Origin: a virus | Virus record (IMG/VR): IMGVR_UViG_3300045988_153208 | Length of the DNA stretch: 32,291 nt | Reading direction: 5' to 3' (one strand) | Shown here: piece by piece, positions 1 to 32,291 of the stretch | Numbering within the stretch: position 1 is the stretch's first letter | Layout: each line of letters starts with the position of its first letter | The notes under the pieces: generated by a model | Seen by the model: the letters and a program-made list of their open reading frames with translations, nothing else | The model's database searches: none | Told to the model about the DNA's origin: nothing | Position numbers and translations under genes: made by a program

Positions 1-84
1 ATTATGCGTTTTCAAGAGGTAAAATTATCAAGTTTTACCCAATCGCCACTCCATTGACCGACACCCGGACATTTATATCTTTAA

Positions 85-125
85 TTGATTTTTAATAAAA
101 ATTTTTATATAATATATATATAAAC
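85..125 (+). promoter_or_regulatory. sigma70-type promoter cassette copy 1 (TTGATT-N17-TATAAT + ATATATATAA)
   Basis: TTGATT at 85-90, 17-nt AT spacer, TATAAT at 108-113, conserved ATATATATAA tail. One of 10 near-identical copies. AGGAGG RBS and ATG follow at 166/180. Confidence 0.6.
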
Positions 126-179
126 AATAAGAAATGAATTAACAACAGTTCAACTACAACTAATCAGGAGGTAATAAAT

Positions 180-641
180 ATGAATGCTGCCGGCTTTTAT
201 CGTTTTGATGTTCATTTCTTCGATGGCGCTGAACAGAATGCCCACGGTTTCGTATATGCGAAGAATTACGCGAATGCCGTTGAGAAGGTTTGTGATATGG
301 TTGATGATGAAGACATCGCAGATATCAAGATTGAAGGTATGGAGCCCGGTGAAGTCCTCCTGATGCCCGACTGGATTGCTGACAAAATTACCAAGTACGA
401 CTATTTCAGCAGCGGCGATTACGCGCGCGAGGACAAAAATGTTCAATTTAAGAATGCTGATTCTGTGCCGACCGCAAAAAAGACTGACGAAGTTATGAAG
501 GAGATTGAGAAGCATCTGACCAGTGGCAACTATGGCCCCTCTGACAAACTCCCTCTGTCTCAGCAGTCTATCGAATATATCAACGAGTGCGTTAAGAACG
601 GTCTCCCTATCGAGATGCCCAGCCACGGAGATGAAACCTAA
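180..641 (+). CDS. hypothetical protein (153 aa)
   Basis: ORF track. AGGAGG RBS 8 nt upstream of ATG. TAATG overlap with the next gene. Confidence 0.6.
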   Translation: MNAAGFYRFDVHFFDGAEQNAHGFVYAKNYANAVEKVCDMVDDEDIADIKIEGMEPGEVLLMPDWIADKITKYDYFSSGDYAREDKNVQFKNADSVPTAKKTDEVMKEIEKHLTSGNYGPSDKLPLSQQSIEYINECVKNGLPIEMPSHGDET

Positions 642-1090
642 TGTGGCAACGAACCTGTAAAGAGTGCGCTTATTTCGATGATATGCGCTGTAAGATTAGC
701 GGACAACCCGCTATCTCTCATAACATTGCTTGTGCCTCATTCAGTAGCAAACGCTACGAGTGCGAGATTTGCCACCGTCAAATTCACCATACTGAGGTAA
801 TCTATGATAGCAAAAGTAATAAGATTGTTTGTTCAGATTGCTGTAATCGTCTGTCTACGTGTGATAATTGCCACAATGGAAATATCTGCCTTTTTGAAAC
901 AGACCCATCACCACTTCCGAAACAAATACAAAAACAAATCCGTCAGGGAAATATGTTCGGACAAACAATCATAAAAAATCCCGACAGAACCCTCATTACG
1001 TGCAAGAAAGGTTGTCCTTGTTGGGACACTGAAACAGAAAGTTGTAATAAACAACTTCGATACTGCGCTAACATTCAGGAGGTTATATGA
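641..1090 (+). CDS. hypothetical Cys-rich (multi CxxC) protein, 149 aa
   Basis: ORF track. Many CxxC pairs suggest zinc ribbons. Translationally coupled to the upstream gene. Confidence 0.55.
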   Translation: MWQRTCKECAYFDDMRCKISGQPAISHNIACASFSSKRYECEICHRQIHHTEVIYDSKSNKIVCSDCCNRLSTCDNCHNGNICLFETDPSPLPKQIQKQIRQGNMFGQTIIKNPDRTLITCKKGCPCWDTETESCNKQLRYCANIQEVI

Positions 1091-1144
1091 AGGCGCACGT
1101 TGGGCAAAATTCTTAAATTTAACAAAACTGACCAGGAGGAGCGT

Positions 1145-1342
1145 ATGAAACGTAAAGGCTACGACATCTACATCGGCAAACGTGGTGCGATTTATTACCT
1201 CGAAACTATCGAGGAAACTAATCCACTCGTCGCAGATACCTATGCCTATGATAAAGCACTCGACAAGTTTGGCGATATTCCAGAAGTAGTATGGAAAGCA
1301 ATCCCGGCAGTAATTTGGATACCGGAGGATGGAAGAGAATGA
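1145..1342 (+). CDS. hypothetical protein (65 aa)
   Basis: ATG preceded by AGGAGGAG. The ORF track start at 1100 is a TTG. ATGA overlap with the next gene. Confidence 0.45.
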   Translation: MKRKGYDIYIGKRGAIYYLETIEETNPLVADTYAYDKALDKFGDIPEVVWKAIPAVIWIPEDGRE

Positions 1343-1557
1343 CACTATTTAGAATTAACCTTGAAGACTGTGGTTGTTTTTGCATTGACCTCGACACCAT
1401 CAGTTCATTCTATATCGGCATCGGCAATAAACTGAAAATTCTCCCTATCGGAGGTTCTGAGTATATCGCCCCTATCACGATTTGCCCGCAGGATGCTAAG
1501 CGTCTCGTTGAGGCCTGGGAGAGTCGAGACGGAGGAGAGCGCATTAATGCTGTATAA
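1339..1557 (+). CDS. hypothetical protein (72 aa)
   Basis: ATG at 1339 preceded by GGAGGATGG. The longer 1291 start lies inside the previous gene. Confidence 0.45.
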   Translation: MTLFRINLEDCGCFCIDLDTISSFYIGIGNKLKILPIGGSEYIAPITICPQDAKRLVEAWESRDGGERINAV

Positions 1558-1897
1558 TATTTACTATTATAATGTTTTCTCGCCAGACCGAGAAACGCCT
1601 TGTATTCAAGAAAAATCAAAAGAGTTTGAAAATTTCCGCGAGGCCACTCTCTATGCAGCCACTCGATGTATTGACAGTCAATTTGAGTGGGAGCCTCAGA
1701 TTGGTCGAGTTGAAGATTATATCGACCTGGCGCACCGGAATCCTTATCTTATTGAAAAAGGTATCGATTCTAAATTAATGGATGCTATTGGGCGTAAACA
1801 ATACTGTATAAATACTACCGTAGATATGTGGTTTTACGCCGTTCCAGTAGAAGATGATAATCTAATTAAAGAGGCATTTGAAAATGGAACTCTATAA
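1547..1897 (+). CDS. hypothetical protein (116 aa)
   Basis: ATG at 1547 preceded by GGAGGAGAG. ORF track frame 1493..1897. Confidence 0.45.
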   Translation: MLYNIYYYNVFSPDRETPCIQEKSKEFENFREATLYAATRCIDSQFEWEPQIGRVEDYIDLAHRNPYLIEKGIDSKLMDAIGRKQYCINTTVDMWFYAVPVEDDNLIKEAFENGTL

Positions 1898-2246
1898 TCT
1901 CTATTCCTACATCGAAACTGTCGATGAACCTGACACATTTCTATATCTGTTCTCGGCCCGTTTCGACAATGATGAAGATGCCGAGGCTAGCGCATACAAT
2001 GAAACTTGCCTGCGCTATGAAGAGTGTGAAAATGAATATCGTCTACCTACTCTCGATGATATAGTTGCCGAATTGGAAGAAAACGCACGCAAAAATGGTA
2101 AATCAGCAGCATTAACCAAAGAAATGTATAGAGACGCAATTGAAATATCCATTGATGTGCGTAATGAATATATTGACTCTTACGCGATTCGAGCGATAGA
2201 CGACGACCGCAACTATGAAGATATATTTGATTATGACAATGCGTAA
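1884..2246 (+). CDS. hypothetical acidic protein (120 aa)
   Basis: ORF track, whose own start is a TTG at 1878. First ATG at 1884 after GAGG. Confidence 0.5.
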   Translation: MELYNLYSYIETVDEPDTFLYLFSARFDNDEDAEASAYNETCLRYEECENEYRLPTLDDIVAELEENARKNGKSAALTKEMYRDAIEISIDVRNEYIDSYAIRAIDDDRNYEDIFDYDNA

Positions 2247-2334
2247 TTAAATTCGTCAAGATTTTCACCACCTTATATTTCTATTATCATTATACCAAAT
2301 AATTTTGGAAAAATCAATACAAGGAGAATTGAAA

Positions 2335-2616
2335 ATGGCTGTTAAAATTCGTAAAGCATTTACTATTATGCCCGATTCCCTCTATGATGACCAGCGCTAT
2401 ATTTTCCACGGCATCGACCGCGCAGAGGCCGAAGAGATTTGTCTCGCATTTGTCGAGGAACTCTTGGATGATGATATTCAGATGTGTCAGCGCGCTGAAC
2501 ACTATCCTGAGATTACATACTGTCCTGACTGGTGGAAGAGCGTCGAACCTGACCTCCGTCTCTGTCAGTACGATTCATTCGTATACGAAACCTCAATTTA
2601 CGATTTTGGACACTAA
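2335..2616 (+). CDS. hypothetical protein (93 aa)
   Basis: ATG after AAGGAGAATTG. ORF track frame 2305..2616. Confidence 0.5.
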   Translation: MAVKIRKAFTIMPDSLYDDQRYIFHGIDRAEAEEICLAFVEELLDDDIQMCQRAEHYPEITYCPDWWKSVEPDLRLCQYDSFVYETSIYDFGH

Positions 2617-2621
2617 TATAT

Positions 2622-2663
2622 AAGAGTATTTGGCGATGCCAAATACTCTTATTTGATTTTTTT
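2622..2663 (+). terminator. rho-independent terminator (13-bp stem AAGAGTATTTGGC/GCCAAATACTCTT + T-tract)
   Basis: Perfect inverted repeat, 3-nt loop, followed by ATTTGATTTTTTT. The T-tract doubles as the -35 of promoter copy 2. Confidence 0.65.
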
Positions 2664-2692
2664 ATAAATTTATAATATAATATATATATAAG
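2653..2692 (+). promoter_or_regulatory. sigma70-type promoter cassette copy 2
   Basis: TTGATT 2653-2658, 17-nt spacer, TATAAT 2676-2681, ATATATATAAG. 66-nt block identical to copy 8 at 16091. Confidence 0.65.
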
Positions 2693-2715
2693 ATGAAGAA
2701 AGGAAATGATACAAA

Positions 2716-2958
2716 ATGAATGATATTGTAATGCGTTTCAGAACTGAACACGGCCAGACTGTTGAGATGACTATGAATGACCTCAAAGATGCATACGATG
2801 AGTATCGTTTCCTGACTAAGCGCGATTATATTCTTGAAAACTATCCTGAGTCCGAGGCTTGCGTGGATAGAATCGCTGCGCGAGCCATTGAACTGGAAGA
2901 CAGTTATCATTATCGGGAAGACGACGCAATCGAACAGGCGTTCGATGAGATTATGTGA
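2716..2958 (+). CDS. hypothetical protein (80 aa)
   Basis: ORF track. Conserved 5' leader AAAGGAAATGATACAAAATG shared with the genes at 16154 and 9784. Confidence 0.55.
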   Translation: MNDIVMRFRTEHGQTVEMTMNDLKDAYDEYRFLTKRDYILENYPESEACVDRIAARAIELEDSYHYREDDAIEQAFDEIM

Positions 2959-2970
2959 GGAGGATGCGCT

Positions 2971-3201
2971 ATGAAGTGGCATTTGATTTCTGAGAAGCGG
3001 CCTGAACTTGGCACTGATGTTCTCGTATGTTTCGAACCGGGCAATCCTTTCGCCTGTGATGTATGTAGTCTCGAAGATGAAGGCGAAGGCCACTATGTTT
3101 GGTGGCGCATTGAAAAAAGTTATCCTGTTGATGATACTGATTATTGGGCTGAGATTCCGATGCCTCAGCCGAGAATTCCCGCTTATAAGGAGGAGGATTA
3201 A
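2971..3201 (+). CDS. DUF551-like small phage protein (76 aa)
   Basis: GAGGAGG RBS. N-terminal MKWHLISEKRPELGTDVLV and C-terminal WAEIPMPQP fit the DUF551 pattern (W-I-x..P-E..V-L-V ... W-x-x-lP-x-P) from memory. Confidence 0.45.
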   Translation: MKWHLISEKRPELGTDVLVCFEPGNPFACDVCSLEDEGEGHYVWWRIEKSYPVDDTDYWAEIPMPQPRIPAYKEED

Positions 3202-3203
3202 CT

Positions 3204-3947
3204 ATGATTGAAGGTCTCTACCCGCCGTTTCAGCATTGGGGTGCGTCCGGTACCACGTGGATTCTGAGCGACACGCATTTCAATGACCCCGACCTCATTC
3301 ACGTATATGCTGACCGCCCCTCCGCAGAAAAGCAGGTGAAGCGCATCAATGCTAAGTGCGGTCGCGCTGATACGCTGATTATCCTTGGTGATGTTGGCGA
3401 TATTTCTTATGTGCGTCAGTTGCGCGCTAAGTATAAGATTCTCGTGATGGGCAATCACGATTCTGGTGCGTCCAACTATCAGCGTCAGATTTACAAGCAG
3501 AAGTTTTATAAGGGCCTGTTTCAGAAGCACGAGGCACTGGACGAAATGAAGCGTCTCTATCCTGATTGCGCCTATTCTATCAGCGATAGTTATGATTTTC
3601 TCGACAATGTTCCTTGCTGGGAAGTCAGCGCCGATAATCGCCTTTTCGACGAGGTATATACGGGTGTTTTGGTCATTGGAGAGAAATTGATGCTCTCTCA
3701 CGAGCCTATTAAGGGATGTGATTGGTGTATGAATATTCACGGCCACGATCATTCTCGCTCTCATAAAAATGATATTTATCATTTCAATGTGTGCGCTGAT
3801 GTGATTGGCTATGAGCCTATAAATTTCAATAAATTTATGAAGGAAGGCCATCTCGCGAATATCGTATCCATTCACCGCGATACGATTGATAGAGCCACGT
3901 ATAACGCTCGTAAGCGTGGCTACCGGCTGGGGAGGAAACCGCAATGA
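3204..3947 (+). CDS. calcineurin-like metallophosphoesterase (Ser/Thr phosphatase-like), 247 aa
   Basis: Motifs ILSDTHF (DxH), ILGDVGD (GDxxD), GNHD, HGHDH (GHxH) in the canonical order. AAGGAGGAGG RBS. Confidence 0.85.
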   Translation: MIEGLYPPFQHWGASGTTWILSDTHFNDPDLIHVYADRPSAEKQVKRINAKCGRADTLIILGDVGDISYVRQLRAKYKILVMGNHDSGASNYQRQIYKQKFYKGLFQKHEALDEMKRLYPDCAYSISDSYDFLDNVPCWEVSADNRLFDEVYTGVLVIGEKLMLSHEPIKGCDWCMNIHGHDHSRSHKNDIYHFNVCADVIGYEPINFNKFMKEGHLANIVSIHRDTIDRATYNARKRGYRLGRKPQ

Positions 3948-4132
3948 ATAAAATATTGTTTGCTCTCGTTCTCACAGGTATCGGCTTTTTCTTTTTTAAT
4001 ACGTTTCTCCACGAGAAGAGTGAGAGTAAATTATTCGATATTATGATAGCATTTATGTGTATCCTTATCGCAGTTGCTCTCATTACTATGTGGATTGTCC
4101 TCATTATTCAATTAATTAGTGGTACGCTATGA
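3944..4132 (+). CDS. small membrane protein (62 aa, 2 TM)
   Basis: ORF track. ATGA overlap with upstream gene. Two hydrophobic helices. Confidence 0.5.
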   Translation: MNKILFALVLTGIGFFFFNTFLHEKSESKLFDIMIAFMCILIAVALITMWIVLIIQLISGTL

Positions 4133-4302
4133 TATTCCGACTTATCCTCCTTATGGTTCTTGGAGCCTCCATTTGTGTAGGAATTGAGACAATGTGGCAC
4201 GCTTTCAAAAATGGGAAATGGCCTCTTGGAATAGTAGTAATTTTTGAGGTTATAGGGTTTATTCTTATGACTATATTCTTTATTAAGGAACAGGTGCTAT
4301 AA
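4129..4302 (+). CDS. small membrane protein (57 aa)
   Basis: ATG overlapping the upstream stop (ATGA). MIFRLILLMVLGASICVGIE. Below the 60-aa cutoff of the ORF track. Confidence 0.4.
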   Translation: MIFRLILLMVLGASICVGIETMWHAFKNGKWPLGIVVIFEVIGFILMTIFFIKEQVL

Positions 4303-4475
4303 TGTTTTTCAATATTCTAAACCAACTCCTTCTGTTTATTTTCGGTCTTCTACTGTTCGCCATTGCGCTGGATAATATCGAAGACCCTTTCTATCATAAA
4401 TGGGGCATCATTCTCCCGTTTATTGGGGCTATGTCTTGCGCGGCCTGTATTATTCATAATCTGTTTCAGGGGTGA
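4302..4475 (+). CDS. small membrane protein (57 aa)
   Basis: TAATG coupling. AGGTG RBS. MFFNILNQLLLFIFGLLLFAIAL. Below ORF-track cutoff. Confidence 0.4.
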   Translation: MFFNILNQLLLFIFGLLLFAIALDNIEDPFYHKWGIILPFIGAMSCAACIIHNLFQG

Positions 4476-4480
4476 TTACT

Positions 4481-4675
4481 ATGTCTGTTTTTGGTATTAT
4501 TACATTTGCCCTTTGTATGGTTGTTATTTTTGCTTATATGTATAAGTCTTATCATATACTTAAATATTACCGTGAGCAGGGCAAATGGTTCATTTGGGCA
4601 GTTTTGAATATTCTGTCTATCACAATTATCGTGGAGGCCACTGAAATTATTGTGGAGGTTGCTCATCTATGCTAA
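4481..4675 (+). CDS. small membrane protein (64 aa)
   Basis: GGGGTGA RBS 8 nt before the ATG. The ORF track frame 4472..4675 starts at a GTG. Confidence 0.45.
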   Translation: MSVFGIITFALCMVVIFAYMYKSYHILKYYREQGKWFIWAVLNILSITIIVEATEIIVEVAHLC

Positions 4676-5073
4676 CTACTATTTTATTTATTGTAGTATT
4701 CATTATCAGCGCTTCTTTGTGCTATAAATTCCGCAATCGTGATATTTCTATGGCTTTTCTTTTGATTGCGGTTTGCTGTGCGATTGGTCTTATTGTGTGT
4801 GGGGCTATGTGCGCTTGTACGCCATATGACTCTGACCTTCGCACACAAGATGCGATGGATAAGGAGCGCACGCTTCTTGAACTGCGTATTAATGATGATT
4901 ATTGGCGCAAAGATGCTCGCCTGACCGCGGAACTCGTCCACGATGTAGATGAATACAATGAATTGGTTATCTCAATGCGCAAGACCTATAACAGTGAATG
5001 GACTTCTTGGTTTGGTCGCTCTTGGATGGCTGACCTAACTACCGTAGAATTTCCAGAAGGAGGATGGAAATGA
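4669..5073 (+). CDS. membrane-anchored hypothetical protein (134 aa)
   Basis: GGAGGT RBS. N-terminal TM helix then a soluble domain. Confidence 0.55.
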   Translation: MLTTILFIVVFIISASLCYKFRNRDISMAFLLIAVCCAIGLIVCGAMCACTPYDSDLRTQDAMDKERTLLELRINDDYWRKDARLTAELVHDVDEYNELVISMRKTYNSEWTSWFGRSWMADLTTVEFPEGGWK

Positions 5074-5462
5074 TTCTAATTCTGTTGCCATTAGTGGTTA
5101 TGATTATTTGTATTATTCTATATCATAAGATAAAGAATATTGATAATCAAGAGTGTATTGGTTGCGTTTTTGCGATAGCCCTTGTCACTCTTATAATTTT
5201 CAGTGTTATCTGGTTTCTTATTCGTGTTTGCGACTATGATAAATTCCAGATAGACGCGGAACGCGCAAACATCGTTCGATATATTGAGAAATATGGCGAT
5301 GATGCAGACACTAACGAAGATATTTATAACACTATTTATGACAAGGTTTACGATTTTAATTATCGAGTATATAGATGTCAGAGGACTCGGTCAAATCCTC
5401 TCATCAGTTGGTTTAGAGCCGGATGGTGGATGGAGATTGAGCCGATAGATTGGGCGCCGTAA
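5070..5462 (+). CDS. membrane protein (130 aa, 2 TM)
   Basis: ATG at 5070 (ATGA overlap) 6 nt after GGAGG. The track start at 5064 abuts the RBS. Confidence 0.5.
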   Translation: MILILLPLVVMIICIILYHKIKNIDNQECIGCVFAIALVTLIIFSVIWFLIRVCDYDKFQIDAERANIVRYIEKYGDDADTNEDIYNTIYDKVYDFNYRVYRCQRTRSNPLISWFRAGWWMEIEPIDWAP

Positions 5463-5473
5463 GGAGGTATAAT

Positions 5474-5758
5474 ATGGATTCTTTGTTTGATTTGATGTTT
5501 GGCATTATGAATAACGATTATTCTAAGGCCGATAAGGTGGGTCACGATGTTATTGGCGATTATACCATTGACACTTGCGACACCGTGGACCAGGGCTATG
5601 AAACCGCTATGTGGAAGGGCGATGGCGATATTATCATCGTTCAGCGGTATCCTGATAGAGCGAGAGCCGAAGAGGGTCATCAGAAGTGGGTTGGTTTCGC
5701 TGAGACGAAGCCTAAGGATGTGTATAGCGTTCAGGTAGACGCGCACGTCAATTTCTAA
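5474..5758 (+). CDS. hypothetical protein (94 aa)
   Basis: AAGGAGGT RBS. ORF track frame 5450..5758. Confidence 0.5.
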   Translation: MDSLFDLMFGIMNNDYSKADKVGHDVIGDYTIDTCDTVDQGYETAMWKGDGDIIIVQRYPDRARAEEGHQKWVGFAETKPKDVYSVQVDAHVNF

Positions 5759-5767
5759 TAATTAGGT

Positions 5768-5813
5768 CAATGGAGGGTTTTACCAAACGTAAAATCCTCC
5801 ATTGATTTTTTTT
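5768..5813 (+). terminator. rho-independent terminator (15-bp stem) fused to promoter copy 3
   Basis: CAATGGAGGGTTTTA / TAAAATCCTCCATTG with a 7-nt loop, then GATTTTTTTT. Confidence 0.65.
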
Positions 5814-5842
5814 AAAAATTATTATATAATATATATATAAGG
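5802..5842 (+). promoter_or_regulatory. sigma70-type promoter cassette copy 3
   Basis: TTGATT 5802-5807, 17-nt spacer, TATAAT 5825-5830, ATATATATAAGG. Confidence 0.65.
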
Positions 5843-5860
5843 TAAAAGAGAAAGGAATTG

Positions 5861-6544
5861 ATGTTTATGATGATTTTTCCTACCTTGCATATTGAGTTTG
5901 AAAAGTGGAAATTTAATAAGGAGTATGGAGTTTGGGTTTCCAACTTCGGCAACTTCAAGGACATTCATAAGCGTCCTATTCCTAAGAAAATCTTCCAGCA
6001 GAATGGTTATGTAAGCGTAAAGACCAAGCACGGCAATCGTATGGCTCATCGCCTGGTGATGTATACGTGGTGTCCCATTGAAGACCGCGAGGCGTTCACT
6101 GTTGACCATATTGACCACAACAAGCGCAATAACCGCGTTGACAATCTGGAATGGGTCAGCCAGGCTGAAAATATTATGCGCGCCAACGATGACATTGTAA
6201 TGAATCCTGCTCCTATTATTAACAATGCGGGCGCCGAACCCACCGACCGGGACACTGGGAAAATTCTGGAAGAGTGCGACAATACTCTGGCTAAGTGGCT
6301 GGCTACTACTACTGATACTACTTGCCGGTCTTTCATTGTTCAGGAGGGTATCACTCTTGATACTGTTTTTACCAACACTGATGGTTTCAAGGGCACGGCG
6401 ATGGAGGCTATTGATTGGCTCCAAAAGCATAACTCTAAGGTCAGCACTACCGAAGAGAAGTTTTTCTTCAAACTGTGTAATAGCATCCGTATGGATGGTT
6501 TTATGTATTCTCGTAAATGGAATTTTTTGAGAGGAGTTAAATAA
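5861..6544 (+). CDS. HNH homing endonuclease with N-terminal NUMOD4-like motif (227 aa)
   Basis: EKWK..EYGVWVSNFGNFKD (NUMOD4-like). HRLVMYTW...VDHIDHNKRNNRVDNLEWVSQAEN (HNH_3-type H-N-N). ATG at 5861 after AAAGGAA. Confidence 0.8.
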   Translation: MFMMIFPTLHIEFEKWKFNKEYGVWVSNFGNFKDIHKRPIPKKIFQQNGYVSVKTKHGNRMAHRLVMYTWCPIEDREAFTVDHIDHNKRNNRVDNLEWVSQAENIMRANDDIVMNPAPIINNAGAEPTDRDTGKILEECDNTLAKWLATTTDTTCRSFIVQEGITLDTVFTNTDGFKGTAMEAIDWLQKHNSKVSTTEEKFFFKLCNSIRMDGFMYSRKWNFLRGVK

Positions 6545-6840
6545 TGAGAGTAGCAATTTACGCAACTGAGCCCTATTATGGTGGGCTCCACGGATATTTC
6601 AACTGCGGCATCTACCACATTAATACTTTTAGTGAGGCTGATGAAATCGGTCGATATCTGTGTGATGAACTGATTGATAGTTATACTACACTGACCGACC
6701 TCTACGAAGATGGCGAACGTGAGTATGATTATGCTATCTATGAAATCCCTAATGCGTTCGATGATATCGACGATGACCAGCTTGATGCCAACCTTTATGA
6801 CTACGGTTTGAGCGATTTTATCAAGAAATATTCTCTCTAA
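6544..6840 (+). CDS. hypothetical acidic protein (98 aa)
   Basis: TAATG coupling. GAGAGGAG RBS. Confidence 0.55.
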   Translation: MRVAIYATEPYYGGLHGYFNCGIYHINTFSEADEIGRYLCDELIDSYTTLTDLYEDGEREYDYAIYEIPNAFDDIDDDQLDANLYDYGLSDFIKKYSL

Positions 6841-6880
6841 TTGATTTTTTTAAAAATTTATAATATAATATATATATAAG
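6841..6880 (+). promoter_or_regulatory. sigma70-type promoter cassette copy 4
   Basis: TTGATT 6841-6846, 17-nt spacer, TATAAT 6864-6869, ATATATATAAG. Begins directly after the stop of the upstream gene. Confidence 0.65.
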
Positions 6881-6903
6881 ATAAAGGAAGGGGAAATCAA
6901 ACA

Positions 6904-7092
6904 ATGTATCGTACTATTGAAATTTGGGACGATGATGATGTCGTTGAGACCGATTTTGATATCTATAATCAGGCATTCGCCCTGTACGCACATCGGTTCT
7001 CCTATTGTACTCTTCCCTTCGTTGATTTCCTCATTGTAGATATGAGCACTGGCGAAGTGGTGTTTCAGGCATCCACTGTCAAAATGATTTAA
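6904..7092 (+). CDS. hypothetical protein (62 aa)
   Basis: ORF track. AAAGGAAGGGG upstream. Confidence 0.5.
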   Translation: MYRTIEIWDDDDVVETDFDIYNQAFALYAHRFSYCTLPFVDFLIVDMSTGEVVFQASTVKMI

Positions 7093-7102
7093 GGAGGAAC
7101 TT

Positions 7103-7300
7103 ATGGCTCGTCGAGAATTTAACCGTCTTGCTGAATACTGTGAGGAGACTTATGGTTCTCCTTATAATCGTGAAGAGGCCTGGTTCATCTGCGCGGAATG
7201 CGGTGAGATAATTTATTTTGACGATTGGACTGAGGAAGAGACGCACGGCTGGGCATATTGCCCTATCTGTGAGACTAATCTGTATGAGGATGTGGAATAA
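7103..7300 (+). CDS. zinc-ribbon protein (65 aa; CxxC...CxxC)
   Basis: GGAGGAA RBS. CAECGE...CPICE. Confidence 0.55.
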   Translation: MARREFNRLAEYCEETYGSPYNREEAWFICAECGEIIYFDDWTEEETHGWAYCPICETNLYEDVE

Positions 7301-7476
7301 TGAAAGTTTGGTATGAGCGCACGGTTCGCAATTTCATCAATGTCCCCTGTGATTGGCCGGAATCGAAAATCTATAAGTATCTTCGTGAGAATACCTGTGG
7401 CCCGTATGATGATTTGGCTTGGTGGTATGACAAAGAGATTGTCGAGGGTGATGAAGATGAAGATGAAATTATCTGA
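7300..7476 (+). CDS. hypothetical protein (58 aa)
   Basis: TAATG coupling. Read by hand from the sequence. Below ORF-track cutoff. Confidence 0.4.
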   Translation: MKVWYERTVRNFINVPCDWPESKIYKYLRENTCGPYDDLAWWYDKEIVEGDEDEDEII

Positions 7477-7663
7477 TGAATTTAATACGCGCACTTACAT
7501 CGACAAACTGATGAATCTGGATATGGCGTTGGAGCGTCTGGCTGGTTTGTTTGATGCGATTAGCGTAGCGATGCACGAAAAGGAAATTGAGGAAGCTGAG
7601 TATGATATTCAGCGCATCTACGAGTTCCGCAATTATATCGACAAAATGATGGAGGGCGAATAA
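7451..7663 (+). CDS. hypothetical protein (70 aa)
   Basis: ATG run MKMKMK after GAGGGTG. C-terminal part of ORF-track frame 7313..7663. Confidence 0.45.
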   Translation: MKMKMKLSDEFNTRTYIDKLMNLDMALERLAGLFDAISVAMHEKEIEEAEYDIQRIYEFRNYIDKMMEGE

Positions 7664-7836
7664 TGAATATTCCTACTACTGTTAATAAGGTCGAAGCCAA
7701 TGCCTGTCTGATGAACATTCGGACTGAGATTGATGCTCTGGTCAAACACGGCGAACTGGATAACGACGAGGGTTGTTATATGGCTCATTGTTTGAATATC
7801 ATTGATACCTACATCAATAGGGGTGATGCGGAATGA
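7663..7836 (+). CDS. hypothetical protein (57 aa)
   Basis: TAATG coupling. GGAGGG RBS. Read by hand from the sequence. Confidence 0.4.
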   Translation: MNIPTTVNKVEANACLMNIRTEIDALVKHGELDNDEGCYMAHCLNIIDTYINRGDAE

Positions 7837-8117
7837 CTAAATATTTCCACATTACCATCACTACCGCGCTTAGGGACAAGGACGAGTTTTATGTCTATTT
7901 CAGAGATAATACTGAGGACGAAATCTATTATACGCTTCACGACTTTATTGAAGATAACTTGGATGAGATTGCGACTAAGTATTTTGATAGCGATGAAATC
8001 GTTAAGCGTGGTATGACCGAAGATTATTACTTTCACGAGTCCGAGGCCGACTATGATGAAATCACCGAAACTGAATACCGCGAAGCAATGAATCAAATTT
8101 TTGGCAATCTCGATTAA
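7833..8117 (+). CDS. hypothetical acidic protein (94 aa)
   Basis: ORF track. GGGGTGA RBS. ATGA overlap. Confidence 0.55.
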   Translation: MTKYFHITITTALRDKDEFYVYFRDNTEDEIYYTLHDFIEDNLDEIATKYFDSDEIVKRGMTEDYYFHESEADYDEITETEYREAMNQIFGNLD

Positions 8118-8129
8118 GGAGGTAGTCAA

Positions 8130-8492
8130 ATGAAGAAAATAGATTTAGATCGTTTTATGATTTGGGTCTGTCTGATATTACTCTTGGGTATGATGATTTG
8201 GGTAGTAGTTAAGACAGTCCATAAGGCGGAGCAAGGTCGTGTAAACGGCCCAGCAAACAAAATGGAAGAACTACAAGACGGAAGTTTTTTCCCCGTTGAT
8301 AGTGAGCGATTCCTGAAAATAGACAGTGGTGAGGTATGCGGGCATACCGCCACAGTGTATGCCGATTCTATTACTGGCGTTATGTATATTTTCGTCGGTG
8401 GATATGGCAGTTTTTGTCCGCTATATAATGAAGATGGGTCATTGATGATATATGACCCCAGCGAGGAAATGGTTGATGTTGGACTCGATTAA
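8130..8492 (+). CDS. membrane-anchored protein, paralog A (120 aa)
   Basis: AAGGAGG RBS. N-terminal TM helix. Shares F-x-VD-GEV-G...TGV-YI...PLY..G-L-IY with the next gene. Confidence 0.55.
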   Translation: MKKIDLDRFMIWVCLILLLGMMIWVVVKTVHKAEQGRVNGPANKMEELQDGSFFPVDSERFLKIDSGEVCGHTATVYADSITGVMYIFVGGYGSFCPLYNEDGSLMIYDPSEEMVDVGLD

Positions 8493-8769
8493 GAAATATT
8501 TTGGAACAGCGTGCCTGACTGCGGCGATTTTGTTGGTGGCGATTATGTTTATTAGCATTTTCTCGTCATTTAAGCCTAATACCGTAGATGATGGCATTGT
8601 ATTTCCAGAAGATAGAGAACTATTTATCCCAGTTGATAAGGGCGAGGTGCTAGGTGGAGACGCATATGCGGTCGCTGACCGAAATACTGGCGTCGTATAT
8701 ATTTATACAAATGGAGCACTTTCGCCCTTATATGATAAGGAAGGAAATTTGATTATTTATGAGCATTGA
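8476..8769 (+). CDS. membrane-anchored protein, paralog B (97 aa)
   Basis: ATG at 8476 after GAGGAA. Track frame 8452..8769. Sequence is similar to the 8130 gene. Confidence 0.5.
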   Translation: MLDSIKKYFGTACLTAAILLVAIMFISIFSSFKPNTVDDGIVFPEDRELFIPVDKGEVLGGDAYAVADRNTGVVYIYTNGALSPLYDKEGNLIIYEH

Positions 8770-9019
8770 AATTAAAAGTGGTTGGGTAAATGCCCTTGAT
8801 AGCGTGCCCAGTGATTATCCGTCTCTCAAAGATAAAGGTAAGGCCTATGTCGTTCATACCGCGCCTGTTTATCGGGGTCGCCCTGATATGACCGAAGAGA
8901 GTTATTCAGTAAGTTATTGGGATTATGATAACCAAGTTTGGGGCAATATCTGTGAAGGTGATATTGTTCTTCATTGGATGCCATTTATAAAATGGTTTAT
9001 GGAGGGTCCTAATGCATAA
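8759..9019 (+). CDS. hypothetical protein (86 aa)
   Basis: ORF track. Confidence 0.45.
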   Translation: MSIEIKSGWVNALDSVPSDYPSLKDKGKAYVVHTAPVYRGRPDMTEESYSVSYWDYDNQVWGNICEGDIVLHWMPFIKWFMEGPNA

Positions 9020-9698
9020 GTTTCTGTGTGCGTTAATGGCGGTTTTGATTGTTCTGATGTGCACCGGCTGTGCAGGTGGGCCGAAGGGCGAGACTCTCGG
9101 CGCTGATAAGCCCGAAGATGAAGCAGTAAAAATCACTTTCAATGCTGATTTTTACGATAACGCCGGCGACCTGTGGCTGAGCGCAACCGGCTCTACTTTC
9201 AATATTGAGCCGAACAAGGTGAAGGAATATACTTATAGCACCGAAGGATATTGGGAATATAATTGGGCAATGTCCTCTGTAATGTCCGTATATATCGACG
9301 GTAAGCAGATTGATTCATGCGGTTCTACTATTATTTTTGCCGATAACCGCCTTGAAATTCTGAATATGAATATTCCTGAGGTTATTAATACTCACGCCAG
9401 AACTAATGACGCTTATATTGATGCTAATGAACCTTGGTATAGTATGAATTGGACTGACTATTGGACTGTTCAGTGGTGGTGTATTAACGAGCAGTCTCAC
9501 GGGCGCGATTTGAAGCCTCGTGTTGTTGTGATTCAGTCTCAGACGGGCGAGCCCATTCGAATGTATAGCGGGTCTGATGTTAGTTGGGAACTTTGTAAGA
9601 ATTTGCCCAAGACCACGCATATCACAATTGATGGTATGGATTTGTATGTTCATAGGGCTAATTTTTCAATCATTGATACAAGTATTTTGAAGGGATGA
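9012..9698 (+). CDS. secreted protein or putative lipoprotein (228 aa)
   Basis: GGAGGG RBS. N-terminal MHKFLCALMAVLIVLMCTGCAGG is a signal peptide with Cys near the cleavage region. Confidence 0.55.
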   Translation: MHKFLCALMAVLIVLMCTGCAGGPKGETLGADKPEDEAVKITFNADFYDNAGDLWLSATGSTFNIEPNKVKEYTYSTEGYWEYNWAMSSVMSVYIDGKQIDSCGSTIIFADNRLEILNMNIPEVINTHARTNDAYIDANEPWYSMNWTDYWTVQWWCINEQSHGRDLKPRVVVIQSQTGEPIRMYSGSDVSWELCKNLPKTTHITIDGMDLYVHRANFSIIDTSILKG

Positions 9699-9723
9699 GG
9701 TCTAGCACCTCATCCCTTTTTTT
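9691..9723 (+). terminator. rho-independent terminator fused to promoter copy 5
   Basis: AGGGATGAGGT / ACCTCATCCCT with a 5-nt loop, then TTTTTTT. Confidence 0.65.
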
Positions 9724-9762
9724 GATTTTTATTAAAAAATATTATATAATATATATATAAGA
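9722..9762 (+). promoter_or_regulatory. sigma70-type promoter cassette copy 5
   Basis: TTGATT 9722-9727, 17-nt spacer, TATAAT 9745-9750, ATATATATAAG. Confidence 0.65.
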
Positions 9763-9783
9763 TGAATGAAGGGAATGATACAA

Positions 9784-10500
9784 ATGGTAGCGAAGTCTTT
9801 CCAGTCCTACGCCATTGTGAGTGAGGTATATACGGTTAATGGACGTCAGTATGTGAAAGTCCAGAACCAAAAGAACGGTAGCACTAGACAAGTGCGGTGG
9901 TATACCGAGGACGAATACAACAAGATGTATGGCGTCGCTGAACCTCAGAGCATTCCCTTTAAAACTCAGAAAATCGTTCTGGGTTTTGTAAATGATTATA
10001 TCACCATTTTTAAGAATGGTGGAATGGACGAAAATAATGAGTATTTTAAGTATTCTCCTGCCCGGTATTGCCGGCTGTGGGGCTGGTATTTCCCTTCTGA
10101 TATCGACCTTCCTGAGGACTTGCCTACTGACTGTAATCCTATGAAGTTGGAGTGGGCGCTGGTTGGTAATGATGACGAAAAGTTGAAGACTGACGCCGAA
10201 ATCCACGAGAACATTGATGCTCTGTTGTGGCCGGAACATCCCAGTAAATATCAGGGCGCCATTGGTGAGCGCATTGACCGCAGTATCGTGGTTATCCGCA
10301 ACTATAAACTGGAAACCAATTATGGTCATTCCAATATGATGACTTTCGAGGACGAGTTCGGCAATATCTATCTCTGGACTACTACCGCGAAGGATTGGCC
10401 CGAGGGCACTAAGCATCGTATTCGCGGGACTATAAAAGGTTATAACCTCTATCATAATATTCATCAAAGTGTATTAACTCGTGTCGCGGAGGTAAAATAA
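9784..10500 (+). CDS. hypothetical protein (238 aa)
   Basis: ATG after the conserved leader GGGAATGATACAAATG. ORF track frame 9766..10500. Confidence 0.55.
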   Translation: MVAKSFQSYAIVSEVYTVNGRQYVKVQNQKNGSTRQVRWYTEDEYNKMYGVAEPQSIPFKTQKIVLGFVNDYITIFKNGGMDENNEYFKYSPARYCRLWGWYFPSDIDLPEDLPTDCNPMKLEWALVGNDDEKLKTDAEIHENIDALLWPEHPSKYQGAIGERIDRSIVVIRNYKLETNYGHSNMMTFEDEFGNIYLWTTTAKDWPEGTKHRIRGTIKGYNLYHNIHQSVLTRVAEVK

Positions 10501-10501
10501 T

Positions 10502-10771
10502 ATGAAAATGTATATTTACTATGCCAATCAGGGTATGGAGTTCACCAAGCAGGTAATCATCGCTGAGAACGACGCACAAGCCAAAGCGTATGTTGATAAC
10601 CTGATTTGTAAGGCACTCGCCAATGGAGAGTCCACGAAGTTTACCGGTCCGATGGAGTTTAATGCGGCGTTTATGATGGATTGTCTCGCTCCTAAAAACA
10701 TTAGCAATAAGCCGTATCGTCTGGCAAAGTTTGAATGTGAAATCGAAGAAAGACCTTGGGGGGAAATGTAA
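10502..10771 (+). CDS. hypothetical protein (89 aa)
   Basis: GGAGGT RBS. ORF track. Confidence 0.55.
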   Translation: MKMYIYYANQGMEFTKQVIIAENDAQAKAYVDNLICKALANGESTKFTGPMEFNAAFMMDCLAPKNISNKPYRLAKFECEIEERPWGEM

Positions 10772-11172
10772 TGTGCGATTATTGTAATCCTAAGATGTAT
10801 GACCACGAAGTTTATTACAATCCCACTGATGATGCTTGGTATTTCGATATTGAGACCAGTGAGTGGAGTGATTATGATGATGATTTCATTCATATTCAGC
10901 GTCAGATAAACTATTGTCCGTATTGTGGTCGGCGTCTGCGGTGTAAAAATGAGAAGAATGAAATTCATCTTGACAATTATGATACAGATACTCCCTTCGT
11001 TCCCAATCCCACAAATTGTGATATGAGTTATTTGAATTATAATAGTTGGACTGGCGATGAAATGACTATGTGTCGTGAGACTCTTAATCATTGTCCAGTA
11101 GCAGAGAAAAATGAAAAATGCCCAATTATTCCAACTTATAAGGAGACAGTTGCTTATGAAAATCCTTGTTGA
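10771..11172 (+). CDS. Cys-rich zinc-ribbon protein (133 aa)
   Basis: TAATG coupling. GGGGGA RBS. CDYC...CPYCG...C-rich. The track start at 10756 is a TTG. Confidence 0.5.
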   Translation: MCDYCNPKMYDHEVYYNPTDDAWYFDIETSEWSDYDDDFIHIQRQINYCPYCGRRLRCKNEKNEIHLDNYDTDTPFVPNPTNCDMSYLNYNSWTGDEMTMCRETLNHCPVAEKNEKCPIIPTYKETVAYENPC

Positions 11173-11434
11173 TGAAATGCCTACTAAGGCTGAAAATTGC
11201 CCTTGGTCTTATCCTACTGAAATGCCTTGGAATGATCGCACCATTTGGTTTTGTCAGTGGGCTTTGAGTAATGGCGAGACTTGTCCAATGGCAAAAGGCG
11301 GTGAGTGTCCTTATTTTAAGCAGGATGATTTTAACCGTATCGTAGATGCCTTCAATGCTGTTCCTAATACTTATCCTTTTCGCACCCAAGAGGCGAAAGA
11401 AATTATTATCCGTAATCCCAATAGAAAGGATTGA
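11156..11434 (+). CDS. hypothetical Cys-containing protein (92 aa)
   Basis: ATG after AAGGAG. Track frame 11111..11434. Confidence 0.45.
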   Translation: MKILVDEMPTKAENCPWSYPTEMPWNDRTIWFCQWALSNGETCPMAKGGECPYFKQDDFNRIVDAFNAVPNTYPFRTQEAKEIIIRNPNRKD

Positions 11435-11439
11435 TTGAT

Positions 11440-11751
11440 ATGAATATCTATACGTGGCACGTCATTCGATTCAGTGATGCCTATGAACTGTGTAAATATA
11501 CCATTAAGACTTATGATGTTGATTATTGGGATATGTGGGATAAACTTATAACTCAATGTGAACTACATAATGAAGACCTTGTCCGCATTGATTTCGTAGA
11601 AGACGGTTTCCTTTCTATGGACGAGAATCTGGATAGAGAAGAGTTCGATTACAACTGTCTGTTCAATCTGATTGTCGGCACTATTCGCAAGGAGTGTATG
11701 GCTATGGATAATTGGACTGGCAATGAAGTATATATCGAGATGAACCGATGA
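11440..11751 (+). CDS. hypothetical protein (103 aa)
   Basis: ATG 8 nt after AAAGGA. The track start at 11431 is a TTG. Confidence 0.5.
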   Translation: MNIYTWHVIRFSDAYELCKYTIKTYDVDYWDMWDKLITQCELHNEDLVRIDFVEDGFLSMDENLDREEFDYNCLFNLIVGTIRKECMAMDNWTGNEVYIEMNR

Positions 11752-12098
11752 AATTTTATATTTCGTATGGAGAGCGCGGTCGACGTGAGCACAATGTTTA
11801 TAATTGTGTCCACGAATTTAAAAATCGGAAATCTGCTGAACGATGGGTGCGCGGCCAAGCGGTTCGACTCTATGAGCGCGTGGTGTTAGAAGGAAAATCA
11901 TATTATTTTATTCCAGATTATGATTTTTTTTACAAGAAACGTTTTGAGCAGTATGAAAAGACAGGCATTAAAATCACTGATAAAGTAAAAGCATTAATCG
12001 CAGAAAAAGCGTATGATGATTTTTATAAGAAACATGTATTAGCATATGTTTTTGCTACTTATTGGACAGATGAAGATAATGAAGAGGTAAAAGAATGA
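11748..12098 (+). CDS. hypothetical protein (116 aa)
   Basis: ATGA coupling. ORF track. Confidence 0.5.
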   Translation: MKFYISYGERGRREHNVYNCVHEFKNRKSAERWVRGQAVRLYERVVLEGKSYYFIPDYDFFYKKRFEQYEKTGIKITDKVKALIAEKAYDDFYKKHVLAYVFATYWTDEDNEEVKE

Positions 12099-12262
12099 TT
12101 TATTGTGCGTTTGACCCGTTGAATATTCCCAAGGACCCGAACACCAATGAGGATATTCACGTTTGTAAGAACTATGGTTCGTTTTTGTGTGCGGAATGTC
12201 CAAGTCGATACGACGGCGACCGCATTAAGGAATATATGGAGTCTCACTCTCGTGAGCATTGA
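12095..12262 (+). CDS. small zinc-ribbon protein (55 aa)
   Basis: GAGGT RBS. CxxxxxxxxC..CAEC. Below ORF-track cutoff. Followed by a terminator. Confidence 0.4.
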   Translation: MIYCAFDPLNIPKDPNTNEDIHVCKNYGSFLCAECPSRYDGDRIKEYMESHSREH

Positions 12263-12271
12263 TACAAAAAT

Positions 12272-12304
12272 AAGGATAGTATTATACTATCCTTATTTTT
12301 TTTT
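12272..12304 (+). terminator. rho-independent terminator fused to promoter copy 6
   Basis: AAGGATAGTA / TACTATCCTT with a 3-nt loop, then T10. Confidence 0.65.
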
Positions 12305-12305
12305 A

Positions 12306-12346
12306 TTGATTTTTATTAAAAATTATTATATAATATATATATAAGG
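12306..12346 (+). promoter_or_regulatory. sigma70-type promoter cassette copy 6
   Basis: TTGATT 12306-12311, 17-nt spacer, TATAAT 12329-12334, ATATATATAAGG. Confidence 0.65.
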
Positions 12347-12366
12347 TAAAGGAAGGAAATGGGCTT

Positions 12367-12732
12367 ATGATGTATAAGATTGAGTATGGTCTATATAATA
12401 TAATTCATGAAGGCCTATGTAAAGGTCGTATATTTATTAATGCCTCTAATGTGAAACAGGCTCAATTCCGAGCGACACAGATAGCCCATAGTTTATTTTT
12501 TCGTAAAGCGAATGAAAACCGCACTCGGTTTCTTAGCCAAAAGAAAGTTTATGAAAAAGTAATAAATGATTTACATTTACCTAATACTTGGGATAAATGG
12601 GATACTACATGGGAGTATGTTAATAATTTATACTGGTCAATGATTGATGACTATGTTTGGTATAAAGTAGAAGAAGCCCCTGATATAGCGCCTTCGTTAA
12701 TACCGACAGTAGAAGAGTGGGAGGAGTTCTAA
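12367..12732 (+). CDS. hypothetical protein, W/Y-rich paralog 1 (121 aa)
   Basis: AAGGAAGGAAA RBS. C-terminal WxxxxDDYVWYKVEE motif shared with the next two genes. Confidence 0.55.
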   Translation: MMYKIEYGLYNIIHEGLCKGRIFINASNVKQAQFRATQIAHSLFFRKANENRTRFLSQKKVYEKVINDLHLPNTWDKWDTTWEYVNNLYWSMIDDYVWYKVEEAPDIAPSLIPTVEEWEEF

Positions 12733-13088
12733 TGTTTCAAAAATATTTACTCACCTACGGCAGTTATGATGTGGGCGATATGATAACTATGACTCGTTAT
12801 AGCGAGAGTCTTGAAGAGGCTCTTAAAGATGCTCAATCTTTTGCTCGGACTCATTTTGAGGATTTGGCTAGGAGAAAACAGGTTCGATGGAAACATTATA
12901 TCGGTGAGTATGTTGAAGAGTATCGAGATAAAGTAAAATATTTAACTGGCATACGTCCAGTAGGTGGAGATTATAAAGGTCAATCATTTTGGAACCTTGG
13001 ATACAATAAATATAAGACTATGCTTGATGATCATATCTGGTATCAAGCAGAGTTAATCGACATTAAAGACCCATTTGAGGAGTTGTAA
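12732..13088 (+). CDS. hypothetical protein, paralog 2 (118 aa)
   Basis: ATG at 12732 (TAATG) after GGGAGGAG. Track start is a GTG at 12717. DDHIWYQAE motif. Confidence 0.5.
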   Translation: MFQKYLLTYGSYDVGDMITMTRYSESLEEALKDAQSFARTHFEDLARRKQVRWKHYIGEYVEEYRDKVKYLTGIRPVGGDYKGQSFWNLGYNKYKTMLDDHIWYQAELIDIKDPFEEL

Positions 13089-13090
13089 TT

Positions 13091-13399
13091 ATGAATTATC
13101 GTTATCATATAAAATATGGTTTGAGGTCTGATGACCGAGCCCGTTCTGCATTTATTGTTTGCGACCCTGGTGTGGTCAATATGCGCGCTCAGATTATTGT
13201 AGATACCTTCTATGATAATTTGGTTGAACAGGGTGTTATTTTCGATAATACCATTGACTATTACGTCGAGCAGGTACGCGATGAGCTGGCCAAAGAACAT
13301 ATCCAGTGGGCTGAGGAGGCTATTTGGGTAGATGCGTATACGCGCTATTATACTCATCGTTCTCTTGCTACTTGGTATCAGGTTGAGGAGGCATATTAA
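13091..13399 (+). CDS. hypothetical protein, paralog 3 (102 aa)
   Basis: GGAG RBS. ...SLATWYQVEEAY tail. Confidence 0.5.
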   Translation: MNYRYHIKYGLRSDDRARSAFIVCDPGVVNMRAQIIVDTFYDNLVEQGVIFDNTIDYYVEQVRDELAKEHIQWAEEAIWVDAYTRYYTHRSLATWYQVEEAY

Positions 13400-13548
13400 T
13401 GGATTACTCAGATGTGTTTGCTAGCATTATCAAAGAGGCTGTTAACGCCGATTTGGTTGACTGGTATGTAGATACTTATTTCTGTGGTAATTGGCATATG
13501 TTCGAAGACGCATACCGCAGAGAGTTTGGCAAAAATCTATTCGATTGA
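13399..13548 (+). CDS. hypothetical protein (49 aa)
   Basis: GAGGAGG RBS. TAATG coupling. Its TGA stop lies inside the TTGATT of promoter copy 7. Below ORF-track cutoff. Confidence 0.35.
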   Translation: MDYSDVFASIIKEAVNADLVDWYVDTYFCGNWHMFEDAYRREFGKNLFD

Positions 13549-13584
13549 TTTTTTAAAAAAAATATAATATAATATATATATAAG
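13545..13584 (+). promoter_or_regulatory. sigma70-type promoter cassette copy 7
   Basis: TTGATT 13545-13550, 17-nt spacer, TATAAT 13568-13573, ATATATATAAG. Confidence 0.6.
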
Positions 13585-13752
13585 ATGAAAGAAGAAATTA
13601 AAAAAGCACTTGAATGTTGTGCTGAATTTATATGTGATGAATGTCCATATAAAAAATATGATACAGATATGGAAACATATCCTCTGAAATGTTCTCATAG
13701 ATTGATTATGGATTTATATAATGAACTGAAAGGAATTGATGAATATGATTAA
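13585..13752 (+). CDS. small Cys-rich protein (55 aa), possibly leaderless
   Basis: The ATG is the one inside the cassette's AAGATGAA, only about 4 nt after the predicted transcription start. CCAEFICDECP...CSH. The start is uncertain. Confidence 0.3.
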   Translation: MKEEIKKALECCAEFICDECPYKKYDTDMETYPLKCSHRLIMDLYNELKGIDEYD

Positions 13753-14053
13753 GGCTTTGGTTCTGGACGATGGCTATCACGATAAGGACGTTGTAATGTT
13801 CTATGAGGATAAGAGTCTGTTGAAGGTTAGCCTGGCGTATTTCATTAATATCCATCTGTGCGTTCCTCATTCTGAGGATTATCAGGTTAGGACTATTCAT
13901 TATGAAGGCGTTGAGGACAATAATTTGATTGATATGTTTGATGAACTCAATCGTATGAAGTCTGTCGCCCGTGTCGATGATGAAGATTTGGTCTGGTATT
14001 TTCAGAAGCTGTATGATTCTGATGAAGTTGTAGATGGGTGTGATATTTATTAA
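13739..14053 (+). CDS. hypothetical acidic protein (104 aa)
   Basis: ORF track frame 13736 (TTG). First ATG at 13739. AAAGGAA upstream. Confidence 0.5.
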   Translation: MNMIKALVLDDGYHDKDVVMFYEDKSLLKVSLAYFINIHLCVPHSEDYQVRTIHYEGVEDNNLIDMFDELNRMKSVARVDDEDLVWYFQKLYDSDEVVDGCDIY

Positions 14054-14292
14054 TGACTATCTATAAGATTAAATATATTCTCGACATAGAAGAGGATTAT
14101 TACCTGTTCCTCGCTGATGCCATTGACGCCGGCAATCATTATATTGATAGAATTGCCGAAGAAGAGGGCGATTGGGACGATGTGATGATTACCTATGCTA
14201 AGAATTGTTTGAAGAACAATCTTGAATTCAAGGGCGTAGTAAAGATTGATGAGATTGAAGCACGCGCTTCACGAAATTCCGTCAATTGGTAA
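14053..14292 (+). CDS. hypothetical protein (79 aa)
   Basis: TAATG coupling. ORF track. Confidence 0.5.
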   Translation: MTIYKIKYILDIEEDYYLFLADAIDAGNHYIDRIAEEEGDWDDVMITYAKNCLKNNLEFKGVVKIDEIEARASRNSVNW

Positions 14293-14333
14293 TAGAATGT
14301 CCGAAATTTCGATAACGCAGGAGAGTGATAAGT

Positions 14334-14576
14334 ATGTTTGGATATCACGATGATGATAGATGTTATACTGACCTTTGGAGTCCAAGAGATGACCCTAATG
14401 GTTGCGCCGTAGAAAATCGGGCATTTAGTCCTTACGCGAAACACACCCAAGAAGTAGAAGATATTATTGACGCGCTGGTTCATGCGGACGCGGGCAATTA
14501 TACTATTGACGTCGATGATGACCTGTCGCAGTCTGACCTCGACTATATTAAGTCCGAAGTAATGCGACGTAGGTAG
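14334..14576 (+). CDS. hypothetical acidic protein (80 aa; 88 aa if TAG is read through to the TAA at 14600)
   Basis: GGAGAG RBS 9 nt before the ATG. Ends in TAG, with an in-frame TAA 8 codons later. Confidence 0.5.
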   Translation: MFGYHDDDRCYTDLWSPRDDPNGCAVENRAFSPYAKHTQEVEDIIDALVHADAGNYTIDVDDDLSQSDLDYIKSEVMRRR

Positions 14577-14586
14577 GAGGAAGATA

Positions 14587-16020
14587 ATGGCAACAATTAA
14601 GAGTCCCACTCTGTATGTTAAATGCTCTCAGTTTGCGTTTGATGAACTGTTTGAGAAGTTTAATAAGGCAGTCAAGCAAAAGCAATATAAGAAGTTTGAT
14701 TACGATGCTTGGTGTAAGATTCGTAAGACAATTAAGGAACATTGTTCCAAAGTTGATAAGAAAATCATTCCAACATCTATTCATTTTGACGTTGATACAA
14801 GAAAAGTATTCGTTGAAAATGTTCCAAACTTTTATTTTGATGATAAATCCTTCGGTCAGTTTCTTGTCAATGAGTTGACCCCTCAATTTATTATCAAAGT
14901 ATTGATGTGCGGCATTGAGGTAAAAGAAGCCACTGAGTATGTCATTTCTACGAAGCCTACCACAGCAGAATTGAATTGGAAGAGAGAAATGACTACTAAC
15001 GATAAATATTATTACAAGAATATTATTAAGCAGTATAAGGAAATCAATAACTATTACAACGATGTAAATGAAAAAATTTACACCGATGCTGATAAGTATT
15101 CATCTGCTTATGCGACCGCTCAGCCCTCTAATTTGAGTTGGGATGGCATTACAAGTAGCCCCATCGCGGATAATACTGCGACTAAGGCGACTACTAACAC
15201 CGCAAAGCCGGATGGTTTTACTATTGATTGGAATGCGCCTACCAGCACTACTAAGCCTATTAGTGCGGACGATTTGGGTTCTATCGTCAAACTTAATACC
15301 AGGGCTGATGTTATCAAGTTCGAGCCTTGCGCTGACCAGGTAAGCATTTGCTGTGATGACCTGTGTAAAAACTGTAAGAATTACGAAAAAAAGGATAATG
15401 AAGAAAAGGAGAATAAAATGAAGGGTTTCAATTTTGATTTCGGTAAGATTACCAACGATTCCATCCGTATGTCTATGTATGGTATGGCTGTTAAGAATGC
15501 TTCTGGTGTCTGGACTGCCTATGATAAGGGCACTGGCGACCTGATGGACGTCGACGTGTTCAATTTCGATGGTTCCAATTTCCTGTTCAAGATGCCTGTG
15601 GCTATCAAGGACATTGCGGTGGGCGATGTCGTTATCCACGCACGCAAGCCTATGTTCGTTATCAGCAAGACCGAGGCCGGCGATCTGATTGCTATTGACC
15701 CCGTGGCTGGTGAAAAGAAGACTATTATGCCTGTCCGCTCTCCCTTTGGGTTCAATTTCGCGACCAAGATTATCTCTCTGTTTGATAGTCTGATGCCCAC
15801 TACTGAGGCTCCTTCTGCGGATAACCCCTTTGGTTCTCTGTGGATGCTGATGCTGCTGGATGGCAAGTCCGATATGAAGGATATGCTGATTCCTATGATG
15901 CTGATGAACCAGGCCAATGGTTCTACCAATGCGTTTAACCCTATGATGCTGATGCTGATGAATGATGGCGATATGAAGGATATGGCTATCCCTCTGATGC
16001 TGATGAATCAGGTTAAGTAA
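14587..16020 (+). CDS. large hypothetical protein (477 aa) with Thr-rich linker and C-terminal Met-rich tandem repeat
   Basis: AGGAGG RBS. ORF track. C-terminal two-copy repeat ...LMLLDGKSDMKDMLIPMMLMNQ / LMLMNDGDMKDMAIPLMLMNQ. Confidence 0.65.
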   Translation: MATIKSPTLYVKCSQFAFDELFEKFNKAVKQKQYKKFDYDAWCKIRKTIKEHCSKVDKKIIPTSIHFDVDTRKVFVENVPNFYFDDKSFGQFLVNELTPQFIIKVLMCGIEVKEATEYVISTKPTTAELNWKREMTTNDKYYYKNIIKQYKEINNYYNDVNEKIYTDADKYSSAYATAQPSNLSWDGITSSPIADNTATKATTNTAKPDGFTIDWNAPTSTTKPISADDLGSIVKLNTRADVIKFEPCADQVSICCDDLCKNCKNYEKKDNEEKENKMKGFNFDFGKITNDSIRMSMYGMAVKNASGVWTAYDKGTGDLMDVDVFNFDGSNFLFKMPVAIKDIAVGDVVIHARKPMFVISKTEAGDLIAIDPVAGEKKTIMPVRSPFGFNFATKIISLFDSLMPTTEAPSADNPFGSLWMLMLLDGKSDMKDMLIPMMLMNQANGSTNAFNPMMLMLMNDGDMKDMAIPLMLMNQVK

Positions 16021-16057
16021 TATATCCCCCAGTTTGTTGATTTCATCCCCCAAAAAT

Positions 16058-16101
16058 AAGGGTCTTACCTCTCGGCGGTAAGACCCTTATTTGATTTTTT
16101 T
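16058..16101 (+). terminator. rho-independent terminator fused to promoter copy 8
   Basis: AAGGGTCTTACC / GGTAAGACCCTT with a 7-nt loop, then ATTTGATTTTTTT. Confidence 0.65.
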
Positions 16102-16130
16102 ATAAATTTATAATATAATATATATATAAG
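16091..16130 (+). promoter_or_regulatory. sigma70-type promoter cassette copy 8 (identical to copy 2)
   Basis: TTGATT 16091-16096, 17-nt spacer, TATAAT 16114-16119, ATATATATAAG. Confidence 0.65.
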
Positions 16131-16153
16131 ATGAAGAAAGGAAATGATACAAA

Positions 16154-17890
16154 ATGAATCTGTATGACGCCCTGACTACGGAAGATATTGACCTGATTCG
16201 TGCTTACATTGAGGCATATGGCGGCAAGAATGATGAATATGATGCGACTGGTTGTTATGTTCAGTCTATGCCGAACACGATGGCGCCGTGGGCAGAGGCT
16301 AAGGAGCGTCTCTATACGATGTTCGGTGAGCAGCTTATTCTGAGGAAGTCCTTTAACTTCTCTAAGGGCGTCGATGAGTTGGCCGATGAAATCAATGAGG
16401 CTCGTTATCGCAGAGATGGTAATGGTATCTCTGAGATGGACACTTTGATTCGTGAAAATTTCTGGCCTCGGAATATTTATTCCGCTTTGGGTCTGGATGA
16501 TGACCAGGCAGATAATATTTGTCGGCTGATTGATTCCTATATGCTGGCTAATAATTCTTGGAGCCGCACTGAGTTCACTGTGAATGGCGTTCGTGTGAAT
16601 ACTGGTGCTAAGGCTGTGAAGATTCTGGGTAAGATTCTCGCCACTTTTGAGAACCCTGAGTGGAACGAAATCTTTGAGCAGTTCCGCCTGGAACATTCTC
16701 GTATTCTCAATCAAAAGAAGCTGACTGGCGAACTGTGCCTGTCTATTCATCCTCTGGATTATATGACTATGAGTGATAACAACGAGGGCTGGGACAGTTG
16801 TATGAGCTGGCAGGCTTGCGGTGATTATCGTCAGGGCACCGTAGAGATGATGAATTCTCCTTGTGTCGTGGTGGCATATCTGCGGAATCCCGGCTATGAG
16901 ATGGACATTCCCGATGGTCATTGGAACAGCAAGAAGTGGCGTTGCCTGTTTGTTGTCGACCGCGATGTTATTGTTAATATTCGCGAGTATCCCTATTGTA
17001 ATGATGAACTGGTGGGCGAATGCCTGAATTGGTTGAAGAGCCTGGCCGAGAAGAACCTTCATTATCAGTATCGTGATACTACCTGTCGGTATCGCGCAGA
17101 TTGCGAGAATACTGTTCAGGTTGGCGAGAAGAAAATTCCTGTGAATTTTTCTACTGGTCATATGTATAGCGATTTCCGTTTTGAGCATCTGATGTATCTG
17201 AATACCACTCTGCCGGATAATATTAACATTTATTACTCTGGTGTGAGTGAGTGCCTGGGTTGCGGTAAGACTTCCAGCGGCTATGATGAAAGTCTCCTGA
17301 GTTCAAATGATTTGATTTGTCATAGCTGTAATGGCGATGGCGAGTGCGAAGAGTGCGGTCGTTATTGCGATGCTGAGGAATTGTATGAGGTTGAGGGCCG
17401 TTTGATTTGTCAGGATTGCTATGATAACGAGACTGCTGAGTGCCCCGTTTGTCAGCGTGAGGTTGACCTCCACAATGAAAAGTGTGAAGATTGGCGCGAC
17501 CAATTGCCTGACCCTGAGCGCCATTTCATCCGTAGCGATAATACATTTGAAATCGCATTCAATGGCTATATCACTCATCTTCACTTTGATACTCTGTGTG
17601 AGTATTGTGCTAAGAAGATTCGTTCTGGCGAAATCAAGGACTACGGCCCTGTTGAGCAATTTGTTGATAAGTGGAACATTTCCCATACCTATCTGGATTT
17701 GGAGAAGATGACTGAGGACGCTGTTCAGGACGTTATTCCTTGGAATGGTAAGGGCTGGATGGAGCACCGCAGAGACAATCCTAACCGCAGTTGGGTAAGT
17801 CTCAAAACAGGATATTGCGATTTTGATAAGGGTTATTTCATTGATGAAGACGGGAACGAAATCGAAAATCCTCGCAAAATCTTCTTTTAA
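16154..17890 (+). CDS. large hypothetical protein (578 aa), Cys-rich C-terminus; paralog of 21387..22850
   Basis: ORF track. Shares LCLSIHPLDYMTMS, WNSKKWRC, YPY and multiple CxxC blocks with the 487-aa protein. Confidence 0.7.
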   Translation: MNLYDALTTEDIDLIRAYIEAYGGKNDEYDATGCYVQSMPNTMAPWAEAKERLYTMFGEQLILRKSFNFSKGVDELADEINEARYRRDGNGISEMDTLIRENFWPRNIYSALGLDDDQADNICRLIDSYMLANNSWSRTEFTVNGVRVNTGAKAVKILGKILATFENPEWNEIFEQFRLEHSRILNQKKLTGELCLSIHPLDYMTMSDNNEGWDSCMSWQACGDYRQGTVEMMNSPCVVVAYLRNPGYEMDIPDGHWNSKKWRCLFVVDRDVIVNIREYPYCNDELVGECLNWLKSLAEKNLHYQYRDTTCRYRADCENTVQVGEKKIPVNFSTGHMYSDFRFEHLMYLNTTLPDNINIYYSGVSECLGCGKTSSGYDESLLSSNDLICHSCNGDGECEECGRYCDAEELYEVEGRLICQDCYDNETAECPVCQREVDLHNEKCEDWRDQLPDPERHFIRSDNTFEIAFNGYITHLHFDTLCEYCAKKIRSGEIKDYGPVEQFVDKWNISHTYLDLEKMTEDAVQDVIPWNGKGWMEHRRDNPNRSWVSLKTGYCDFDKGYFIDEDGNEIENPRKIFF

Positions 17891-17910
17891 CTGGTTCAAT
17901 ATAAAGTATT

Positions 17911-17951
17911 TTGATTTTTTTAAAAAAAAATTATATAATATATATGTAAGG
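17911..17951 (+). promoter_or_regulatory. sigma70-type promoter cassette copy 9
   Basis: TTGATT 17911-17916, 17-nt spacer, TATAAT 17934-17939, ATATATGTAAGG. Confidence 0.6.
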
Positions 17952-18001
17952 TAAAGGAAGACCTTACAACAAAAATAAATTTTTGAAAGAGGTATACAAA
18001 T

Positions 18002-18412
18002 ATGAAGACTACCGATCGCACCACTAAGCGTGATTTTTATGAGGCTATTATCAAGGCTATGGAGACTGGCGAGACTGATGTCGAGCCCACCAAGATTATC
18101 GAGTTCTGTGAGAATGAGATTGCCCTGCTGGATAAGAAGGCCGACAAGGCTAAGGAGCGCGCCGCTGCTAAGAAGGCCGAGGCTGACGAACTGATGGATA
18201 AGGTGTATGCCGTCCTGAGCGATACCGAGTTTATGACTCGTAATGCTGTGATGGATGCCCTGGGTGATATGCCCGAGGACGTGACCATCAGCAAGGTCGG
18301 CGCAAGATTGACCAAGCTTGTTAATAGTCAGGCTGTGGAAAAGTCTGAGCTGACTGTTGCGAACGCTGAGGGTAAGAAATCCAAGTGTATGGGTTATAGA
18401 AAATTGGGTTAA
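18002..18412 (+). CDS. hypothetical Lys/Ala-rich protein (136 aa)
   Basis: AGAGGT RBS. ORF track. Higher GC than its neighbours. Confidence 0.6.
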   Translation: MKTTDRTTKRDFYEAIIKAMETGETDVEPTKIIEFCENEIALLDKKADKAKERAAAKKAEADELMDKVYAVLSDTEFMTRNAVMDALGDMPEDVTISKVGARLTKLVNSQAVEKSELTVANAEGKKSKCMGYRKLG

Positions 18413-18446
18413 TCCCATAACTTTGAGTGTCAAAATTGATTAATTA

Positions 18447-18489
18447 TTCCTCCTCATATTTCATAGTAAATATGAGGAGGAATTTTTTT
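18447..18489 (+). terminator. 15-bp hairpin + T7 (terminator that also sequesters the RBS of the downstream HEG)
   Basis: TTCCTCCTCATATTT / AAATATGAGGAGGAA with loop CATAGT. The right arm contains GAGGAGGAA, the SD for the ATG at 18490. Confidence 0.6.
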
Positions 18490-19284
18490 ATGATTGGTAT
18501 TTATAAAATTACAAATAAAATTAATGGCAAGAGTTATATTGGATAGAGTATTCGTATTGAACAACGTTGGCGAGACCATCAAATGAGAAGTCAAACTTCT
18601 TTAATTCATCGAGCCTTAGAAAAATATGGTGTCGAAAATTTTACATTCGAAGTATTAGAACAGTGTAATCAAGCAGATTTAGACGAACGAGAAAAATATT
18701 GGATTACCTATTATAATACATTTGAAGATGGCTATAATTTAACTCGCGGTGGAGGAGAAGGGTTTAAATATGACGTTGAAGAAGTTTATCAAACATTTCT
18801 CCAATTGTAGAATTTAGCACAAACCGCTCGTAAAATAGGTTGTCATGAAACTACTGTGAGAAATATTCTTCGAACTTATGATATTAATTTATCTATAAAG
18901 CAAGAAGATAAACCAGTAGAATAGATTGACCCTAAAACATTGTAGGTAATTCGAGAATTTAAAACGGTCCAAGACGCCGCTGATTCAGTTAATTTAAATC
19001 GTGCCTCTATTTCTAAGGTTATTAATGGACATGGAATGACGGCAGGAGGATATATTTGGCGCGCTAAGGGAGATACAGAAAAAATTCTTAAAGATTCAAA
19101 TAAACGTTGGAAATGCCCAGTAGAACAAATGGATTTACAAGGAAATATATTAGCAGAATATGAATCAGCAGCAGAAGCGGCTAGACAAATAGGACATCCT
19201 GGTCGAGGACGCCAAATTATATCTGTTTGTAGAGGGAATAATATGACCTCTTATGGTTATAGATGGCGTTATAAAAAGATTTAA
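18490..19284 (+). CDS. GIY-YIG homing endonuclease with C-terminal NUMOD/IENR-like DNA-binding repeats (264 aa; 4 in-frame TAG read as sense)
   Basis: MIGIYKITNKINGKSYIG-TAG-SIRIEQRWRDH matches GIY..YIGQS..R..H with the TAG at the conserved Gln. NLTRGGGEG. Helix-turn-helix-like repeats downstream. No TAA or TGA for 264 codons. Confidence 0.8.
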
Positions 19285-19304
19285 TCGGGACACACCGATT
19301 CTTG

Positions 19305-19340
19305 AATGAGGTTAGGATTTAATTCCTAACCTCATTTTTC
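19305..19340 (+). terminator. rho-independent terminator
   Basis: AATGAGGTTAGGA / TCCTAACCTCATT around a TTTAATT loop, then TTTTT. Confidence 0.6.
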
Positions 19341-19423
19341 TATGGGTCTGCTCCGGGCGAGGTCGGAGACAAAGACCGAAAACCCAAATTAAAATATGGC
19401 TTACTAATTTTTTAACCAATTTA

Positions 19424-19452
19424 TTGACATATATTAAAAAATATGCTATAAT
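19424..19452 (+). promoter_or_regulatory. consensus sigma70 promoter TTGACA-N17-TATAAT (not of the cassette type)
   Basis: TTGACA 19424-19429, exactly 17-nt spacer, TATAAT 19447-19452. ATG at 19477. Confidence 0.6.
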
Positions 19453-19476
19453 AAAAACAAAAAAGGATTTATTATA

Positions 19477-20289
19477 ATGAGATATTGTTTGAAATATATA
19501 AAAAATCAATATATCCAAGAGGCTGATGAAATTCTATTCGCAGATAATCATGGTGATGATATGATTGACGCAATAGAGCAATATCCTCACGCTGATTTTA
19601 TTTATGAGGTCGTTGATGAGCCTGATTGGGATTATTTAAAAATGATTAATAGCAAACTAAATGAAACTGATCGGCGATTAATCATTTCTACTCTTTATTC
19701 TAAAATCGCCCAAGAGGCAAAAGAAAATGGATTGGCGTTTTATTTTTCATTTGCGATTAATAACTTCGCAGACTTACAAGCCGTGTGTGAATTAGGAGCT
19801 TGTTATGCGCTTATTACAGCTCCAATCTTTTTCGAGCAGGATAAATTGGAAAAATTTTCCATTCCACTTCGCTATCGTGCCAATGTTGCATATAGTGGTA
19901 TTTTGACTACAAAGCGCGTAAATGCGAATGCGGCATTTATTCGTCCTGAGGATGTAGACCTTTATGATTATGATACAACAACCATTGAGTTTGGCGCAAC
20001 CCATACTGAACAAGAAGAGGTTTTATACCGTTTATATAAATATAATAAGCGTTGGCCGGGCGATTTGAATATGGTAATTACAACTCTTAATGTCGTGCCC
20101 GCGCCGATGAATCGAATGATTGGGCCAGACTTCGGCAAGCATAGATTGAATTGCGGCCAACGATGCGTAGAAGGCGATACTCTTCAATGTCATTTATGCC
20201 ATAATCAGATGGCATTAGCAAATCCGTCAAAAATTAAGGATTATATAGACAATGTAATTTTACCAGTTAGACAAGAAAAGATAAATTGA
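19477..20289 (+). CDS. hypothetical protein (270 aa)
   Basis: ORF track. Low GC (about 35%). No recognisable motif. Confidence 0.6.
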   Translation: MRYCLKYIKNQYIQEADEILFADNHGDDMIDAIEQYPHADFIYEVVDEPDWDYLKMINSKLNETDRRLIISTLYSKIAQEAKENGLAFYFSFAINNFADLQAVCELGACYALITAPIFFEQDKLEKFSIPLRYRANVAYSGILTTKRVNANAAFIRPEDVDLYDYDTTTIEFGATHTEQEEVLYRLYKYNKRWPGDLNMVITTLNVVPAPMNRMIGPDFGKHRLNCGQRCVEGDTLQCHLCHNQMALANPSKIKDYIDNVILPVRQEKIN

Positions 20290-20326
20290 CAATTTTATTT
20301 AAATATTATATAATATTTATATAAAA
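20286..20326 (+). promoter_or_regulatory. sigma70-type promoter cassette copy 10 (degenerate: TTGACA, ATTTATATAAAATAAG tail)
   Basis: TTGACA 20286-20291, 17-nt spacer, TATAAT 20309-20314. Overlaps the stop of the upstream gene. Confidence 0.55.
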
Positions 20327-20346
20327 TAAGAAAGGAAGATTGATAG

Positions 20347-21387
20347 ATGCGAGTGATGAAAGACTCTGAGTATCTAGCATTTAAGCAGTTAGCTAAGCTT
20401 ACTCAAGATCAAATGATTAAGGCTATGCGTGCGGTGTTAGAGGCTCGTTATACCGATATTATCGCAACAAAGGAATATATTGTAGCCAAGGGAGATATTC
20501 CTATCGGATTGGTTGCCCATATGGATACAGTATTCCCGCTTCCTCCTACTGAAATTTATTATGATACTACACAGAATGTTGTGTGGAGTCCGCAGGGTCT
20601 TGGAGCTGATGACCGCGCAGGTGTATTCGCGATTCTTCAGATTTTGAAGACTACAAAATTGCGTCCGCATATTATTTTGACAACTGATGAAGAGAAGGGC
20701 GGATGGGGCGCATACGCCCTTGTTGAACAGCATCCAGATTTTCCGTTTGATGATTTGAAATATCTGATTCAGTTGGACCGCCAGGGCGCGAATGATTGTG
20801 TGTTTTATGATGGTATCAATGAAGATTTTATCCGTTATGTATCTTCTTTTGGTTTCGTAGAGCATATTGGTTCATTCAGCGATATTAGTATTCTGTGTCC
20901 ATTCTGGGATGTGTGCGGTGTCAATCTTTCTGTCGGTTATAAAAATGAGCATAGTCTCATTGAAACATTAAATATTAGCCATTTGTTCGATACCATCCAA
21001 AAGGTGAAGAGAATGTTAATGGTGAAGGAAATTCCTGACTTTGAGTGGAAGGAAAAATACTATCCTTATTTCACTAATGGGTATCCTCTGGATGATGACA
21101 TTGATGAGTATAGCGCGGCTTATGGTTATAATTGGGTAAATGATAAACGCTCTGTTGATGCTTATACAGTAATTTGTCATAATTGTAAGAAGCCATTTTA
21201 TAATTATGAAACATTCCCCACTAAGAAAATTGATGGTGGAACTATGTTCTTGTGCCCCGATTGTGTGGGCGACCATGCTAATTGGTGCGATTGTTGTGGC
21301 GAAGCATTTGAGCGTACACCGGAAAATGCCGGGGCTACTCTTTGCCCTGACTGTGCGAAAATTGAGAAGATTAAGGTTAAAGGTTAA
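20347..21387 (+). CDS. MH-clan (M20/M28/M42-like) metallopeptidase-like domain fused to C-terminal zinc-ribbon (346 aa)
   Basis: VAHMDTV (HxD), GLGADDRAG (GxxDD), TTDEEKGGWGA (EE) in canonical order. The last His motif is not evident. C-terminal CHNC...CPDC...CDCCG...CPDC. Confidence 0.6.
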   Translation: MRVMKDSEYLAFKQLAKLTQDQMIKAMRAVLEARYTDIIATKEYIVAKGDIPIGLVAHMDTVFPLPPTEIYYDTTQNVVWSPQGLGADDRAGVFAILQILKTTKLRPHIILTTDEEKGGWGAYALVEQHPDFPFDDLKYLIQLDRQGANDCVFYDGINEDFIRYVSSFGFVEHIGSFSDISILCPFWDVCGVNLSVGYKNEHSLIETLNISHLFDTIQKVKRMLMVKEIPDFEWKEKYYPYFTNGYPLDDDIDEYSAAYGYNWVNDKRSVDAYTVICHNCKKPFYNYETFPTKKIDGGTMFLCPDCVGDHANWCDCCGEAFERTPENAGATLCPDCAKIEKIKVKG

Positions 21388-22850
21388 TGAAGAGTTATAA
21401 TTTAGATGAACTAAAACAGCAAGTCAAACACGTATTAGAGTATAGTCAGGGTATTTATGATGTGAGTGAGGACGCTCTTGATAATATGATGAGTGAATGG
21501 GAGCGTAATAAAGCACGATTCATTAATGATTTTATGGGCGGCAAACTCATTGTGGAGTTGTCAGGCAAACGCTCCTTTCATTTGGGAGAAAAGGCAAAAC
21601 TCAAGAAATACAATGATTTTTTGGATTATGTTGTTCTGCGAATGAATAATTATGAGTTATGCCGATTTATTGAAGCGCAGGGCGAAGAAGGATTTTATGA
21701 GAACACCGTAAAAACTGGTTGGGACCATACTAAGAGTGATACATTTATTTCGCCGGGATCTAAACTAATACGAGCATTTAAATATTTCATTGAAGATAAG
21801 GATTTGCTGGAAACTGTTCAGAATGAGGCCAGTCGTATTATTCAAGGAGACTGTATCGAAGGCATTCTTTGTATATCAGTCCATCCTCTTGATTACCTCA
21901 GTTTAAGTGAAACTACATATAACTGGCGTTCTTGCCATGCTCTTGATGGCGAATATCGCGCTGGTGATTTGAGTTATTTGATGGATGGTAGCACATTTAT
22001 CTGTTATCTGAGAGGCGATGATAAACAAAACCTCCCTTCATTTCCCGATGATTTGCTCTGGAATAGTAAGAAGTGGCGTTGTTTGGGCTTCTTGGCTGAT
22101 GATGAAAATGGTATCATTATGGGCCGTCCTTATCCCTATGAGGCCGCAGATATTATTAATGAACTTCGTTGGGAAGTGTTTAATAGAGAATGGAATTTGG
22201 GCCTTGGTAGTTGGCGCGCAGACGCCATTCGTTCGGTTCAAGATCGCCTAACTAACTGGGATGAAGATTTGAATCGTACTTATATCCCTTGGAATGGCCG
22301 TCTTGTAGAACTTGATAAAACTGTTCATGATTGTCCAAGTCCTACTCATTATAATGATATTCTTTTATCCAGTTGTTATTTGCCTATTTATGCTCGTGGT
22401 AAAGGATATTTTGGCAAGAATGATTGGAAGAAGGTTCAGTATCATATTGGACACTCAGTAATGTGTATTCATTGTAATTCTGAGTATGTGTCTCCTGGTG
22501 ATGGCACGATGATGTGCCGTTCTTGTGAGATTAGATATGGCAATTCTGACAGTGATGATATTGTTTGTTGTGAGAATTGCGGTTGTCGTTTATGGTATGA
22601 AGACGCAATTGTTGTTGGAGACAATGGAAATTATCTTTGTGATGAATGTGCTAGTAGAATCACTAAAACTTGTAGAGATTGTGGTAATCCATATTACATT
22701 GATGATTTAACATATCATAAAGACGATGAAGATGAAAACGGCGGATATTATCTATGTGGATGGTGCGAGCAAGATAGGCAGGACACGGAAGAAATTGCAG
22801 AAGATGAATCTTCTACTACTACTATCAGTTTTGATGAGTTTGATCTGTAG
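21387..22850 (+). CDS. large hypothetical Cys-rich protein (487 aa; +32 aa if terminal TAG is read through to the TAA at 22949), paralog of 16154..17890
   Basis: TAATG coupling. ILCISVHPLDYLSLS, WNSKKWRC, YPY and CxxC blocks shared with the 578-aa protein. Ends in TAG. Confidence 0.7.
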   Translation: MKSYNLDELKQQVKHVLEYSQGIYDVSEDALDNMMSEWERNKARFINDFMGGKLIVELSGKRSFHLGEKAKLKKYNDFLDYVVLRMNNYELCRFIEAQGEEGFYENTVKTGWDHTKSDTFISPGSKLIRAFKYFIEDKDLLETVQNEASRIIQGDCIEGILCISVHPLDYLSLSETTYNWRSCHALDGEYRAGDLSYLMDGSTFICYLRGDDKQNLPSFPDDLLWNSKKWRCLGFLADDENGIIMGRPYPYEAADIINELRWEVFNREWNLGLGSWRADAIRSVQDRLTNWDEDLNRTYIPWNGRLVELDKTVHDCPSPTHYNDILLSSCYLPIYARGKGYFGKNDWKKVQYHIGHSVMCIHCNSEYVSPGDGTMMCRSCEIRYGNSDSDDIVCCENCGCRLWYEDAIVVGDNGNYLCDECASRITKTCRDCGNPYYIDDLTYHKDDEDENGGYYLCGWCEQDRQDTEEIAEDESSTTTISFDEFDL

Positions 22851-22968
22851 TCATTAAATACAAGACCTATATATTATATACACGATGAAAATGGCGAATG
22901 GATACCTATTACGCGAGTGCGTCAAATACCTCCGCCAGAAAGTGAATAATTATTTAAATATTTAAGGA

Positions 22969-23268
22969 GTGATTATTATAGCACGCGGAAGTATTGCTAA
23001 GGAAAATGTCGCTAAAATACTTGCCGAATCATTTGGTAAGGATTGGATTGGCGAGTCTGATAAGAAGTATTATGTTTGGGCTAATGATGGCGGTGAGCGC
23101 GTTCAAATCGCTATTAGTTTGACCTGTCCAAAGAATCCAGTAGGAGCCGCAATATCTCCTACAAGTAATGAAATCAATTTTGAGGCCGAGCCTGAGAGAC
23201 CTGTAATGGAGATTACTCCTGATGAACAGGAAATGATTGACAGACTTAAGGCTGAATTGAATCTTTAA
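22969..23268 (+). CDS. hypothetical protein (about 99 aa), start codon unresolved
   Basis: Protein-like open frame at about 40% GC. The only in-frame start is a GTG overlapping AAGGAG, and there is no ATG. Confidence 0.35.
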   Translation: MIIIARGSIAKENVAKILAESFGKDWIGESDKKYYVWANDGGERVQIAISLTCPKNPVGAAISPTSNEINFEAEPERPVMEITPDEQEMIDRLKAELNL

Positions 23269-23273
23269 TATAA

Positions 23274-23307
23274 TGAGATAAGTCATTTGACTTATCTCAT
23301 TTTTTTT
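23274..23307 (+). terminator. rho-independent terminator at the early/late boundary
   Basis: ATGAGATAAGT / ACTTATCTCAT with a 5-nt loop, then T8. Confidence 0.65.
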
Positions 23308-23315
23308 GTTATAAT
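23307..23315 (+). promoter_or_regulatory. possible extended -10 promoter (TGTTATAAT) for the AT-rich gene block
   Basis: TGnTATAAT immediately after the terminator T-tract. AAGGAG RBS and ATG at 23348. No -35. Confidence 0.3.
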
Positions 23316-23347
23316 TTAAATAGAATTAGATTATAAGGAGATTTAAA

Positions 23348-24049
23348 ATGTATAATCAAATTATTGAAGAATTAGAAGTTCTTAAATAGAATTTTGATAG
23401 TGAAGATATTGTATCATATCAATTACTTTTAATTAAAATTAAGAAAATTATTGATTTGATTAATGATAAACAACTTGAGGAAGCAGATAAAAGCAAATTA
23501 TCTAATTATATTCGAGATTATTTAGCAAGTTTGCATTTAAATAGAATTTTCACAATTTCTGATTTGAATGAATTATTTATTCCAGAAGTGAAAGATTTAG
23601 ATATTGGTAATAAAAATATTTATATTACAATTTTTAATTTATTCGTGGAAGAATTATCTGATGTAGATAATATTTTTTCTCAAAAACTTAAATACTGTAT
23701 TACAAATATGATTTCTAGAATTGCTGCTTCTGTAGATGAAACAATGGTTACAGAAGATAAAACTCAAGAAACTGTAATTAATGAACCTGTTCAAATTATT
23801 CCAACTATAAATACAGTAAATACTAATTCATTCGATTTGGATATTGATATTACTAATAAAAATTATTTGAAAGAATATATTATGCGTAAAAATTTAAAAC
23901 CTTACAGATGTGATATTTGTGGATTAAGTTCCTGGCAAAACAATCCTCTTATGCTATATTTATACAGTAAAAATCATATTTATTCAAATAAAAATTTAGA
24001 AAATTTGATGTTTTTATGCCCTAATTGCTATTCTCAGATTGGAGAGTAA
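23348..24049 (+). CDS. HNH-like endonuclease-domain protein (233 aa; 1 in-frame TAG)
   Basis: AAGGAG RBS. C-terminal CDICG...LYLYSKNHIYSNKNLENLMFLCPNCY resembles HNH (CxxC...H..N...CxxC) with Tyr where the last His normally sits. Confidence 0.55.
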
Positions 24050-24052
24050 TTT

Positions 24053-25240
24053 ATGTATTATAATTCTTATAATTAGAATTATTTTAATGAATTAAATAAA
24101 ATATTCAATAAATTTGATACTAATAATATTAATGATTATTATAATTTATTTAAATTAATATATGATATATATTTTAATGAAAATGTATTTATAATTGTTA
24201 ATGATGATATAAAATATCAATTAGAATCAAATTTAAAATTACTTATTAAAAAAAATAATTGGTTTATAGATTTTGAACAAACTGAAAAAAATATATTAAT
24301 TTCATTATTTATTATAATTACTTAGAAAATTAATTTTGGAAATTATTATCAAATTAATAATACATTAAAACAATAGATTGAATCATTATTATTAGATAAA
24401 AATTTAATTAATGAAAAAATGATTCATGATAGTAAAAATGTTTTTCATTTAGTTGATAGTTTTCCTGAAAATGAAAGTATGATTAAATTTTTTAAGCAAT
24501 ATAATATTGATATTATGAATTAGGAATTTTTAACTATTGGTAATACGAAAATTCCTAATTTTTATTTAAAACAAAAAAATAAAATGATAGATCATTATTA
24601 TGAATTTTGCCATTTATTATTTAAAATTTATAGTCCAATCTTATATTATGGTGTTTCATTTGAAGAAGGATATGAATATAAAATAACTAATAAAGATATT
24701 GTATTTGATTGTGGCGGAAATATGGGACTATTCGCGCTATACTGTGCTTCAAAAGGCGCGCAAGTATATTGTTTTGAGCCTATGTCTTATATTAGAGATT
24801 TTTTATATGAGAGTCAAAAATTATATCCTGATTTAATCCATATTATTCCTTGTGGAGTGTTTAATAGAAATTAGGAACAATATTTTTCTCAAACCTATAA
24901 TCCAGGAGCTGGATCGAATTCAATATTTCATGAATTAGAATATACATCTGATAGATTATATAAAGAAAAATGTAAGTTAATTACATTAGATTCATTTAGT
25001 TAGAATAATCATATTATTCCTACATTTATTAAAGCAGATATTGAAGGGTCTGAAGCACAAATGCTTGAAGGCGCTTCACAAATTTTACAAACATATAAAC
25101 CAACTATGAATATTTGTTTAAATCATCGGACGGAAGACCAATATAATATTCCTACCCTTATTTATAATATCAATTCTAATTATTCATTTTATTATTTTAT
25201 TGAAGGAGAAATACATTCTAAATTTGTATTGTGTAAATAA
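24053..25240 (+). CDS. FkbM-family SAM-dependent methyltransferase (395 aa; 6 in-frame TAG)
   Basis: VFDCGGNMGLFALYCASKGAQVYCFEP (motif I) and IKADIEGSEAQMLEGA (FkbM signature). No TAA or TGA for 396 codons at about 22% GC. Confidence 0.7.
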
Positions 25241-25242
25241 AT

Positions 25243-26196
25243 ATGCCAAATATTATTTTAACAGAATATTGTAATCTTCAATGCCCTTACTGTTTTGCTA
25301 GTAAAATGATTGAAGAAAAAACAGATGATACTAAAAATATTTCTCTTGAATAGTTAGATATGATTTTAAAATGGTTATTACCTTCAGCAACAAATTTAGA
25401 TCGGATTGGATTAATTGGAGGAGAACCTACTTTACATCCTTAGTTTAGAGAGATATTAGGTAGAATAAATTCATTTAATGAATTTACAAATACTTCTTCA
25501 ATAGTATTTACGAATGGAATTAATTTAAGTGAATTTTTATCTGCTATTGGACCAAATATGTCAATTTTAATTAATGTAAATAAATTGACTGGTAAATCAT
25601 TAAATAAACTTAATAGTGTATTAGATGAAATTAATTATTTAAGTTGGTTTAAAATTGATAAAGTTATTTTAGGATGTAATTTATATCAAAATGAAAATGA
25701 TTATTCTTATTTTTGGAATGTAGTTGATAAATATCCAGATATTTTAAGAATAAGAATGTCTATTACTGCACCCAATAGCAAAGAATTAAGAGTAAATAAA
25801 GAATTGTATTATACTATTATGAAACCTATATTATTACAATTTTTAGAAGAAACTAAAAAACGTGATATAAAAATTTCATATGATTGTAATTAGATTCCGT
25901 TATGTTTATTAAACAATGAAGAATAGAATTTAATAAATCAATTAGGGGAATTAAATAGTTTTTGTGAGCCCGTTATAGATATTACTCCAGATTTTAAAGC
26001 TACTTGCTGTTTTGGTGTTTATGATAATCCCATTCAATGTAATGATTTTAATAATATCGAAGAATTAACTAGATATTTTAAAAATCAAATAGTAATAAAA
26101 ACTATAAATAATAACACTTCCATGTGCAAAGATTGTAAAAAATTACAACTTGCTCAATGTCAAGGAGGATGTTTATCATTTTCTAATGTTGGGTAA
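25243..26196 (+). CDS. radical SAM enzyme with SPASM/twitch-like C-terminal Cys cluster (317 aa; 4 in-frame TAG)
   Basis: CNLQCPYC (CxxxCxxC) at residues 10-17. IGLIGGEPTLHP. C-terminal CCFGV...C...CKDCKKLQLAQCQGGC. Translationally coupled to the methyltransferase gene. Confidence 0.8.
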
Positions 26197-26254
26197 GTAT
26201 AAGTAATAAAGTTTTATAATTTTTTAATTCTAAAAAAGAAGGAGGAATTTTTTT

Positions 26255-26692
26255 ATGGCAAATATTACTTATGAATTAATTTTTAAATTTGCTTCTGGTA
26301 AAGAGGTAAATTTTATCGATGAAGAACATACATTTTCTATTGTAGAAGATTATCGTTCTCCAGTTCTTTTAACCCCTCAAATGTTTGGTATTGATGATTT
26401 ACGTGAGTATTATGCATTATTATTAATTGATGGTAAGCCTATGGAGGATTATGCATCAAATTATTGTAATTTTAAAAATTTTGGTAATTCTATTGTTGAT
26501 TTGCTTAATAATAAAGATACTATTTCAGAAATTATTTTAAAAGATATTGATACTAAAGGAGAATATTTTCATATAAATTCTGATCAATTAGTAGGTATTG
26601 AAGCTGGCGGAGGAACTGATAGAGGTTTTGATAATATAATGGTATACCGCATACAAATTTATTATAAAAAAGTTGGAAAAATAGGTGAGTAA
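26255..26692 (+). CDS. hypothetical protein (145 aa), no in-frame TAG
   Basis: Strong AAGGAGG RBS. ORF track. Confidence 0.6.
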   Translation: MANITYELIFKFASGKEVNFIDEEHTFSIVEDYRSPVLLTPQMFGIDDLREYYALLLIDGKPMEDYASNYCNFKNFGNSIVDLLNNKDTISEIILKDIDTKGEYFHINSDQLVGIEAGGGTDRGFDNIMVYRIQIYYKKVGKIGE

Positions 26693-26694
26693 TA

Positions 26695-27315
26695 ATGGGA
26701 GCTAATGCTACATCTGCGGGTAATTTAGTTAAACTATCTGATTTAGATGCGCTATATTTACGTTTATATAATTTAAAAGTAGCTCATATTAATGATGCAG
26801 ATTAGATTAATAAACCTGCTCTAACAGTTCCACCCAAAAGTAGTGGATTAATCCAAGGTAATAAAGTAGAAGTTTCAACCGCTAAAATTGCTACATTAAA
26901 ATCTGAACTAGCAAATTTAGCTCAATCAAAATGGTATTAGTCTAATACGGAGAATACTATAGTAACAATGACAGATTTTAGTACAAATATTAAAGTACCT
27001 AATGTAGGAGATTTATTAAAAAGCGTAGATTTTAATTTAATTGAAACTGCTATTACCTCTGCTGAAACTATTATACCTACTTATTCAAATAAATATAATG
27101 CTCGTTATAGTTTTCGTTATAGTGGTCATTATAGTTCTGATTATGGTACCTGTTATGATAGTCGTTATGGTACTTGTTATAGTAATTGTTATGGAGGCCG
27201 TTATAGTACTCGATATGGTACTTGTTATAGTTGTTATGGTTGTTATGGTTGTTATCGCAGATATAGTTCAAGGTATGGTAGATATGCTGCAAAAAATGTT
27301 CAAATTAGATGTTAA
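26695..27315 (+). CDS. Cys/Tyr/Gly/Ser/Arg-rich tandem-repeat peptide, candidate radical-SAM substrate (206 aa with 2 TAG from the 26695 ATG; 115 aa if it starts at the 26968 ATG)
   Basis: GGTGAG RBS and TAATAATG coupling at 26695. No TAA or TGA for 91 codons upstream of the track ORF 26968..27315. C-terminal 75 residues are [Y-x-x-X] repeats (YSFR, YSGH, YGTC x3, YSNC, YGGR, YSTR, YSC, YGC, YGC ...). Confidence 0.55.
27100..27290 (+). repeat. degenerate 9-12-nt tandem DNA repeats (CGTTATAGT / TGTTATGGT) encoding the YxxX peptide repeats
   Basis: Visible periodicity. All six reading frames are open across it, which gives spurious ORFs at 27041..27340 (+) and 27077..27292 (-). Confidence 0.7.
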
Positions 27316-27326
27316 AGGTGAATTAA

Positions 27327-28763
27327 ATGTTAATAAATAAATTAGATTTAATGGGATCCAGCAGCTGTGATTTAAAATGTTCTTATTGTTATATTACAAA
27401 AAATTGTTCATTTTATAATTATGATTCCGCCGTTCAAGAAGCTTGGGAAACTGGATCTTATTTAACTACTATTAAACAAGTTTTTTCGAAATTGGATGCA
27501 GACCCTACTCAAATAAAAGATTTAGAATTTTGGGGAGGAGAACCTACATTACATATTAAAGAAATGGCTTCTCAAGGAAAAGCATTAGGATAGTTATTTC
27601 CAGAAGTTGATTTTGTATTAATCCCAACTAATTGGTATTAGATTAATATGCAAGCCTTAGTAGATTTTATTTACAATTTTAATGATGGTATCTCTCCTCG
27701 TGGAAGTAAATCAAAAAATGTTAATTTTCATTTACAATTATCCATTGATGGGCCTCCTGGAGATTTTAATACTTATGGTCATAAAGTACCTTGGGATACT
27801 TATAAAAAACAATTTGATGATTTTTGTTTTTATTTAAAAGAAAAAGAAAATTCTGGAAGAGAATTAAAAAATATTAATATTATTTTCGCTATTAGTGGAA
27901 CCTCTTAGCAAAAATATATTTTAAAAAATTTAAATACTTTAGATAAAATAAAAGAATTTCAAGAATATATTAAAAAAGTTTGTAAATATGTAAATGATGA
28001 ACTAAAACAATTTAAAACTATAGATATATTTTTAGGAACTCCAATTTGGACTCCTACGGTAGCTATTCCAGATTCGACAACCACTGAAGAAGCATTAGAA
28101 TTAAATAAAATTGCACTAATGTTAGAATATAGCGATTATGTTAATGGAATAAAACCTTATAGTATTGATGCTAATGAGATTCAAGGGTTTCATGCAACTT
28201 ATGGAGAATTAAATGTATTGGATAGAAATCACGAATGTCCAGAGTCTAATGAACATGCAATTACATTAATGCCTGATGGAACTATTGCTGAATGTCCCTG
28301 TACCTTTTTATAGAATTTAGATTCTTATAAACAAGAATTATTAAATAATAAATAGTATTGGGAATATAAATCTTGTTTAATTAGAGATGGTAGTTTTTAT
28401 AATCCATTATTAGGTGATGAAAAACTTGATAATTACCATAGTTGGTATGTTTATGGTGGTGGATTTATTGGGACTAATTCTACTTATGCTAATTTAAATT
28501 TAAATATGGCTTATGAAATGGCTTTATCAAGATAGATTGATTATAACTATGCATTAAATCCAGAGTTATTAATGAGACATTATATGGCTATTTTTACAAC
28601 TGCTGAATGCTATCGTGAAAATGTTAATGTGACTCATAATCATTTTTTAACAGATCATAACATGTTTAGGCGTTGGTATAATGGTTATGCCGAATTAGGA
28701 TATAAAGATCATCGAGAGAAGATTAAAAAAATTATGGAAAATGTATTAAAAGGAGAAAATTAA
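27327..28763 (+). CDS. radical SAM enzyme with SPASM/twitch-like domain (478 aa; 6 in-frame TAG)
   Basis: AAGGTGA RBS. SSCDLKCSYC (CxxxCxxC). EFWGGEPTLH. C-terminal HECPESNEHAITLMPDGTIAECPC resembles the SPASM pdGdv..C element. Confidence 0.8.
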
Positions 28764-29947
28764 TGTTAGTACAAGAACAAGATAATCTCTTACTGCGAGA
28801 TATAATAGAACGTAATTATTATACATTTTTTCGTAAGGATGAGTATGTAAATAAAAATTTAAATATTTCTTTTTTCTATGATAATGATTATACTGATTAT
28901 AAAATTATTCCTAATTATGAGTCATTAGAAGATAAAAATGCTAACTTTGAATAGATTTATAATAATTTTAAATTATTTTTAAATTATTATAAAAGCCAAG
29001 GGTTTAATGCTAATATTAACATTCATGATGATAAATTTTTTGATAATTTTGAATTAAATTTATCACTATTTAATTTAATTTATGAACAAGAAATTAAATT
29101 TAAATCATTAAATTTTTATATTAGTTTATATAAATTTGAAGATTTAAATTCTCTATTTAATAAAATTAATATATTAAATAATAAATTTCATATAAATTTT
29201 GTTTTTAGCTTATTAATTTCTCAAATTGATTTATTTAAAAATCAAGATATTAATAATTTAAATTATAAATTAAATATTTTAATTCCTCCACAAATGCCGT
29301 CAGAAGAATTAATATTTAATTAGAAAATAATTGATAGTAATAATTTTAATATTGATTAGTATATTGAAGTTGATTCTGATTTATGGACTATCGAAGCGAT
29401 AGAGGATTATTTAAAATATTTAAATTATTTAATGGATAATTTAAATGATTTAAATGAAATTTTCTTTACAAATTTACCTATTGCTTTACAAGATTAGCAT
29501 GTATTAGATAATACAAATTGTAAAAAAAATTGTGATTTCCAAAATTCATTAAATGTTTTGATAGTAGATTTAAGCATTAATTTATGCCACAAATTTCAAT
29601 TTAAAGATTTAATTATTGGTAATTATATATATAATGAAGAAAATAATAAATTAGAAATTGTAAGTAAAAATCTTCCAACGATAATATTAGGGGCGCATTT
29701 AAAACGTTCTAGCACTCCTCATTGTGAAACTTGTTCTTATGTTAATATATGTCAAGGTTTTTGCTTTATGCGCTCTTATTTAAAATGCTATAATCCTATT
29801 ATACCTATTCAGGAAAGTTGTTTATTAAAAAAAATAAAATATAATTTTATTTTTAATAAATTAAAAAATCAAAATTTTAATATTGATAATAATTTAATTA
29901 TTTCAGATTTATATAAGCAATATTTACATCAAATCTTAAAACATTAG
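28763..29947 (+). CDS. SPASM-motif protein lacking the radical-SAM CxxxCxxC core (394 aa; 4 in-frame TAG)
   Basis: TAATG coupling. AAGGAG RBS. C-terminal HCETCSYVNICQGFC is an exact CX2CX5CX3C, with more Cys upstream. No N-terminal CxxxCxxC. Confidence 0.65.
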
Positions 29948-29961
29948 GGAGGGGAAAAATA

Positions 29962-30231
29962 ATGTATTTACCAATACATAATAATTATTATTATTTATTA
30001 ATTAATACTCCTCTTACTTATCCAATTTGTTTAGATGAAGAAGAAGCTCTAGCTTATTTAAAATATATTAATCGAGATGACTATCAATATAATAATATTG
30101 CTAATTATGATGTTCTTGATTATGAGAAAATAATATATATTGAAGTTTCTTTCCCAAATAATGAAGAAATTCAAAAATTACTTACTAAAATTAAAGATAA
30201 TATTGCAACCGGTTATGCATTAAGGAATTAG
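29962..30231 (+). CDS. hypothetical protein (89 aa), ends in TAG
   Basis: AGGGAGGGG RBS. If the TAG is sense the frame runs to a TGA at 30336, overlapping the next gene. Confidence 0.5.
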   Translation: MYLPIHNNYYYLLINTPLTYPICLDEEEALAYLKYINRDDYQYNNIANYDVLDYEKIIYIEVSFPNNEEIQKLLTKIKDNIATGYALRN

Positions 30232-30280
30232 TATAAAAATCGTCTTTTTGATTTTAGCAATTATAAAGAGGAGCGGCTTT

Positions 30281-31684
30281 ATGAACCTTCAAGCGCCAAA
30301 TATTGTGGATTGCCAAGAGATAACTTGTGATATGATAGAAGATTATCTTGCTAAACGATATCAATAGCAAGTATTAAAAACAAAATTTCCTTTTGATGTA
30401 GAAATACAATTAATTTTAGCTAGAAATTGTAATTTAAACTGTACTAATTGTTAGGCTGGTTGTAATATTAATGATAAAAATGAATTAATGACATTAGATG
30501 AAATTAAATACGCTATCCCTAAATTAAAAAAATTTTTTCAAGATAAAATTTTATAGATAGTTTTATTTGGTGGAGAACCATTATTAAATCCAGAGTATGA
30601 AGAAATTTGCTATTATGTACGAAGTGAATTACCAGAAGCCTCAATAGATATTTATACCAATGGTATTCTTAAATAGAATTGGACTGAAAAAGACTATGAA
30701 TTTGCAGTAAAAAATGAAGTACATTTTACACAAAGTTTATATCCATTAGGAGAATCGTATTTTAATAATACTTAGAAACAAGAAGAATTAATGACTAAAT
30801 TAGGCATTAAACATGAAATATGTGGAAATCGTCCTTTTTTTATTAAAGGAGGTTATAATAAAACAGGAAGTTCAAATCCGAATCGTTTTTTTTAGTGTTG
30901 TCATTCAATGTTTCCTCCTCATTTTTATTTATTTAAAAAATAGCTATGGCGATGCGCACCAACATTAAGTTGGGATAAAATTAATATTCCTTGTTTCCCA
31001 GAAGATTATTTAAATATTGATAATTTGACAGAAGAACGTTTTATCGAATATTGTAGCAAACCATTAAAAATATGTAAATATTGTGGAAACTCAGATGAAT
31101 TAGGATTTGGAAGTGATGAAATAATAACTTGGCATCATTAGAAAGATTTGCCCAGTAATTATGATTAGACTTTATATGATTTATATATAAATAATTATAA
31201 ATTATATTATAAGTATGTCCATGATTGCAAAACTATTCTTCCTTGTTTTGATAATTAGTATTTTATAGATAATATTAAAGCAGAGGATTTGCCTTCTCAT
31301 CCAAGTATAATGTTTTTAAAAAAATTTAAAACAGGATTAGGAGATGTATGTATCCCATTTGATAAAGAATCTTGTTAGGATATAAAAAATTTATTAAAAT
31401 TTAAAAAATTAATTTTAAATTAGAATAATTATTTAAATATAAATTTTTATTTTATTTCATTAGATGGAAATAAGCCAGCGAAATCTATTATTTATCGAAT
31501 GTTTCCTCCCGCTTCTTGCGATTTAGAAGGGAATATTTATTTATTAGAATCAGACAATCCCAATAATTTTTATCAAATATTTTTACAAAATAGTTATTTA
31601 AAAAAGAAAATCTGTATTTTAAACTATAAAGATTTATTAGATAAGAATTATTTATCAAATAAATTTAATGAAATGGATGGTTAA
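30281..31684 (+). CDS. radical SAM enzyme (467 aa; 12 in-frame TAG) with Cys-rich C-terminal half
   Basis: AAGAGGAG RBS. NCNLNCTNC (CxxxCxxC). VLFGGEPLLNP. Later CCHSMFPPHFY..., CSKPLKICKYCG, MFPPASCDLEGNIY. No TAA or TGA for 468 codons. Confidence 0.75.
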
Positions 31685-31687
31685 TAA

Positions 31688-32291
31688 ATGAGACAATTTG
31701 AATTTCCTTATAATTTTGATAAAAAATTGTTATATATTTTACAAACATTTACATCTGGTAATGATATTAATTGTATTTATTTACCTCCATATCTTAAAGA
31801 TTATTAGACAATTTTACGAACTGCTGAATAGGCAGAACAATTAGATAAAATGTCTCGACAAGAATACGAAGATCATCTAAATTTTATTAATTCATTATTC
31901 CCAAATAAAATTTAGATTTTATTATAGAAAACTAATATTTTTTTAAACGCTGAACTCGTAAAATATTATATTAATTTAGGTGTTAAAAATTTTTGTGTAG
32001 CATCTATTGAACAAGCTAAAATTATTAAATAGATTGATTCAACAATTAATATTGTTGGATCAATTGCTATGCAAATTACATAGGAAAAAATAATAAATAA
32101 TTTACAAGAATTTTCTCTTTATTTTGATAGTTTTGTTTTACCATTTTCTGCATCTCGTCAATTATCAGAATTAAAAAAATTACCAAAAAATTTTAATTAT
32201 ATTTTATTAATCAATTCTTTGTGTAGTATTAAATGTAATGGAAAAAATCATTGGAATTTTGATTATAAAGAAGATAAAGAGATATTTTGCC
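31688..32291 (+). CDS. hypothetical protein, 5' partial view (201 codons or more, runs off the window; 6 in-frame TAG)
   Basis: ATG 4 nt after the upstream stop. The frame stays open to the window edge apart from TAG. C-terminal-ward Cys pairs. No confident family call. Confidence 0.5.

What the first reader, a model, noticed from the sequence alone, without database searches (positions are those of the whole stretch)
18447..19340. Free-standing GIY-YIG homing endonuclease whose Shine-Dalgarno is locked in a 15-bp terminator hairpin, and which itself uses recoded TAG
The right arm of the perfect hairpin at 18447-18482 contains GAGGAGGAA, the RBS for the ATG at 18490. The following T7 makes it an intrinsic terminator for the upstream unit. 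In T4-like phages, homing-endonuclease RBSs are similarly occluded in early read-through transcripts so the nuclease is only translated from later, internally initiated mRNAs. Here translation additionally needs TAG suppression (4 in-frame TAG), giving two layers of temporal restriction. The cassette has lower GC than its flanks. It sits between the unit of promoter copy 9 and a differently built TTGACA-N17-TATAAT promoter, consistent with a mobile insertion.
Basis: partly seen in the sequence, partly recalled or inferred. Interest (0 to 1): 0.55.

Follow-up and report, generated by a model that had tools for sequence, protein, structure and literature searches.

The report
Self-silenced mobile nuclease gene in phage
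This is a mobile "homing" nuclease gene inserted at the very end of a phage gene, held almost silent by an RNA hairpin that hides its ribosome-binding site and by four TAG codons that this phage lineage reads as glutamine; each brake is known from other phages, and finding them combined is new but not surprising.

Summary
Positions 18446-18483 form a perfect 16-bp hairpin whose 3' arm holds GAGGAGG, followed by T7 and the ATG of a 264-codon GIY-YIG/NUMOD homing endonuclease gene. The ORF has four in-frame TAG and no TAA or TGA.

New evidence:
- **Insertion.** An ~875-bp cassette (18404-19278) is absent from two relatives with 92-96% identical flanks and present at the same site in four. The ORF ends on the target gene's own last codon and stop.
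- **Hairpin.** Nine HEG lineages (45-93% aa identity) sit at the same site. Each has a different perfect 13-20 bp hairpin pairing the Shine-Dalgarno sequence: 12 of 14 pairs change compensatorily, and 0 of ~126 neighbouring ORFs have one.
- **TAG is Gln.** TAG aligns with conserved Gln and swaps with CAA between orthologues. A close relative encodes tRNA(CUA).

Unproven parts: no internal promoter was found, the U-tract is missing in two lineages, and the suppressor tRNA sits behind the same sigma-70-like promoter type as the TAG-free genes. "Late-only" expression is therefore not established. RBS-hiding hairpins are known for T4 endonucleases, and recoded stops in an endonuclease are reported for Agate phages. 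This is a new variant of a known kind, of moderate interest.

The parts
17911..17939 (+). Promoter of the upstream unit (TTGATT-N17-TATAAT). It is the ninth copy of a ~60-nt promoter repeat (17907-17967) and the only visible source of transcripts entering the cassette.
   Evidence: (repeat families D1-D5).
18002..18412 (+). Target gene: a conserved 136-aa protein of unknown function with no in-frame TAG. Its last codons were replaced by the insertion (..GYRKLG* here, ..GYRKI* in endonuclease-less relatives).
   Evidence: Homologues precede the endonuclease in every lineage.
18404..19278 (+). Inserted cassette of ~875 bp, absent from relatives L001 and L002. Its boundaries are ambiguous by a few bases because TATAGAAAA (left) and TATAAAAAG (right) form an imperfect direct repeat.
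18421..18446 (+). Conserved box immediately 5' of the hairpin (consensus CTTnnnGGTCAAAATTGATTAAT). It is carried by the cassette and its role is unknown; a promoter or operator is possible.
   Evidence: Alignment A2 across 11 sequences. There is no other copy in the window.
18446..18483 (+). Perfect 16-bp hairpin (-21.5 kcal/mol). The 3' arm contains the Shine-Dalgarno GAGGAGG (18474-18480) and the 5' arm contains the anti-SD CCTCCTC.
   Evidence: Covariation across lineages.
18483..18489 (+). T7 run between stem and ATG. It is the U-tract of a terminator-like site and also the SD-to-ATG spacer.
   Evidence: Caveat: the same spacer occurs at gene 26255 without a hairpin.
18490..19284 (+). GIY-YIG / NUMOD homing endonuclease ORF of 264 codons. 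TAG (read as Gln) occurs at 18544-18546, 18808-18810, 18922-18924 and 18943-18945.
19279..19284 (+). ATT TAA: the resident last codon and stop of the target gene, now used as the end of the endonuclease ORF.
   Evidence: The variants AAGATTTAA and AAAATCTAA are each shared between endonuclease-bearing and endonuclease-less genomes.
19305..19340 (+). Resident intrinsic terminator of the upstream unit (13-14 bp stem plus T5). It is present unchanged in endonuclease-less relatives and now lies 3' of the endonuclease gene.
19424..19452 (+). TTGACA-N17-TATAAT promoter (with TG) of the downstream gene 19477-20289. It is resident, not part of the insertion.

Best explanation
An ~875-bp free-standing GIY-YIG homing-endonuclease cassette is inserted inside the last two codons of a conserved 136-aa phage gene, upstream of that gene's own terminator. 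The cassette gives the interrupted gene a short new tail and stop. The endonuclease ORF runs out of the cassette and ends on the gene's original last codon and stop.

No promoter is detectable in the cassette. Its 5' end carries a long perfect hairpin whose 3' arm is the endonuclease's Shine-Dalgarno sequence, followed by a U-run and the AUG.

Inferred mechanism: transcripts from the upstream promoter mostly end at this hairpin and U-tract. In those that read through, the hairpin hides the ribosome-binding site. Any ribosome that does start stops at codon 19 unless the phage's amber-suppressor tRNA inserts Gln at TAG. Together these brakes would hold the nuclease at a trickle and restrict it to cells where the phage's code change is active, while leaving expression of the neighbouring genes undisturbed.

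Shown: the identity of the gene, the insertion and its junctions, selection for SD pairing, TAG read as Gln, and a suppressor tRNA in the lineage. Inferred: termination at the hairpin, translational repression, the timing of expression, and nuclease activity and homing.
For: Identity: Pfam GIY-YIG 8.6e-11 plus NUMOD domains; PHROG 314 at 2e-37; the I-TevI catalytic domain 1MK0 at E = 8e-7, aligned through GIY, YIG, R, E and N; the catalytic columns are invariant in alignment A1.

Mobility:
- Window 15181-18393 and 19276-23316 are contiguous in L001 at 93.7% and 96.5% identity; L002 likewise lacks the cassette.
- The endonuclease is present at the same junction in L005, L006, L007 and L102.
- A second lineage pair shows the same polymorphism: L016 (bearing) versus L198 and L199 (lacking), with 95-98% identical flanks and the insertion again within the last two codons.
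- 23 further IMG/VR loci with a target-gene homologue lack the endonuclease.
- L102 carries the upstream haplotype of the endonuclease-less genomes to within ~15 nt of the junction.

Hairpin:
- Nine lineages each have a different perfect 13-20 bp stem with the SD in the 3' arm, ending 2-9 nt before the ATG.
- 0 of ~126 other ORFs in the same loci have such a hairpin.
- RNAalifold on a plain MAFFT alignment gives 14 pairs, 12 with compensatory changes.
- 93.5% of cells are paired, against 50-61% when partners are slid; the covariation score is 0.72 against 0.15-0.24; 0 of 500 shuffles reach it.
- L008 and L010, near-identical in the 70 nt shown, differ there by an A-T to G-C double change.

Terminator reading: the site is flagged by the consensus scan. 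Its energy equals that of resident terminators. All five other perfect hairpins of at least 13 bp in the window are unit terminators.

TAG as Gln:
- Codon 19 aligns with the nearly invariant Gln of YIGQS; Gln is the consensus residue at codon 145 and common at codons 107 and 152.
- Orthologues have 7-8 TAG, with the extra ones where the window has CAA.
- The endonuclease has 4 TAG in 18 Gln positions, against 1 in 154 in the TAG-free block (Fisher p = 4e-4) and 37 in 113 in the recoded block (p = 0.43).
- tRNA(CUA) is found in relative contig 160359.

Precedents: RBS-sequestering hairpins for I-TevI, I-TevII, I-TevIII, SegB and Aeh1 MobE (PMC2988022); recoded stops enriched in an Agate-phage intron endonuclease (bioRxiv 10.1101/2021.08.26.457843).
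Against: - No transcript, 3'-end, translation or cleavage data exist.
- The U-tract is poor in two lineages (L185 TAATAA, L187 TATTCTAT). Termination is therefore not a universal property of the hairpin.
- The identical GGAGGAATTTTTTTATG start region occurs at gene 26255 without a hairpin. The T7 run alone may simply be a spacer.
- All stems are purely Watson-Crick, which cannot separate RNA-level from DNA-level selection.
- If the SD is always hidden, it is unclear how enough nuclease is made. A release mechanism may exist that I could not see.
- The suppressor tRNA was found in a relative, not in the window.
Confidence: 0.72

Rival explanations
1. T4-type temporal switch. Read-through transcripts are silent, but a cassette-borne promoter, or a processing event such as RNase III cleavage of the long duplex, yields mRNAs that lack the 5' arm. 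The SD is then free and the nuclease is made at a defined, late time.
For: - Direct precedent exists in T4 I-TevI, I-TevII, I-TevIII and SegB, and in Aeh1 MobE (PMC2988022).
- A ~23-nt box ending in TAAT is conserved immediately 5' of the stem across lineages.
- Every loop is AT-rich, with a -10-like hexamer 8-9 nt before the SD core.
- Stems of 15-20 bp are long enough to be RNase III substrates (my own knowledge).
Against: - The consensus scan finds no sigma-70-like promoter on the + strand between 18413 and 18489.
- The box has no other copy in the window and does not resemble the phage's own repeated promoter.
- AT-rich loops are expected in AT-rich palindromes.
- Nothing identifies a late promoter class in this phage.
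Confidence: 0.2
2. The hairpin is only a replacement terminator for the interrupted upstream unit, and its overlap with the SD is incidental.
For: All other long perfect hairpins in the window are terminators. The insertion displaced the resident terminator by ~880 bp.
Against: - All nine lineages place the SD inside the 3' arm at a fixed distance from the ATG, although the stem sequences differ.
- Two lineages keep the SD pairing but lack a U-tract.
- Distant phage GIY-YIG genes also have more structured, SD-paired 5' regions than their neighbours (p = 3.5e-6 and 7e-4).
Confidence: 0.1
3. The palindrome acts at the DNA level, as a protein-binding operator or a cruciform involved in insertion, rather than as an RNA hairpin.
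For: Stems are perfect Watson-Crick, with no G-U pair inside the perfect stems. I-TevI is known to autorepress through an operator upstream of its ORF.
Against: - The only sequence-conserved part of the stem is CCTCC/GGAGG; everything else covaries freely. That is what RNA pairing to an SD predicts, not a protein recognition sequence.
- GIY-YIG homing enzymes bind asymmetric sites as monomers (my own knowledge).
- There is no convincing resemblance between the hairpin and the homing site in other lineages.
Confidence: 0.06
4. The ORF is a decaying pseudogene and its TAGs are genuine stops.
For: There are four in-frame stops under the standard code.
Against: - All four are TAG and none is TAA or TGA. 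They fall at positions where homologues mostly have Gln, and swap with CAA in orthologues.
- The catalytic residues are intact.
- Full-length orthologues are maintained in nine lineages.
- The lineage has a tRNA(CUA).
- The downstream genes hold 37 further in-frame TAGs.
Confidence: 0.02

Closest known systems
I-TevI (phage T4 td intron GIY-YIG endonuclease) and its RBS-sequestering hairpin
   Same: It has the same catalytic fold and motifs (1MK0, E = 8e-7). A consensus SD about 8 nt from the AUG is buried in a very stable hairpin (PMC2988022).
   Different: I-TevI is intron-encoded. It has mapped middle and late promoters, with the late transcript starting inside the structure, and it autorepresses at an operator. 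Its DNA-binding part is a zinc finger plus HTH. It involves no stop-codon recoding, and its hairpin is not a terminator abutting the AUG. Here no internal promoter was found.
Free-standing T4-type endonucleases SegB and MobE (phage Aeh1), and SegD, SegF and MobE terminators
   Same: These are free-standing cassettes between conserved genes. SegB and Aeh1 MobE have RBS hairpins. MobE and SegF carry intrinsic terminators, and segD is boxed in by terminators with no promoter of its own (PMC2988022).
   Different: In T4 the terminators lie inside the 5' coding region and are separate from the RBS hairpin; here one hairpin does both jobs, just 5' of the AUG. MobE is an HNH enzyme. The hosts are Proteobacteria, and there is no recoding.
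Recoded group I intron endonuclease of Agate phages (Borges et al., bioRxiv 10.1101/2021.08.26.457843)
   Same: It is an endonuclease located in an otherwise standard-code early region that is preferentially enriched in the phage's recoded stop codon. The authors propose that this delays nuclease production.
   Different: That case is TGA read as Trp, is intron-encoded, and has no RBS hairpin or terminator described. Here it is TAG read as Gln in a free-standing cassette with an additional RNA-level brake.
I-HmuI / NUMOD-type DNA-binding modules
   Same: The C-terminal half matches PF22083 (I-HmuI NUMOD-like, 9.5e-9) and PF07453 (NUMOD1, 2e-7).
   Different: I-HmuI is an HNH nicking enzyme encoded in an SPO1 intron. 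Only the DNA-binding repeats are shared.

Membership tests
GIY-YIG homing endonucleases | GIY-YIG catalytic domain with the GIY and YIG motifs and the conserved Arg, Glu and Asn | tested here: met
   PF01541 at 8.6e-11, above its cut-off. I-TevI 1MK0 at E = 8e-7 over residues 3-85. G3 I4 Y5, Y16 G18, R26, E68 and N83 are invariant in alignment A1.
GIY-YIG homing endonucleases | Separate sequence-tolerant DNA-binding module | tested here: met
   PF22083 I-HmuI NUMOD-like (9.5e-9) and PF07453 NUMOD1 (2e-7), plus a weak HTH.
GIY-YIG homing endonucleases | Sporadic presence or absence at one fixed genomic site among close relatives | tested here: met
   Two lineage pairs have 92-98% identical flanks with and without the cassette. 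23 more loci have an empty site. The site is the same in nine lineages.
GIY-YIG homing endonucleases | Cleaves the endonuclease-less allele near the insertion site and is copied in by repair (homing) | not testable with these tools
   There is only indirect support: a recombinant flank haplotype in L102.
Free-standing (not intron- or intein-encoded) endonuclease | No self-splicing intron or intein around the ORF | tested here: met
   No Rfam family, including group I and II introns, matches at E <= 1 in 17800-19700 apart from a chance rli40 hit, and none reaches gathering score in the whole window. Only 86 nt of the insert is non-coding. The ORF is not fused in frame to a host protein.
T4-type RBS-sequestering regulation of endonuclease genes | SD buried in a stable hairpin just 5' of the AUG, maintained by selection | tested here: met
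   The stem is -21.5 kcal/mol and the context folds at z = -4.26. 12 of 14 pairs change compensatorily across nine lineages, with 0 of 500 shuffles reaching the covariation score.
T4-type RBS-sequestering regulation of endonuclease genes | A later promoter placed so that its transcript lacks the 5' arm | tested here: inconclusive
   No sigma-70-like site lies in 18413-18489 on the + strand. A conserved box of unknown role lies 5' of the stem. The late-promoter consensus of this phage is unknown.
Intrinsic (rho-independent) terminator | Stable stem-loop, G+C-rich at its base, immediately followed by a U-tract | tested here: met
   16 pairs, 5 of them G-C and all in the nine pairs at the base, then T7. 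The design matches the five resident terminators.
Intrinsic (rho-independent) terminator | U-tract conserved wherever the hairpin is conserved | tested here: inconclusive
   The tail is T-rich in seven of nine lineages and poor in L185 and L187. The same T7 spacer occurs at a hairpin-less RBS.
Intrinsic (rho-independent) terminator | Transcript 3' ends map to the U-tract | not testable with these tools
   No transcriptome data are available.
TAG-to-Gln recoded phage genes (code 15) | In-frame TAG at positions aligned with Gln, interchanging with CAA/CAG in orthologues | tested here: met
TAG-to-Gln recoded phage genes (code 15) | Amber-suppressor tRNA encoded by the phage | tested here: met
   tRNA with anticodon CUA at L226:11869-11942, in contig IMGVR_UViG_3300045988_160359, a relative with 92-96% identical flanks. 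None lies inside the 32-kb window itself.
TAG-to-Gln recoded phage genes (code 15) | Recoded genes are expressed later than standard-code genes | tested here: inconclusive
   The TAG-free block (1 TAG in 154 Gln positions) and the TAG-rich block (37 in 113) are sharply separated. However, the suppressor tRNA and the TAG-rich block both sit behind the same sigma-70-like promoter type as the TAG-free units.

The most novel reading that the evidence does not exclude
The cassette may be a portable, self-insulating module with a three-input gate: terminator read-through, opening or removal of the SD hairpin, and availability of the phage's own amber-suppressor tRNA. The conserved box 5' of the stem, or RNase III cleavage of the 15-20 bp duplex, would be the regulated release. 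On this reading the TAG codons tie nuclease synthesis to the phage's genetic-code switch, so the enzyme appears only once replicating (and possibly co-infecting, endonuclease-less) genomes are present. The cassette's borrowing of the target gene's last codon and stop, together with its own terminator, would make the insertion phenotypically neutral. That would be a previously undescribed way for a selfish element to exploit genetic-code change.
Probability: 0.2. Interest if true: 0.6.

Novelty: new variant of a known kind. Interest (0 to 1): 0.42.

Why it matters
It shows that hiding an endonuclease's ribosome-binding site in a hairpin, so far documented experimentally only in T4-like phages of Proteobacteria, also occurs in an unrelated group of large, TAG-recoded gut phages. 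Here it is backed by unusually clean natural covariation.

It also gives a second, independent case of a homing endonuclease adopting the phage's recoded stop codon, which bears on the idea that code change is used to gate dangerous proteins.

Practically, the family offers matched occupied and empty target sites for testing homing. It also offers a compact 45-nt terminator-plus-RBS-lock element.

The finding that the suppressor tRNA sits behind the same promoter type as standard-code genes is a caution against equating 'recoded' with 'late'.

Tried and rejected
- **GenBank phages.** Megablast of 14500-23000 against GenBank phages gave no match. The best tblastn hit of the endonuclease there is only 29% identical, so no named phage could be used for comparison.
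- **Group I or II intron reading.** I considered it because splicing at AGAAAA|...AAG|ATTTAA would restore GYRKI*. I rejected it for three reasons: no Rfam match, only 86 non-coding nt, and no U at the last exon position.
- **Pseudogene reading.** Rejected (see rival explanations).
- **Promoter inside or before the hairpin.** The consensus scan found nothing. The TTGATT in the box would need a 20-nt spacer to reach any -10-like hexamer. The box is unique in the window.
- **Operator resembling the homing site, as for I-TevI.** The window's hairpin arm and the resident terminator share ATGAGG..AGGA, but I saw no such resemblance in the other lineages' sequences, so I treat it as chance.
- **tRNA search.** Nothing was found in the window or in L001-L007 and L102. 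The suppressor was reached only after two walking steps along a relative's contig.
- **Metagenome scan with the endonuclease alignment.** It returned mostly distant homologues, because TAG breaks tblastn matches.
- **Second GIY-YIG gene.** The gene at L005:20509 also uses TAG but has no SD hairpin. The hairpin therefore belongs to this clade and site, not to every endonuclease in these phages.
- **Structure prediction.** Not run; sequence evidence for the fold was sufficient.
Full report
**1. The observation**

The sequence is as described.
- The left arm TTCCTCCTCATATTT (18447-18461), loop CATAGT and right arm AAATATGAGGAGGAA (18468-18482) form a perfect 15-bp stem. A18446-T18483 extends it to 16 bp.
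- GAGGAGG (18474-18480) lies in the 3' arm. T7 (18483-18489) follows, and the ATG is at 18490.
- The stem is worth -21.5 kcal/mol. The 108-nt context folds at -26.6 kcal/mol, z = -4.26, and none of 200 shuffles is as stable.
- The consensus scan lists the site as terminator-like.
- Perfect hairpins of at least 13 bp are far above chance in the window: six observed against 0.02 expected.
- ORF 18490-19284 has TAG at codons 19, 107, 145 and 152 and no internal TAA or TGA.

**2. What the gene is**

- With TAG read as Gln, the 264-aa product matches Pfam GIY-YIG (8.6e-11), I-HmuI NUMOD-like and NUMOD1. It also matches PHROG 314 'homing endonuclease' (2e-37) and the solved I-TevI catalytic domain (1MK0, E = 8e-7).
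- The GIY, YIG, Arg, Glu and Asn columns are invariant among 32 homologues.
- No intron model matches and only 86 nt of the insert is non-coding, so the gene is free-standing.
- The best match in GenBank phages is 29% identical.

**3. The genome context**

- All genes are on the + strand.
- Units from 85 to 20342 are driven by nine copies plus two variants of a ~60-nt promoter repeat, TTGATT-N17-TATAAT-ATATATATAAG. Five of the promoter sites (2653, 12306, 16091, 19424, 23287) have a perfect hairpin of at least 13 bp just upstream.
- The 33 genes I scored up to 22949 contain 1 TAG among 154 Gln positions.
- The genes from 23348 on contain 37 TAG among 113 Gln positions and have a GC of 0.20-0.24.
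- The endonuclease has 4 TAG among 18 Gln positions. This differs from the first block (Fisher p = 4e-4) and not from the second (p = 0.43). Its CAA:CAG ratio of 13:1 also resembles the second block (74:2) rather than the first (61:92).

**4. TAG is Gln**

- Codon 19 aligns with the nearly invariant Gln of YIGQS. Gln is the consensus residue at codon 145 and a common residue at codons 107 and 152.
- The orthologues in L005-L007 (90% aa identity) have eight TAGs and L102 has seven. The extra ones fall where the window has CAA.
- Walking along the close relative IMGVR_UViG_3300045988_160359, I found a tRNA with anticodon CUA at L226:11869-11942. It lies inside an array of about 30 tRNA genes, roughly 24.5 kb downstream of the endonuclease site.
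- The window itself has no tRNA.

**5. It is an insertion, and where exactly**

- In L001 and L002 (contigs 160359 and 141926) the cassette is missing. In L001, window 15181-18393 and 19276-23316 are contiguous at 93.7% and 96.5% identity.
- There the target gene ends ...MGYRKI*, followed directly by TCGG... and the terminator that corresponds to window 19305-19336.
- In the window the target gene ends ...GYRKLG*, and in L005 ...GYRKIAQ*.
- The endonuclease ORF ends ...RYKKI* (window) or ...RYRKI* (L005) on the resident codons.
  - The variant AAGATTTAA is shared by the window, L102 and the empty L001.
  - The variant AAAATCTAA is shared by L005-L007 and the empty L002.
- The cassette (about 18404-19278) therefore sits inside the last two codons of the target gene, flanked by an imperfect TATAGAAAR direct repeat. 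It supplies a new tail for the target gene and borrows the target gene's stop.
- A second lineage shows the same arrangement. L016 (occupied) and L198/L199 (empty) have 95-98% identical flanks, and the ORF ends on the resident GCT TAA.
- In L182 the tails ..TDEE* and ..EDEE* are duplicated.
- L102 combines the cassette with the upstream haplotype of the empty genomes to within ~15 nt of the junction, which indicates recombination at the site.
- Endonuclease divergence tracks flank divergence: 95.5% to L102 and 87.6% to L005.

**6. The site is fixed across a wide clade, but mostly empty**

- Homologues at 45-57% aa identity all lie directly after a 133-141-aa homologue of the target gene. These are P0005, P0017, P0070, P0004, P0010, P0049 and P0059. 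L022, a further lineage, follows an ORF ending ..AYRKA*.
- Nearly all of them carry TAGs (0-9 per gene).
- 23 further IMG/VR loci with a target-gene homologue have no endonuclease; the gene runs straight into a terminator.
- This is the sporadic, site-specific pattern expected of a homing element.

**7. The hairpin is selected, and selected to pair the SD**

- Each of nine lineages has a perfect 13-20 bp stem whose 3' arm contains GGAGG, GGGGG or GAGGTG and ends 2-9 nt before the ATG. The rest of the stem differs between lineages.
- None of ~126 other ORFs in the same loci has a perfect hairpin of at least 8 bp ending within 14 nt of its ATG.
- RNAalifold on an unfitted MAFFT alignment predicts 14 pairs, 12 with compensatory double changes.
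- 93.5% of cells pair, against 50-61% when partners are slid. The covariation score is 0.72 against 0.15-0.24, and 0 of 500 shuffles reach it.
- L008 and L010, near-identical in the 70 nt shown, differ there by an A-T to G-C double change.
- More distant phage GIY-YIG genes also have more stable 5' regions than their neighbours (-9.85 against -6.24 kcal/mol, p = 3.5e-6). Their SD is fully paired more often (32% against 11%, p = 7e-4).

**8. Terminator or not**

For:
- The site has the form of an intrinsic terminator.
- Its energy is like that of the resident terminators.
- In this genome, long perfect hairpins are otherwise always terminators.
- The insertion moved the resident terminator 880 bp away, so a cassette-borne one would restore the end of the upstream unit.

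Against universality:
- The tail is not U-rich in L185 and L187.
- GGAGGAATTTTTTTATG recurs at gene 26255 with no hairpin.

I conclude that SD occlusion is the conserved function, and that termination is likely in this lineage.

**9. Timing**

- The T4 model needs a promoter that starts inside the hairpin (PMC2988022). None was detectable.
- A conserved box, CTTnnnGGTCAAAATTGATTAAT, lies just 5' of the stem. It is unique in the window and its role is unknown.
- The TAG brake makes translation depend on the suppressor tRNA. In the relative, that tRNA lies 112 nt behind TTGACA-N17-TATAAT-AAATATATAAAG, the same promoter type as the TAG-free units.
- The TAG-rich block is also preceded by TTGACT-N17-TATAAT. 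It encodes radical SAM and FkbM-type enzymes rather than recognisable late genes.
- 'Late' is therefore an inference from other phages (bioRxiv 10.1101/2021.08.26.457843). It is not shown here.

**10. Comparison and verdict**

- Both brakes have precedents. RBS hairpins are known for the T4 and Aeh1 endonucleases. Preferential recoding of an intron endonuclease is reported in Agate phages.
- What is new here:
  - their combination in a free-standing cassette;
  - a single hairpin serving as SD lock and probable terminator directly at the AUG;
  - the strong natural covariation;
  - the borrowing of the target gene's stop codon;
  - the occurrence in large TAG-recoded gut phages (record titles name pig and human gut).
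- This is a new variant of a known kind. Interest is 0.42.

Noticed in passing
window 23317-32291: A very low-GC (0.20-0.24), TAG-rich block that closely related contigs lack at megablast level. It encodes an FkbM-type methyltransferase (24053-25240), radical SAM enzymes (25243-26196, 30281-31684), a CxxxCxxC protein (27327-28763), and a 206-aa protein (26695-27315) with a C-terminal Tyr/Cys/Gly/Arg/Ser repeat (YGTCYDSRYGTCYSNCYGGRYSTRYGTCYSCYGCYGCY). It looks like a peptide-modification island.
   Followed up: partly
window 81-20342 (11 sites, e.g. 2649-2709, 16087-16147, 17907-17967): Nine near-identical copies plus two variants of a ~60-nt promoter repeat, TTGATT-N17-TATAAT-ATATATATAAG. Several copies are preceded by a long perfect hairpin terminator. 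The repeat also recurs many times in the tRNA array of relatives.
   Followed up: partly
L226:11757-11942 (contig IMGVR_UViG_3300045988_160359): An amber-suppressor tRNA (anticodon CUA; by my reading of the sequence, a U1-U72 mismatch and G73) lies 112 nt downstream of a copy of the sigma-70-like promoter repeat. It sits inside an array of about 30 tRNA genes spread over L211 and L226.
   Followed up: partly
window 26238-26257: Gene 26255-26692 has the same 17-nt translation start region as the endonuclease (GGAGGAATTTTTTTATG) but no hairpin; its fold z-score is +1.03.
   Followed up: yes
L005:19255-19325 and L005:20509-20795: There is an odd tRNA-like gene with a 4-nt anticodon loop (ARAGORN 'tRNA-???'; Rfam tRNA 51 bits), where relatives have tRNA-Thr(GGT). 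Just after the tRNA-Glu lies a second GIY-YIG gene that also uses in-frame TAG but has no SD hairpin.
   Followed up: partly
window 16154-17890 and 21387-22949: Two large proteins (578 and 520 aa) appear paralogous. Both have S[IV]HPLDY..W.SC, NSKKWRC and many CxxC pairs, with a weak prokaryotic RING hit. The second contains the only TAG of the 'TAG-free' block (22848), and that TAG is conserved in L001.
   Followed up: no
window 18290-18395 versus L001, L002, L102 and L005: The last ~100 nt of the target gene exist as two haplotypes (..NSQAVEKSEL.. and ..GAEKVEKAEQ..). The endonuclease occurs with both, so recombination has occurred right at the insertion site.
   Followed up: yes
window 15870-16012: A 44-nt direct repeat (86% identical, 99 nt apart) at the 3' end of gene 14587-16020 encodes a repeated DMKDM.IP.MLMNQ motif.
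   Followed up: no
L024:2950-3003: A distant GIY-YIG homologue (34% aa identity) on another phage contig also has a 20-bp perfect hairpin ending in ..CCGGAG, 8 nt before its ATG. This suggests the architecture recurs outside the clade studied.
   Followed up: no

What the first reader, a model, noticed from the sequence alone, without database searches (positions are those of the whole stretch)
22850..23350. Abrupt boundary between two coding regimes at about 23.3 kb
Upstream of a strong terminator at 23274 the genome is 40-50% GC, uses the standard code with no in-frame TAG, and is driven by repeated sigma70 cassettes. Downstream the GC drops to about 22-25%, the promoter cassette disappears, and TAG becomes a frequent sense codon. 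This pattern matches the early-standard / late-recoded arrangement described for stop-codon-recoded phages. However, the GC step of about 20 points is unusually large. It could instead mark a mosaic junction where a module was acquired from a different AT-rich lineage. The GIY-YIG gene in the mid-GC part also uses TAG as sense, which ties the two parts to the same translation regime.
Basis: partly seen in the sequence, partly recalled or inferred. Interest (0 to 1): 0.55.

Follow-up and report, generated by a model that had tools for sequence, protein, structure and literature searches.

The report
AT-rich amber-recoded island in gut phage
The sharp composition break at 23.3 kb is real: it is the left edge of a 12-kb, very AT-rich, swappable accessory-gene island in a large human-gut phage that reads the stop codon TAG as glutamine, not the border between an early and a late half of the genome.

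Summary
GC drops from 0.40 to 0.23 within about 100 bp at 23,254-23,316. The drop sits at a strong terminator (23272-23301) that overlaps a sigma70-like promoter (23287-23315). Downstream, all ten ORFs but one carry in-frame TAG, 43 in total. The junction is not an artefact: at least four other assemblies from other samples span it at 98.7-99.9% identity. TAG encodes Gln, and close relatives carry a tRNA with anticodon CUA in a tRNA array of at least 28 genes. The "early half / late half" reading is only partly right. The AT-rich block is a ~11.8-kb island that ends before tRNA-Trp, after which mid-GC, TAG-free genes resume. A relative with 94-97% identical flanks carries a different AT-rich cassette at the same site. 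Homology breaks right after the -10 box. Between strains the island is 3-10 times less diverged than its flanks. It encodes three radical SAM enzymes, a SPASM-domain protein, a methyltransferase, glycosyltransferases and a protein with a (Tyr-x-x-x)n tail. It has no structural or lysis genes. Across about 85 genes of the lineage, TAG density falls steadily as GC rises (Spearman rho -0.64). The GIY-YIG gene is a separate, polymorphic AT-rich insertion.

The parts
21387..22850 (+). Mid-GC gene (phrog_18912 family, paralog of 16154-17890). It ends at TAG 22848, which is probably a true stop.
   Evidence: PHROG hit. Divergence from relatives is biased to third codon positions up to 22847. In the 33-codon read-through to TAA 22947-22949 the bias is absent: changes fall 4,0,1 by codon position.
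22975..23268 (+). Last mid-GC gene before the junction. It is a conserved small protein with a probable non-canonical ATA/ATT start.
   Evidence: tblastn finds homologs in L003, L004 and L007, in the same place after the phrog_18912 gene. Divergence is of coding type: 10 of 13 changes fall at third positions. No in-frame TAG.
23272..23309 (+). Intrinsic terminator: 13-bp stem, 4-nt loop, T8 tract.
   Evidence: -17.5 kcal/mol, z = -4.6. Identical in L001 and one mismatch in L002.
23287..23315 (+). Sigma70-like promoter TTGACT-17-TATAAT with an upstream TG. The -35 element lies inside the terminator hairpin. It heads the island.
   Evidence: Matches 11 of 12 consensus positions. It is conserved in L001 and L002, and homology with L001 ends 1-2 nt after the -10 box.
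23316..32291 (+). AT-rich, TAG(Gln)-recoded accessory island. The window holds its first 9 kb; it runs on to about 35,090 of the same contig.
   Evidence: GC 0.23 and GC3 0.09-0.14, with 43 in-frame TAGs. L134 is the same contig continued, and there the island ends before tRNA-Trp. The dinucleotide signature distance to the left part is 126-164, against 30-82 within the left part.
23348..24049 (+). HNH-type endonuclease-like protein (1 TAG).
   Evidence: phrog_10822 and phrog_14736, E about 1e-15. PADLOC homing endonuclease model.
24053..25240 (+). FkbM-family methyltransferase (6 TAG).
   Evidence: PF05050, above its gathering score. phrog_8156.
25243..26196 (+). Radical SAM enzyme with a Cys-rich C-terminal region (4 TAG).
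   Evidence: PF04055 and PF13353. NCBIfam gives only generic rSAM/SPASM maturase-type hits, all below their cut-offs.
26255..26692 (+). 145-aa protein of unknown function. It is the only island ORF without TAG.
   Evidence: The exact sequence is present in 28 blocks of the public assembly collection.
26695..27315 (+). Candidate substrate protein: a ~130-aa helical N-terminal domain followed by a C-terminal (Tyr-x-x-x)n repeat rich in Cys, Ser, Gly and Arg (2 TAG).
   Evidence: In alignment A4 Tyr is invariant every fourth residue, and repeat number varies between strains. The AlphaFold model has three helices and a disordered tail, mean pLDDT 54.
27327..28763 (+). Radical SAM-like enzyme (CxxxCxxC at residues 14-21; 6 TAG).
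   Evidence: phrog_1802. Weak PF04055 and PF13353 hits. 70% identical to the L012 ortholog.
28763..29962 (+). Protein with a SPASM-type C-terminal domain (5 TAG).
   Evidence: TIGR04085 SPASM domain, E = 5.8e-5, just below its cut-off.
29962..30330 (+). 122-aa protein of unknown function (1 TAG).
   Evidence: Its ortholog in L012 is 58% identical.
30281..31684 (+). Radical SAM enzyme (12 TAG).
   Evidence: PF04055. The homologs found are all metagenomic; no close relative in 185,579 bacterial and archaeal species genomes or in GenBank phages.
31688..32291 (+). 5' part of a gene that continues beyond the window. It is called as 512 aa on the same contig (6 TAG so far) and is followed by GT8-type glycosyltransferase genes.
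   Evidence: PF01501 weak on the gene downstream.
18404..19261 (+). Separate AT-rich insertion carrying a GIY-YIG/NUMOD homing endonuclease (ORF 18472/18490-19284, 4 TAG). A hairpin at 18446-18483 overlaps its ribosome-binding site.
   Evidence: PF01541, PF22083 and phrog_314 match across the TAGs. The segment is absent from L001, L002, L133 and L135-L137 and present only in the window's own contig. GC3 is 0.19.
16054..16130 (+). One example of the repeated terminator-promoter cassette of the mid-GC region. Other copies start at 85, 2653, 5802, 6841, 9722, 12306, 13545 and 17911.
   Evidence: The same cassette type precedes tRNA genes downstream of the island.

Best explanation
The window is the first 32.3 kb of a 186-kb contig of a human-gut phage that reads TAG as glutamine (genetic code 15).

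What the boundary is. The break at 23.3 kb is the left border of an accessory island of about 11.8 kb. The island lies between the last gene of a conserved mid-GC block and the first tRNA (Trp) of the phage's tRNA array. The conserved left flank ends with a terminator that overlaps a host-type promoter, and the variable DNA begins 1-2 nt after the -10 box. The right flank is another AT-rich promoter cassette with a hairpin, in front of tRNA-Trp.

How it changes. Alternative cassettes, all AT-rich and all using TAG as a sense codon, occupy this slot in closely related strains. I infer that they are exchanged by recombination in the conserved regulatory flanks.

How it is expressed. The island looks like one operon. 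Its translation needs the phage's own amber-suppressor tRNA(CUA). That tRNA lies roughly 23 kb beyond the junction in relatives, inside the same tRNA array. The array also supplies U34 tRNAs for the A-ending codons that the island prefers.

How it fits the genome. The phage family keeps two classes of genes. One class is mid-GC and TAG-free (or TAG-terminated) and can be translated by the naive host. The other class is AT-rich and carries TAG(Gln); it includes this island, homing endonucleases, other radical SAM mini-clusters, a PhoH-like gene and an endolysin-like gene.

What it does. The island most likely matures the adjacent (Tyr-x-x-x)n protein through radical SAM/SPASM cross-linking, methylation and perhaps glycosylation.

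Shown: the junction, the code, the tRNA in relatives, cassette replacement, the gene families and the GC-TAG gradient.
Inferred: the recombination mechanism, operon structure and timing, the role of the tRNA array, and the chemistry.
For: - Reality of the junction. The window is identical to ena:ERZ27261223:k119_14822 positions 1-32291. Four other assemblies from other samples span the junction at 98.7-99.9% identity, as does IMG/VR contig 141926.
- Code. Stop-free coverage goes from 43% to about 100% with TAG as sense. In ortholog alignments, TAG pairs with CAA/CAG-encoded Gln in 15 of 67 non-TAG cases, against a Gln background of 2.8%; 10 further positions are TAG opposite TAG. A tRNA(CUA) is present in all five related contigs examined, and those arrays contain no tRNA-Gln.
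- Island limits. In L134 the GC returns to mid values and an intact tRNA-Trp follows. L009, L016, L023 and L039 show mid-GC TAG-free genes after it.
- Replacement. L001 aligns only up to window position 23328 and then carries 9.2 kb of different AT-rich genes (YcaO, rSAMs, a Ser/Gly-rich protein), ending at the same tRNA-Trp.
- Exchange. Island identity is 97-99.9% where flank identity is 91.6-98.7% in the same strain pairs.
- Hotspot. L007 has an rSAM plus Cys-rich cassette after the homologous small gene, while L003 and L004 have none.
- Two gene classes. TAG per 1000 codons is 19, 15, 8.5, 4.1, 1.5, 1.3 and 0.25 across rising GC bins, Spearman rho -0.64, p = 5e-11. Gln codons are CAA 59 / CAG 88 / TAG about 0 in the left part and 74 / 2 / 37 in the island.
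- Long-term stability. The syntenic island in L012 is 33-70% identical at protein level with GC 0.12-0.28, while backbone genes of the same phage are 49-64% identical.
- Function. rSAM, SPASM, FkbM and GT8 domains and the (YxxX)n repeat protein.
Against: - The suppressor tRNA was seen only in relatives, including the contig that shares the island at 97-98% identity. It was not seen on the window's own contig, which I could read only to 36.7 kb.
- I did not reach structural genes. Whether mid-GC virion genes carry TAG is therefore unknown, and the two-class picture rests on about 85 genes from roughly half a genome.
- The lower divergence of the island could partly reflect fewer neutral options at sites fixed as A or T.
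- Similar deep divergence of island and backbone in L012 fits vertical inheritance as well as exchange.
- Depletion of TAG as a stop codon in mid-GC genes is not statistically convincing: 0-2 of 36, P = 0.02-0.25.
- No radical SAM protein reaches a curated family cut-off. The AlphaFold model of the repeat protein is poor. The chemistry is a guess.
- There are no expression data of any kind.
Confidence: 0.7

Rival explanations
1. Early-standard / late-recoded bipartition. On this view 23.3 kb separates the early genes, translated with the host code, from the late, recoded part of the genome.
For: The left part has almost no in-frame TAG and carries repeated host-type promoters. The lineage has a suppressor tRNA. 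An endolysin-like gene and a PhoH-like gene further along carry TAG, as described for recoded phages (bioRxiv 10.1101/2021.08.26.457843).
Against: The AT-rich block is about 11.8 kb long and is followed by tRNAs and at least 25 kb of mostly mid-GC, TAG-free genes: DUF2828, SHMT, RNA ligase, kinase/phosphatase and flotillin-like. It holds no structural or lysis genes. It is headed by a sigma70-type promoter. It is replaced by another cassette in a 94-97% identical strain.
Confidence: 0.12
2. Recent horizontal acquisition of a foreign module from an AT-rich donor, bacterial or viral, that has not yet ameliorated.
For: GC3 is 0.11 against about 0.45. The dinucleotide signature distance between the compartments is 2-2.5 times the within-compartment distance. 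Amino-acid usage is shifted towards Asn, Ile, Leu and Lys. Cassettes are swapped between strains, and the island is younger than its flanks.
Against: In-frame TAG(Gln) rules out a standard-code bacterial donor. No close homolog was found in 185,579 species genomes or in GenBank phages. The same island type sits in a family member whose backbone genes are 49-64% identical at protein level, at even lower GC, so AT-richness has persisted over long co-residence. Many other AT-rich TAG-bearing genes are scattered through the same genome.
Confidence: 0.15
3. Assembly chimera joining two unrelated genomes at a low-complexity AT-rich stretch.
For: The change is abrupt and falls at a T-rich, promoter-like sequence. 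One IMG/VR contig does break inside the island, at duplicated GT8 genes.
Against: The junction is spanned by at least four other assemblies from other samples and assemblers, plus IMG/VR contigs, at 96-99.9% identity. The same left flank joins a different island in L001, and the same right flank (tRNA-Trp) follows both islands.
Confidence: 0.01

Closest known systems
Stop-codon-recoded (genetic code 15, TAG to Gln) gut phages: crAss-like, Lak, Agate/Garnet-type clades and phAss-1 (Borges et al., bioRxiv 10.1101/2021.08.26.457843; Peters et al., PMC9523058; PMC10607447)
   Same: In-frame TAG aligns with Gln. A phage-encoded tRNA(CUA) sits in a tRNA array. TAG-free genes sit alongside TAG-bearing genes, and a lysis-type gene is recoded. 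The habitat is the human gut. A homing endonuclease is kept silent by recoded codons, as Borges et al. noted for an intron endonuclease.
   Different: TAG density here tracks a very large within-genome GC difference (GC3 0.1 against 0.45). The densest recoding is in a swappable radical SAM accessory island and in homing endonucleases, not in a contiguous late structural block. phAss-1 shares only a GIY-YIG match with this window, and the 100 kb of it examined has no 20%-GC island. I found no description of such a compositional split in the papers read.
PeSL composite terminator/promoter motifs and hyperplastic regions of T4-like phages (Arbiol et al. 2010, PMC2839356; Comeau et al. 2014, PMC4122927)
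   Same: Short terminator-plus-early-promoter motifs are repeated along the genome. Replacement of unrelated accessory genes has its breakpoints at these motifs.
   Different: This is a different phage group, whose only GenBank protein matches are weak ones to Enterococcus phages of about 140 kb. The motif at the junction differs in sequence from the nine-copy cassette. The swapped cassette is 9-12 kb, compositionally distinct and recoded.
Radical SAM/SPASM peptide-maturation clusters with repeat-motif precursors: triceptide/cyclophane (YhhB, XyeB type), Cys-every-fifth CefB, His-Xaa-Ser HxsB/C
   Same: Several rSAM/SPASM enzymes sit next to a protein with a strictly periodic aromatic/Cys repeat. 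Weak NCBIfam hits go to exactly these maturase families.
   Different: No hit reaches a curated cut-off. The 'precursor' is 200 aa with a folded helical N-domain and 16-30 repeats. No protease or exporter is present. Methyltransferase and GT8 genes are attached. The host genome is a phage.
Free-standing homing endonuclease genes (seg/mob type) in large lytic phages, including ones that target tRNA gene regions
   Same: The GIY-YIG insertion at 18.4-19.3 kb is present or absent between strains. HNH or Zn-finger genes are inserted in tRNA-Trp (L009) and tRNA-Asn (L134). They are AT-rich relative to the backbone.
   Different: These genes also carry in-frame TAG, so they can be expressed only in a code-15 setting. 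The comparison with T4 SegB rests on my own knowledge and was not tested here.

Membership tests
Code-15 (TAG to Gln) recoded phage | Reading TAG as sense restores long ORFs whose homology continues across the TAGs | tested here: met
   Coverage rises from 43% to about 100%. Pfam and PHROG domains span TAGs in the GIY-YIG, FkbM and rSAM genes. Full-length orthologs exist in L012.
Code-15 (TAG to Gln) recoded phage | TAG positions correspond to Gln in homologs | tested here: met
   15 of 67 non-TAG partners are CAA/CAG-encoded Gln, against a 2.8% Gln background; 10 more positions are TAG opposite TAG. In the more distant homologs of alignment A1 the same columns hold Gln, Glu, Lys or Ser.
Code-15 (TAG to Gln) recoded phage | Phage-encoded suppressor tRNA with anticodon CUA | tested here: inconclusive
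   Present in all five related contigs examined (L015-L019), including the contig whose island is 97-98% identical to the window's. None is in the window. The window's own contig could be read only to 36.7 kb.
Code-15 (TAG to Gln) recoded phage | Recoded codons concentrated in late, structural or lysis genes and absent from early genes | tested here: inconclusive
   Early-type genes are TAG-free, and an endolysin-like gene carries 3 TAG. The densest TAG use, however, is in accessory rSAM genes. Structural genes were not reached.
Code-15 (TAG to Gln) recoded phage | Gln incorporation at TAG shown at protein level | not testable with these tools
   Needs metaproteomics or an isolate.
PeSL-type mobile regulatory cassettes (T4-like phages) | Composite stem-loop terminator plus early promoter motif | tested here: met
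   23272-23315. Nine further cassettes of one conserved type.
PeSL-type mobile regulatory cassettes (T4-like phages) | Indel or replacement breakpoints coincide with the motifs | tested here: met
   The left breakpoint is 1-2 nt after the -10 box (A2). On the right, homology resumes at the promoter cassette in front of tRNA-Trp.
PeSL-type mobile regulatory cassettes (T4-like phages) | The same motif sequence on both sides, serving as the substrate for homologous recombination | tested here: not met
   The left and right flanks share only 9-nt low-complexity matches. The junction motif differs from the TTGATT cassette. Exchange would have to use the flanks shared between genomes, not repeats within one genome.
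PeSL-type mobile regulatory cassettes (T4-like phages) | The host genome is a T4-like myovirus | tested here: not met
   The only GenBank phage protein matches are weak ones to Enterococcus phages of about 140 kb. No DNA match to any GenBank phage.
rSAM/SPASM RiPP-type maturation cluster | Radical SAM CxxxCxxC core with an auxiliary-cluster (SPASM/twitch) domain | tested here: met
   PF04055 and PF13353 exceed their gathering scores for 25243-26196 and 30281-31684. The SPASM domain model TIGR04085 hits 28763-29962 just below its cut-off.
rSAM/SPASM RiPP-type maturation cluster | Adjacent precursor with a recognisable modified motif | tested here: inconclusive
   The (YxxX)n repeat protein lies two genes downstream of the first rSAM. 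At 206 aa with a folded N-domain it is not a typical precursor.
rSAM/SPASM RiPP-type maturation cluster | A match to a curated maturase family above its cut-off | tested here: not met
   Every NCBIfam hit scores at most 50 bits, against cut-offs of 131-650.
Integrative genomic island at a tRNA gene | An integrase, and direct repeats that duplicate the tRNA 3' end | tested here: not met
   No integrase family was found among the island proteins searched. No direct repeat longer than 9 nt occurs at the borders.

The most novel reading that the evidence does not exclude
The phage family maintains two stable genomic compartments that differ in both base composition and effective genetic code. One is host-like and TAG-free. 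The other is AT-rich (GC3 about 0.1) and amber-recoded. The second compartment depends on the phage's own tRNA array, including tRNA-Sup(CUA). It holds a horizontally circulating pool of cassettes that can be expressed only inside code-15 phages: radical SAM clusters that mature (Tyr-x-x-x)n or Cys-rich proteins, and homing endonucleases. Recoding would then act as an expression lock and gene-flow barrier for a phage-specific mobilome, and not only as a timer for lysis.
Probability: 0.3. Interest if true: 0.75.

Novelty: new variant of a known kind. Interest (0 to 1): 0.58.

Why it matters
Amber-recoded gut phages are known. Their recoding is usually described as a split between early and late genes within a compositionally uniform genome.

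Here TAG(Gln) use follows a within-genome GC gradient of unusual size. The extreme end of that gradient is a cassette that is exchanged between strains at a fixed, promoter-flanked slot next to the tRNA array that carries the suppressor.

If this holds up, three things follow:
- It gives a concrete, testable case for recoding as a control on accessory and mobile genes, and as a barrier to gene flow.
- It warns annotators that one phage genome can need two gene-calling models.
- It points to an undescribed group of phage-borne radical SAM clusters with periodic Tyr/Cys repeat substrates, common in human gut metagenomes.

Tried and rejected
- A megablast of the left 23 kb and a tblastn of an island rSAM against GenBank phages found nothing.
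- Rfam and ARAGORN found nothing in the window.
- The exact-protein look-up of the 21387 gene failed, probably because the collection calls the gene in code 15 as a 520-aa read-through product.
- phAss-1, a named code-15 phage of similar size, is not a close relative. Only a GIY-YIG match was found, and the 100 kb examined has no 20%-GC island.
- Walking the relatives' contigs to the virion genes used every collection scan. It covered about 20 kb upstream and about 55 kb downstream of the junction without reaching capsid or tail genes.
- I tested whether mid-GC genes avoid TAG as a terminator. The result was not significant: TAG is rare in all frames there, and 0-2 of 36 stops gives P = 0.02-0.25.
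- A search of 185,579 bacterial and archaeal species genomes for the island rSAM family gave only generic rSAM hits of 39% identity or less over short stretches.
- PADLOC and NCBIfam gave only N-terminal rSAM-core matches, viperin- or MoaA-like and below cut-offs. I reject a defence-system or viperin assignment.
- The AlphaFold model of the repeat protein was too weak (mean pLDDT 54) to justify a fold search.
- Classical integration is rejected. There is no integrase and no att-like repeat.
- The look-up meant to place the suppressor tRNA on the window's own contig returned a different contig.


Full report
**1. The observation**

The composition break is real and sharp.
- 1-kb windows average GC 0.400 (sd 0.028) to the left and 0.232 (sd 0.031) to the right.
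- A likelihood change-point falls at 23,254.
- 100-bp windows drop from 0.43 to 0.16 between 23,100 and 23,400.
- The break coincides with a 13-bp hairpin plus T8 at 23272-23301 (-17.5 kcal/mol, z = -4.6).
- Overlapping it is a good sigma70-type promoter, TTGACT-17-TATAAT with an upstream TG, at 23287-23315.

All genes lie on the + strand. Reading TAG as sense raises stop-free coverage of the right part from 43% to about 100% and hardly changes the left part. The ten ORFs right of the break hold 43 in-frame TAGs, and only 26255-26692 has none.

The left part carries nine copies of one conserved terminator-promoter cassette and two consensus promoters. The island has none inside it.

The difference reaches every level of composition:
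- GC3 is 0.30-0.60 on the left and 0.09-0.14 in the island.
- TTA makes up 11% of Leu codons on the left and 79% in the island.
- CTG goes from 29% of Leu codons to 0.
- Asn goes from 5.7% to 10.4% of residues, and Ala from 5.8% to 3.0%.
- The GC-normalised dinucleotide signature distance between the two parts is 126-164, against 30-82 within the left part.

**2. Not an artefact**

The window is identical to positions 1-32291 of ena:ERZ27261223:k119_14822, a 186,118-bp contig; locus L134 is its continuation to 36.7 kb. Four further assemblies from other samples span the junction at 98.7-99.9% identity: two ENA scaffolds of 118 and 198 kb, and two Logan contigs. So does IMG/VR contig 141926, at 96%. 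Contigs of related phages are common in human-gut metagenome assemblies.

**3. The code**

I aligned island proteins with their orthologs in an independent 44-kb contig (L012, 33-70% identity). TAG pairs with CAA/CAG-encoded Gln in 15 of 67 cases, against a Gln background of 2.8%. Ten further positions are TAG opposite TAG.

Five related contigs carry a tRNA with anticodon CUA. One of them is the contig that shares this island at 97-98% identity. The tRNA sits in an array of at least 28 tRNAs that has no tRNA-Gln. In those relatives the array starts right after the island, and the suppressor lies roughly 23 kb past the junction. The lineage therefore uses code 15.

In the island TAG supplies one third of Gln codons (CAA 74, CAG 2, TAG 37). 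In the left part it supplies essentially none (CAA 59, CAG 88).

TAG at 22848 probably still acts as a stop. The 33 codons after it lack the third-position divergence that the gene itself shows.

**4. It is an island, not a genome half**

On the window's own contig the AT-rich block ends at about 35.09 kb. An AT-rich promoter cassette, a hairpin and an intact tRNA-Trp follow. After them come a mid-GC gene and the tRNA array.

Beyond that, relatives show at least 25 kb of mostly mid-GC, TAG-free genes: DUF2828, a vault-like protein, phosphatases, SHMT, RNA ligase, a kinase and a flotillin-like protein. These are interrupted by small AT-rich TAG-bearing genes or mini-clusters.

Contig 160359 (L001) has flanks 94-97% identical to the window, but it aligns only to position 23328. 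It then carries 9.2 kb of different AT-rich, TAG-bearing genes: YcaO, several rSAMs, U32-like proteins and a Ser/Gly-rich protein. That cassette ends at the same tRNA-Trp. Homology breaks 1-2 nt after the -10 box.

Within strain pairs that share the island type, the island is 97-99.9% identical where the adjacent flanks are 91.6-98.7%.

More distant relatives keep the gene order peptidase, phrog_18912 gene, small gene. After it they have either no island (L003, L004) or another rSAM plus Cys-rich cassette (L007).

No integrase and no att-like repeats are present.

**5. Gene content**

In order along the island:
- an HNH-type protein
- an FkbM methyltransferase
- a radical SAM enzyme
- a 145-aa protein of unknown function
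- a 206-aa repeat protein (described below)
- a radical SAM-like 478-aa protein
- a SPASM-domain protein
- a 122-aa protein
- a radical SAM enzyme with 12 TAGs
- a U32-like gene that runs off the window
- then, on the same contig, GT8-type glycosyltransferases

The 206-aa protein has a helical N-terminal domain and a tail in which Tyr recurs at every fourth residue. The tail has 16-30 repeats rich in Cys, Ser, Gly and Arg, and the repeat number varies between strains.

No protein matches a curated maturase family above its cut-off. The rSAM family has no close relative in 185,579 bacterial and archaeal species genomes or in GenBank phages.

The arrangement resembles rSAM/SPASM clusters that cross-link repeat-motif precursors. 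That is an inference from gene neighbourhood and repeat structure, not a demonstrated function.

**6. The wider pattern**

I tiled about 85 + strand genes of the lineage, roughly 20,700 codons. TAG per 1000 codons falls steadily as gene GC rises from below 0.20 to above 0.45: 19.3, 15.4, 8.5, 4.1, 1.5, 1.3, 0.25 (Spearman rho -0.64, p = 5e-11). The few TAGs in mid-GC ORFs are mostly in doubtful ORFs or near gene ends. An endolysin-like gene and a PhoH-like gene, both at GC 0.31-0.35, carry three TAGs each.

The GIY-YIG gene at 18.4-19.3 kb belongs to the AT-rich class (GC3 0.19, 4 TAG). It is an insertion present only in the window's own contig.

L012 is a family member whose backbone proteins are 49-64% identical to this lineage. 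It carries the syntenic island at even lower GC, 0.12-0.28. AT-richness is therefore long-lived and not a fresh import signature.

**7. How it most likely works**

- Shown: the promoter/terminator architecture, the dependence of the island ORFs on TAG read-through, the suppressor tRNA in the lineage, and cassette replacement with breakpoints at the regulatory flanks.
- Inferred: the island is one operon driven by the junction promoter, and its proteins appear only once tRNA(CUA) has accumulated.
- Consistent but weak: the array's U34 tRNAs (Leu-UAA, Ile-UAU, Arg-UCU, Lys-UUU, Gly-UCC and others) serve the A-ending codons that the island prefers. The fraction of codons with a Watson-Crick-cognate phage tRNA is 0.48 in the island and 0.41 in the left part.
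- Inferred: cassettes are exchanged between co-infecting relatives by homologous recombination in the conserved flanks, as proposed for PeSL motifs in T4-like phages (PMC2839356, PMC4122927).
- Open: why the two compositional classes persist. The candidates are selection on early genes to match host tRNAs and the host code, a shared AT-rich gene pool among code-15 phages, and relaxed constraint under AT-biased mutation.

**8. Comparison with what is known**

This is a code-15 gut phage of the kind surveyed by Borges et al. and validated by Peters et al.. It is not close to phAss-1.

What I did not find described in the papers I read is the coupling of recoding to a GC3 difference of 0.1 against 0.45 inside one genome. 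Nor did I find its concentration in a swappable rSAM island next to the suppressor-bearing tRNA array.

I rate it a new variant of a known kind.

**9. Limits**

- Structural genes were not reached.
- The suppressor was not read on the window's own contig.
- There are no expression or protein data.
- The host is unknown.

Noticed in passing
window 22958-22985: The conserved small gene 22975-23268 has no ATG, GTG or TTG where its homologs start (M-A-x-K/G-x-I-A-K). The window reads ATA-GCA-CGC-GGA, 8 nt after an AAGGAG ribosome-binding site. This suggests an ATA or ATT start codon.
   Followed up: partly
window 22848-22949: TAG at 22848 is conserved in relatives and is followed by a 33-codon open extension to TAA. 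The extension shows no coding-type divergence. The gene may therefore end at TAG early in infection and be extended by read-through once the suppressor is present. Public gene calls list it as 520 aa.
   Followed up: partly
window 18446-18492: A 16-bp hairpin followed by a T-run overlaps the GAGGAGG ribosome-binding site and the likely true start (ATG 18490, MIGIYKITN...) of the GIY-YIG gene. This resembles the RBS-sequestering hairpins that restrict homing endonuclease translation in T4; that comparison is from my own knowledge.
   Followed up: no
L134 19799-20290 (same contig, about 36.05-36.55 kb): tRNA-Asn(GTT) is split near its anticodon loop by an insert of about 430 nt that encodes an HNH-like ORF. 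The 99%-identical strain L133 has the tRNA intact.
   Followed up: partly
L009 2732-3480: In another strain a Zn-finger/HTH gene at the right end of the island replaces the 5' half of tRNA-Trp. Only the 3' 45 nt of the tRNA remain.
   Followed up: partly
window 26695-27315; alignment A4: The family has a strictly periodic Tyr-x-x-x repeat tail whose length varies between near-identical strains. The L012 ortholog uses YGTQYPS[RCK] octads instead.
   Followed up: partly
L023 13251-15276; L012 14209-16145; L007 12106-14095; L009 12292-13578: Further small AT-rich, TAG-bearing units are scattered through the same phage family. Three of the four are an rSAM/SPASM gene paired with a Cys/Gly/Ser-rich repeat protein; at L009 only the rSAM gene was seen.
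   Followed up: no
window 16154-17890 and 21387-22847: These two genes are paralogs (phrog_18912). They share an HPLDY..S....W.SC motif and have C-terminal regions rich in CxxC pairs. Homologs occur in Enterococcus phages of about 140 kb.
   Followed up: partly
window 85-17950 (nine sites): A highly conserved cassette of about 60 nt, TTGATTTTT(N)TATAAT-ATATATATAAGRTRAAGRAAGG, often lies directly after a terminator hairpin and precedes many early-type genes. The same cassette precedes tRNA genes beyond the island.
   Followed up: partly
L009 2-2589 / L134 15434-18831: Two GT8-like paralogs (L009 2-733 and 1855-2589) at the island's right end are 88% identical at DNA level, with a third GT8-like gene between them. 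IMG/VR contig 120995 starts exactly there, which suggests an assembly break at the repeat.
   Followed up: partly
L054 1-7000 (upstream of the window in relatives): This region has GC 0.45-0.51 and few clean ORFs on either strand, unlike the densely coding window. Two minus-strand AT-rich TAG-bearing genes lie at 8240-9641.
   Followed up: no
window, + strand, 1-23270: The trinucleotide TAG is half as frequent as its reverse complement CTA on the coding strand in all frames (149 against 303). This is a strand-specific depletion beyond in-frame avoidance.
   Followed up: no

What the first reader, a model, noticed from the sequence alone, without database searches (positions are those of the whole stretch)
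23348..32291. TAG is a sense codon (most likely Gln, code 15) in the AT-rich gene block and in the GIY-YIG gene
At 22-25% GC, TAA should turn up about once per 15-20 codons in a non-coding frame. Here nine consecutive frames run 89-479 codons with no TAA or TGA but 1-12 TAG each, and TAG occurs at roughly the random expectation of about 1 per 50 codons, so it is not being selected against. Conserved motifs such as GGEP and the C-terminal Cys clusters lie downstream of in-frame TAGs. In the GIY-YIG endonuclease (18490) a TAG sits exactly where the family has the near-invariant Gln of K-x-Y-I-G-Q-S. TAG to Gln recoding is known in crAss-like and Lak phages. No suppressor tRNA was recognised in this window.
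Basis: partly seen in the sequence, partly recalled or inferred. Interest (0 to 1): 0.75.

Follow-up and report, generated by a model that had tools for sequence, protein, structure and literature searches.

The report
Gut phage reads TAG as glutamine
This piece of a roughly 190-kb gut phage genome uses the stop codon TAG to encode glutamine, mostly within one AT-rich gene cassette; this kind of phage recoding is already known, so the call is correct but not new.

Summary
The observation and the interpretation both hold.

- **Observation.** In 23348-32290 the + strand reading frames contain 0 TAA, 0 TGA and 43 TAG in 2,972 codons. Composition predicts about 171, 59 and 59. ORF coverage is 23% under codes 11 and 4, and 92% with TAG as sense.
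- **Which amino acid.** In 10 orthologue groups from divergent relatives, the sense codons opposite TAG are Gln in 77 of 237 cases. That is a 13-fold enrichment, mostly CAA. The Gln substitution profile beats every other amino acid by at least 150 log-likelihood units.
- **GIY-YIG gene.** Its first TAG falls in a column that is Q in 115 of 120 homologues (YIGQS). A standard-code homologue has CAA there.
- **Stop usage.** No gene in the window ends in TAG (39 TAA, 19 TGA).
- **Suppressor tRNA.** Contigs of the same lineage (92-98% identical) carry a tRNA with a CUA anticodon, in a tRNA array that starts about 3 kb past the window end. No ordinary tRNA-Gln was seen in that array.
- **Distribution.** TAG supplies 3% of Gln codons in the 49 left-half genes and 33-34% in the AT-rich cassette. 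Base composition alone predicts 44% and 50%.

This matches the block-wise code-15 phages already described (Borges et al., Yutin et al., Mgcod). It is a new member of a known kind. The less ordinary point is that the recoded module is a low-GC radical-SAM/methyltransferase/glycosyltransferase cassette rather than structural or lysis genes.

The parts
23348..24049 (+). First cassette gene, 233 aa, no family match, C-terminal CxxC pairs. One in-frame TAG at codon 14. TAA stop. GC 22%.
   Evidence: orthologues in L018 and L020
24053..25240 (+). FkbM-family methyltransferase, 395 aa, 6 in-frame TAGs at codons 8, 91, 108, 157, 274 and 317. The methyltransferase domain lies downstream of four of them.
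   Evidence: Pfam PF05050, TIGR01444 at 67.6 bits
25243..26196 (+). Radical SAM enzyme, 317 aa, with a C-terminal Cys cluster and 4 in-frame TAGs at codons 37, 67, 217 and 228. The GGEP motif follows the first TAG.
   Evidence: Pfam PF04055 and PF13353
26255..26692 (+). 145-aa protein of unknown function. It is the only cassette gene without a TAG, and was used as the exact-match handle to find the source contig and its relatives.
26695..27315 (+). 206-aa protein with a conserved N-terminal domain and a Cys/Tyr/Gly/Ser/Arg-rich C-terminal (Y-x-x-x)n repeat ending in QIRC. Two in-frame TAGs at codons 37 and 82. Candidate substrate of the neighbouring maturases (inference).
27327..28763 (+). 478-aa radical-SAM-like protein (CxxxCxxC, WGGEP) with 6 in-frame TAGs at codons 89, 105, 194, 329, 343 and 403.
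   Evidence: weak Pfam and NCBIfam radical SAM/twitch hits; 70-77% identical orthologues in L018 and L020
28763..29962 (+). 399-aa protein with a SPASM-like C-terminal Cys cluster and 5 in-frame TAGs at codons 64, 187, 199, 245 and 395.
   Evidence: TIGR04085 SPASM at 23.4 bits, below its cut-off
29962..30330 (+). 122-aa ORF that overlaps the next gene. One in-frame TAG, conserved as TAG in L018 and L020. TGA stop.
   Evidence: (group 7)
30281..31684 (+). 467-aa radical SAM enzyme with 12 in-frame TAGs at codons 29, 58, 92, 132, 165, 205, 221, 287, 296, 326, 366 and 381. Three of them fall in columns that are Q in every orthologue.
   Evidence: Pfam PF04055; orthologue series P0001-P0009; codon check
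31688..32291 (+). N-terminal 201 codons of a 512-aa protein whose C-terminal half is GT8-like. Six in-frame TAGs in the window and 12 in the whole gene.
18490..19284 (+). Free-standing GIY-YIG/NUMOD homing endonuclease, 264 aa, GC 33.5%. Four in-frame TAGs at 18544, 18808, 18922 and 18943. The insertion 18404-19261 is absent from four close relatives.
   Evidence: Pfam; presence/absence; homologue columns
22848..22850 (+). Single in-frame TAG near the end of the 520-aa gene 21387-22949. The 33-codon tail after it is conserved in the L020 orthologue, so this TAG is read through.
14574..14576 (+). The only TAG in the window that could act as a real terminator. It lies 8 codons before the TAA of gene 14334-14600 and 10 nt before the next gene's ATG. 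Ambiguous.
23272..23315 (+). Boundary of the cassette: a terminator-like hairpin (13-bp stem plus T-run, 23272-23301) overlapping a near-consensus extended -10 promoter-like site (TTGACT-17-TATAAT, 11 of 12, with TG). These are consensus matches only.
180..22949 (+). 49 genes at about 33-50% GC that are nearly TAG-free. There are 6 TAGs in 7,053 codons, 4 of them in the GIY-YIG insertion. All end in TAA (31) or TGA (18).

Best explanation
The window is the first 32 kb of a phage genome of about 186-198 kb from gut metagenomes. The phage has reassigned TAG from stop to glutamine (genetic code 15).

**Shown**
- TAG is translated. It lies inside conserved, selected reading frames and never terminates a gene in the window.
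- The residue is Gln.
- Same-lineage genomes encode a tRNA with a CUA anticodon, in a tRNA array of about 29 genes that starts about 3 kb downstream of the window.
- TAG is almost absent from the 49 upstream genes. It supplies a third of the Gln codons in a conserved low-GC cassette: FkbM methyltransferase, three or more radical SAM/SPASM proteins, GT8-like glycosyltransferases and a Cys/Tyr-repeat protein.

**Inferred**
- The suppressor tRNA is charged with Gln, most likely by the host glutaminyl-tRNA synthetase. Its unpaired U1-U72, G73 and U35 fit the known identity rules.
- The tRNA out-competes host release factor 1.
- Because the upstream, probably early, genes can be read under either code, the TAG-rich cassette and the TAG-containing homing endonuclease can be made full-length only once the phage's tRNA set is expressed.
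- The cassette also leans heavily on TTA, AAA, AGA, GGA and ATA, which are the codons served by the adjacent phage tRNAs. Cassette and tRNA array therefore look like a co-adapted unit.
For: **Frames and stops**
- Stop statistics and coding density.
- 58 genes end in 39 TAA, 19 TGA and 0 TAG.
- All TAGs are conserved in four relatives at 98.7-99.7% identity, and none is replaced by TAA or TGA.
- Purifying selection downstream of the first TAG: 93 synonymous against 39 non-synonymous versus L011, and 31 against 18 versus L007, with 18% synonymous expected at random.
- Pfam and NCBIfam domains extend across or lie downstream of TAGs.

**Gln identity**
- 77 of 237 sense codons opposite TAG are Gln (CAA 64, CAG 13), a 13-fold enrichment. 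Log-likelihood is -560 for Gln against -711 for the next best.
- Three TAGs of the 467-aa protein fall in all-Q columns, and those Qs are CAA in L018 and L021.
- GIY-YIG column: Q in 115 of 120 homologues, and CAA in a standard-code homologue.
- The C-terminal tail after the TAG at 22848 is conserved.

**Suppressor tRNA**
- tRNA(CUA) is present in three IMG/VR contigs of the lineage: Rfam tRNA 55 bits, cloverleaf with U1-U72, G73 and CCA.
- Those contigs are 92-98% identical to the window's contig where they overlap.
- One of them (147738) carries both the suppressor and TAG-rich, AT-rich radical SAM genes. It also carries a GIY-YIG gene with TAG at the same YIG-x-S position.
- The array covers 19 amino acids, and no tRNA-Gln(UUG/CUG) was seen in it.
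- The only BLAST hits in annotated phage records are tRNA-Gln.

**Distribution**
- TAG's share of Gln codons is 3% in the left half and 33-34% in the block. Composition predicts 44% and 50%.
- Codon usage matches the phage tRNA array.

**Assembly and literature**
- The GC junction is reproduced in at least seven independent samples, and in a divergent relative, L020.
- The same model is published for other gut phage clades (bioRxiv 10.1101/2021.08.26.457843; PMC9523058).
Against: - The suppressor could not be read in the window's own contig. Its expected position is about 47 kb, beyond the reach of the look-up rules, so its presence there rests on relatives.
- The exact suppressor sequence was not found in contig 141926. 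That is the IMG/VR relative that demonstrably carries the cassette at 97% identity.
- The tRNA body does not clearly identify as Gln. Its T-arm and acceptor strand are identical to bacterial tRNA-Thr(UGU), and it has C2-G71 and C3-G70 rather than the E. coli Gln pairs.
- Overall similarity to a phage tRNA-Gln(UUG) is no higher than to other isotypes.
- Timing of expression, the host, the host's code and release-factor handling are all untested.
- The cassette is not a structural or lysis module, so the published late-gene rationale is only an analogy here.
- A near-consensus sigma-70-like promoter in front of the cassette would, if real, argue for early transcription.
Confidence: 0.9

Rival explanations
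1. TAG is a sense codon, but its concentration in the cassette has no regulatory role. On this view the cassette is a low-GC module, possibly acquired from or exchanged with a fully recoded AT-rich phage. In it TAG has drifted towards its compositional equilibrium with CAA. The rest of the genome is simply younger in the recoded state, or under different mutation pressure.
For: - TAG in the block is close to, and somewhat below, the compositional expectation: 34% observed against 50%.
- TAGs are spread evenly along the genes, with a mean relative position of 0.44.
- The cassette has a sharply different GC content and codon usage in every relative.
- TAG positions turn over freely between Q codons and TAG among relatives.
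- Borges et al. link low GC to the loss and recoding of stop codons.
Against: - TAG is 15-fold under-represented among Gln codons in the left-half genes relative to composition, 3% against 44%. That pattern needs either selection or a very recent origin.
- The same TAG-poor flank and TAG-rich cassette pattern persists in relatives whose cassette proteins are only 32-77% identical. That argues against a recent transfer.
Confidence: 0.3
2. TAG is decoded as an amino acid other than Gln, such as Lys, Glu, Trp, Tyr, Ser, Leu, Thr or pyrrolysine.
For: - ARAGORN labels the CUA tRNA 'Pyl' by default.
- Lys is the second most common residue opposite TAG, at 32 of 237.
- The suppressor's acceptor and T arms match bacterial tRNA-Thr.
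Against: - Log-likelihoods are Gln -560, Lys -711, Glu -760, Ser -799, Thr -837, Tyr -1078 and Trp -1739. Lys and Glu are enriched only 1.6-1.7-fold, which is what Gln's own substitution profile predicts.
- All-Q columns are encoded by CAA in relatives.
- The tRNA has the normal GG D-loop and TTCGAAT T-loop. It differs from the Thr tRNAs at positions 1, 72 and 73 and throughout the anticodon.
- No pyl genes were seen in any of the DNA read.
Confidence: 0.03
3. The TAG-containing frames are pseudogenes or truncated genes, or the AT-rich block is an assembly chimera from another organism.
For: - Under the standard code the block is 77% non-coding.
- GC drops by about 18 points at 23.3 kb.
Against: - There is no TAA or TGA in 2,972 codons, where about 230 are expected.
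- Purifying selection acts downstream of TAGs.
- Protein domains and orthologues extend across TAGs.
- The same junction is assembled independently from ERZ27261223, ERR1136622, ERZ28568875, ERZ28568765, ERR11456524, ERR11477151 and IMG 3300045988. It also appears in divergent form in SRR22974097.
Confidence: 0.01

Closest known systems
TAG-to-Gln (code 15) recoded gut phages of 150-210 kb described by Borges et al. (Jade, Sapphire and Agate clades; bioRxiv 10.1101/2021.08.26.457843, later in Nature Microbiology)
   Same: - Gut origin and a genome of about 186-198 kb.
- TAG aligns with Gln.
- A phage-encoded CUA suppressor tRNA.
- Only a minority of genes carry in-frame stops: 13 of 59 here, against a 26% mean for the Sapphire clade.
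- Recoded genes are grouped in modules, while other genes stay compatible with the standard code.
- Low GC is associated with the recoding.
   Different: - Clade membership was not tested, because the window has no terminase and their genomes are not in the searchable collections.
- The recoded module seen here consists of biosynthetic and modification enzymes rather than the structural and lysis genes emphasised in that work.
- It is about 18 GC points below its flanks.
crAss-like phages with block-wise dual coding (Yutin et al., PMC7886860; Mgcod, bioRxiv 10.1101/2022.06.29.495998; metaproteomic proof, PMC9523058)
   Same: - The genome is divided into a standard-compatible block and a TAG-as-Gln block.
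- Suppressor tRNA is present.
- TAG-to-Gln has been verified by peptides in that group.
   Different: - There is no sequence similarity to deposited phages.
- The genome is about twice the crAss size.
- It has a large tRNA array.
- No peptide evidence exists for this lineage.
E. coli supE (glnV) amber suppressor, a tRNA-Gln with a CUA anticodon charged by GlnRS
   Same: - CUA anticodon with U35 retained.
- A weak or unpaired 1-72 position.
- G73 discriminator.
- Gln inserted at UAG.
   Different: - The phage tRNA has U1-U72, C2-G71 and C3-G70, not U1-A72, G2-C71 and G3-C70.
- Its acceptor and T arms are identical to bacterial tRNA-Thr(UGU), not to tRNA-Gln.
- It is therefore not simply a mutated host tRNA-Gln.

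Membership tests
Genetic code 15 (TAG = Gln) phage | In-frame TAG inside conserved genes that are under purifying selection | tested here: met
   There are 43 TAGs and no TAA or TGA in 2,972 codons. Protein domains lie across and after TAGs. Downstream of the first TAG, differences are 70% synonymous against 18% expected.
Genetic code 15 (TAG = Gln) phage | TAG aligns with Gln in homologues | tested here: met
   77 of 237 sense codons opposite TAG are Gln, a 13-fold enrichment and the best likelihood by about 150 units. In the GIY-YIG family the column is Q in 115 of 120 homologues, and CAA in a standard-code homologue.
Genetic code 15 (TAG = Gln) phage | TAG not used as a terminator | tested here: met
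   None of the 58 genes ends in TAG. One ambiguous case exists at 14574.
Genetic code 15 (TAG = Gln) phage | Phage-encoded suppressor tRNA with a CUA anticodon | tested here: inconclusive
   It is present in three same-lineage IMG/VR contigs. One of them also carries TAG-rich genes. It is not in the window and could not be reached in the window's own contig. The exact sequence was not found in contig 141926.
Genetic code 15 (TAG = Gln) phage | Recoded codon enriched in late (structural and lysis) genes, with early genes compatible with the standard code | tested here: inconclusive
   The strong module bias is shown: 0.85 against 13.4 TAG per 1000 codons. However, the enriched module is enzymatic, no structural or lysis genes lie in the window, and expression timing is unknown.
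Genetic code 15 (TAG = Gln) phage | Accessory machinery (RF2, GlnRS) and a host that uses the standard code | not tested
   Only about 37 kb of the 186-kb contig could be read. The host was not predicted.
Sapphire, Jade or Agate clade (Borges et al.) | Placement in the large-terminase phylogeny | not testable with these tools
   There is no terminase in the window or in the fetched loci, and the reference genomes are not in the collections. There was no megablast hit in INPHARED.
Pyrrolysine decoding of TAG | A pylT-type tRNA (no GG in the D-loop, atypical T-loop) together with pylS and pylBCD genes | tested here: not met
   The tRNA has the normal GG D-loop and TTCGAAT T-loop. No pyl genes were seen in the DNA read. 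The alignments favour Gln.
tRNA-Gln-derived amber suppressor (supE type) | A tRNA-Gln body and identity set: weak 1-72, G73, U35, G2-C71 and G3-C70 | tested here: inconclusive
   U1-U72, G73 and U35 are met, but the tRNA has C2-G71 and C3-G70. The D and anticodon arms hit only annotated tRNA-Gln in phage records. The acceptor and T arms are identical to bacterial tRNA-Thr(UGU).

The most novel reading that the evidence does not exclude
The TAG-rich module is not a structural or lysis block. It is a conserved cassette of about 12 kb at 16-30% GC, holding radical SAM/SPASM enzymes, an FkbM methyltransferase, three GT8-like glycosyltransferases (plus a YcaO protein in one relative) and a protein with a (Y-x-x-x)n Cys/Tyr repeat. 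The reading is that this is a phage-borne pathway for peptide or protein maturation or glycosylation. Its translation would be tied to the phage's own adjacent tRNA array in two ways: through TAG, and through extreme use of TTA, AAA, AGA, GGA and ATA. That would extend the role of code switching from timing lysis to controlling an accessory biosynthetic pathway.
Probability: 0.3. Interest if true: 0.55.

Novelty: new member of a known kind. Interest (0 to 1): 0.3.

Why it matters
**Practical value.** Under the standard code, three quarters of this block would be annotated as non-coding or as fragments. Read with TAG as Gln, it resolves into a coherent enzyme cassette. The result also shows that a mobile GIY-YIG homing endonuclease carries the recoded codon. 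That endonuclease can therefore be made only inside a cell where the code has been switched.

**Scientific value.** TAG-to-Gln recoding with a phage suppressor tRNA and block-wise usage is established for gut phages, so the finding adds a lineage rather than a principle. The part worth following up is the content of the recoded module, its striking compositional isolation, and its apparent co-adaptation with the neighbouring tRNA array.

Tried and rejected
- **Megablast against INPHARED phages.** Both halves of the window gave no match.
- **Rfam and ARAGORN on the window.** Nothing was found.
- **Codon substitutions in the 98.7-99.7% relatives.** All TAGs are conserved, so these say nothing about the amino acid.
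- **Wildcard-anticodon search for a sense-anticodon twin of the suppressor.** Only the same three contigs came back.
- **Isotyping the suppressor by BLAST against E. coli genomes.** No match.
- **Isotyping by overall similarity to the phage's own tRNAs.** This did not discriminate.
- **Isotyping by its T-arm and acceptor 20-mer in bacterial genomes.** This returned tRNA-Thr(UGU), not Gln. It weakens the tRNA-body argument and is reported as such.
- **Reaching the suppressor site in the window's own contig through the neighbouring 116-aa protein.** The closest cluster belongs to a different, standard-code phage (L022). It shares only three genes with the lineage and none with the window. L022 is therefore used only as a loose contrast: it has tRNA-Gln(UUG), 3 of 23 genes ending in TAG, and no in-frame TAG.
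- **Walking along IMG/VR contig 141926 by end-sequence and by the neighbouring tRNA-Tyr.** Both failed.
- **Rejected readings.** Pyrrolysine, Trp, Ser, Tyr, Leu, Lys, Glu and Thr decoding; pseudogenes; an assembly chimera; TGA or TAA recoding. The block has no in-frame TGA or TAA, and code 4 gives the same 23% coverage as code 11.

Full report
**What the sequence is**

The window is bases 1-32291 of a 186,118-bp metagenomic contig, ENA ERZ27261223 k119_14822. Near-identical DNA (98.7-100%) occurs in contigs of up to 197,687 bp from at least six other samples and in IMG/VR.

All genes are on the + strand. The left 23 kb holds about 49 mostly small genes with phage hallmarks: HNH and GIY-YIG endonucleases, a calcineurin-like phosphoesterase, DUF5052 and several PHROG families. 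GC is 35-46% up to 23 kb and 18-27% after that. No deposited phage is similar at the DNA level.

**Checking the observation**

With TAA and TGA as the only stops, + strand frames tile 23315-32290. In the ten genes there, the reading frame contains 0 TAA, 0 TGA and 43 TAG in 2,972 codons. Base composition predicts about 171, 59 and 59, and the two other frames hold 154 and 284 TAA. The probability of no TAA or TGA arising by chance is about e^-240. ORFs of at least 100 codons cover 23% of the block under code 11 and under code 4, and 92% with TAG as sense.

Pfam and NCBIfam recognise an FkbM methyltransferase and several radical SAM proteins whose domains lie across or after TAGs. The public collection's own gene caller had already called these genes through the TAGs.

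- The block continues beyond the window to about 35.1 kb, with three more genes carrying 12, 8 and 5 TAGs.

**Pseudogenes or a chimera?**

Neither holds.
- Four relatives at 98.7-99.7% identity keep every TAG, and none has changed to TAA or TGA.
- Downstream of the first TAG in each gene, single-nucleotide differences are 93 synonymous to 39 non-synonymous against L011, and 31 to 18 against L007. Random change would give 18% synonymous.
- The GC junction at 23.3 kb is assembled identically from independent samples. It is also present in a relative whose cassette proteins are only 55-77% identical (L020), with flanks at 41-50% GC beside a cassette at 19-36%.

**Which amino acid?**

A search with the 12-TAG radical SAM protein, with TAG written as X, returned full-length orthologues from 96% down to 42% identity. 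Three of its TAGs fall in columns where every orthologue has Q.

Those orthologues are themselves recoded: their table-11 translations do not match the recorded proteins. I therefore worked at the codon level. Across ten orthologue groups from the window and from L018, L020 and L021, 128 columns contain at least one TAG.

Residues opposite TAG, among 237 sense codons in well-aligned context:

| Residue | Count |
|---|---|
| Gln (CAA 64, CAG 13) | 77 |
| Lys | 32 |
| Glu | 23 |
| Asn | 20 |
| Ser | 18 |

Gln makes up 32.5% against a 2.5% background, a 13-fold enrichment. CAA differs from TAG at two positions, so this is conservation of the amino acid and not mutational proximity.

Each amino acid's own substitution profile, taken from the same alignments, was used as a model for the residues opposite TAG:

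| Model | Log-likelihood |
|---|---|
| Gln | -560 |
| Lys | -711 |
| Glu | -760 |
| Ser | -799 |
| Thr | -837 |
| Tyr | -1078 |
| Trp | -1739 |

. The counts are ordered pairs from three or four genomes and so are not independent, but the margin is very large.

**The GIY-YIG gene**

Gene 18490-19284 has four in-frame TAGs.

| TAG | Residues in that column among 120 homologues |
|---|---|
| First (YIG-x-S) | Q in 115 |
| Second | N, K or Q |
| Third | Q in 70 |
| Fourth | E, Q or K |

. A homologue on an NCBI Ruminococcus MAG contig translates correctly under the standard code and has CAA at the first and third positions. Another homologue is itself recoded, with TAG at three of the four positions.

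The gene is a free-standing insertion. Positions 18404-19261 are absent from four close relatives, and its GC is 33.5%, below its neighbours.

**Recoding is genome-wide but TAG usage is local**

Of the 58 complete genes in the window, 39 end in TAA, 19 in TGA and none in TAG.

The left 49 genes contain 6 TAGs in 7,053 codons:
- Four are in the GIY-YIG insertion.
- One is at 22848. The 33-codon tail after it is conserved in the L020 orthologue, so it is read through.
- One is at 14574. It lies eight codons before a TAA and 10 nt before the next gene's ATG, so it could serve as a stop.

TAG supplies 3% of Gln codons on the left and 33-34% in the cassette. Base composition alone predicts 44% and 50%. 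TAG is therefore specifically avoided on the left, and sits near its compositional equilibrium in the cassette.

**The suppressor tRNA**

There is no tRNA in the window. A tRNA array starts at about 35.2 kb of the same contig.

In IMG/VR contigs that are 92-98% identical to the window's contig where they overlap, the array holds about 29 tRNAs for 19 amino acids. It includes a 74-nt tRNA with a CUA anticodon (L012 7283-7356, minus strand), and no ordinary tRNA-Gln was seen. Rfam scores the CUA tRNA as a good tRNA at 55 bits. Its cloverleaf has an unpaired U1-U72, G73, an encoded CCA, and normal D- and T-loops. The identical tRNA is present in three contigs.

One of those contigs (147738) also carries AT-rich radical SAM genes with 8 and 4 TAGs just upstream of the array. 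It also has GIY-YIG genes with TAG at the same YIG-x-S position.

The amino-acid identity of this tRNA is not settled from its sequence.
- *For Gln:* U1 is rare among the phage's tRNAs and is shared with a canonical tRNA-Gln(UUG) in another phage. The only BLAST hits in annotated phage records are tRNA-Gln.
- *Against:* its T-arm and 3' acceptor strand are identical to tRNA-Thr(UGU) of Lentisphaerota and related bacteria. Overall similarity does not discriminate between isotypes.
- The three positions where it departs from those Thr tRNAs (1, 72 and 73) are the classical GlnRS identity positions. That statement rests on my knowledge of the E. coli system. It fits a switch in identity but does not prove one.

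The Gln assignment therefore rests on the codon alignments.

I could not read the expected suppressor position (about 47 kb) in the window's own contig. The exact sequence was also not found in contig 141926, which carries the cassette at 97% identity.

**How it most likely works**

*Shown:*
- TAG is translated as Gln.
- TAG is never a terminator in the window.
- The lineage encodes a CUA tRNA.
- TAG is excluded from the upstream genes and abundant in the cassette.

*Inferred:*
- The tRNA is charged with Gln by the host enzyme and competes with RF1.
- The upstream genes are early genes that can be read in an unmodified host.
- Full-length cassette proteins can only be made once the phage tRNAs are present. 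One of these proteins has up to 12 TAGs, so suppression must be efficient.

The cassette's other codon choices point the same way:

| Codon (share of its amino acid) | Cassette | Left half |
|---|---|---|
| TTA (Leu) | 81% | 10% |
| AAA (Lys) | 95% | 43% |
| AGA (Arg) | 39% | 14% |
| GGA (Gly) | 51% | 16% |
| ATA (Ile) | 24% | 10% |

The adjacent array carries tRNAs with the matching anticodons UAA, UUU, UCU, UCC and UAU.

A terminator-like hairpin and a near-consensus promoter-like site sit at 23272-23315, just before the first cassette gene. These are consensus matches only.

The main rival for the 'why' is neutral drift of TAG in a compositionally isolated, possibly exchanged module. It explains the near-equilibrium TAG level in the cassette and the even spread of TAGs along the genes. 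It does not explain the 15-fold deficit of TAG in the left genes, nor the persistence of the pattern in distant relatives.

**Comparison with what is known**

TAG-to-Gln recoding in gut phages is established. Borges et al. (bioRxiv 10.1101/2021.08.26.457843) report the following:
- Clades of 150-210 kb with TAG or TGA recoding.
- Suppressor tRNAs in 35-40% of recoded genomes.
- In-frame stops in 26-71% of genes, grouped in modules, with early genes readable in the standard code.
- Low GC as a likely precursor of recoding.
- Host GlnRS as the likely charging enzyme.

Block-wise dual coding is also described for crAss-like phages (PMC7886860) and in the Mgcod work (bioRxiv 10.1101/2022.06.29.495998). 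Peptide evidence for code 15 exists in PMC9523058.

This lineage fits that description, with 13 of 59 genes in the window carrying TAG. I could not test clade membership, because there is no terminase in reach.

What differs is the content and composition of the recoded module. It holds enzymes rather than structural or lysis genes, and it sits about 18 GC points below its flanks. No paper in the searchable library connects radical SAM genes with recoded phages.

**Verdict**

The phenomenon is a new member of a known kind and is of modest interest in itself. The cassette is the part that merits a closer look.

Noticed in passing
window 23348-32291, continuing in L004 16038-18831 (contig 32.3-35.1 kb); L018 40-13258: The recoded cassette encodes an FkbM methyltransferase, at least three radical SAM proteins, a SPASM-like protein and three GT8-like glycosyltransferase paralogues. 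The radical SAM proteins give weak NCBIfam hits to PapB-, CefB- and YhhB-type peptide maturases and to twitch/SPASM domains. One relative (L018) also has a YcaO protein upstream. Together they look like a peptide or protein maturation or glycosylation pathway.
   Followed up: partly
window 26695-27315: This 206-aa protein has a conserved N-terminal domain. Its C-terminal region varies in length and has Tyr every fourth residue, rich in Cys, Gly, Ser and Arg (YGTCY, YGTQYPSRY and similar), ending in a conserved QIRC. The pattern is conserved in L018 and L020. It is a candidate substrate for the neighbouring radical SAM/SPASM enzymes.
   Followed up: partly
window 23348-32290 compared with 180-22949: Codon usage in the cassette is extreme and matches the anticodons in the adjacent phage tRNA array (Leu-UAA, Lys-UUU, Arg-UCU, Gly-UCC, Ile-UAU). 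TTA is 81% of Leu, AAA 95% of Lys, AGA 39% of Arg, GGA 51% of Gly and ATA 24% of Ile. In the left-half genes these shares are 10%, 43%, 14%, 16% and 10%.
   Followed up: yes
window 18404-19261 and 15378-18403: The GIY-YIG gene is a presence/absence insertion between the 136-aa and 270-aa genes. The 3 kb upstream of it is only 95.9% identical to the relatives, against 99.4% downstream. This could be a co-conversion tract left by homing.
   Followed up: no
L012 8272-8465 (minus strand): Rfam finds a full-length tRNA match (43 bits) spread over 194 nt. ARAGORN in intron mode calls it tRNA-Arg(TCG) with a 112-nt insertion after position 39. It appears to be an interrupted tRNA within the phage array, and the nature of the insert is unknown.
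   Followed up: partly
L011 19722-19794; L022 1593-1667: Two odd tRNAs were seen. The first is a 'tRNA-Phe(AAA)' in the window's lineage, with C33, an A-C mismatch in the acceptor stem, and U1-A72 with G73. The second, in the unrelated phage L022, has a 6-nt anticodon loop (CUUAAG) with U1-A72 and G73, and lies next to tRNA-Gln(UUG). ARAGORN labels it 'Stop|Leu'.
   Followed up: no
window 22969-23268: A 99-aa ORF (GTG start, TAA stop, normal GC) fills the gap between the 520-aa gene and the cassette and ends just before the terminator-like hairpin. The public gene set did not call it.
   Followed up: no
window 23272-23315: A terminator-like hairpin (13-bp stem plus T-run) overlaps a near-consensus extended -10 promoter-like site (TTGACT-17-TG-TATAAT, 11 of 12). 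It sits at the GC drop, about 30 nt before the cassette's first ATG.
   Followed up: partly
L012 7283-7356 compared with L026-L042: The suppressor tRNA's acceptor stem (positions 2-7) and its whole T-arm are identical to tRNA-Thr(UGU) of Lentisphaeria, Victivallales and Kiritimatiellae MAGs from rumen and gut. This could be a hint about the tRNA's ancestry, about the host range of the lineage, or mere coincidence.
   Followed up: partly
L004 15434-16972 and 18106-18831 (contig 31688-33226 and 34360-35085): A segment of about 430 nt is repeated at 86-92% identity between the 512-aa gene and the 241-aa GT8-like gene, seen. This points to a recent internal duplication within the cassette.
   Followed up: no

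Follow-up and report, generated by a model that had tools for sequence, protein, structure and literature searches.

A TAG-recoded phage gene island resembling a radical-SAM maturation pathway for a protein with an aromatic-periodic tail

The gene island analysed here looks, from sequence comparisons, like an undescribed virus-borne pathway that chemically remodels a ribosomally made protein, and our literature search found no paper describing such a system. With moderate confidence, we read it as a RiPP-like pathway of phages that matures the aromatic-periodic tail of the g4 product (Table 1). The core of the original prediction, a phage radical-SAM (rSAM) peptide or protein maturation system with a repeat element as substrate, is strongly supported by comparative genomics, but a small Cys-rich ORF as the substrate and Cys-based chemistry as the shared reaction are not. 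The window, a 32,291-nt stretch of viral DNA (IMG/VR record IMGVR_UViG_3300045988_153208), contains the 5' three-quarters of an AT-rich TAG→Gln island of about 12 kb.

Under translation table 11 the region is broken into fragments, and reading TAG as sense restores an unbroken string of + strand genes, as anticipated by the earlier proposal of genetic code 15. In-frame TAGs number 0 to 12 per gene from position 23315 on, with nearly none upstream. The assignment of TAG to Gln in the island is supported by orthologue residues and codon use: Gln was the commonest residue (6/25) at the window's TAG sites in orthologues from a phage without TAG recoding, and the island contained 66 CAA, 2 CAG and 29 TAG codons. 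This reading confirmed the gene content first proposed, namely an FkbM methyltransferase, three CxxxCxxC/GGEP genes, a protein with an exact CX2CX5CX3C motif and a Tyr/Cys-rich repeat. The start of the module, previously placed at 24053, had to be moved to 23348 (g0), where GC content falls and TAG usage begins, and its 3' end lies outside the window. The window's TAG codons are concentrated in this low-GC island, which has a GC content of 0.18-0.29 versus 0.35-0.45 in the flanks in six lineages. No recognisable structural gene was found in the window, and the genes neighbouring the island vary from relative to relative.

Table 1 Features of the island and its upstream flank (window coordinates).
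Feature	Position	Strand	Description
M28-like peptidase gene	20347-21387		Upstream of island; conserved upstream in L005, L008, L009
g0	23348..24049	+	233 aa; first gene of AT-rich TAG-recoded island; C-terminal degenerate HNH-like zinc-finger motif
g1	24053..25240	+	FkbM-family SAM-dependent methyltransferase, 395 aa; 6 in-frame TAGs
g2 (rSAM1)	25243..26196	+	Radical-SAM/SPASM, 317 aa; CNLQCPYC aa 10-17 (nt 25270-25293), GGEP aa 59-62 (25417-25428); C-terminal CX2CX7CX3C at 26125-26172
g3	26255..26692	+	145 aa; no in-frame TAG
g4	26695..27315	+	Putative substrate, 206 aa; 2 in-frame TAGs; N-terminal three-helix domain of ~130 aa and aromatic-periodic C-terminal tail
g4 tail (aa 129-206)	27079..27315	+	19 Tyr in 78 residues; units [S/G/D]-x-[R/C/H/D]-Y and C-Y-G; ends ...IRC
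g5 (rSAM2)	27327..28763	+	Divergent radical-SAM, 478 aa; CDLKCSYC aa 14-21, GGEP aa 70-73
g6	28763..29962	+	Degenerate rSAM/SPASM partner of rSAM2, 399 aa; exact CX2CX5CX3C at nt 29723-29764
g7	29962..30330	+	Conserved small protein, 122 aa; 1 in-frame TAG; 50-nt overlap with g8
g8 (rSAM3)	30281..31684	+	Radical-SAM, 467 aa; 12 in-frame TAGs; CNLNCTNC aa 50-57 (CNLNCTNCxxxC), GGEP aa 97-100
g9 (5' 201 codons in window)	31688..32291	+	U32-peptidase-like TIM-barrel; conserved C103, C179, C183, C201

Related loci lie on phage contigs of 120-250 kb recoded either TAG→Gln or TGA→Trp; the carriers form a group of gut phages in which the gene string is conserved, and the contig of L001 is 96% identical to the window. 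In the window, L001, L002, L005-L013 and L026-L028, a g4-family gene, rSAM2 and g6 stand side by side, the triad being present twice in L010. Wherever the N-domain HMM detects g4, the g4-family gene lies directly upstream of rSAM2 and g6, an order kept in TAG- and TGA-recoded phages down to enzyme identities of 23-34%, and g6 adjoins or overlaps rSAM2 in all loci.

The separate small Cys/Tyr-rich peptide originally proposed from ORFs at 26695 and 26968 proved to be the tail of a single protein of 206 aa, whose N-domain of 130 aa is conserved, and nearly all of the 64 homologues found are full length (194-255 aa). The repeat itself is real: the tail DNA shows 12-nt and 9-nt periodicity (27094-27255), and all Tyr-Tyr spacings (18/18) are 3 or 4 residues, a regularity reached by 0 of 100,000 shuffles. 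AF2 modelled the N-domain with a pLDDT of 70-83 and the tail below 50, and the tail is predicted to be disordered. The N-domain is conserved on a par with the enzymes, whereas the tail varies in length, its aromatic positions remaining invariant while the others drift. Over ~60 homologue clusters the periodic aromatic is conserved and Cys is not: alignments A1 and A9 show little or no variation in the Tyr columns, and Phe is the periodic residue in some relatives, but Cys is variable and several tails lack it altogether, which argues against sactipeptide-, ranthipeptide- or SCIFF-type chemistry as the shared reaction. In the most distant relatives (L029-L031) the tails are Asn/Gly/Ser-periodic rather than aromatic, so that one shared aromatic-ring chemistry may fail for the whole family.

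The candidate core maturase, judged from sequence, is rSAM2, whose 67 family members are unnamed metagenomic proteins; a search of 185,579 species genomes of bacteria and archaea (GTDB) detected no full-length rSAM2. It gave a weak N_Twi_rSAM match and no PDB match at the sequence level, and its C304, C323, C325 and C428 occupy invariant columns of alignment A3. The expected PF04055 signal (cut-off 29.5 bits) was obtained for rSAM1 (43.0 bits) and rSAM3 (45.8 bits) but not for rSAM2, which reached only 17.5 bits. Likewise, the Cys-rich SPASM/twitch-like tails attributed to all three enzymes form a full SPASM-type set in rSAM1 only, those of rSAM2 and rSAM3 being twitch-like with 4-5 conserved C-terminal Cys. 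The partner g6, initially taken for a SPASM-only protein, does have an exact CX2CX5CX3C motif (CETCSYVNICQGFC) and no CxxxCxxC; its orthologues in L010, L011 and L012, however, retain CxxxCxxC (alignment A4), and the alignment indicates that g6 is a decayed rSAM/SPASM enzyme whose SAM-cluster triad was lost in this lineage. It scored 23.4 bits against TIGR04085 (cut-off 27), and eight of nine family members match SPASM and QhpD models and two match PapB, QhpD and PapB being peptide and protein cross-linkers.

Among the remaining enzymes, rSAM1 has thirteen invariant Cys (alignment A2), 10 of them beyond the SAM triad, and its family profile aligned over its full length (residues 9-311) with 4k37 (E 3.4e-6), an anSME, the founder of the SPASM group; no curated NCBIfam cut-off was reached. 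The conserved C207, C225, C265 and C268 of rSAM3 (alignment A10) are twitch-like, and its PDB profile matches (7wzv, 3.8e-12; GDGT-MAS; SkfB) cover the N-terminal half only. An accessory, lineage-variable paralogue family, rSAM3 is lacking from L002, L011 and L012, and L005, L006 and L026 carry duplicates. QueE, NrdG, viperin and HemN had been named as alternative identities for the rSAM proteins; none of their cut-offs, nor that of MoaA, was reached, and the matches to such models involve the generic N-terminal core only. The FkbM-type assignment of g1 held against both TIGR01444 (67.6 bits, cut-off 37.7; 1.6e-18) and PF05050 (33.8 bits, cut-off 22.7); orthologues occur in every related locus, the distant ones without its N-terminal extension of ~170 aa. 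In L001, g9 continues to 513 aa, its U32-like Fe-S barrel being joined to a GT8-like glycosyltransferase, and two further GT8-like genes follow. A YcaO gene with a bona fide domain is often added in relatives; YcaO enzymes act on peptide backbones.

We infer that g4 is the substrate, its N-domain most likely serving as a long leader or docking module and its tail as the modified core, where Tyr (Phe in some relatives) recurs at steps of three or four residues amid Ser, Gly, Thr, Asn, Arg and Cys. The invariant enzymatic heart would be rSAM2 with the adjacent g6, which, having lost the SAM-cleaving cluster in this lineage, is probably an Fe-S or substrate-binding subunit. The pair may abstract hydrogen atoms from the tail and thereby install repeated side-chain cross-links at or beside the aromatics; cyclophane or ether-type links, like those of triceptides, would fit, and thioethers are possible where Cys is present. 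The anSME-like rSAM1, rSAM3, g1, g9 and the YcaO of relatives may be tailoring or lineage-specific additions, g9 being possibly a protease or an O2-independent hydroxylase coupled to glycosylation.

Maturation of the g4 tail is suggested by the adjacency of the triad across both codes and deep divergence, by the substrate-like architecture of g4 with a periodicity far beyond chance, by the affinities of rSAM1 to anSME and of g6 to SPASM, QhpD and PapB together with YcaO in relatives, and by rSAM scores below every cofactor, nucleotide and viperin family cut-off. The island is also compositionally distinct, and reviews of recoded phages place suppressed stops chiefly in late genes (PMC10607447). 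The dense in-frame TAGs would leave the island untranslated until the phage imposes TAG read-through, presumably late in infection. Against this reading, no rSAM reaches a curated peptide-maturase model, similarity beyond rSAM1 and g6 is confined to the generic N-terminal core, and we identified neither a RiPP recognition element nor a dedicated leader protease or exporter. As a leader, the folded 130-aa N-domain of g4 would be exceptionally large, and the function may reside in this domain itself; the glycosyltransferase genes and g1 fit glycan chemistry too.

The same gene set could instead encode a classical secreted RiPP, its g4 N-domain being a true leader cleaved by the U32-like, M28-like or papain-like peptidase (a Peptidase_C1 gene is present in L006) and one or more small cross-linked Tyr peptides being freed at lysis as a toxin, bacteriocin or signal. 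The canonical precursor is laid out in this way, with a hypervariable repeat core behind a conserved N-domain, the peptidase-like genes lie nearby, and repeat-core precursors cut into many units are known, WprA with its WprP2 protease being one (PMC12957482). We consider this unlikely, since no spacer or cleavage motifs separate the g4 repeat units, the locus has neither a transporter nor a C39-type peptidase, the long N-domain has a predicted fold and is conserved like the enzymes, and the peptidases stand outside the invariant triad.

Less probable still is a glycoprotein pathway without peptide cross-linking, in which the Ser/Thr/Asn/Tyr-rich tail would mainly serve as a scaffold to be glycosylated, a mucin- or fibril-like decoration of the virion or cell surface, GT8/GT2 enzymes add the sugars, and FkbM and rSAM enzymes make or tailor them. 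Glycogenin, a GT8 member, glucosylates a Tyr, O-methylation of sugars is common among FkbM-family enzymes, and twitch rSAMs such as BtrN, one of the weak rSAM3 matches, act on sugar substrates. Besides the GT8-like genes at g9 in L001, there is one upstream in L002, L010 and L031 carry GT2 genes, and many g4-family tails abound in N-x-S/T-like triplets (NYS, NFT, NGS). The window's own tail, however, has few such sites, g4 is invariably partnered by two rSAM-type proteins and not by a glycosyltransferase, and the cross-linkers matched by g6, the anSME match of rSAM1 and the frequent YcaO all point to peptides.

That the enzymes serve a nucleic-acid, cofactor or host-takeover pathway, g4 being an unrelated low-complexity operon mate (nucleic-acid-binding or condensate-forming, for example), is very improbable: Arg/Tyr/Gly/Ser-rich tails such as that of g4 do resemble nucleic-acid-binding low-complexity domains, the L012 island lies right beside genes for NrdD/NrdG and a DNA polymerase, and viperin, MoaA, QueE and NrdG are among the top NCBIfam, PADLOC and PHROG matches of the rSAM N-termini, but these matches span only the first ~100 residues, far under the cut-offs (viperin, 49.8 bits versus 180), and it is difficult to see why g4, rSAM2 and g6 would stay strictly adjacent across deep divergence, and occur twice as a block in L010, unless they are functionally linked.

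Three further genes accompany the pathway. A possible regulator, g0 gave weak HNH and Zn-binding matches, aligns at 50% identity across 56 aa with an HNH homing-endonuclease-like ORF of L001, and has orthologues at the same position in L001, L002, L005-L009 and L011. No Pfam or PDB match was obtained for g7, which has orthologues in L001, L002, L005-L009, L011, L012, L026 and L027. Searches of Pfam, NCBIfam and PHROG gave no match for g3; its orthologues occur in L001 and L006-L009, small ORFs occupy the analogous position in L002, L010-L013 and L028, and every relative encodes a similarly sized small protein just ahead of the substrate gene.

Under the standard bacterial code, the part of the window from 23.3 to 32.3 kb broke into short ORFs; reading TAG as a sense codon, as advised in the original prediction, gave a continuous, gap-free + strand string of genes, each with 0 to 12 in-frame TAGs. 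Genes before 23 kb had almost no in-frame TAGs, one homing-endonuclease gene excepted. TAG likely means Gln, because Gln was the commonest residue at the window's TAG sites in orthologues from phage without TAG recoding (6 of 25) and because codon use in the island (CAA 66, CAG 2, TAG 29) agrees with it. A GC step coincided with this boundary, from about 0.38-0.44 before 23 kb to 0.18-0.27 after. The shift in composition and codon use lies at about 23300 (GC about 0.40 to about 0.22), and in-frame TAGs begin exactly at the start of the island. The cassette was an AT-rich island in all six lineages checked (GC 0.18-0.29, flanks 0.35-0.45). This pattern and the abrupt shift at the island's start point either to a cassette that moves horizontally or to expression under a regime of its own. 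Among related loci, the AT-rich part spans about 6000-18000 in L001 (a 128-kb IMG/VR contig 96% identical to window 19262-32291), about 5000-18000 in L005 and about 3000-17000 in L011.

Genes of the AT-rich island and annotated genes of the upstream standard-code part
Feature	Window coordinates	Strand	Description
calcineurin-like phosphoesterase	3204-3947	+	standard-code part
HNH_3 endonuclease	5858-6544	+	standard-code part
477-aa protein	14587-16020	+	strikingly Met-rich C-terminus (MLMLLDGKSDMKDMLIPMMLMNQ)
g0	23348-24049	+	233 aa, C-terminus degenerate HNH-like
g1	24053-25240	+	FkbM methyltransferase
g2 (rSAM1)	25243-26196	+	PF04055 43.0 bits
g3	26255-26692	+	without functional assignment
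g4	26695-27315	+	206 aa, bears the repeat
g5 (rSAM2)	27327-28763	+	CxxxCxxC and GGEP
g6	28763-29962	+	exact CX2CX5CX3C, without the Cys triad
g7	29962-30330	+	without functional assignment
g8 (rSAM3)	30281-31684	+	PF04055 45.8 bits
g9	from 31688	+	interrupted by the window end

Neither tRNA genes nor Rfam families were found within the window. In L001, g9 reaches a length of 513 aa; after it come two further GT8-like genes and, at 17900-21100, a PD-(D/E)XK homing endonuclease that has an HTH domain, then an HNH-like ORF and an array of six tRNAs (Phe, Asn, Leu-TAG, Ala, Thr and Leu-CAA). As none of these six carries the CUA anticodon of a suppressor, the suppressor must come from another locus.

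The radical-SAM (rSAM)/RiPP-like cluster originally proposed at 24053-31684 was confirmed as an observation, with corrections to the gene boundaries, to the "peptide" and to the "SPASM-only" protein. All three rSAM genes carry CxxxCxxC and GGEP at the positions first reported and start directly with the Cys triad, which is invariant in the alignments of the three families and absent from window g6. Both rSAM1 and rSAM3 pass the PF04055 threshold of 29.5 bits; rSAM2 scored 17.5 bits, and several members of its family bear precomputed PF04055 matches. The SPASM/twitch-like tail ascribed to all three enzymes has a SPASM-type Cys pattern in rSAM1 and is twitch-like, with four to five conserved Cys, in rSAM2 and rSAM3. 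Beyond the SAM triad, rSAM1 has ten invariant Cys; it carries CX2CX7CX3C and the conserved C241, C256 and C266, and its family profile aligned end to end (residues 9-311) with the anaerobic sulfatase-maturating enzyme anSME, a founding SPASM protein, which acts on a protein substrate; no TIGR04085 match for g2 stood among the 25 listed of 44. Conserved Cys of rSAM2 are C14, C18 and C21 plus C167, C304, C323, C325 and C428. Its family comprises 67 clusters that bear no functional names and, in Pfam, generic radical-SAM domains only, and a pattern-based scan of 185,579 bacterial and archaeal species genomes (one genome per species) returned no full-length rSAM2, its matches being to the generic N-terminal rSAM part. 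In rSAM3, CxxxCxxCxxxC is kept along with four further Cys, and matches to 7wzv, GDGT-MAS and SkfB were confined to the N-terminal half.

The exact CX2CX5CX3C motif of g6 stood up, but its description as SPASM-only did not, since distant orthologues retain a radical-SAM triad: the N-terminal CxxxCxxC is kept in L010, L011 and L012, reduced to CxxC in L002 and lost in the window lineage. By this comparison g6 is a decayed rSAM enzyme, and with the triad lost it would be a pseudoenzyme in the window lineage. All seven SPASM Cys are invariant in the family (CX2CX5CX3C plus C257, C275 and C353). Window g6 scored 23.4 bits against the SPASM model TIGR04085 (cut-off 27 bits); eight of nine family members match the SPASM domain (best E 5e-6) and QhpD, and two match PapB (9.6e-9, far under the PapB cut-off). 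QhpD is a protein thioether cross-linker and PapB a ranthipeptide maturase.

No island rSAM reached the curated NCBIfam cut-off of any named rSAM family, and PDB profile searches with rSAM2, g6, g7 and g9N (the U32-like N-terminal part of g9) gave no match. Identities that would have spoken against a peptide maturase, QueE, NrdG and viperin, and also MoaA, were rejected, as the matches were confined to residues 3 to about 110 and fell far below the cut-offs (viperin 49.8 bits vs 180, MoaA 48.4 vs 284, QueE 30 vs 260, NrdG 31 vs 131). A role as a defence system was dismissed likewise, the PADLOC pVip match being generic and limited to the rSAM N-terminus.

The Cys/Tyr-rich peptide had been divided between ORFs at 26695 and 26968; the repeat is present, but it belongs to a single gene, g4, whose 64 database homologues are nearly all full length (194-255 aa). 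The N-terminal domain of about 130 aa is well conserved and the C-terminal tail varies in length, with Tyr columns that are invariant or nearly so while the intervening residues drift. Tyr accounts for 19 of the 78 residues of the window tail, and each of the 18 intervals from one Tyr to the next is 3 or 4, a regularity matched by none of 100,000 shuffles; the repeat DNA has periods of 12 and 9 nt. The tail of the homologous protein P0054 is perfectly regular (30 Tyr, 29 of 29 spacings equal to 4). Cys makes up 8 of the 78 residues in the window. The tails of P0064/L002 and L011 contain no Cys, nor does the L012 repeat, and in other relatives Cys varies. Tail types across the family include Tyr at period 4, Tyr at period 3 (YSN, YSQ) and a Phe-based repeat (GNFTSNFTS...). 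In the most distant loci, L029-L031, the tails are Asn/Gly/Ser-periodic without regular aromatics, so the chemistry may differ across the family. Searched against 1.84 billion cluster representatives, the N-domain profile matched only 59 clusters.

Structure models were built on close homologues (P0001, 95% identity; P0137, 67%) rather than on window translations. In the AlphaFold model of g4 the N-domain forms three helices, predicted with moderate confidence (pLDDT 70-83), and the tail is disordered (pLDDT <50); the whole-model pLDDT is low, at 60. Comparison of this model with predicted viral structures returned nothing significant (best E 0.03, TM 0.33), and with a model of such low confidence a known structural protein is neither supported nor excluded. 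The layout of g4 is that of a RiPP precursor, with a conserved N-domain, a variable tail and a gene adjoining rSAM2 and g6; neither an NHLP nor a Nif11 leader was found in g4, for which the NCBIfam search was empty.

In four cases a g4-family tail is followed by a Hint/intein-like domain starting with Cys. An aromatic-repeat tail followed by such an autoprocessing domain, with a Cys start and an ...HN end, was seen at L012 9019-9990 and in P0242, P0245, P0247 and P0253. Window g4 and many other members end in ...IRC or ...RC, where the Cys of the Hint domain would sit, and this coincidence of sequence hints at C-terminal processing or ligation chemistry in the family.

The genomic contexts of increasingly distant g4 and rSAM2 homologues were scored with HMMs built from the alignments of this study. 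The order g4-family gene, rSAM2, g6 (hereafter the triad of genes) was kept in the window, L001, L002, L005-L013 and L026-L028, and wherever g4 was detected, rSAM2 and g6 followed it immediately. The 179-kb relative L010 carries two separate triads, at 1119-4353 and 9388-12756, whose substrate tails differ, with a GT2 glycosyltransferase 3' of the second copy. In most lineages the triad is found together with rSAM1, the FkbM enzyme, g7 and the g9 N-domain; the presence of YcaO, of glycosyltransferases and of rSAM3 paralogues (0-3 copies) differs from lineage to lineage. In L002-L004 and L028 the same cassette occurs with TGA recoded (apparently to Trp) and no in-frame TAG, so the island has crossed, or predates, a code boundary between phage lineages.

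The related contigs measure 120-250 kb, one coming from a pig-gut metagenome, and bear phage-type genes (a T4 gp10-like domain, sigma factors, NrdD/G, DNA polymerase III alpha), tRNA arrays and homing endonucleases. Neighbours of the island vary, from tail-fibre-like genes in L002 to a gp10-like gene in L011 and nucleotide-metabolism genes in L012. As in known recoded gut phages (TAG to Gln, TGA to Trp), in-frame TAGs are limited to one part of the genome, and the contigs are of large size and gut origin, with tRNA arrays; unlike in those phages, the recoded block is an auxiliary enzyme island and not a set of recognisable structural or lysis genes, and the same island is found under both recodings. 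Megablast with window 20000-32291 and tblastn with g5 and g4 found no match among GenBank phages. Full-text literature searches found no account of a phage rSAM/YcaO maturation island or of the g4 substrate family, and no mention of radical SAM genes in phAss-1-type recoded phages.

Assignment of g1 as an FkbM methyltransferase was borne out by TIGR01444 (67.6 bits vs 37.7) and PF05050 (33.8 vs 22.7). The N-terminal part of g9 was assigned a U32-type TIM-barrel fold and has four conserved Cys; its family comprises 98 clusters without functional names, whose Pfam matches, where there are any, are to generic radical-SAM domains. UbiU and UbiV are U32-family Fe-S proteins that act as O2-independent hydroxylases (PMC6747719, PMC10990095), and in most U32 families a 4Fe-4S cluster is coordinated by four Cys (PMC6747719). 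The number of Cys in g9N equals that of most U32 families (UbiU/UbiV; peptidase Mk0906, 5d88), but the spacing is CXnCX3CX17C in g9N versus CX6CX15CX3/4C, none of nine g9N-family members matched the Pfam U32 domain, and the GT8 fusion is specific to the g9 lineage. Against PF01501 (GT8, cut-off 24.3 bits) the 241-aa gene of L001 scored 28.1 bits and the C-terminal half of g9 22.7; the 379-aa gene of L001 was tied to the other two GT8-like genes by BLAST only.

YcaO is absent from the window and present in L005, L006, L011, L012 and L028. These proteins pass the YcaO domain model (L011, 106 bits vs a cut-off of 75.65) and have their nearest counterpart in the E. coli YcaO, which helps an rSAM enzyme to act on ribosomal protein S12. 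Between the 487/523-aa gene and g0 the window has a 99-aa ORF (22969-23268, +) in the slot where L005 and L006 carry a 597-599-aa YcaO gene, so the window lineage lacks YcaO. Pfam and NCBIfam searches matched no PqqD-like RRE, C39 or ABC domain in any island protein; a dedicated leader protease or exporter was not found. No homology was detectable for g3 and g7.

The linkage of g4 to the rSAM pair bears the marks of RiPP-type maturation: an aromatic-periodic protein is joined to the pair strictly, at depth and even in duplicate. The likeness of rSAM1 and g6 to SPASM enzymes and protein maturases agrees with this reading, as does the recurrent YcaO. RiPP-like rSAM maturation is a known kind of system; the substrate and enzyme families, the viral carrier and the coupling to recoding are new. 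The shared reaction would more likely be a radical cross-link at or next to an aromatic residue than a Cys-dependent thioether, because Tyr/Phe positions are conserved and Cys is often absent. Sactipeptide, ranthipeptide and SCIFF types, all named originally, found no support, as Cys donors are not conserved in g4-family tails and no island enzyme passed a maturase cut-off of these families (PapB, SCIFF, CteB-like), the best PapB scores being 23.6-36 bits (g2, g5 and g8) against a cut-off of 340.

Triceptides (3-residue cyclophane RiPPs; XyeB, YhhB; WprB) are the closest chemical precedent, by analogy and not by membership, since no island enzyme belongs to the characterised cyclophane-forming families. 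In both systems an rSAM/SPASM enzyme adjoins a precursor with a repeated aromatic-X-X core, which the g4 family shows as Tyr/Phe at period 3 or 4 throughout, the aromatics being the sole conserved tail positions. Differences are that island enzymes scored 13-31.5 bits against the YhhB model (cut-off 445) and 12.4 against XyeB (450), that the g4 precursor has a predicted folded N-domain of 130 aa and up to 30 consecutive units, and that the system is phage-borne and its cross-link putative. A sizeable protein as substrate (putatively g4) is shared with QhpD/QhpC and anSME, as are the full-length alignment of rSAM1 and the QhpD matches of the g6 family; scores nevertheless lie far under equivalog cut-offs (e.g. 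20.7 bits vs 453). The sulfatase motif Cys/Ser-x-Pro/Ala-x-Arg is the target of anSME, and QhpD makes Cys-Asp/Glu thioethers. Such target motifs are not the conserved feature of g4, and window g6 lacks the SAM cluster. Two adjacent rSAM-type genes always co-inherited beside a precursor recall the two-rSAM systems of thuricin CD (TrnC/TrnD, PMC12093266) and RumMC1/RumMC2 (PMC8188230), from which the island differs in having one partner, g6, without CxxxCxxC in the window lineage and no conserved Cys donors for sactionine bonds. Proteusins, in which long NHLP or Nif11 leaders go with many rSAM and methyltransferase tailoring steps, resemble the island in the length and conservation of the N-terminal region and in the clustering of several rSAM genes and a methyltransferase gene; they differ in that g4 has no NHLP/Nif11 match and a strictly aromatic-periodic tail, and in that the enzymes are unrelated at the family level.

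The large size of the g4 N-domain fits an alternative in which that domain may carry the function and the tail be a modified extension, on a protein of the virion or of the cell interior. Handling of the tail by a glycoprotein pathway is likewise kept alive by the glycosyltransferases, the FkbM enzyme and N-x-S/T-like triplets in many tails. Under the RiPP-type reading, g4 would be the substrate, its N-domain the recognition element and its tail the core, with the FkbM enzyme, the U32-like/GT8 fusion, rSAM1, rSAM3 and YcaO as tailoring steps. The tail would be worked on by the phage-specific rSAM pair and, in this lineage, also by the fused U32-like, putative Fe-S enzyme and GT8. This fusion could be an anaerobic counterpart of hydroxylase-glycosyltransferase fusions and could hydroxylate the aromatic ring, with glycosylation or methylation to follow. 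The outcome might be a poly-macrocyclic, possibly catechol- or sugar-bearing polymer, destined for the virion or for release at lysis, whose synthesis would be gated by stop-codon recoding. The TAG load should limit translation to the recoded, presumably late, phase; what is reported for recoded phages (PMC10607447) agrees with such a restriction. The joint reading, that an unrecognised cross-linked class found only in large recoded gut phages is made by the rSAM pair and the U32-like/GT8 fusion as a poly-macrocyclic, recoding-gated polymer, is one we hold tentatively and with less than even confidence.

If true, large gut phages would own a multi-enzyme, natural-product-type pathway conserved across two genetic codes, and RiPP-like chemistry would extend to viruses, with a new substrate architecture of perfectly periodic tyrosines and new rSAM families. 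It would also show that stop-codon recoding can keep an auxiliary pathway closed, and maturation of g4 would lend itself to a direct test in which co-expression is followed by mass spectrometry. Virions might use the product for adhesion or protection, or lysis might set it free as a toxin or signal; in the gut it could affect how phages interact with hosts or with mucus.

Upstream of the island, a three-gene block (19477-22850, +) occurs in the same order in L005, L008 and L009 and encodes a 270-aa protein, an M28/M20-like metallopeptidase of 346 aa that ends in a zinc ribbon, and a 487/523-aa Cys-rich protein. The block and the island may work together, for instance by way of the peptidase. 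The 270-aa protein (19477-20289) was rejected as a U32-like paralogue (hhalign probability 4.5% over 16 columns). The ORF of the Cys-rich protein (21387-22850) stops at a TAG, read-through of which would extend it to 22949 and 523 aa, orthologues having 512-533 aa. It looks like a paralogue of another large Cys-rich protein (16154-17890, +), both having the motifs SIHPLDY and NSKKWRCL and multiple C-terminal CxxC zinc-ribbon-like repeats; one of the two has a weak Prok-RING_4 match. A GIY-YIG/NUMOD homing-endonuclease gene with four in-frame TAGs (18427-19284, +) lies amid the otherwise TAG-free, 40%-GC part and looks like a recent mobile insertion, since it is absent from L001, which aligns on both sides. 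The other ORFs of the upstream standard-code part are mostly small and acidic, without assigned function, and look like early genes.

What the first reader, a model, noticed from the sequence alone, without database searches (positions are those of the whole stretch)
26695..27315. Putative precursor: 75-residue core of [Tyr-x-x-X] tetrapeptide repeats with 9-10 Cys, preceded by a long possible leader
The core reads NKY NARY SFRY SGHY SSDY GTCY DSRY GTCY SNCY GGRY STRY GTCY SCY GCY GCY RRY SSRY GRY ... C. Tyr recurs every 3-4 residues, and YGTC occurs 3 times. A regularly spaced aromatic followed two residues later by Cys, Arg, His or Asp is what 3-residue cyclophane-forming or thioether-forming rSAMs act on, although the class here is unknown. 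The frame is also open without TAA or TGA for 91 codons upstream when TAG is sense, starting at a coupled ATG at 26695 with a GGTGAG RBS. The product may therefore be a 206-aa protein with a large N-terminal leader or domain rather than the 115-aa ORF.
Basis: partly seen in the sequence, partly recalled or inferred. Interest (0 to 1): 0.75.

Follow-up and report, generated by a model that had tools for sequence, protein, structure and literature searches.

The report
Phage aromatic-repeat protein with radical-SAM partners
A real 206-residue phage protein, readable only if TAG codes for glutamine, has a folded front half and a tail with a tyrosine about every fourth residue; it is always encoded next to the same pair of radical-SAM-type enzymes, which suggests an undescribed phage system for chemically modifying a protein.

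Summary
Window 26695-27315 (+) encodes a 206-aa protein with two in-frame TAG (=Gln) codons. It has a conserved ~129-aa N-terminal domain and a 77-aa tail with 19 Tyr (13 at spacing 4), three YGTC, and 8 Cys rather than 9-10. More than 100 divergent relatives exist, all in phage-like metagenomic contigs (up to ~250 kb). Their tails are Tyr-based (period 4 or 3) or Phe-based, and a few end in a Hint/intein domain. Cys and charge are not conserved; regularly spaced aromatics in small polar spacers are. In every locus examined the gene is followed by a ~480-aa radical SAM enzyme (F), and by a SPASM-like partner (G) wherever the contig continues. Lineages add further rSAMs, an FkbM methyltransferase, YcaO, and glycogenin-like GT8 or GT2 glycosyltransferases. 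In this lineage the cassette is a ~12-13 kb AT-rich, TAG-recoded island. No protein reaches any curated family cut-off (triceptide, Hxs, sacti/ranthipeptide maturases). The upstream 145-aa protein models as a tail-tube/Hcp-like fold, not an RRE. Best reading: a late-expressed substrate protein whose aromatic tail F-G modify, closest in logic to triceptides and the HXS effector. The chemistry and final role are unproven. The thioether idea is not supported family-wide.

The parts
23272..23315 (+). Left edge of the AT-rich recoded island: terminator-like hairpin (23272-23301, 13-bp stem plus T-run) overlapping the best promoter-like site (TTGACT-17-TATAAT with TG, 23287-23315)
   Evidence: consensus scan only; total promoter count is not above shuffles; GC falls from 0.38 to 0.19-0.27 here
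23348..24049 (+). 233-aa protein with a C-terminal HNH-like zinc-ribbon; conserved at the head of the cassette in the TGA-recoded loci too
   Evidence: PHROG HNH endonuclease E 5e-15 on residues 168-231; no Pfam hit; orthologs in L004 and L010
24053..25240 (+). FkbM-family SAM-dependent methyltransferase (395 aa, 6 in-frame TAG)
   Evidence: PF05050 33.8 bits (cut-off 22.7), TIGR01444 67.6 bits (cut-off 37.7)
25243..26196 (+). Radical SAM enzyme 'rSAM1' (317 aa; CNLQCPYC; Cys-rich C-terminus), an accessory member of the cassette
   Evidence: PF04055 43 bits (cut-off 29.5); only N-terminal ~100 aa match curated families, far below cut-offs; best PDB hit SkfB, E 2.7e-4; orthologs 43-44% in L004/L010
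26255..26692 (+). Protein D (145 aa, no TAG), translationally coupled to the candidate; predicted tail-tube/Hcp-like fold
26695..27081 (+). Candidate protein E, N-terminal conserved domain (aa 1-129), with sense TAG codons at 26803-26805 and 26938-26940
   Evidence: no Pfam/NCBIfam/PHROG/PADLOC family; no fold match
27082..27315 (+). Candidate protein E, aromatic-repeat tail (aa 130-206; unit Y-[S/G]-[S/T/G/A/N]-[R/C/Q/K/D/H]; 19 Tyr, 8 Cys; ends ...VQIRC) plus TAA stop
   Evidence: AF2 pLDDT below 40
27327..28763 (+). Protein F (478 aa, 6 TAG): radical SAM enzyme, the universally conserved downstream partner
   Evidence: CDLKCSYC; invariant C14/C18/C21, GGE 70-72, C304, C323, C428 across six orthologs; PF04055 17.5 bits here, but the L011 ortholog scores 30.1 (cut-off 29.5); PHROG 1802 E 7e-9; 65 homolog clusters, all unnamed; immediately follows E in every locus
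28763..29962 (+). Protein G (399 aa, 5 TAG): SPASM-like partner. It lacks CxxxCxxC in this lineage but has a conserved C-terminal Cys array
   Evidence: TIGR04085 SPASM 23.4 bits (cut-off 27); invariant C257, C275, C321, C324, C330, C334, C353, and the L011 ortholog still has CPSKCSYC; orthologs in L004, L010, L011
29962..30330 (+). Protein H (122 aa), a conserved small protein of unknown function
   Evidence: orthologs in L004 and L010; no family
30281..31684 (+). Radical SAM enzyme I (467 aa, 12 TAG; CNLNCTNC), a lineage-specific accessory
   Evidence: PF04055 45.8 bits; below all curated cut-offs; absent from L004
31688..32291 (+). N-terminal part of protein J (runs off the window). In L001 it is a 471-aa fusion of the conserved J domain with a GT8-like glycosyltransferase
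   Evidence: J orthologs in L003, L004, L010; no family for the J domain

Best explanation
Gene E (26695-27315) encodes a 206-aa substrate protein belonging to a phage post-translational-modification cassette. SHOWN: the gene, its frame and TAG=Gln; a conserved, foldable N-terminal domain followed by a disordered tail of regularly spaced aromatic residues in small polar spacers; strict gene-order linkage E-F, followed by G wherever the contig continues, in every lineage examined and in three genetic-code backgrounds; F is a radical SAM enzyme, and G is a paralog-like partner with a SPASM-type cysteine array. INFERRED: F and G act together on the tail of E, using the N-terminal domain as the docking or recognition element. 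Because Tyr-type and Phe-type tails are interchangeable across the family, while Cys, charge and the residue before the aromatic are not conserved, the core chemistry most likely targets the aromatic ring or adjacent C-H bonds. The most likely form is cyclophane-type C-C (or C-O) cross-links on aromatic-X-X units, as in triceptides. Lineage-specific enzymes then decorate the product: two more rSAMs, an FkbM methyltransferase, YcaO, and glycogenin-like GT8 or GT2 glycosyltransferases, possibly giving Tyr/Ser/Thr glycosylation and azoline formation. INFERRED: the product stays a protein (N-domain plus modified tail) rather than a small released peptide. It is made late in infection, because the cassette can only be translated once TAG is read as Gln. 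Its role (virion- or tail-associated, adhesive, or a conflict effector like HxsA) remains open. Confidence by layer: about 0.8 that E is the substrate of F-G; about 0.25 that the reaction is specifically a cyclophane-type cross-link.
For: - Gene and frame.
- Family breadth and tail variants: exhaustive profile search found 148 hits, of which 118 fetched proteins carry the N-domain to its end. Among 66 divergent tails the aromatic fraction has median 0.24, small polar residues 0.54, 41 are Tyr-dominant and 23 Phe-dominant, Cys count is 0-11 (median 2), and net charge is -7 to +17.
- Linkage: E is followed immediately by F in the window, L001-L006, L009-L012. In an independent test starting from F members only 23-34% identical, an E-family gene lay directly upstream and a gene of G-like size (419-456 aa) directly downstream in 3 of 3 cases.
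- Coupling: 2-nt and 11-nt intergenic gaps D-E-F; F/G and G/H overlap by 1 nt.
- F is a radical SAM enzyme: invariant CxxxCxxC and GGE; the L011 ortholog passes the Pfam cut-off.
- G: conserved 7-8 Cys array, weak SPASM/QhpD-like hits.
- SPASM-type rSAMs are peptide/protein maturases by established family knowledge (subtilosin, PQQ, anaerobic sulfatase, mycofactocin).
- Accessory PTM enzymes.
- Late or recoded expression: in-frame TAG is concentrated in the island; recoding is proposed to regulate late and lytic genes (bioRxiv 10.1101/2021.08.26.457843, listed); in L011 the module follows amidase/holin-like genes.
- Precedent for an rSAM-matured repeat protein (not a peptide) in phage-host conflict: HXS (PMC13128918).
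- Protein rather than peptide: the N-domain is the most conserved part; no conserved protease or exporter; D is not an RRE fold; Hint-fused relatives process the C-terminus instead.
Against: - There is no direct evidence of any modification; everything about the chemistry is inference from gene neighbourhood.
- None of the rSAMs reaches a curated family cut-off; matches cover only the generic N-terminal ~100 residues, so the reaction type cannot be assigned by homology.
- The aromatic-X-S/T enrichment is moderate (S/T at +2 in 47-51% against a 27% background; only 7 of 19 Tyr in the window tail; Gly at +2 in ~15%), so a 3-residue cyclophane cannot form at every repeat.
- No recognisable RRE or leader family, so how the substrate is recognised is unknown.
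- D's tail-tube-like fold rests on a moderate-confidence model with a shallow alignment and is not traceable in remote loci.
- An M28/M20-like peptidase lies 2 kb upstream in this lineage and could be a leader protease.
- The rSAMs could in principle act on a non-protein substrate.
Confidence: 0.55

Rival explanations
1. Classical RiPP precursor. The ~129-aa N-terminal region is a large protein-like leader that is cleaved off, and the Tyr-repeat core is released at lysis as one or several small cross-linked peptides with antimicrobial or signalling activity.
For: The enzyme set is typical of RiPP clusters: rSAM/SPASM, YcaO, methyltransferase, glycosyltransferase. Large structured leaders are known (NHLP/proteusins: PMC10858898, PMC12537861, listed). 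Triceptide precursors carry multiple aromatic-X-X motifs (PMC11499958). An M28/M20-like peptidase lies just upstream in this lineage.
Against: No leader family match. No conserved protease, exporter or RRE in the cassette; the peptidase lies outside the island and is absent near the cassette in L004, L010, L011 and L013-L015. There is no conserved cleavage motif at the domain/tail junction. Hint-fused members imply C-terminal rather than N-terminal processing. The neighbouring protein D has a tube/Hcp-like fold.
Confidence: 0.2
2. Unmodified low-complexity protein. The tail works as such: evenly spaced aromatic 'stickers' in Ser/Gly spacers, like prion-like or FUS-type domains or Tyr/Cys-rich structural proteins. 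It would serve adhesion, condensate formation or nucleic-acid binding, while the neighbouring rSAM, GT and MT enzymes act on another substrate such as a glycan, nucleotide or cofactor.
For: Tail composition and patterning. The tail is predicted disordered. The window-lineage tail is strongly basic, about +10 by residue count. Tail-fibre-like and lysis genes lie nearby in other lineages. Glycosyltransferases plus an FkbM methyltransferase could form a glycan pathway on their own. The resemblance to sticker-spacer domains is from my general knowledge and was not tested.
Against: The strict E-F(-G) adjacency and translational coupling, held across ~22-30% identity and three genetic codes, is hard to explain without a direct functional link. 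SPASM-type enzymes are peptide/protein maturases by family knowledge. Charge is not conserved.
Confidence: 0.12
3. Thioether (sactipeptide/ranthipeptide-like) or other Cys-centred cross-linking is the main chemistry, with the YGTC/CYGCYGCY cysteines as donors.
For: 8 Cys in the window tail, 7 of them directly before a Tyr. Weak N-terminal matches of the rSAMs to PapB, SkfB, CefB and QhpD-type models.
Against: Cys is absent or rare in many family tails that keep F and G: 0 in P0063, 0-1 (depending on where the tail is taken to start) in P0064, 2 in P0056, 3 in P0062, and 7 of 66 divergent tails have none. All matches are far below family cut-offs (36 bits against 340 for PapB). At most this is a lineage-specific extra, for example for rSAM1 or I.
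Confidence: 0.06
4. Not a real gene. The open frame would be a by-product of a DNA tandem repeat, or another frame is the one translated.
For: The tail is a degenerate 12-nt/9-nt tandem array, and two other frames are open across it.
Against: More than 100 homologs keep this frame joined to the conserved N-domain. Tail length differences are in-frame, in blocks of 4 aa (or 3 aa in the short CYG-type region) in the alignment. The alternative frames are explained by NNT codon bias. RBS and coupled start are present.
Confidence: 0.01

Closest known systems
HXS anti-phage system (HxsA/B/C/D; Li et al., Nat Commun 2026, PMC13128918)
   Same: A protein of ~200 aa (HxsA, 214 aa) with a functional domain plus tandem aromatic/heteroaromatic-X-Ser repeats is matured by two radical SAM proteins and a small partner protein. 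The product stays a protein effector and acts in phage-bacterium conflict. Its repeats are basic, like the window-lineage tail.
   Different: HXS is bacterial (99.7% Pseudomonadota), has 5 HxS repeats, a peptidoglycan-binding domain and export to the periplasm, and its gene order is D-B-C-A. Here the system is phage-encoded. It has 17-31 Tyr or Phe repeats, no signal peptide or PG-binding domain detected, and a different gene order. There is no homology above cut-off to HxsA/B/C and no copy in 185,579 representative prokaryotic genomes.
Triceptides / 3-residue cyclophane-forming rSAM enzymes (3-CyFEs; e.g. YhhB, HaaB, HtkB; PMC11499958)
   Same: rSAM/SPASM enzymes cross-link an aromatic ring to C-beta of the third residue of aromatic-X-X motifs. 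Precursors often carry several such motifs, and all aromatic residues can be used, which fits Tyr/Phe interchange in this family.
   Different: Triceptide maturases are single rSAM-SPASM proteins acting on short precursors. Here there is an rSAM plus a SAM-cluster-less SPASM-like partner, a ~125-aa folded N-domain, and up to 31 repeats. YhhB-model scores are 20-31.5 bits against a cut-off of 445. Ser/Thr at position 3 is only enriched, not fixed, and Gly occurs there.
Proteusins / NHLP-type RiPPs with large protein-like leaders
   Same: A long structured N-terminal region precedes a repetitive, heavily modified C-terminal region, with several rSAMs and a methyltransferase in the cluster (PMC10858898, PMC12537861, from abstracts listed).
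   Different: No NHLP/Nif11 similarity. No evidence for leader removal. Phage origin.
Glycogenin (GT8), which self-glucosylates a tyrosine
   Same: The cassette's 379-aa and 244-aa proteins and the C-terminal half of the 471-aa protein are GT8-like. The best solved-structure matches are glycogenin-1 (E 1.2e-5 over the catalytic 180 residues, DxD aligned), and they lie next to a protein with 19 Tyr. Tyr as glycogenin's acceptor is from my own knowledge.
   Different: Similarity is at the GT8-fold level only. The acceptor is unknown. Other lineages use GT2 instead, and 23 of 66 tails are Phe-based, so Tyr-O-glycosylation cannot be the family-wide core reaction.
Stop-codon-recoded gut phages (TAG to Gln, TGA to Trp; bioRxiv 10.1101/2021.08.26.457843; PMC10607447; PMC10879173)
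   Same: In-frame TAG is read as Gln in a subset of genes on large phage contigs, which has been proposed to restrict those genes to late infection (listing).
   Different: Here the recoded codons are concentrated in a sharply bounded AT-rich PTM island rather than in recognisable structural or lysis genes. The same cassette occurs in TAG-recoded, TGA-recoded and standard-code backgrounds.

Membership tests
Radical SAM superfamily (protein F) | CxxxCxxC cluster motif, GGE SAM-binding motif, Pfam PF04055 at gathering score | tested here: met
   C14/C18/C21 and G70-G71-E72 are invariant in 6 orthologs. The window F scores 17.5 bits (below 29.5), but the L011 ortholog scores 30.1 over residues 9-182. 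Many homologs carry precomputed PF04055.
SPASM-domain proteins (protein G) | C-terminal 7-8 Cys auxiliary-cluster motif matching TIGR04085 | tested here: inconclusive
   TIGR04085 scores 23.4 bits against a cut-off of 27. Conserved Cys at 257, 275, 321, 324, 330, 334, (342), 353. No structure model was made.
Triceptides (3-CyFE RiPPs) | Maturase belongs to a characterised cyclophane-synthase family (e.g. YhhB NF041707) | tested here: not met
   Best YhhB-model scores are 31.5 bits (rSAM I) and 20 bits (rSAM1) against a cut-off of 445, covering the N-terminal ~100 aa only.
Triceptides (3-CyFE RiPPs) | Aromatic-X-X motifs in the core with a C-beta-bearing third residue | tested here: inconclusive
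   An aromatic residue about every 4th position. Position +2 is S/T in 47-51% of cases (background 27%) but Gly in 9-15%; 7 of 19 in the window tail.
Triceptides (3-CyFE RiPPs) | Aromatic-to-C-beta cross-link (-2 Da per motif) | not testable with these tools
   Needs MS/NMR of the co-expressed product.
HXS defence system | HxsA: His-Xaa-Ser repeats plus a peptidoglycan-binding domain | tested here: not met
   The repeats are Tyr/Phe-based. E has no NCBIfam, Pfam or PADLOC hit.
HXS defence system | HxsB (TIGR03978) and HxsC (TIGR03977) equivalogs | tested here: not met
   Best scores are 26.9 against 370 (HxsB) and 28.6 against 267.9 (HxsC), N-terminal stretch only.
HXS defence system | Encoded in bacterial chromosomes as a defence locus | tested here: not met
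   No relative of E in 185,579 representative genomes. All loci are phage-like metagenomic contigs of up to ~250 kb.
Sactipeptides / ranthipeptides | Conserved Cys donors in the core and a maturase of the PapB/CteB/SkfB type | tested here: not met
   Cys is absent from 7 of 66 divergent tails, median 2. PapB model scores at most 36 bits against 340. SkfB PDB hit E 2.7e-4, N-terminal only.
Proteusin / NHLP or Nif11 leader RiPPs | Leader homologous to nitrile-hydratase alpha or Nif11 | tested here: not met
   No Pfam/NCBIfam hit for E. No fold match.
RRE-dependent RiPP pathways | A PqqD-like winged-helix recognition element, as a stand-alone protein or fused to an enzyme | tested here: not met
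   D models as a beta-rich tube/Hcp-like fold. No PqqD/RRE Pfam hit in D, H, F or G. Fused RREs in F/G were not examined structurally.
GT8 glycosyltransferases (glycogenin-like) | GT-A fold with a DxD motif; PF01501 | tested here: inconclusive
   PF01501 scores 23.3 bits against a cut-off of 24.3 on the 471-aa protein. Glycogenin-1 E 1.2e-5 with an aligned DAD motif for the 379-aa protein. Acceptor specificity is not testable.
TAG-to-Gln recoded phage | In-frame TAG in conserved genes aligning with Gln; a suppressor tRNA(CUA) | tested here: inconclusive
   The first feature is met. No tRNA lies in the 32-kb window, and the rest of the ~196-200 kb genome was not available to scan.
Phage tail-tube / Hcp fold (protein D) | Beta-sandwich plus helix fold shared by tail tube, Hcp and tube initiators | tested here: inconclusive

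The most novel reading that the evidence does not exclude
Large recoded phages carry a dedicated late-expressed 'protein armouring' island. A new rSAM + SPASM-like pair performs an undescribed cross-linking reaction on a regularly spaced aromatic array. Glycosylation, methylation, azoline formation or Hint-mediated C-terminal ligation are added according to lineage. The result is a hyper-modified protein that the phage deploys itself: for example on or in the tail (the neighbouring protein has a tube/Hcp-like fold), as an adhesive or protective fibre, or as a phage-side counterpart of the HXS DNA-entry blocker used for superinfection exclusion. This would be the first rSAM-matured repeat-protein effector encoded by a virus, and a new rSAM reaction class.
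Probability: 0.25. Interest if true: 0.85.

Novelty: new variant of a known kind. Interest (0 to 1): 0.7.

Why it matters
Radical-SAM maturation of repeat-containing peptides (triceptides) and, very recently, of a repeat-containing protein effector (HXS) is known only from bacteria. Here the same logic appears in uncultivated phages of about 130-250 kb. The substrate family (more than 100 divergent representatives) and the enzyme families have no curated annotation. The cassette includes up to four rSAM-type proteins, YcaO, a methyltransferase and glycogenin-like glycosyltransferases. If the modification is confirmed, three things follow:
- a new rSAM substrate class and probably new chemistry on Tyr/Phe arrays;
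- a concrete, testable example of what stop-codon-recoded 'late' phage genes outside the structural and lysis modules do;
- a possible phage-side counterpart to a bacterial defence mechanism.

The sharply bounded AT-rich, CAG-depleted, TAG-rich island is also a clean case for studying how recoding and composition partition a phage genome.

Tried and rejected
- **DNA and protein searches of deposited phages.** Megablast of both window halves and tblastn of E and F against 50,697 phage records found nothing.
- **Genome and IMG/VR scans.** No E relative in the representative genomes; one near-identical IMG/VR contig.
- **Fold search of E.** Nothing meaningful in the PDB (best E 4) or BFVD (best E 0.27, TM at most 0.36). 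The tail is modelled at pLDDT below 40, so no structural inference was drawn from it.
- **J as a U32-type anaerobic hydroxylase (Tyr to DOPA).** My own guess from a C-x3-C-x-G pattern. No Pfam or PDB support even at lenient thresholds, so dropped.
- **D as an RRE.** The fold does not fit.
- **D conserved in remote loci.** Not detectable by BLAST or hhalign.
- **Viperin-like or defence assignment.** PADLOC pVip hits cover only the first ~60-100 residues of the rSAM core, so rejected.
- **Tail-only profile hits in long proteins.** P0084, P0094, P0096, P0115 and others are unrelated proteins with period-4 aromatic repeats, not homologs.
- **Precursor-type attenuator after E.** None found; only the island-edge hairpin.
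- **DNA-binding or protamine-like role as a family-wide function.** Net charge ranges from -7 to +17, so not conserved.
- **Literature.** No paper links recoded phages with rSAM/SPASM cassettes or describes this repeat family.
Full report
**1. What is in the sequence**

An ATG at 26695 follows the TAA stop of the upstream gene by 2 nt and has AGGTGAG 8-14 nt upstream. The frame runs to TAA at 27313-27315 and is interrupted only by TAG at codons 37 and 82. Under the standard code only the 115-aa ORF from 26968 is listed.

Thirteen Tyr-Tyr spacings are exactly 4, and 100,000 shuffles of the tail never exceed 10. At the DNA level the tail is a degenerate 12-nt tandem array plus a nearly perfect 9-nt array.

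**2. TAG is sense and the protein is 206 aa**

- The window splits at ~23.3 kb. Upstream, GC is ~0.40 and in-frame TAG is almost absent. Downstream, GC is 0.18-0.27 and every long ORF is peppered with TAG.
- A search of 5.8 billion proteins returned 64 homologs of the 206-aa translation. Of these, 62 are full length (165-255 aa). The only 115-aa entry is a standard-code truncation.
- The alignment shows a conserved N-terminal ~129 aa followed by a variable number of x-x-x-Y units, with length differences in blocks of 4 residues.
- In the DNA of related loci, window TAG codons align with CAA/CAG Gln codons and vice versa.
- The two other open frames across the tail are explained by codon bias, since 62 of 77 tail codons end in T.

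The gene, its frame and its length are settled.

**3. Genomic setting**

The window is phage-like: HNH and GIY-YIG endonucleases, a phosphoesterase and several PHROG-only families. Close relatives sit on contigs of 128-200 kb, including one NCBI assembly contig of 195.7 kb.

The candidate lies in an AT-rich island of about 12-13 kb. In L001 and L003 the island is flanked on both sides by GC ~0.40 DNA. Inside it CAG is almost eliminated, and TAG supplies roughly a third to a half of Gln codons. Its left edge in the window carries a strong terminator-like hairpin overlapping the best promoter-like site. This is a consensus match only.

Island genes, all on the + strand and tightly packed:

| Gene | Size | Assignment |
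|---|---|---|
| HNH-like | 233 aa | C-terminal zinc-ribbon |
| MT | 395 aa | FkbM methyltransferase |
| rSAM1 | 317 aa | radical SAM |
| D | 145 aa | unassigned by sequence |
| E | 206 aa | the candidate |
| F | 478 aa | radical SAM, CDLKCSYC |
| G | 399 aa | SPASM-like |
| H | 122 aa | unassigned |
| I | 467 aa | radical SAM |
| J | runs off the window | unassigned conserved domain |

Beyond the window end, two to three GT8-like glycosyltransferases follow. Their best solved-structure match is glycogenin-1 (E 1.2e-5).

**4. The family is much larger than the first search showed**

An exhaustive profile search of 1.84 billion representatives gave 148 hits. After separating tail-only low-complexity matches in unrelated long proteins, 118 fetched proteins carry the N-terminal domain through to its end.

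Their tails come in several flavours: Tyr with period 4, Tyr with period 3, mixed Y/F, and Phe-based NF[ST]S repeats.

Across 66 divergent representatives:
- aromatic fraction: median 0.24
- small polar residues: median 0.54
- 41 Tyr-dominant and 23 Phe-dominant tails
- Cys count 0-11, median 2, and seven tails have none
- net charge -7 to +17

The residue after the aromatic is S/G/T in 53-75% of cases. The next one is S/T in 47-51%, against a 27% background.

At least five members end in a Hint/intein domain that begins with a Cys directly after the tail. Pfam PT-HINT, Hint or Intein_splicing score above cut-off. The window protein ends in ...VQIRC, and the idea that this Cys is a relic of Hint Cys1 is speculation.

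**5. Linkage to enzymes**

In every locus examined, E is followed immediately by an F ortholog, and by G wherever the contig continues: window, L001-L006, L009-L012.

As an independent test I started from F-family members only 23-34% identical to the window's F. In 3 of 3 cases the gene directly upstream is an E-family protein with an aromatic-repeat tail, and the gene directly downstream has G-like size, 419-456 aa.

The cassette occurs in TAG-to-Gln, TGA-to-Trp (L004, L010) and standard-code (L011) backgrounds.

F has invariant CxxxCxxC and GGE motifs, and its L011 ortholog passes Pfam's Radical_SAM threshold. G lacks the SAM-cluster motif in most lineages, though L011 retains it, and keeps a 7-8 Cys SPASM-like array.

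Accessory genes vary by lineage: rSAM1, FkbM MT, H and J in the recoded lineages; YcaO in L003, L010, L013 and L015; GT8 or GT2 glycosyltransferases in all the longer loci where the flanking genes could be annotated.

**6. What the neighbours say about protein versus peptide**

- E's N-domain is predicted to fold (three helices plus a hairpin, pLDDT 65-84) and its tail to be disordered. No fold match was found.
- No protease or exporter is conserved in the cassette. An M28/M20-like peptidase lies upstream in this lineage only.
- In L004 and L010 tail-fibre-like Laminin_G_3 proteins lie upstream. In L011 the module follows amidase/holin-like genes.

**7. Mechanism**

*Shown:* a conserved substrate-like protein, strictly co-located and translationally coupled with an rSAM enzyme and a SPASM-like partner.

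*From established knowledge:* SPASM-type rSAMs mature peptides or proteins.

*Inferred:* F-G modify the tail of E and use the N-domain for recognition. Tyr and Phe tails are interchangeable, while Cys, charge and the preceding residue are not conserved. The core chemistry should therefore address the aromatic ring or neighbouring C-H bonds. Cyclophane-type cross-linking on aromatic-X-X units, as defined for triceptides (PMC11499958), is the best-fitting known reaction. Gly at the third position in ~9-15% of units means it cannot occur at every repeat.

Glycogenin-like GT8s next to a 19-Tyr tail suggest Tyr-O-glycosylation as a lineage-specific decoration. YcaO suggests azoline or backbone chemistry on the abundant Ser/Thr/Cys. 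FkbM suggests O-methylation. None of this is demonstrated.

The recoding implies that translation happens only after TAG suppression is established. This has been proposed to mark late and lytic genes (bioRxiv 10.1101/2021.08.26.457843).

**8. Comparison with known systems**

The closest in logic is the HXS defence system: a 214-aa HxsA effector with five His-X-Ser repeats, matured by rSAMs HxsB/HxsC and the small protein HxsD, which then blocks phage DNA entry (PMC13128918). Triceptides are the closest in plausible chemistry.

Membership fails for both. E matches no HxsA or precursor model. The rSAMs score 15-36 bits against cut-offs of 268-650 for HxsB, HxsC, YhhB, PapB, the ryptide maturase and others, and only over the generic N-terminal ~100 residues. 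PADLOC shows only the same generic matches, to viperin models. No relative of E exists in 185,579 representative prokaryotic genomes or in 50,697 deposited phage records. The Cys-centred (thioether) reading is not supported at family level.

**9. Verdict**

- **Observation:** confirmed.
- **Interpretation:** partly supported. It is an rSAM-linked, post-translationally modified product, but more likely a modified protein than a cleaved peptide. Thioether formation is unlikely to be the conserved chemistry, although Cys may be a lineage-specific target.
- **Novelty:** a new variant of a known kind (rSAM-matured repeat substrates), with new substrate and enzyme families and a viral, recoded context. 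The chemistry and the biological role remain to be determined experimentally.

Noticed in passing
window 23272-32291 (and L001 6.6-19.3 kb, L003 4.7-18.2 kb): The whole cassette is a sharply bounded AT-rich island (GC 0.16-0.30 against ~0.40 on the flanks). Inside it CAG is almost eliminated and TAG supplies about 30-50% of Gln codons, while flanking genes have 0-2 TAG each. The contrast is maintained between lineages only ~55% identical, and the reason is unexplained.
   Followed up: partly
window 23272-23315: A 13-bp-stem terminator-like hairpin with a T-run overlaps a near-consensus promoter-like site (TTGACT-17-TATAAT with TG), exactly at the composition break.
   Followed up: no
P0072, P0076, P0082, P0086; L015 5108-5989; L010 8001-9002: Some family members carry a C-terminal Hint/intein-like domain that starts with Cys immediately after the aromatic-repeat tail. 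This implies autoprocessing or thioester formation at the tail's C-terminus. The window protein ends in a lone Cys (...VQIRC).
   Followed up: partly
L004 and L010 (TGA in frame), L011 (no in-frame stops), L009/L013/L015 (TAG in frame): The same E-F-G module occurs in phage contigs using three different codes (TGA to Trp, standard, TAG to Gln), and the cassette genes are adapted to each code.
   Followed up: partly
window 18490-19284: A GIY-YIG/NUMOD homing-endonuclease-like gene with 4 in-frame TAG sits in the otherwise almost TAG-free GC ~0.39 region (Pfam GIY-YIG 42.4 bits). Another GIY-YIG gene lies at the right end of the island in L001 (18653-19297).
   Followed up: partly
window 20356-21384 and 21387-22949: An M28/M20-like peptidase with C-terminal CxxC zinc-ribbons is followed by a 520-aa Cys-rich protein with many CxxC pairs and one TAG. 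The pair is conserved directly upstream of the island in L001, L003 and L012. It could be a processing protease, but this was not tested.
   Followed up: no
L004 14696-20585: Just downstream of the cassette in the TGA-recoded lineage lie an SDF-family transporter, a sigma-70 factor, an RNase T-like exonuclease and an 81-aa chorismate mutase (PF01817). The last is suggestive for a phage that makes a protein with an aromatic residue at every fourth tail position.
   Followed up: no
L003 4772-6571; L010 14392-16158; L013 945-2741; L015 1588-3360: A stand-alone YcaO (~590-600 aa) is part of the cassette in four lineages but is absent from the window's lineage.
   Followed up: no
window 27041-27340 (+) and 27077-27292 (-): Two overlapping ORFs in other frames (Val/Ile/Met-rich; Asn/His/Tyr-rich) are artefacts of the NNT-rich repeat codons of the tail.
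   Followed up: yes
P0096, P0084 (profile-search hits): Unrelated long proteins carry period-4 aromatic repeats resembling the tail (CYDSCYDICYDS...; QYTGQYTKQYTG...). This hints that such arrays recur in other contexts.
   Followed up: no
window 16154-17887: A 578-aa protein with a weak prokaryotic RING-finger match (PF14447, 23.7 bits, below cut-off) and a PHROG family of unknown function.
   Followed up: no
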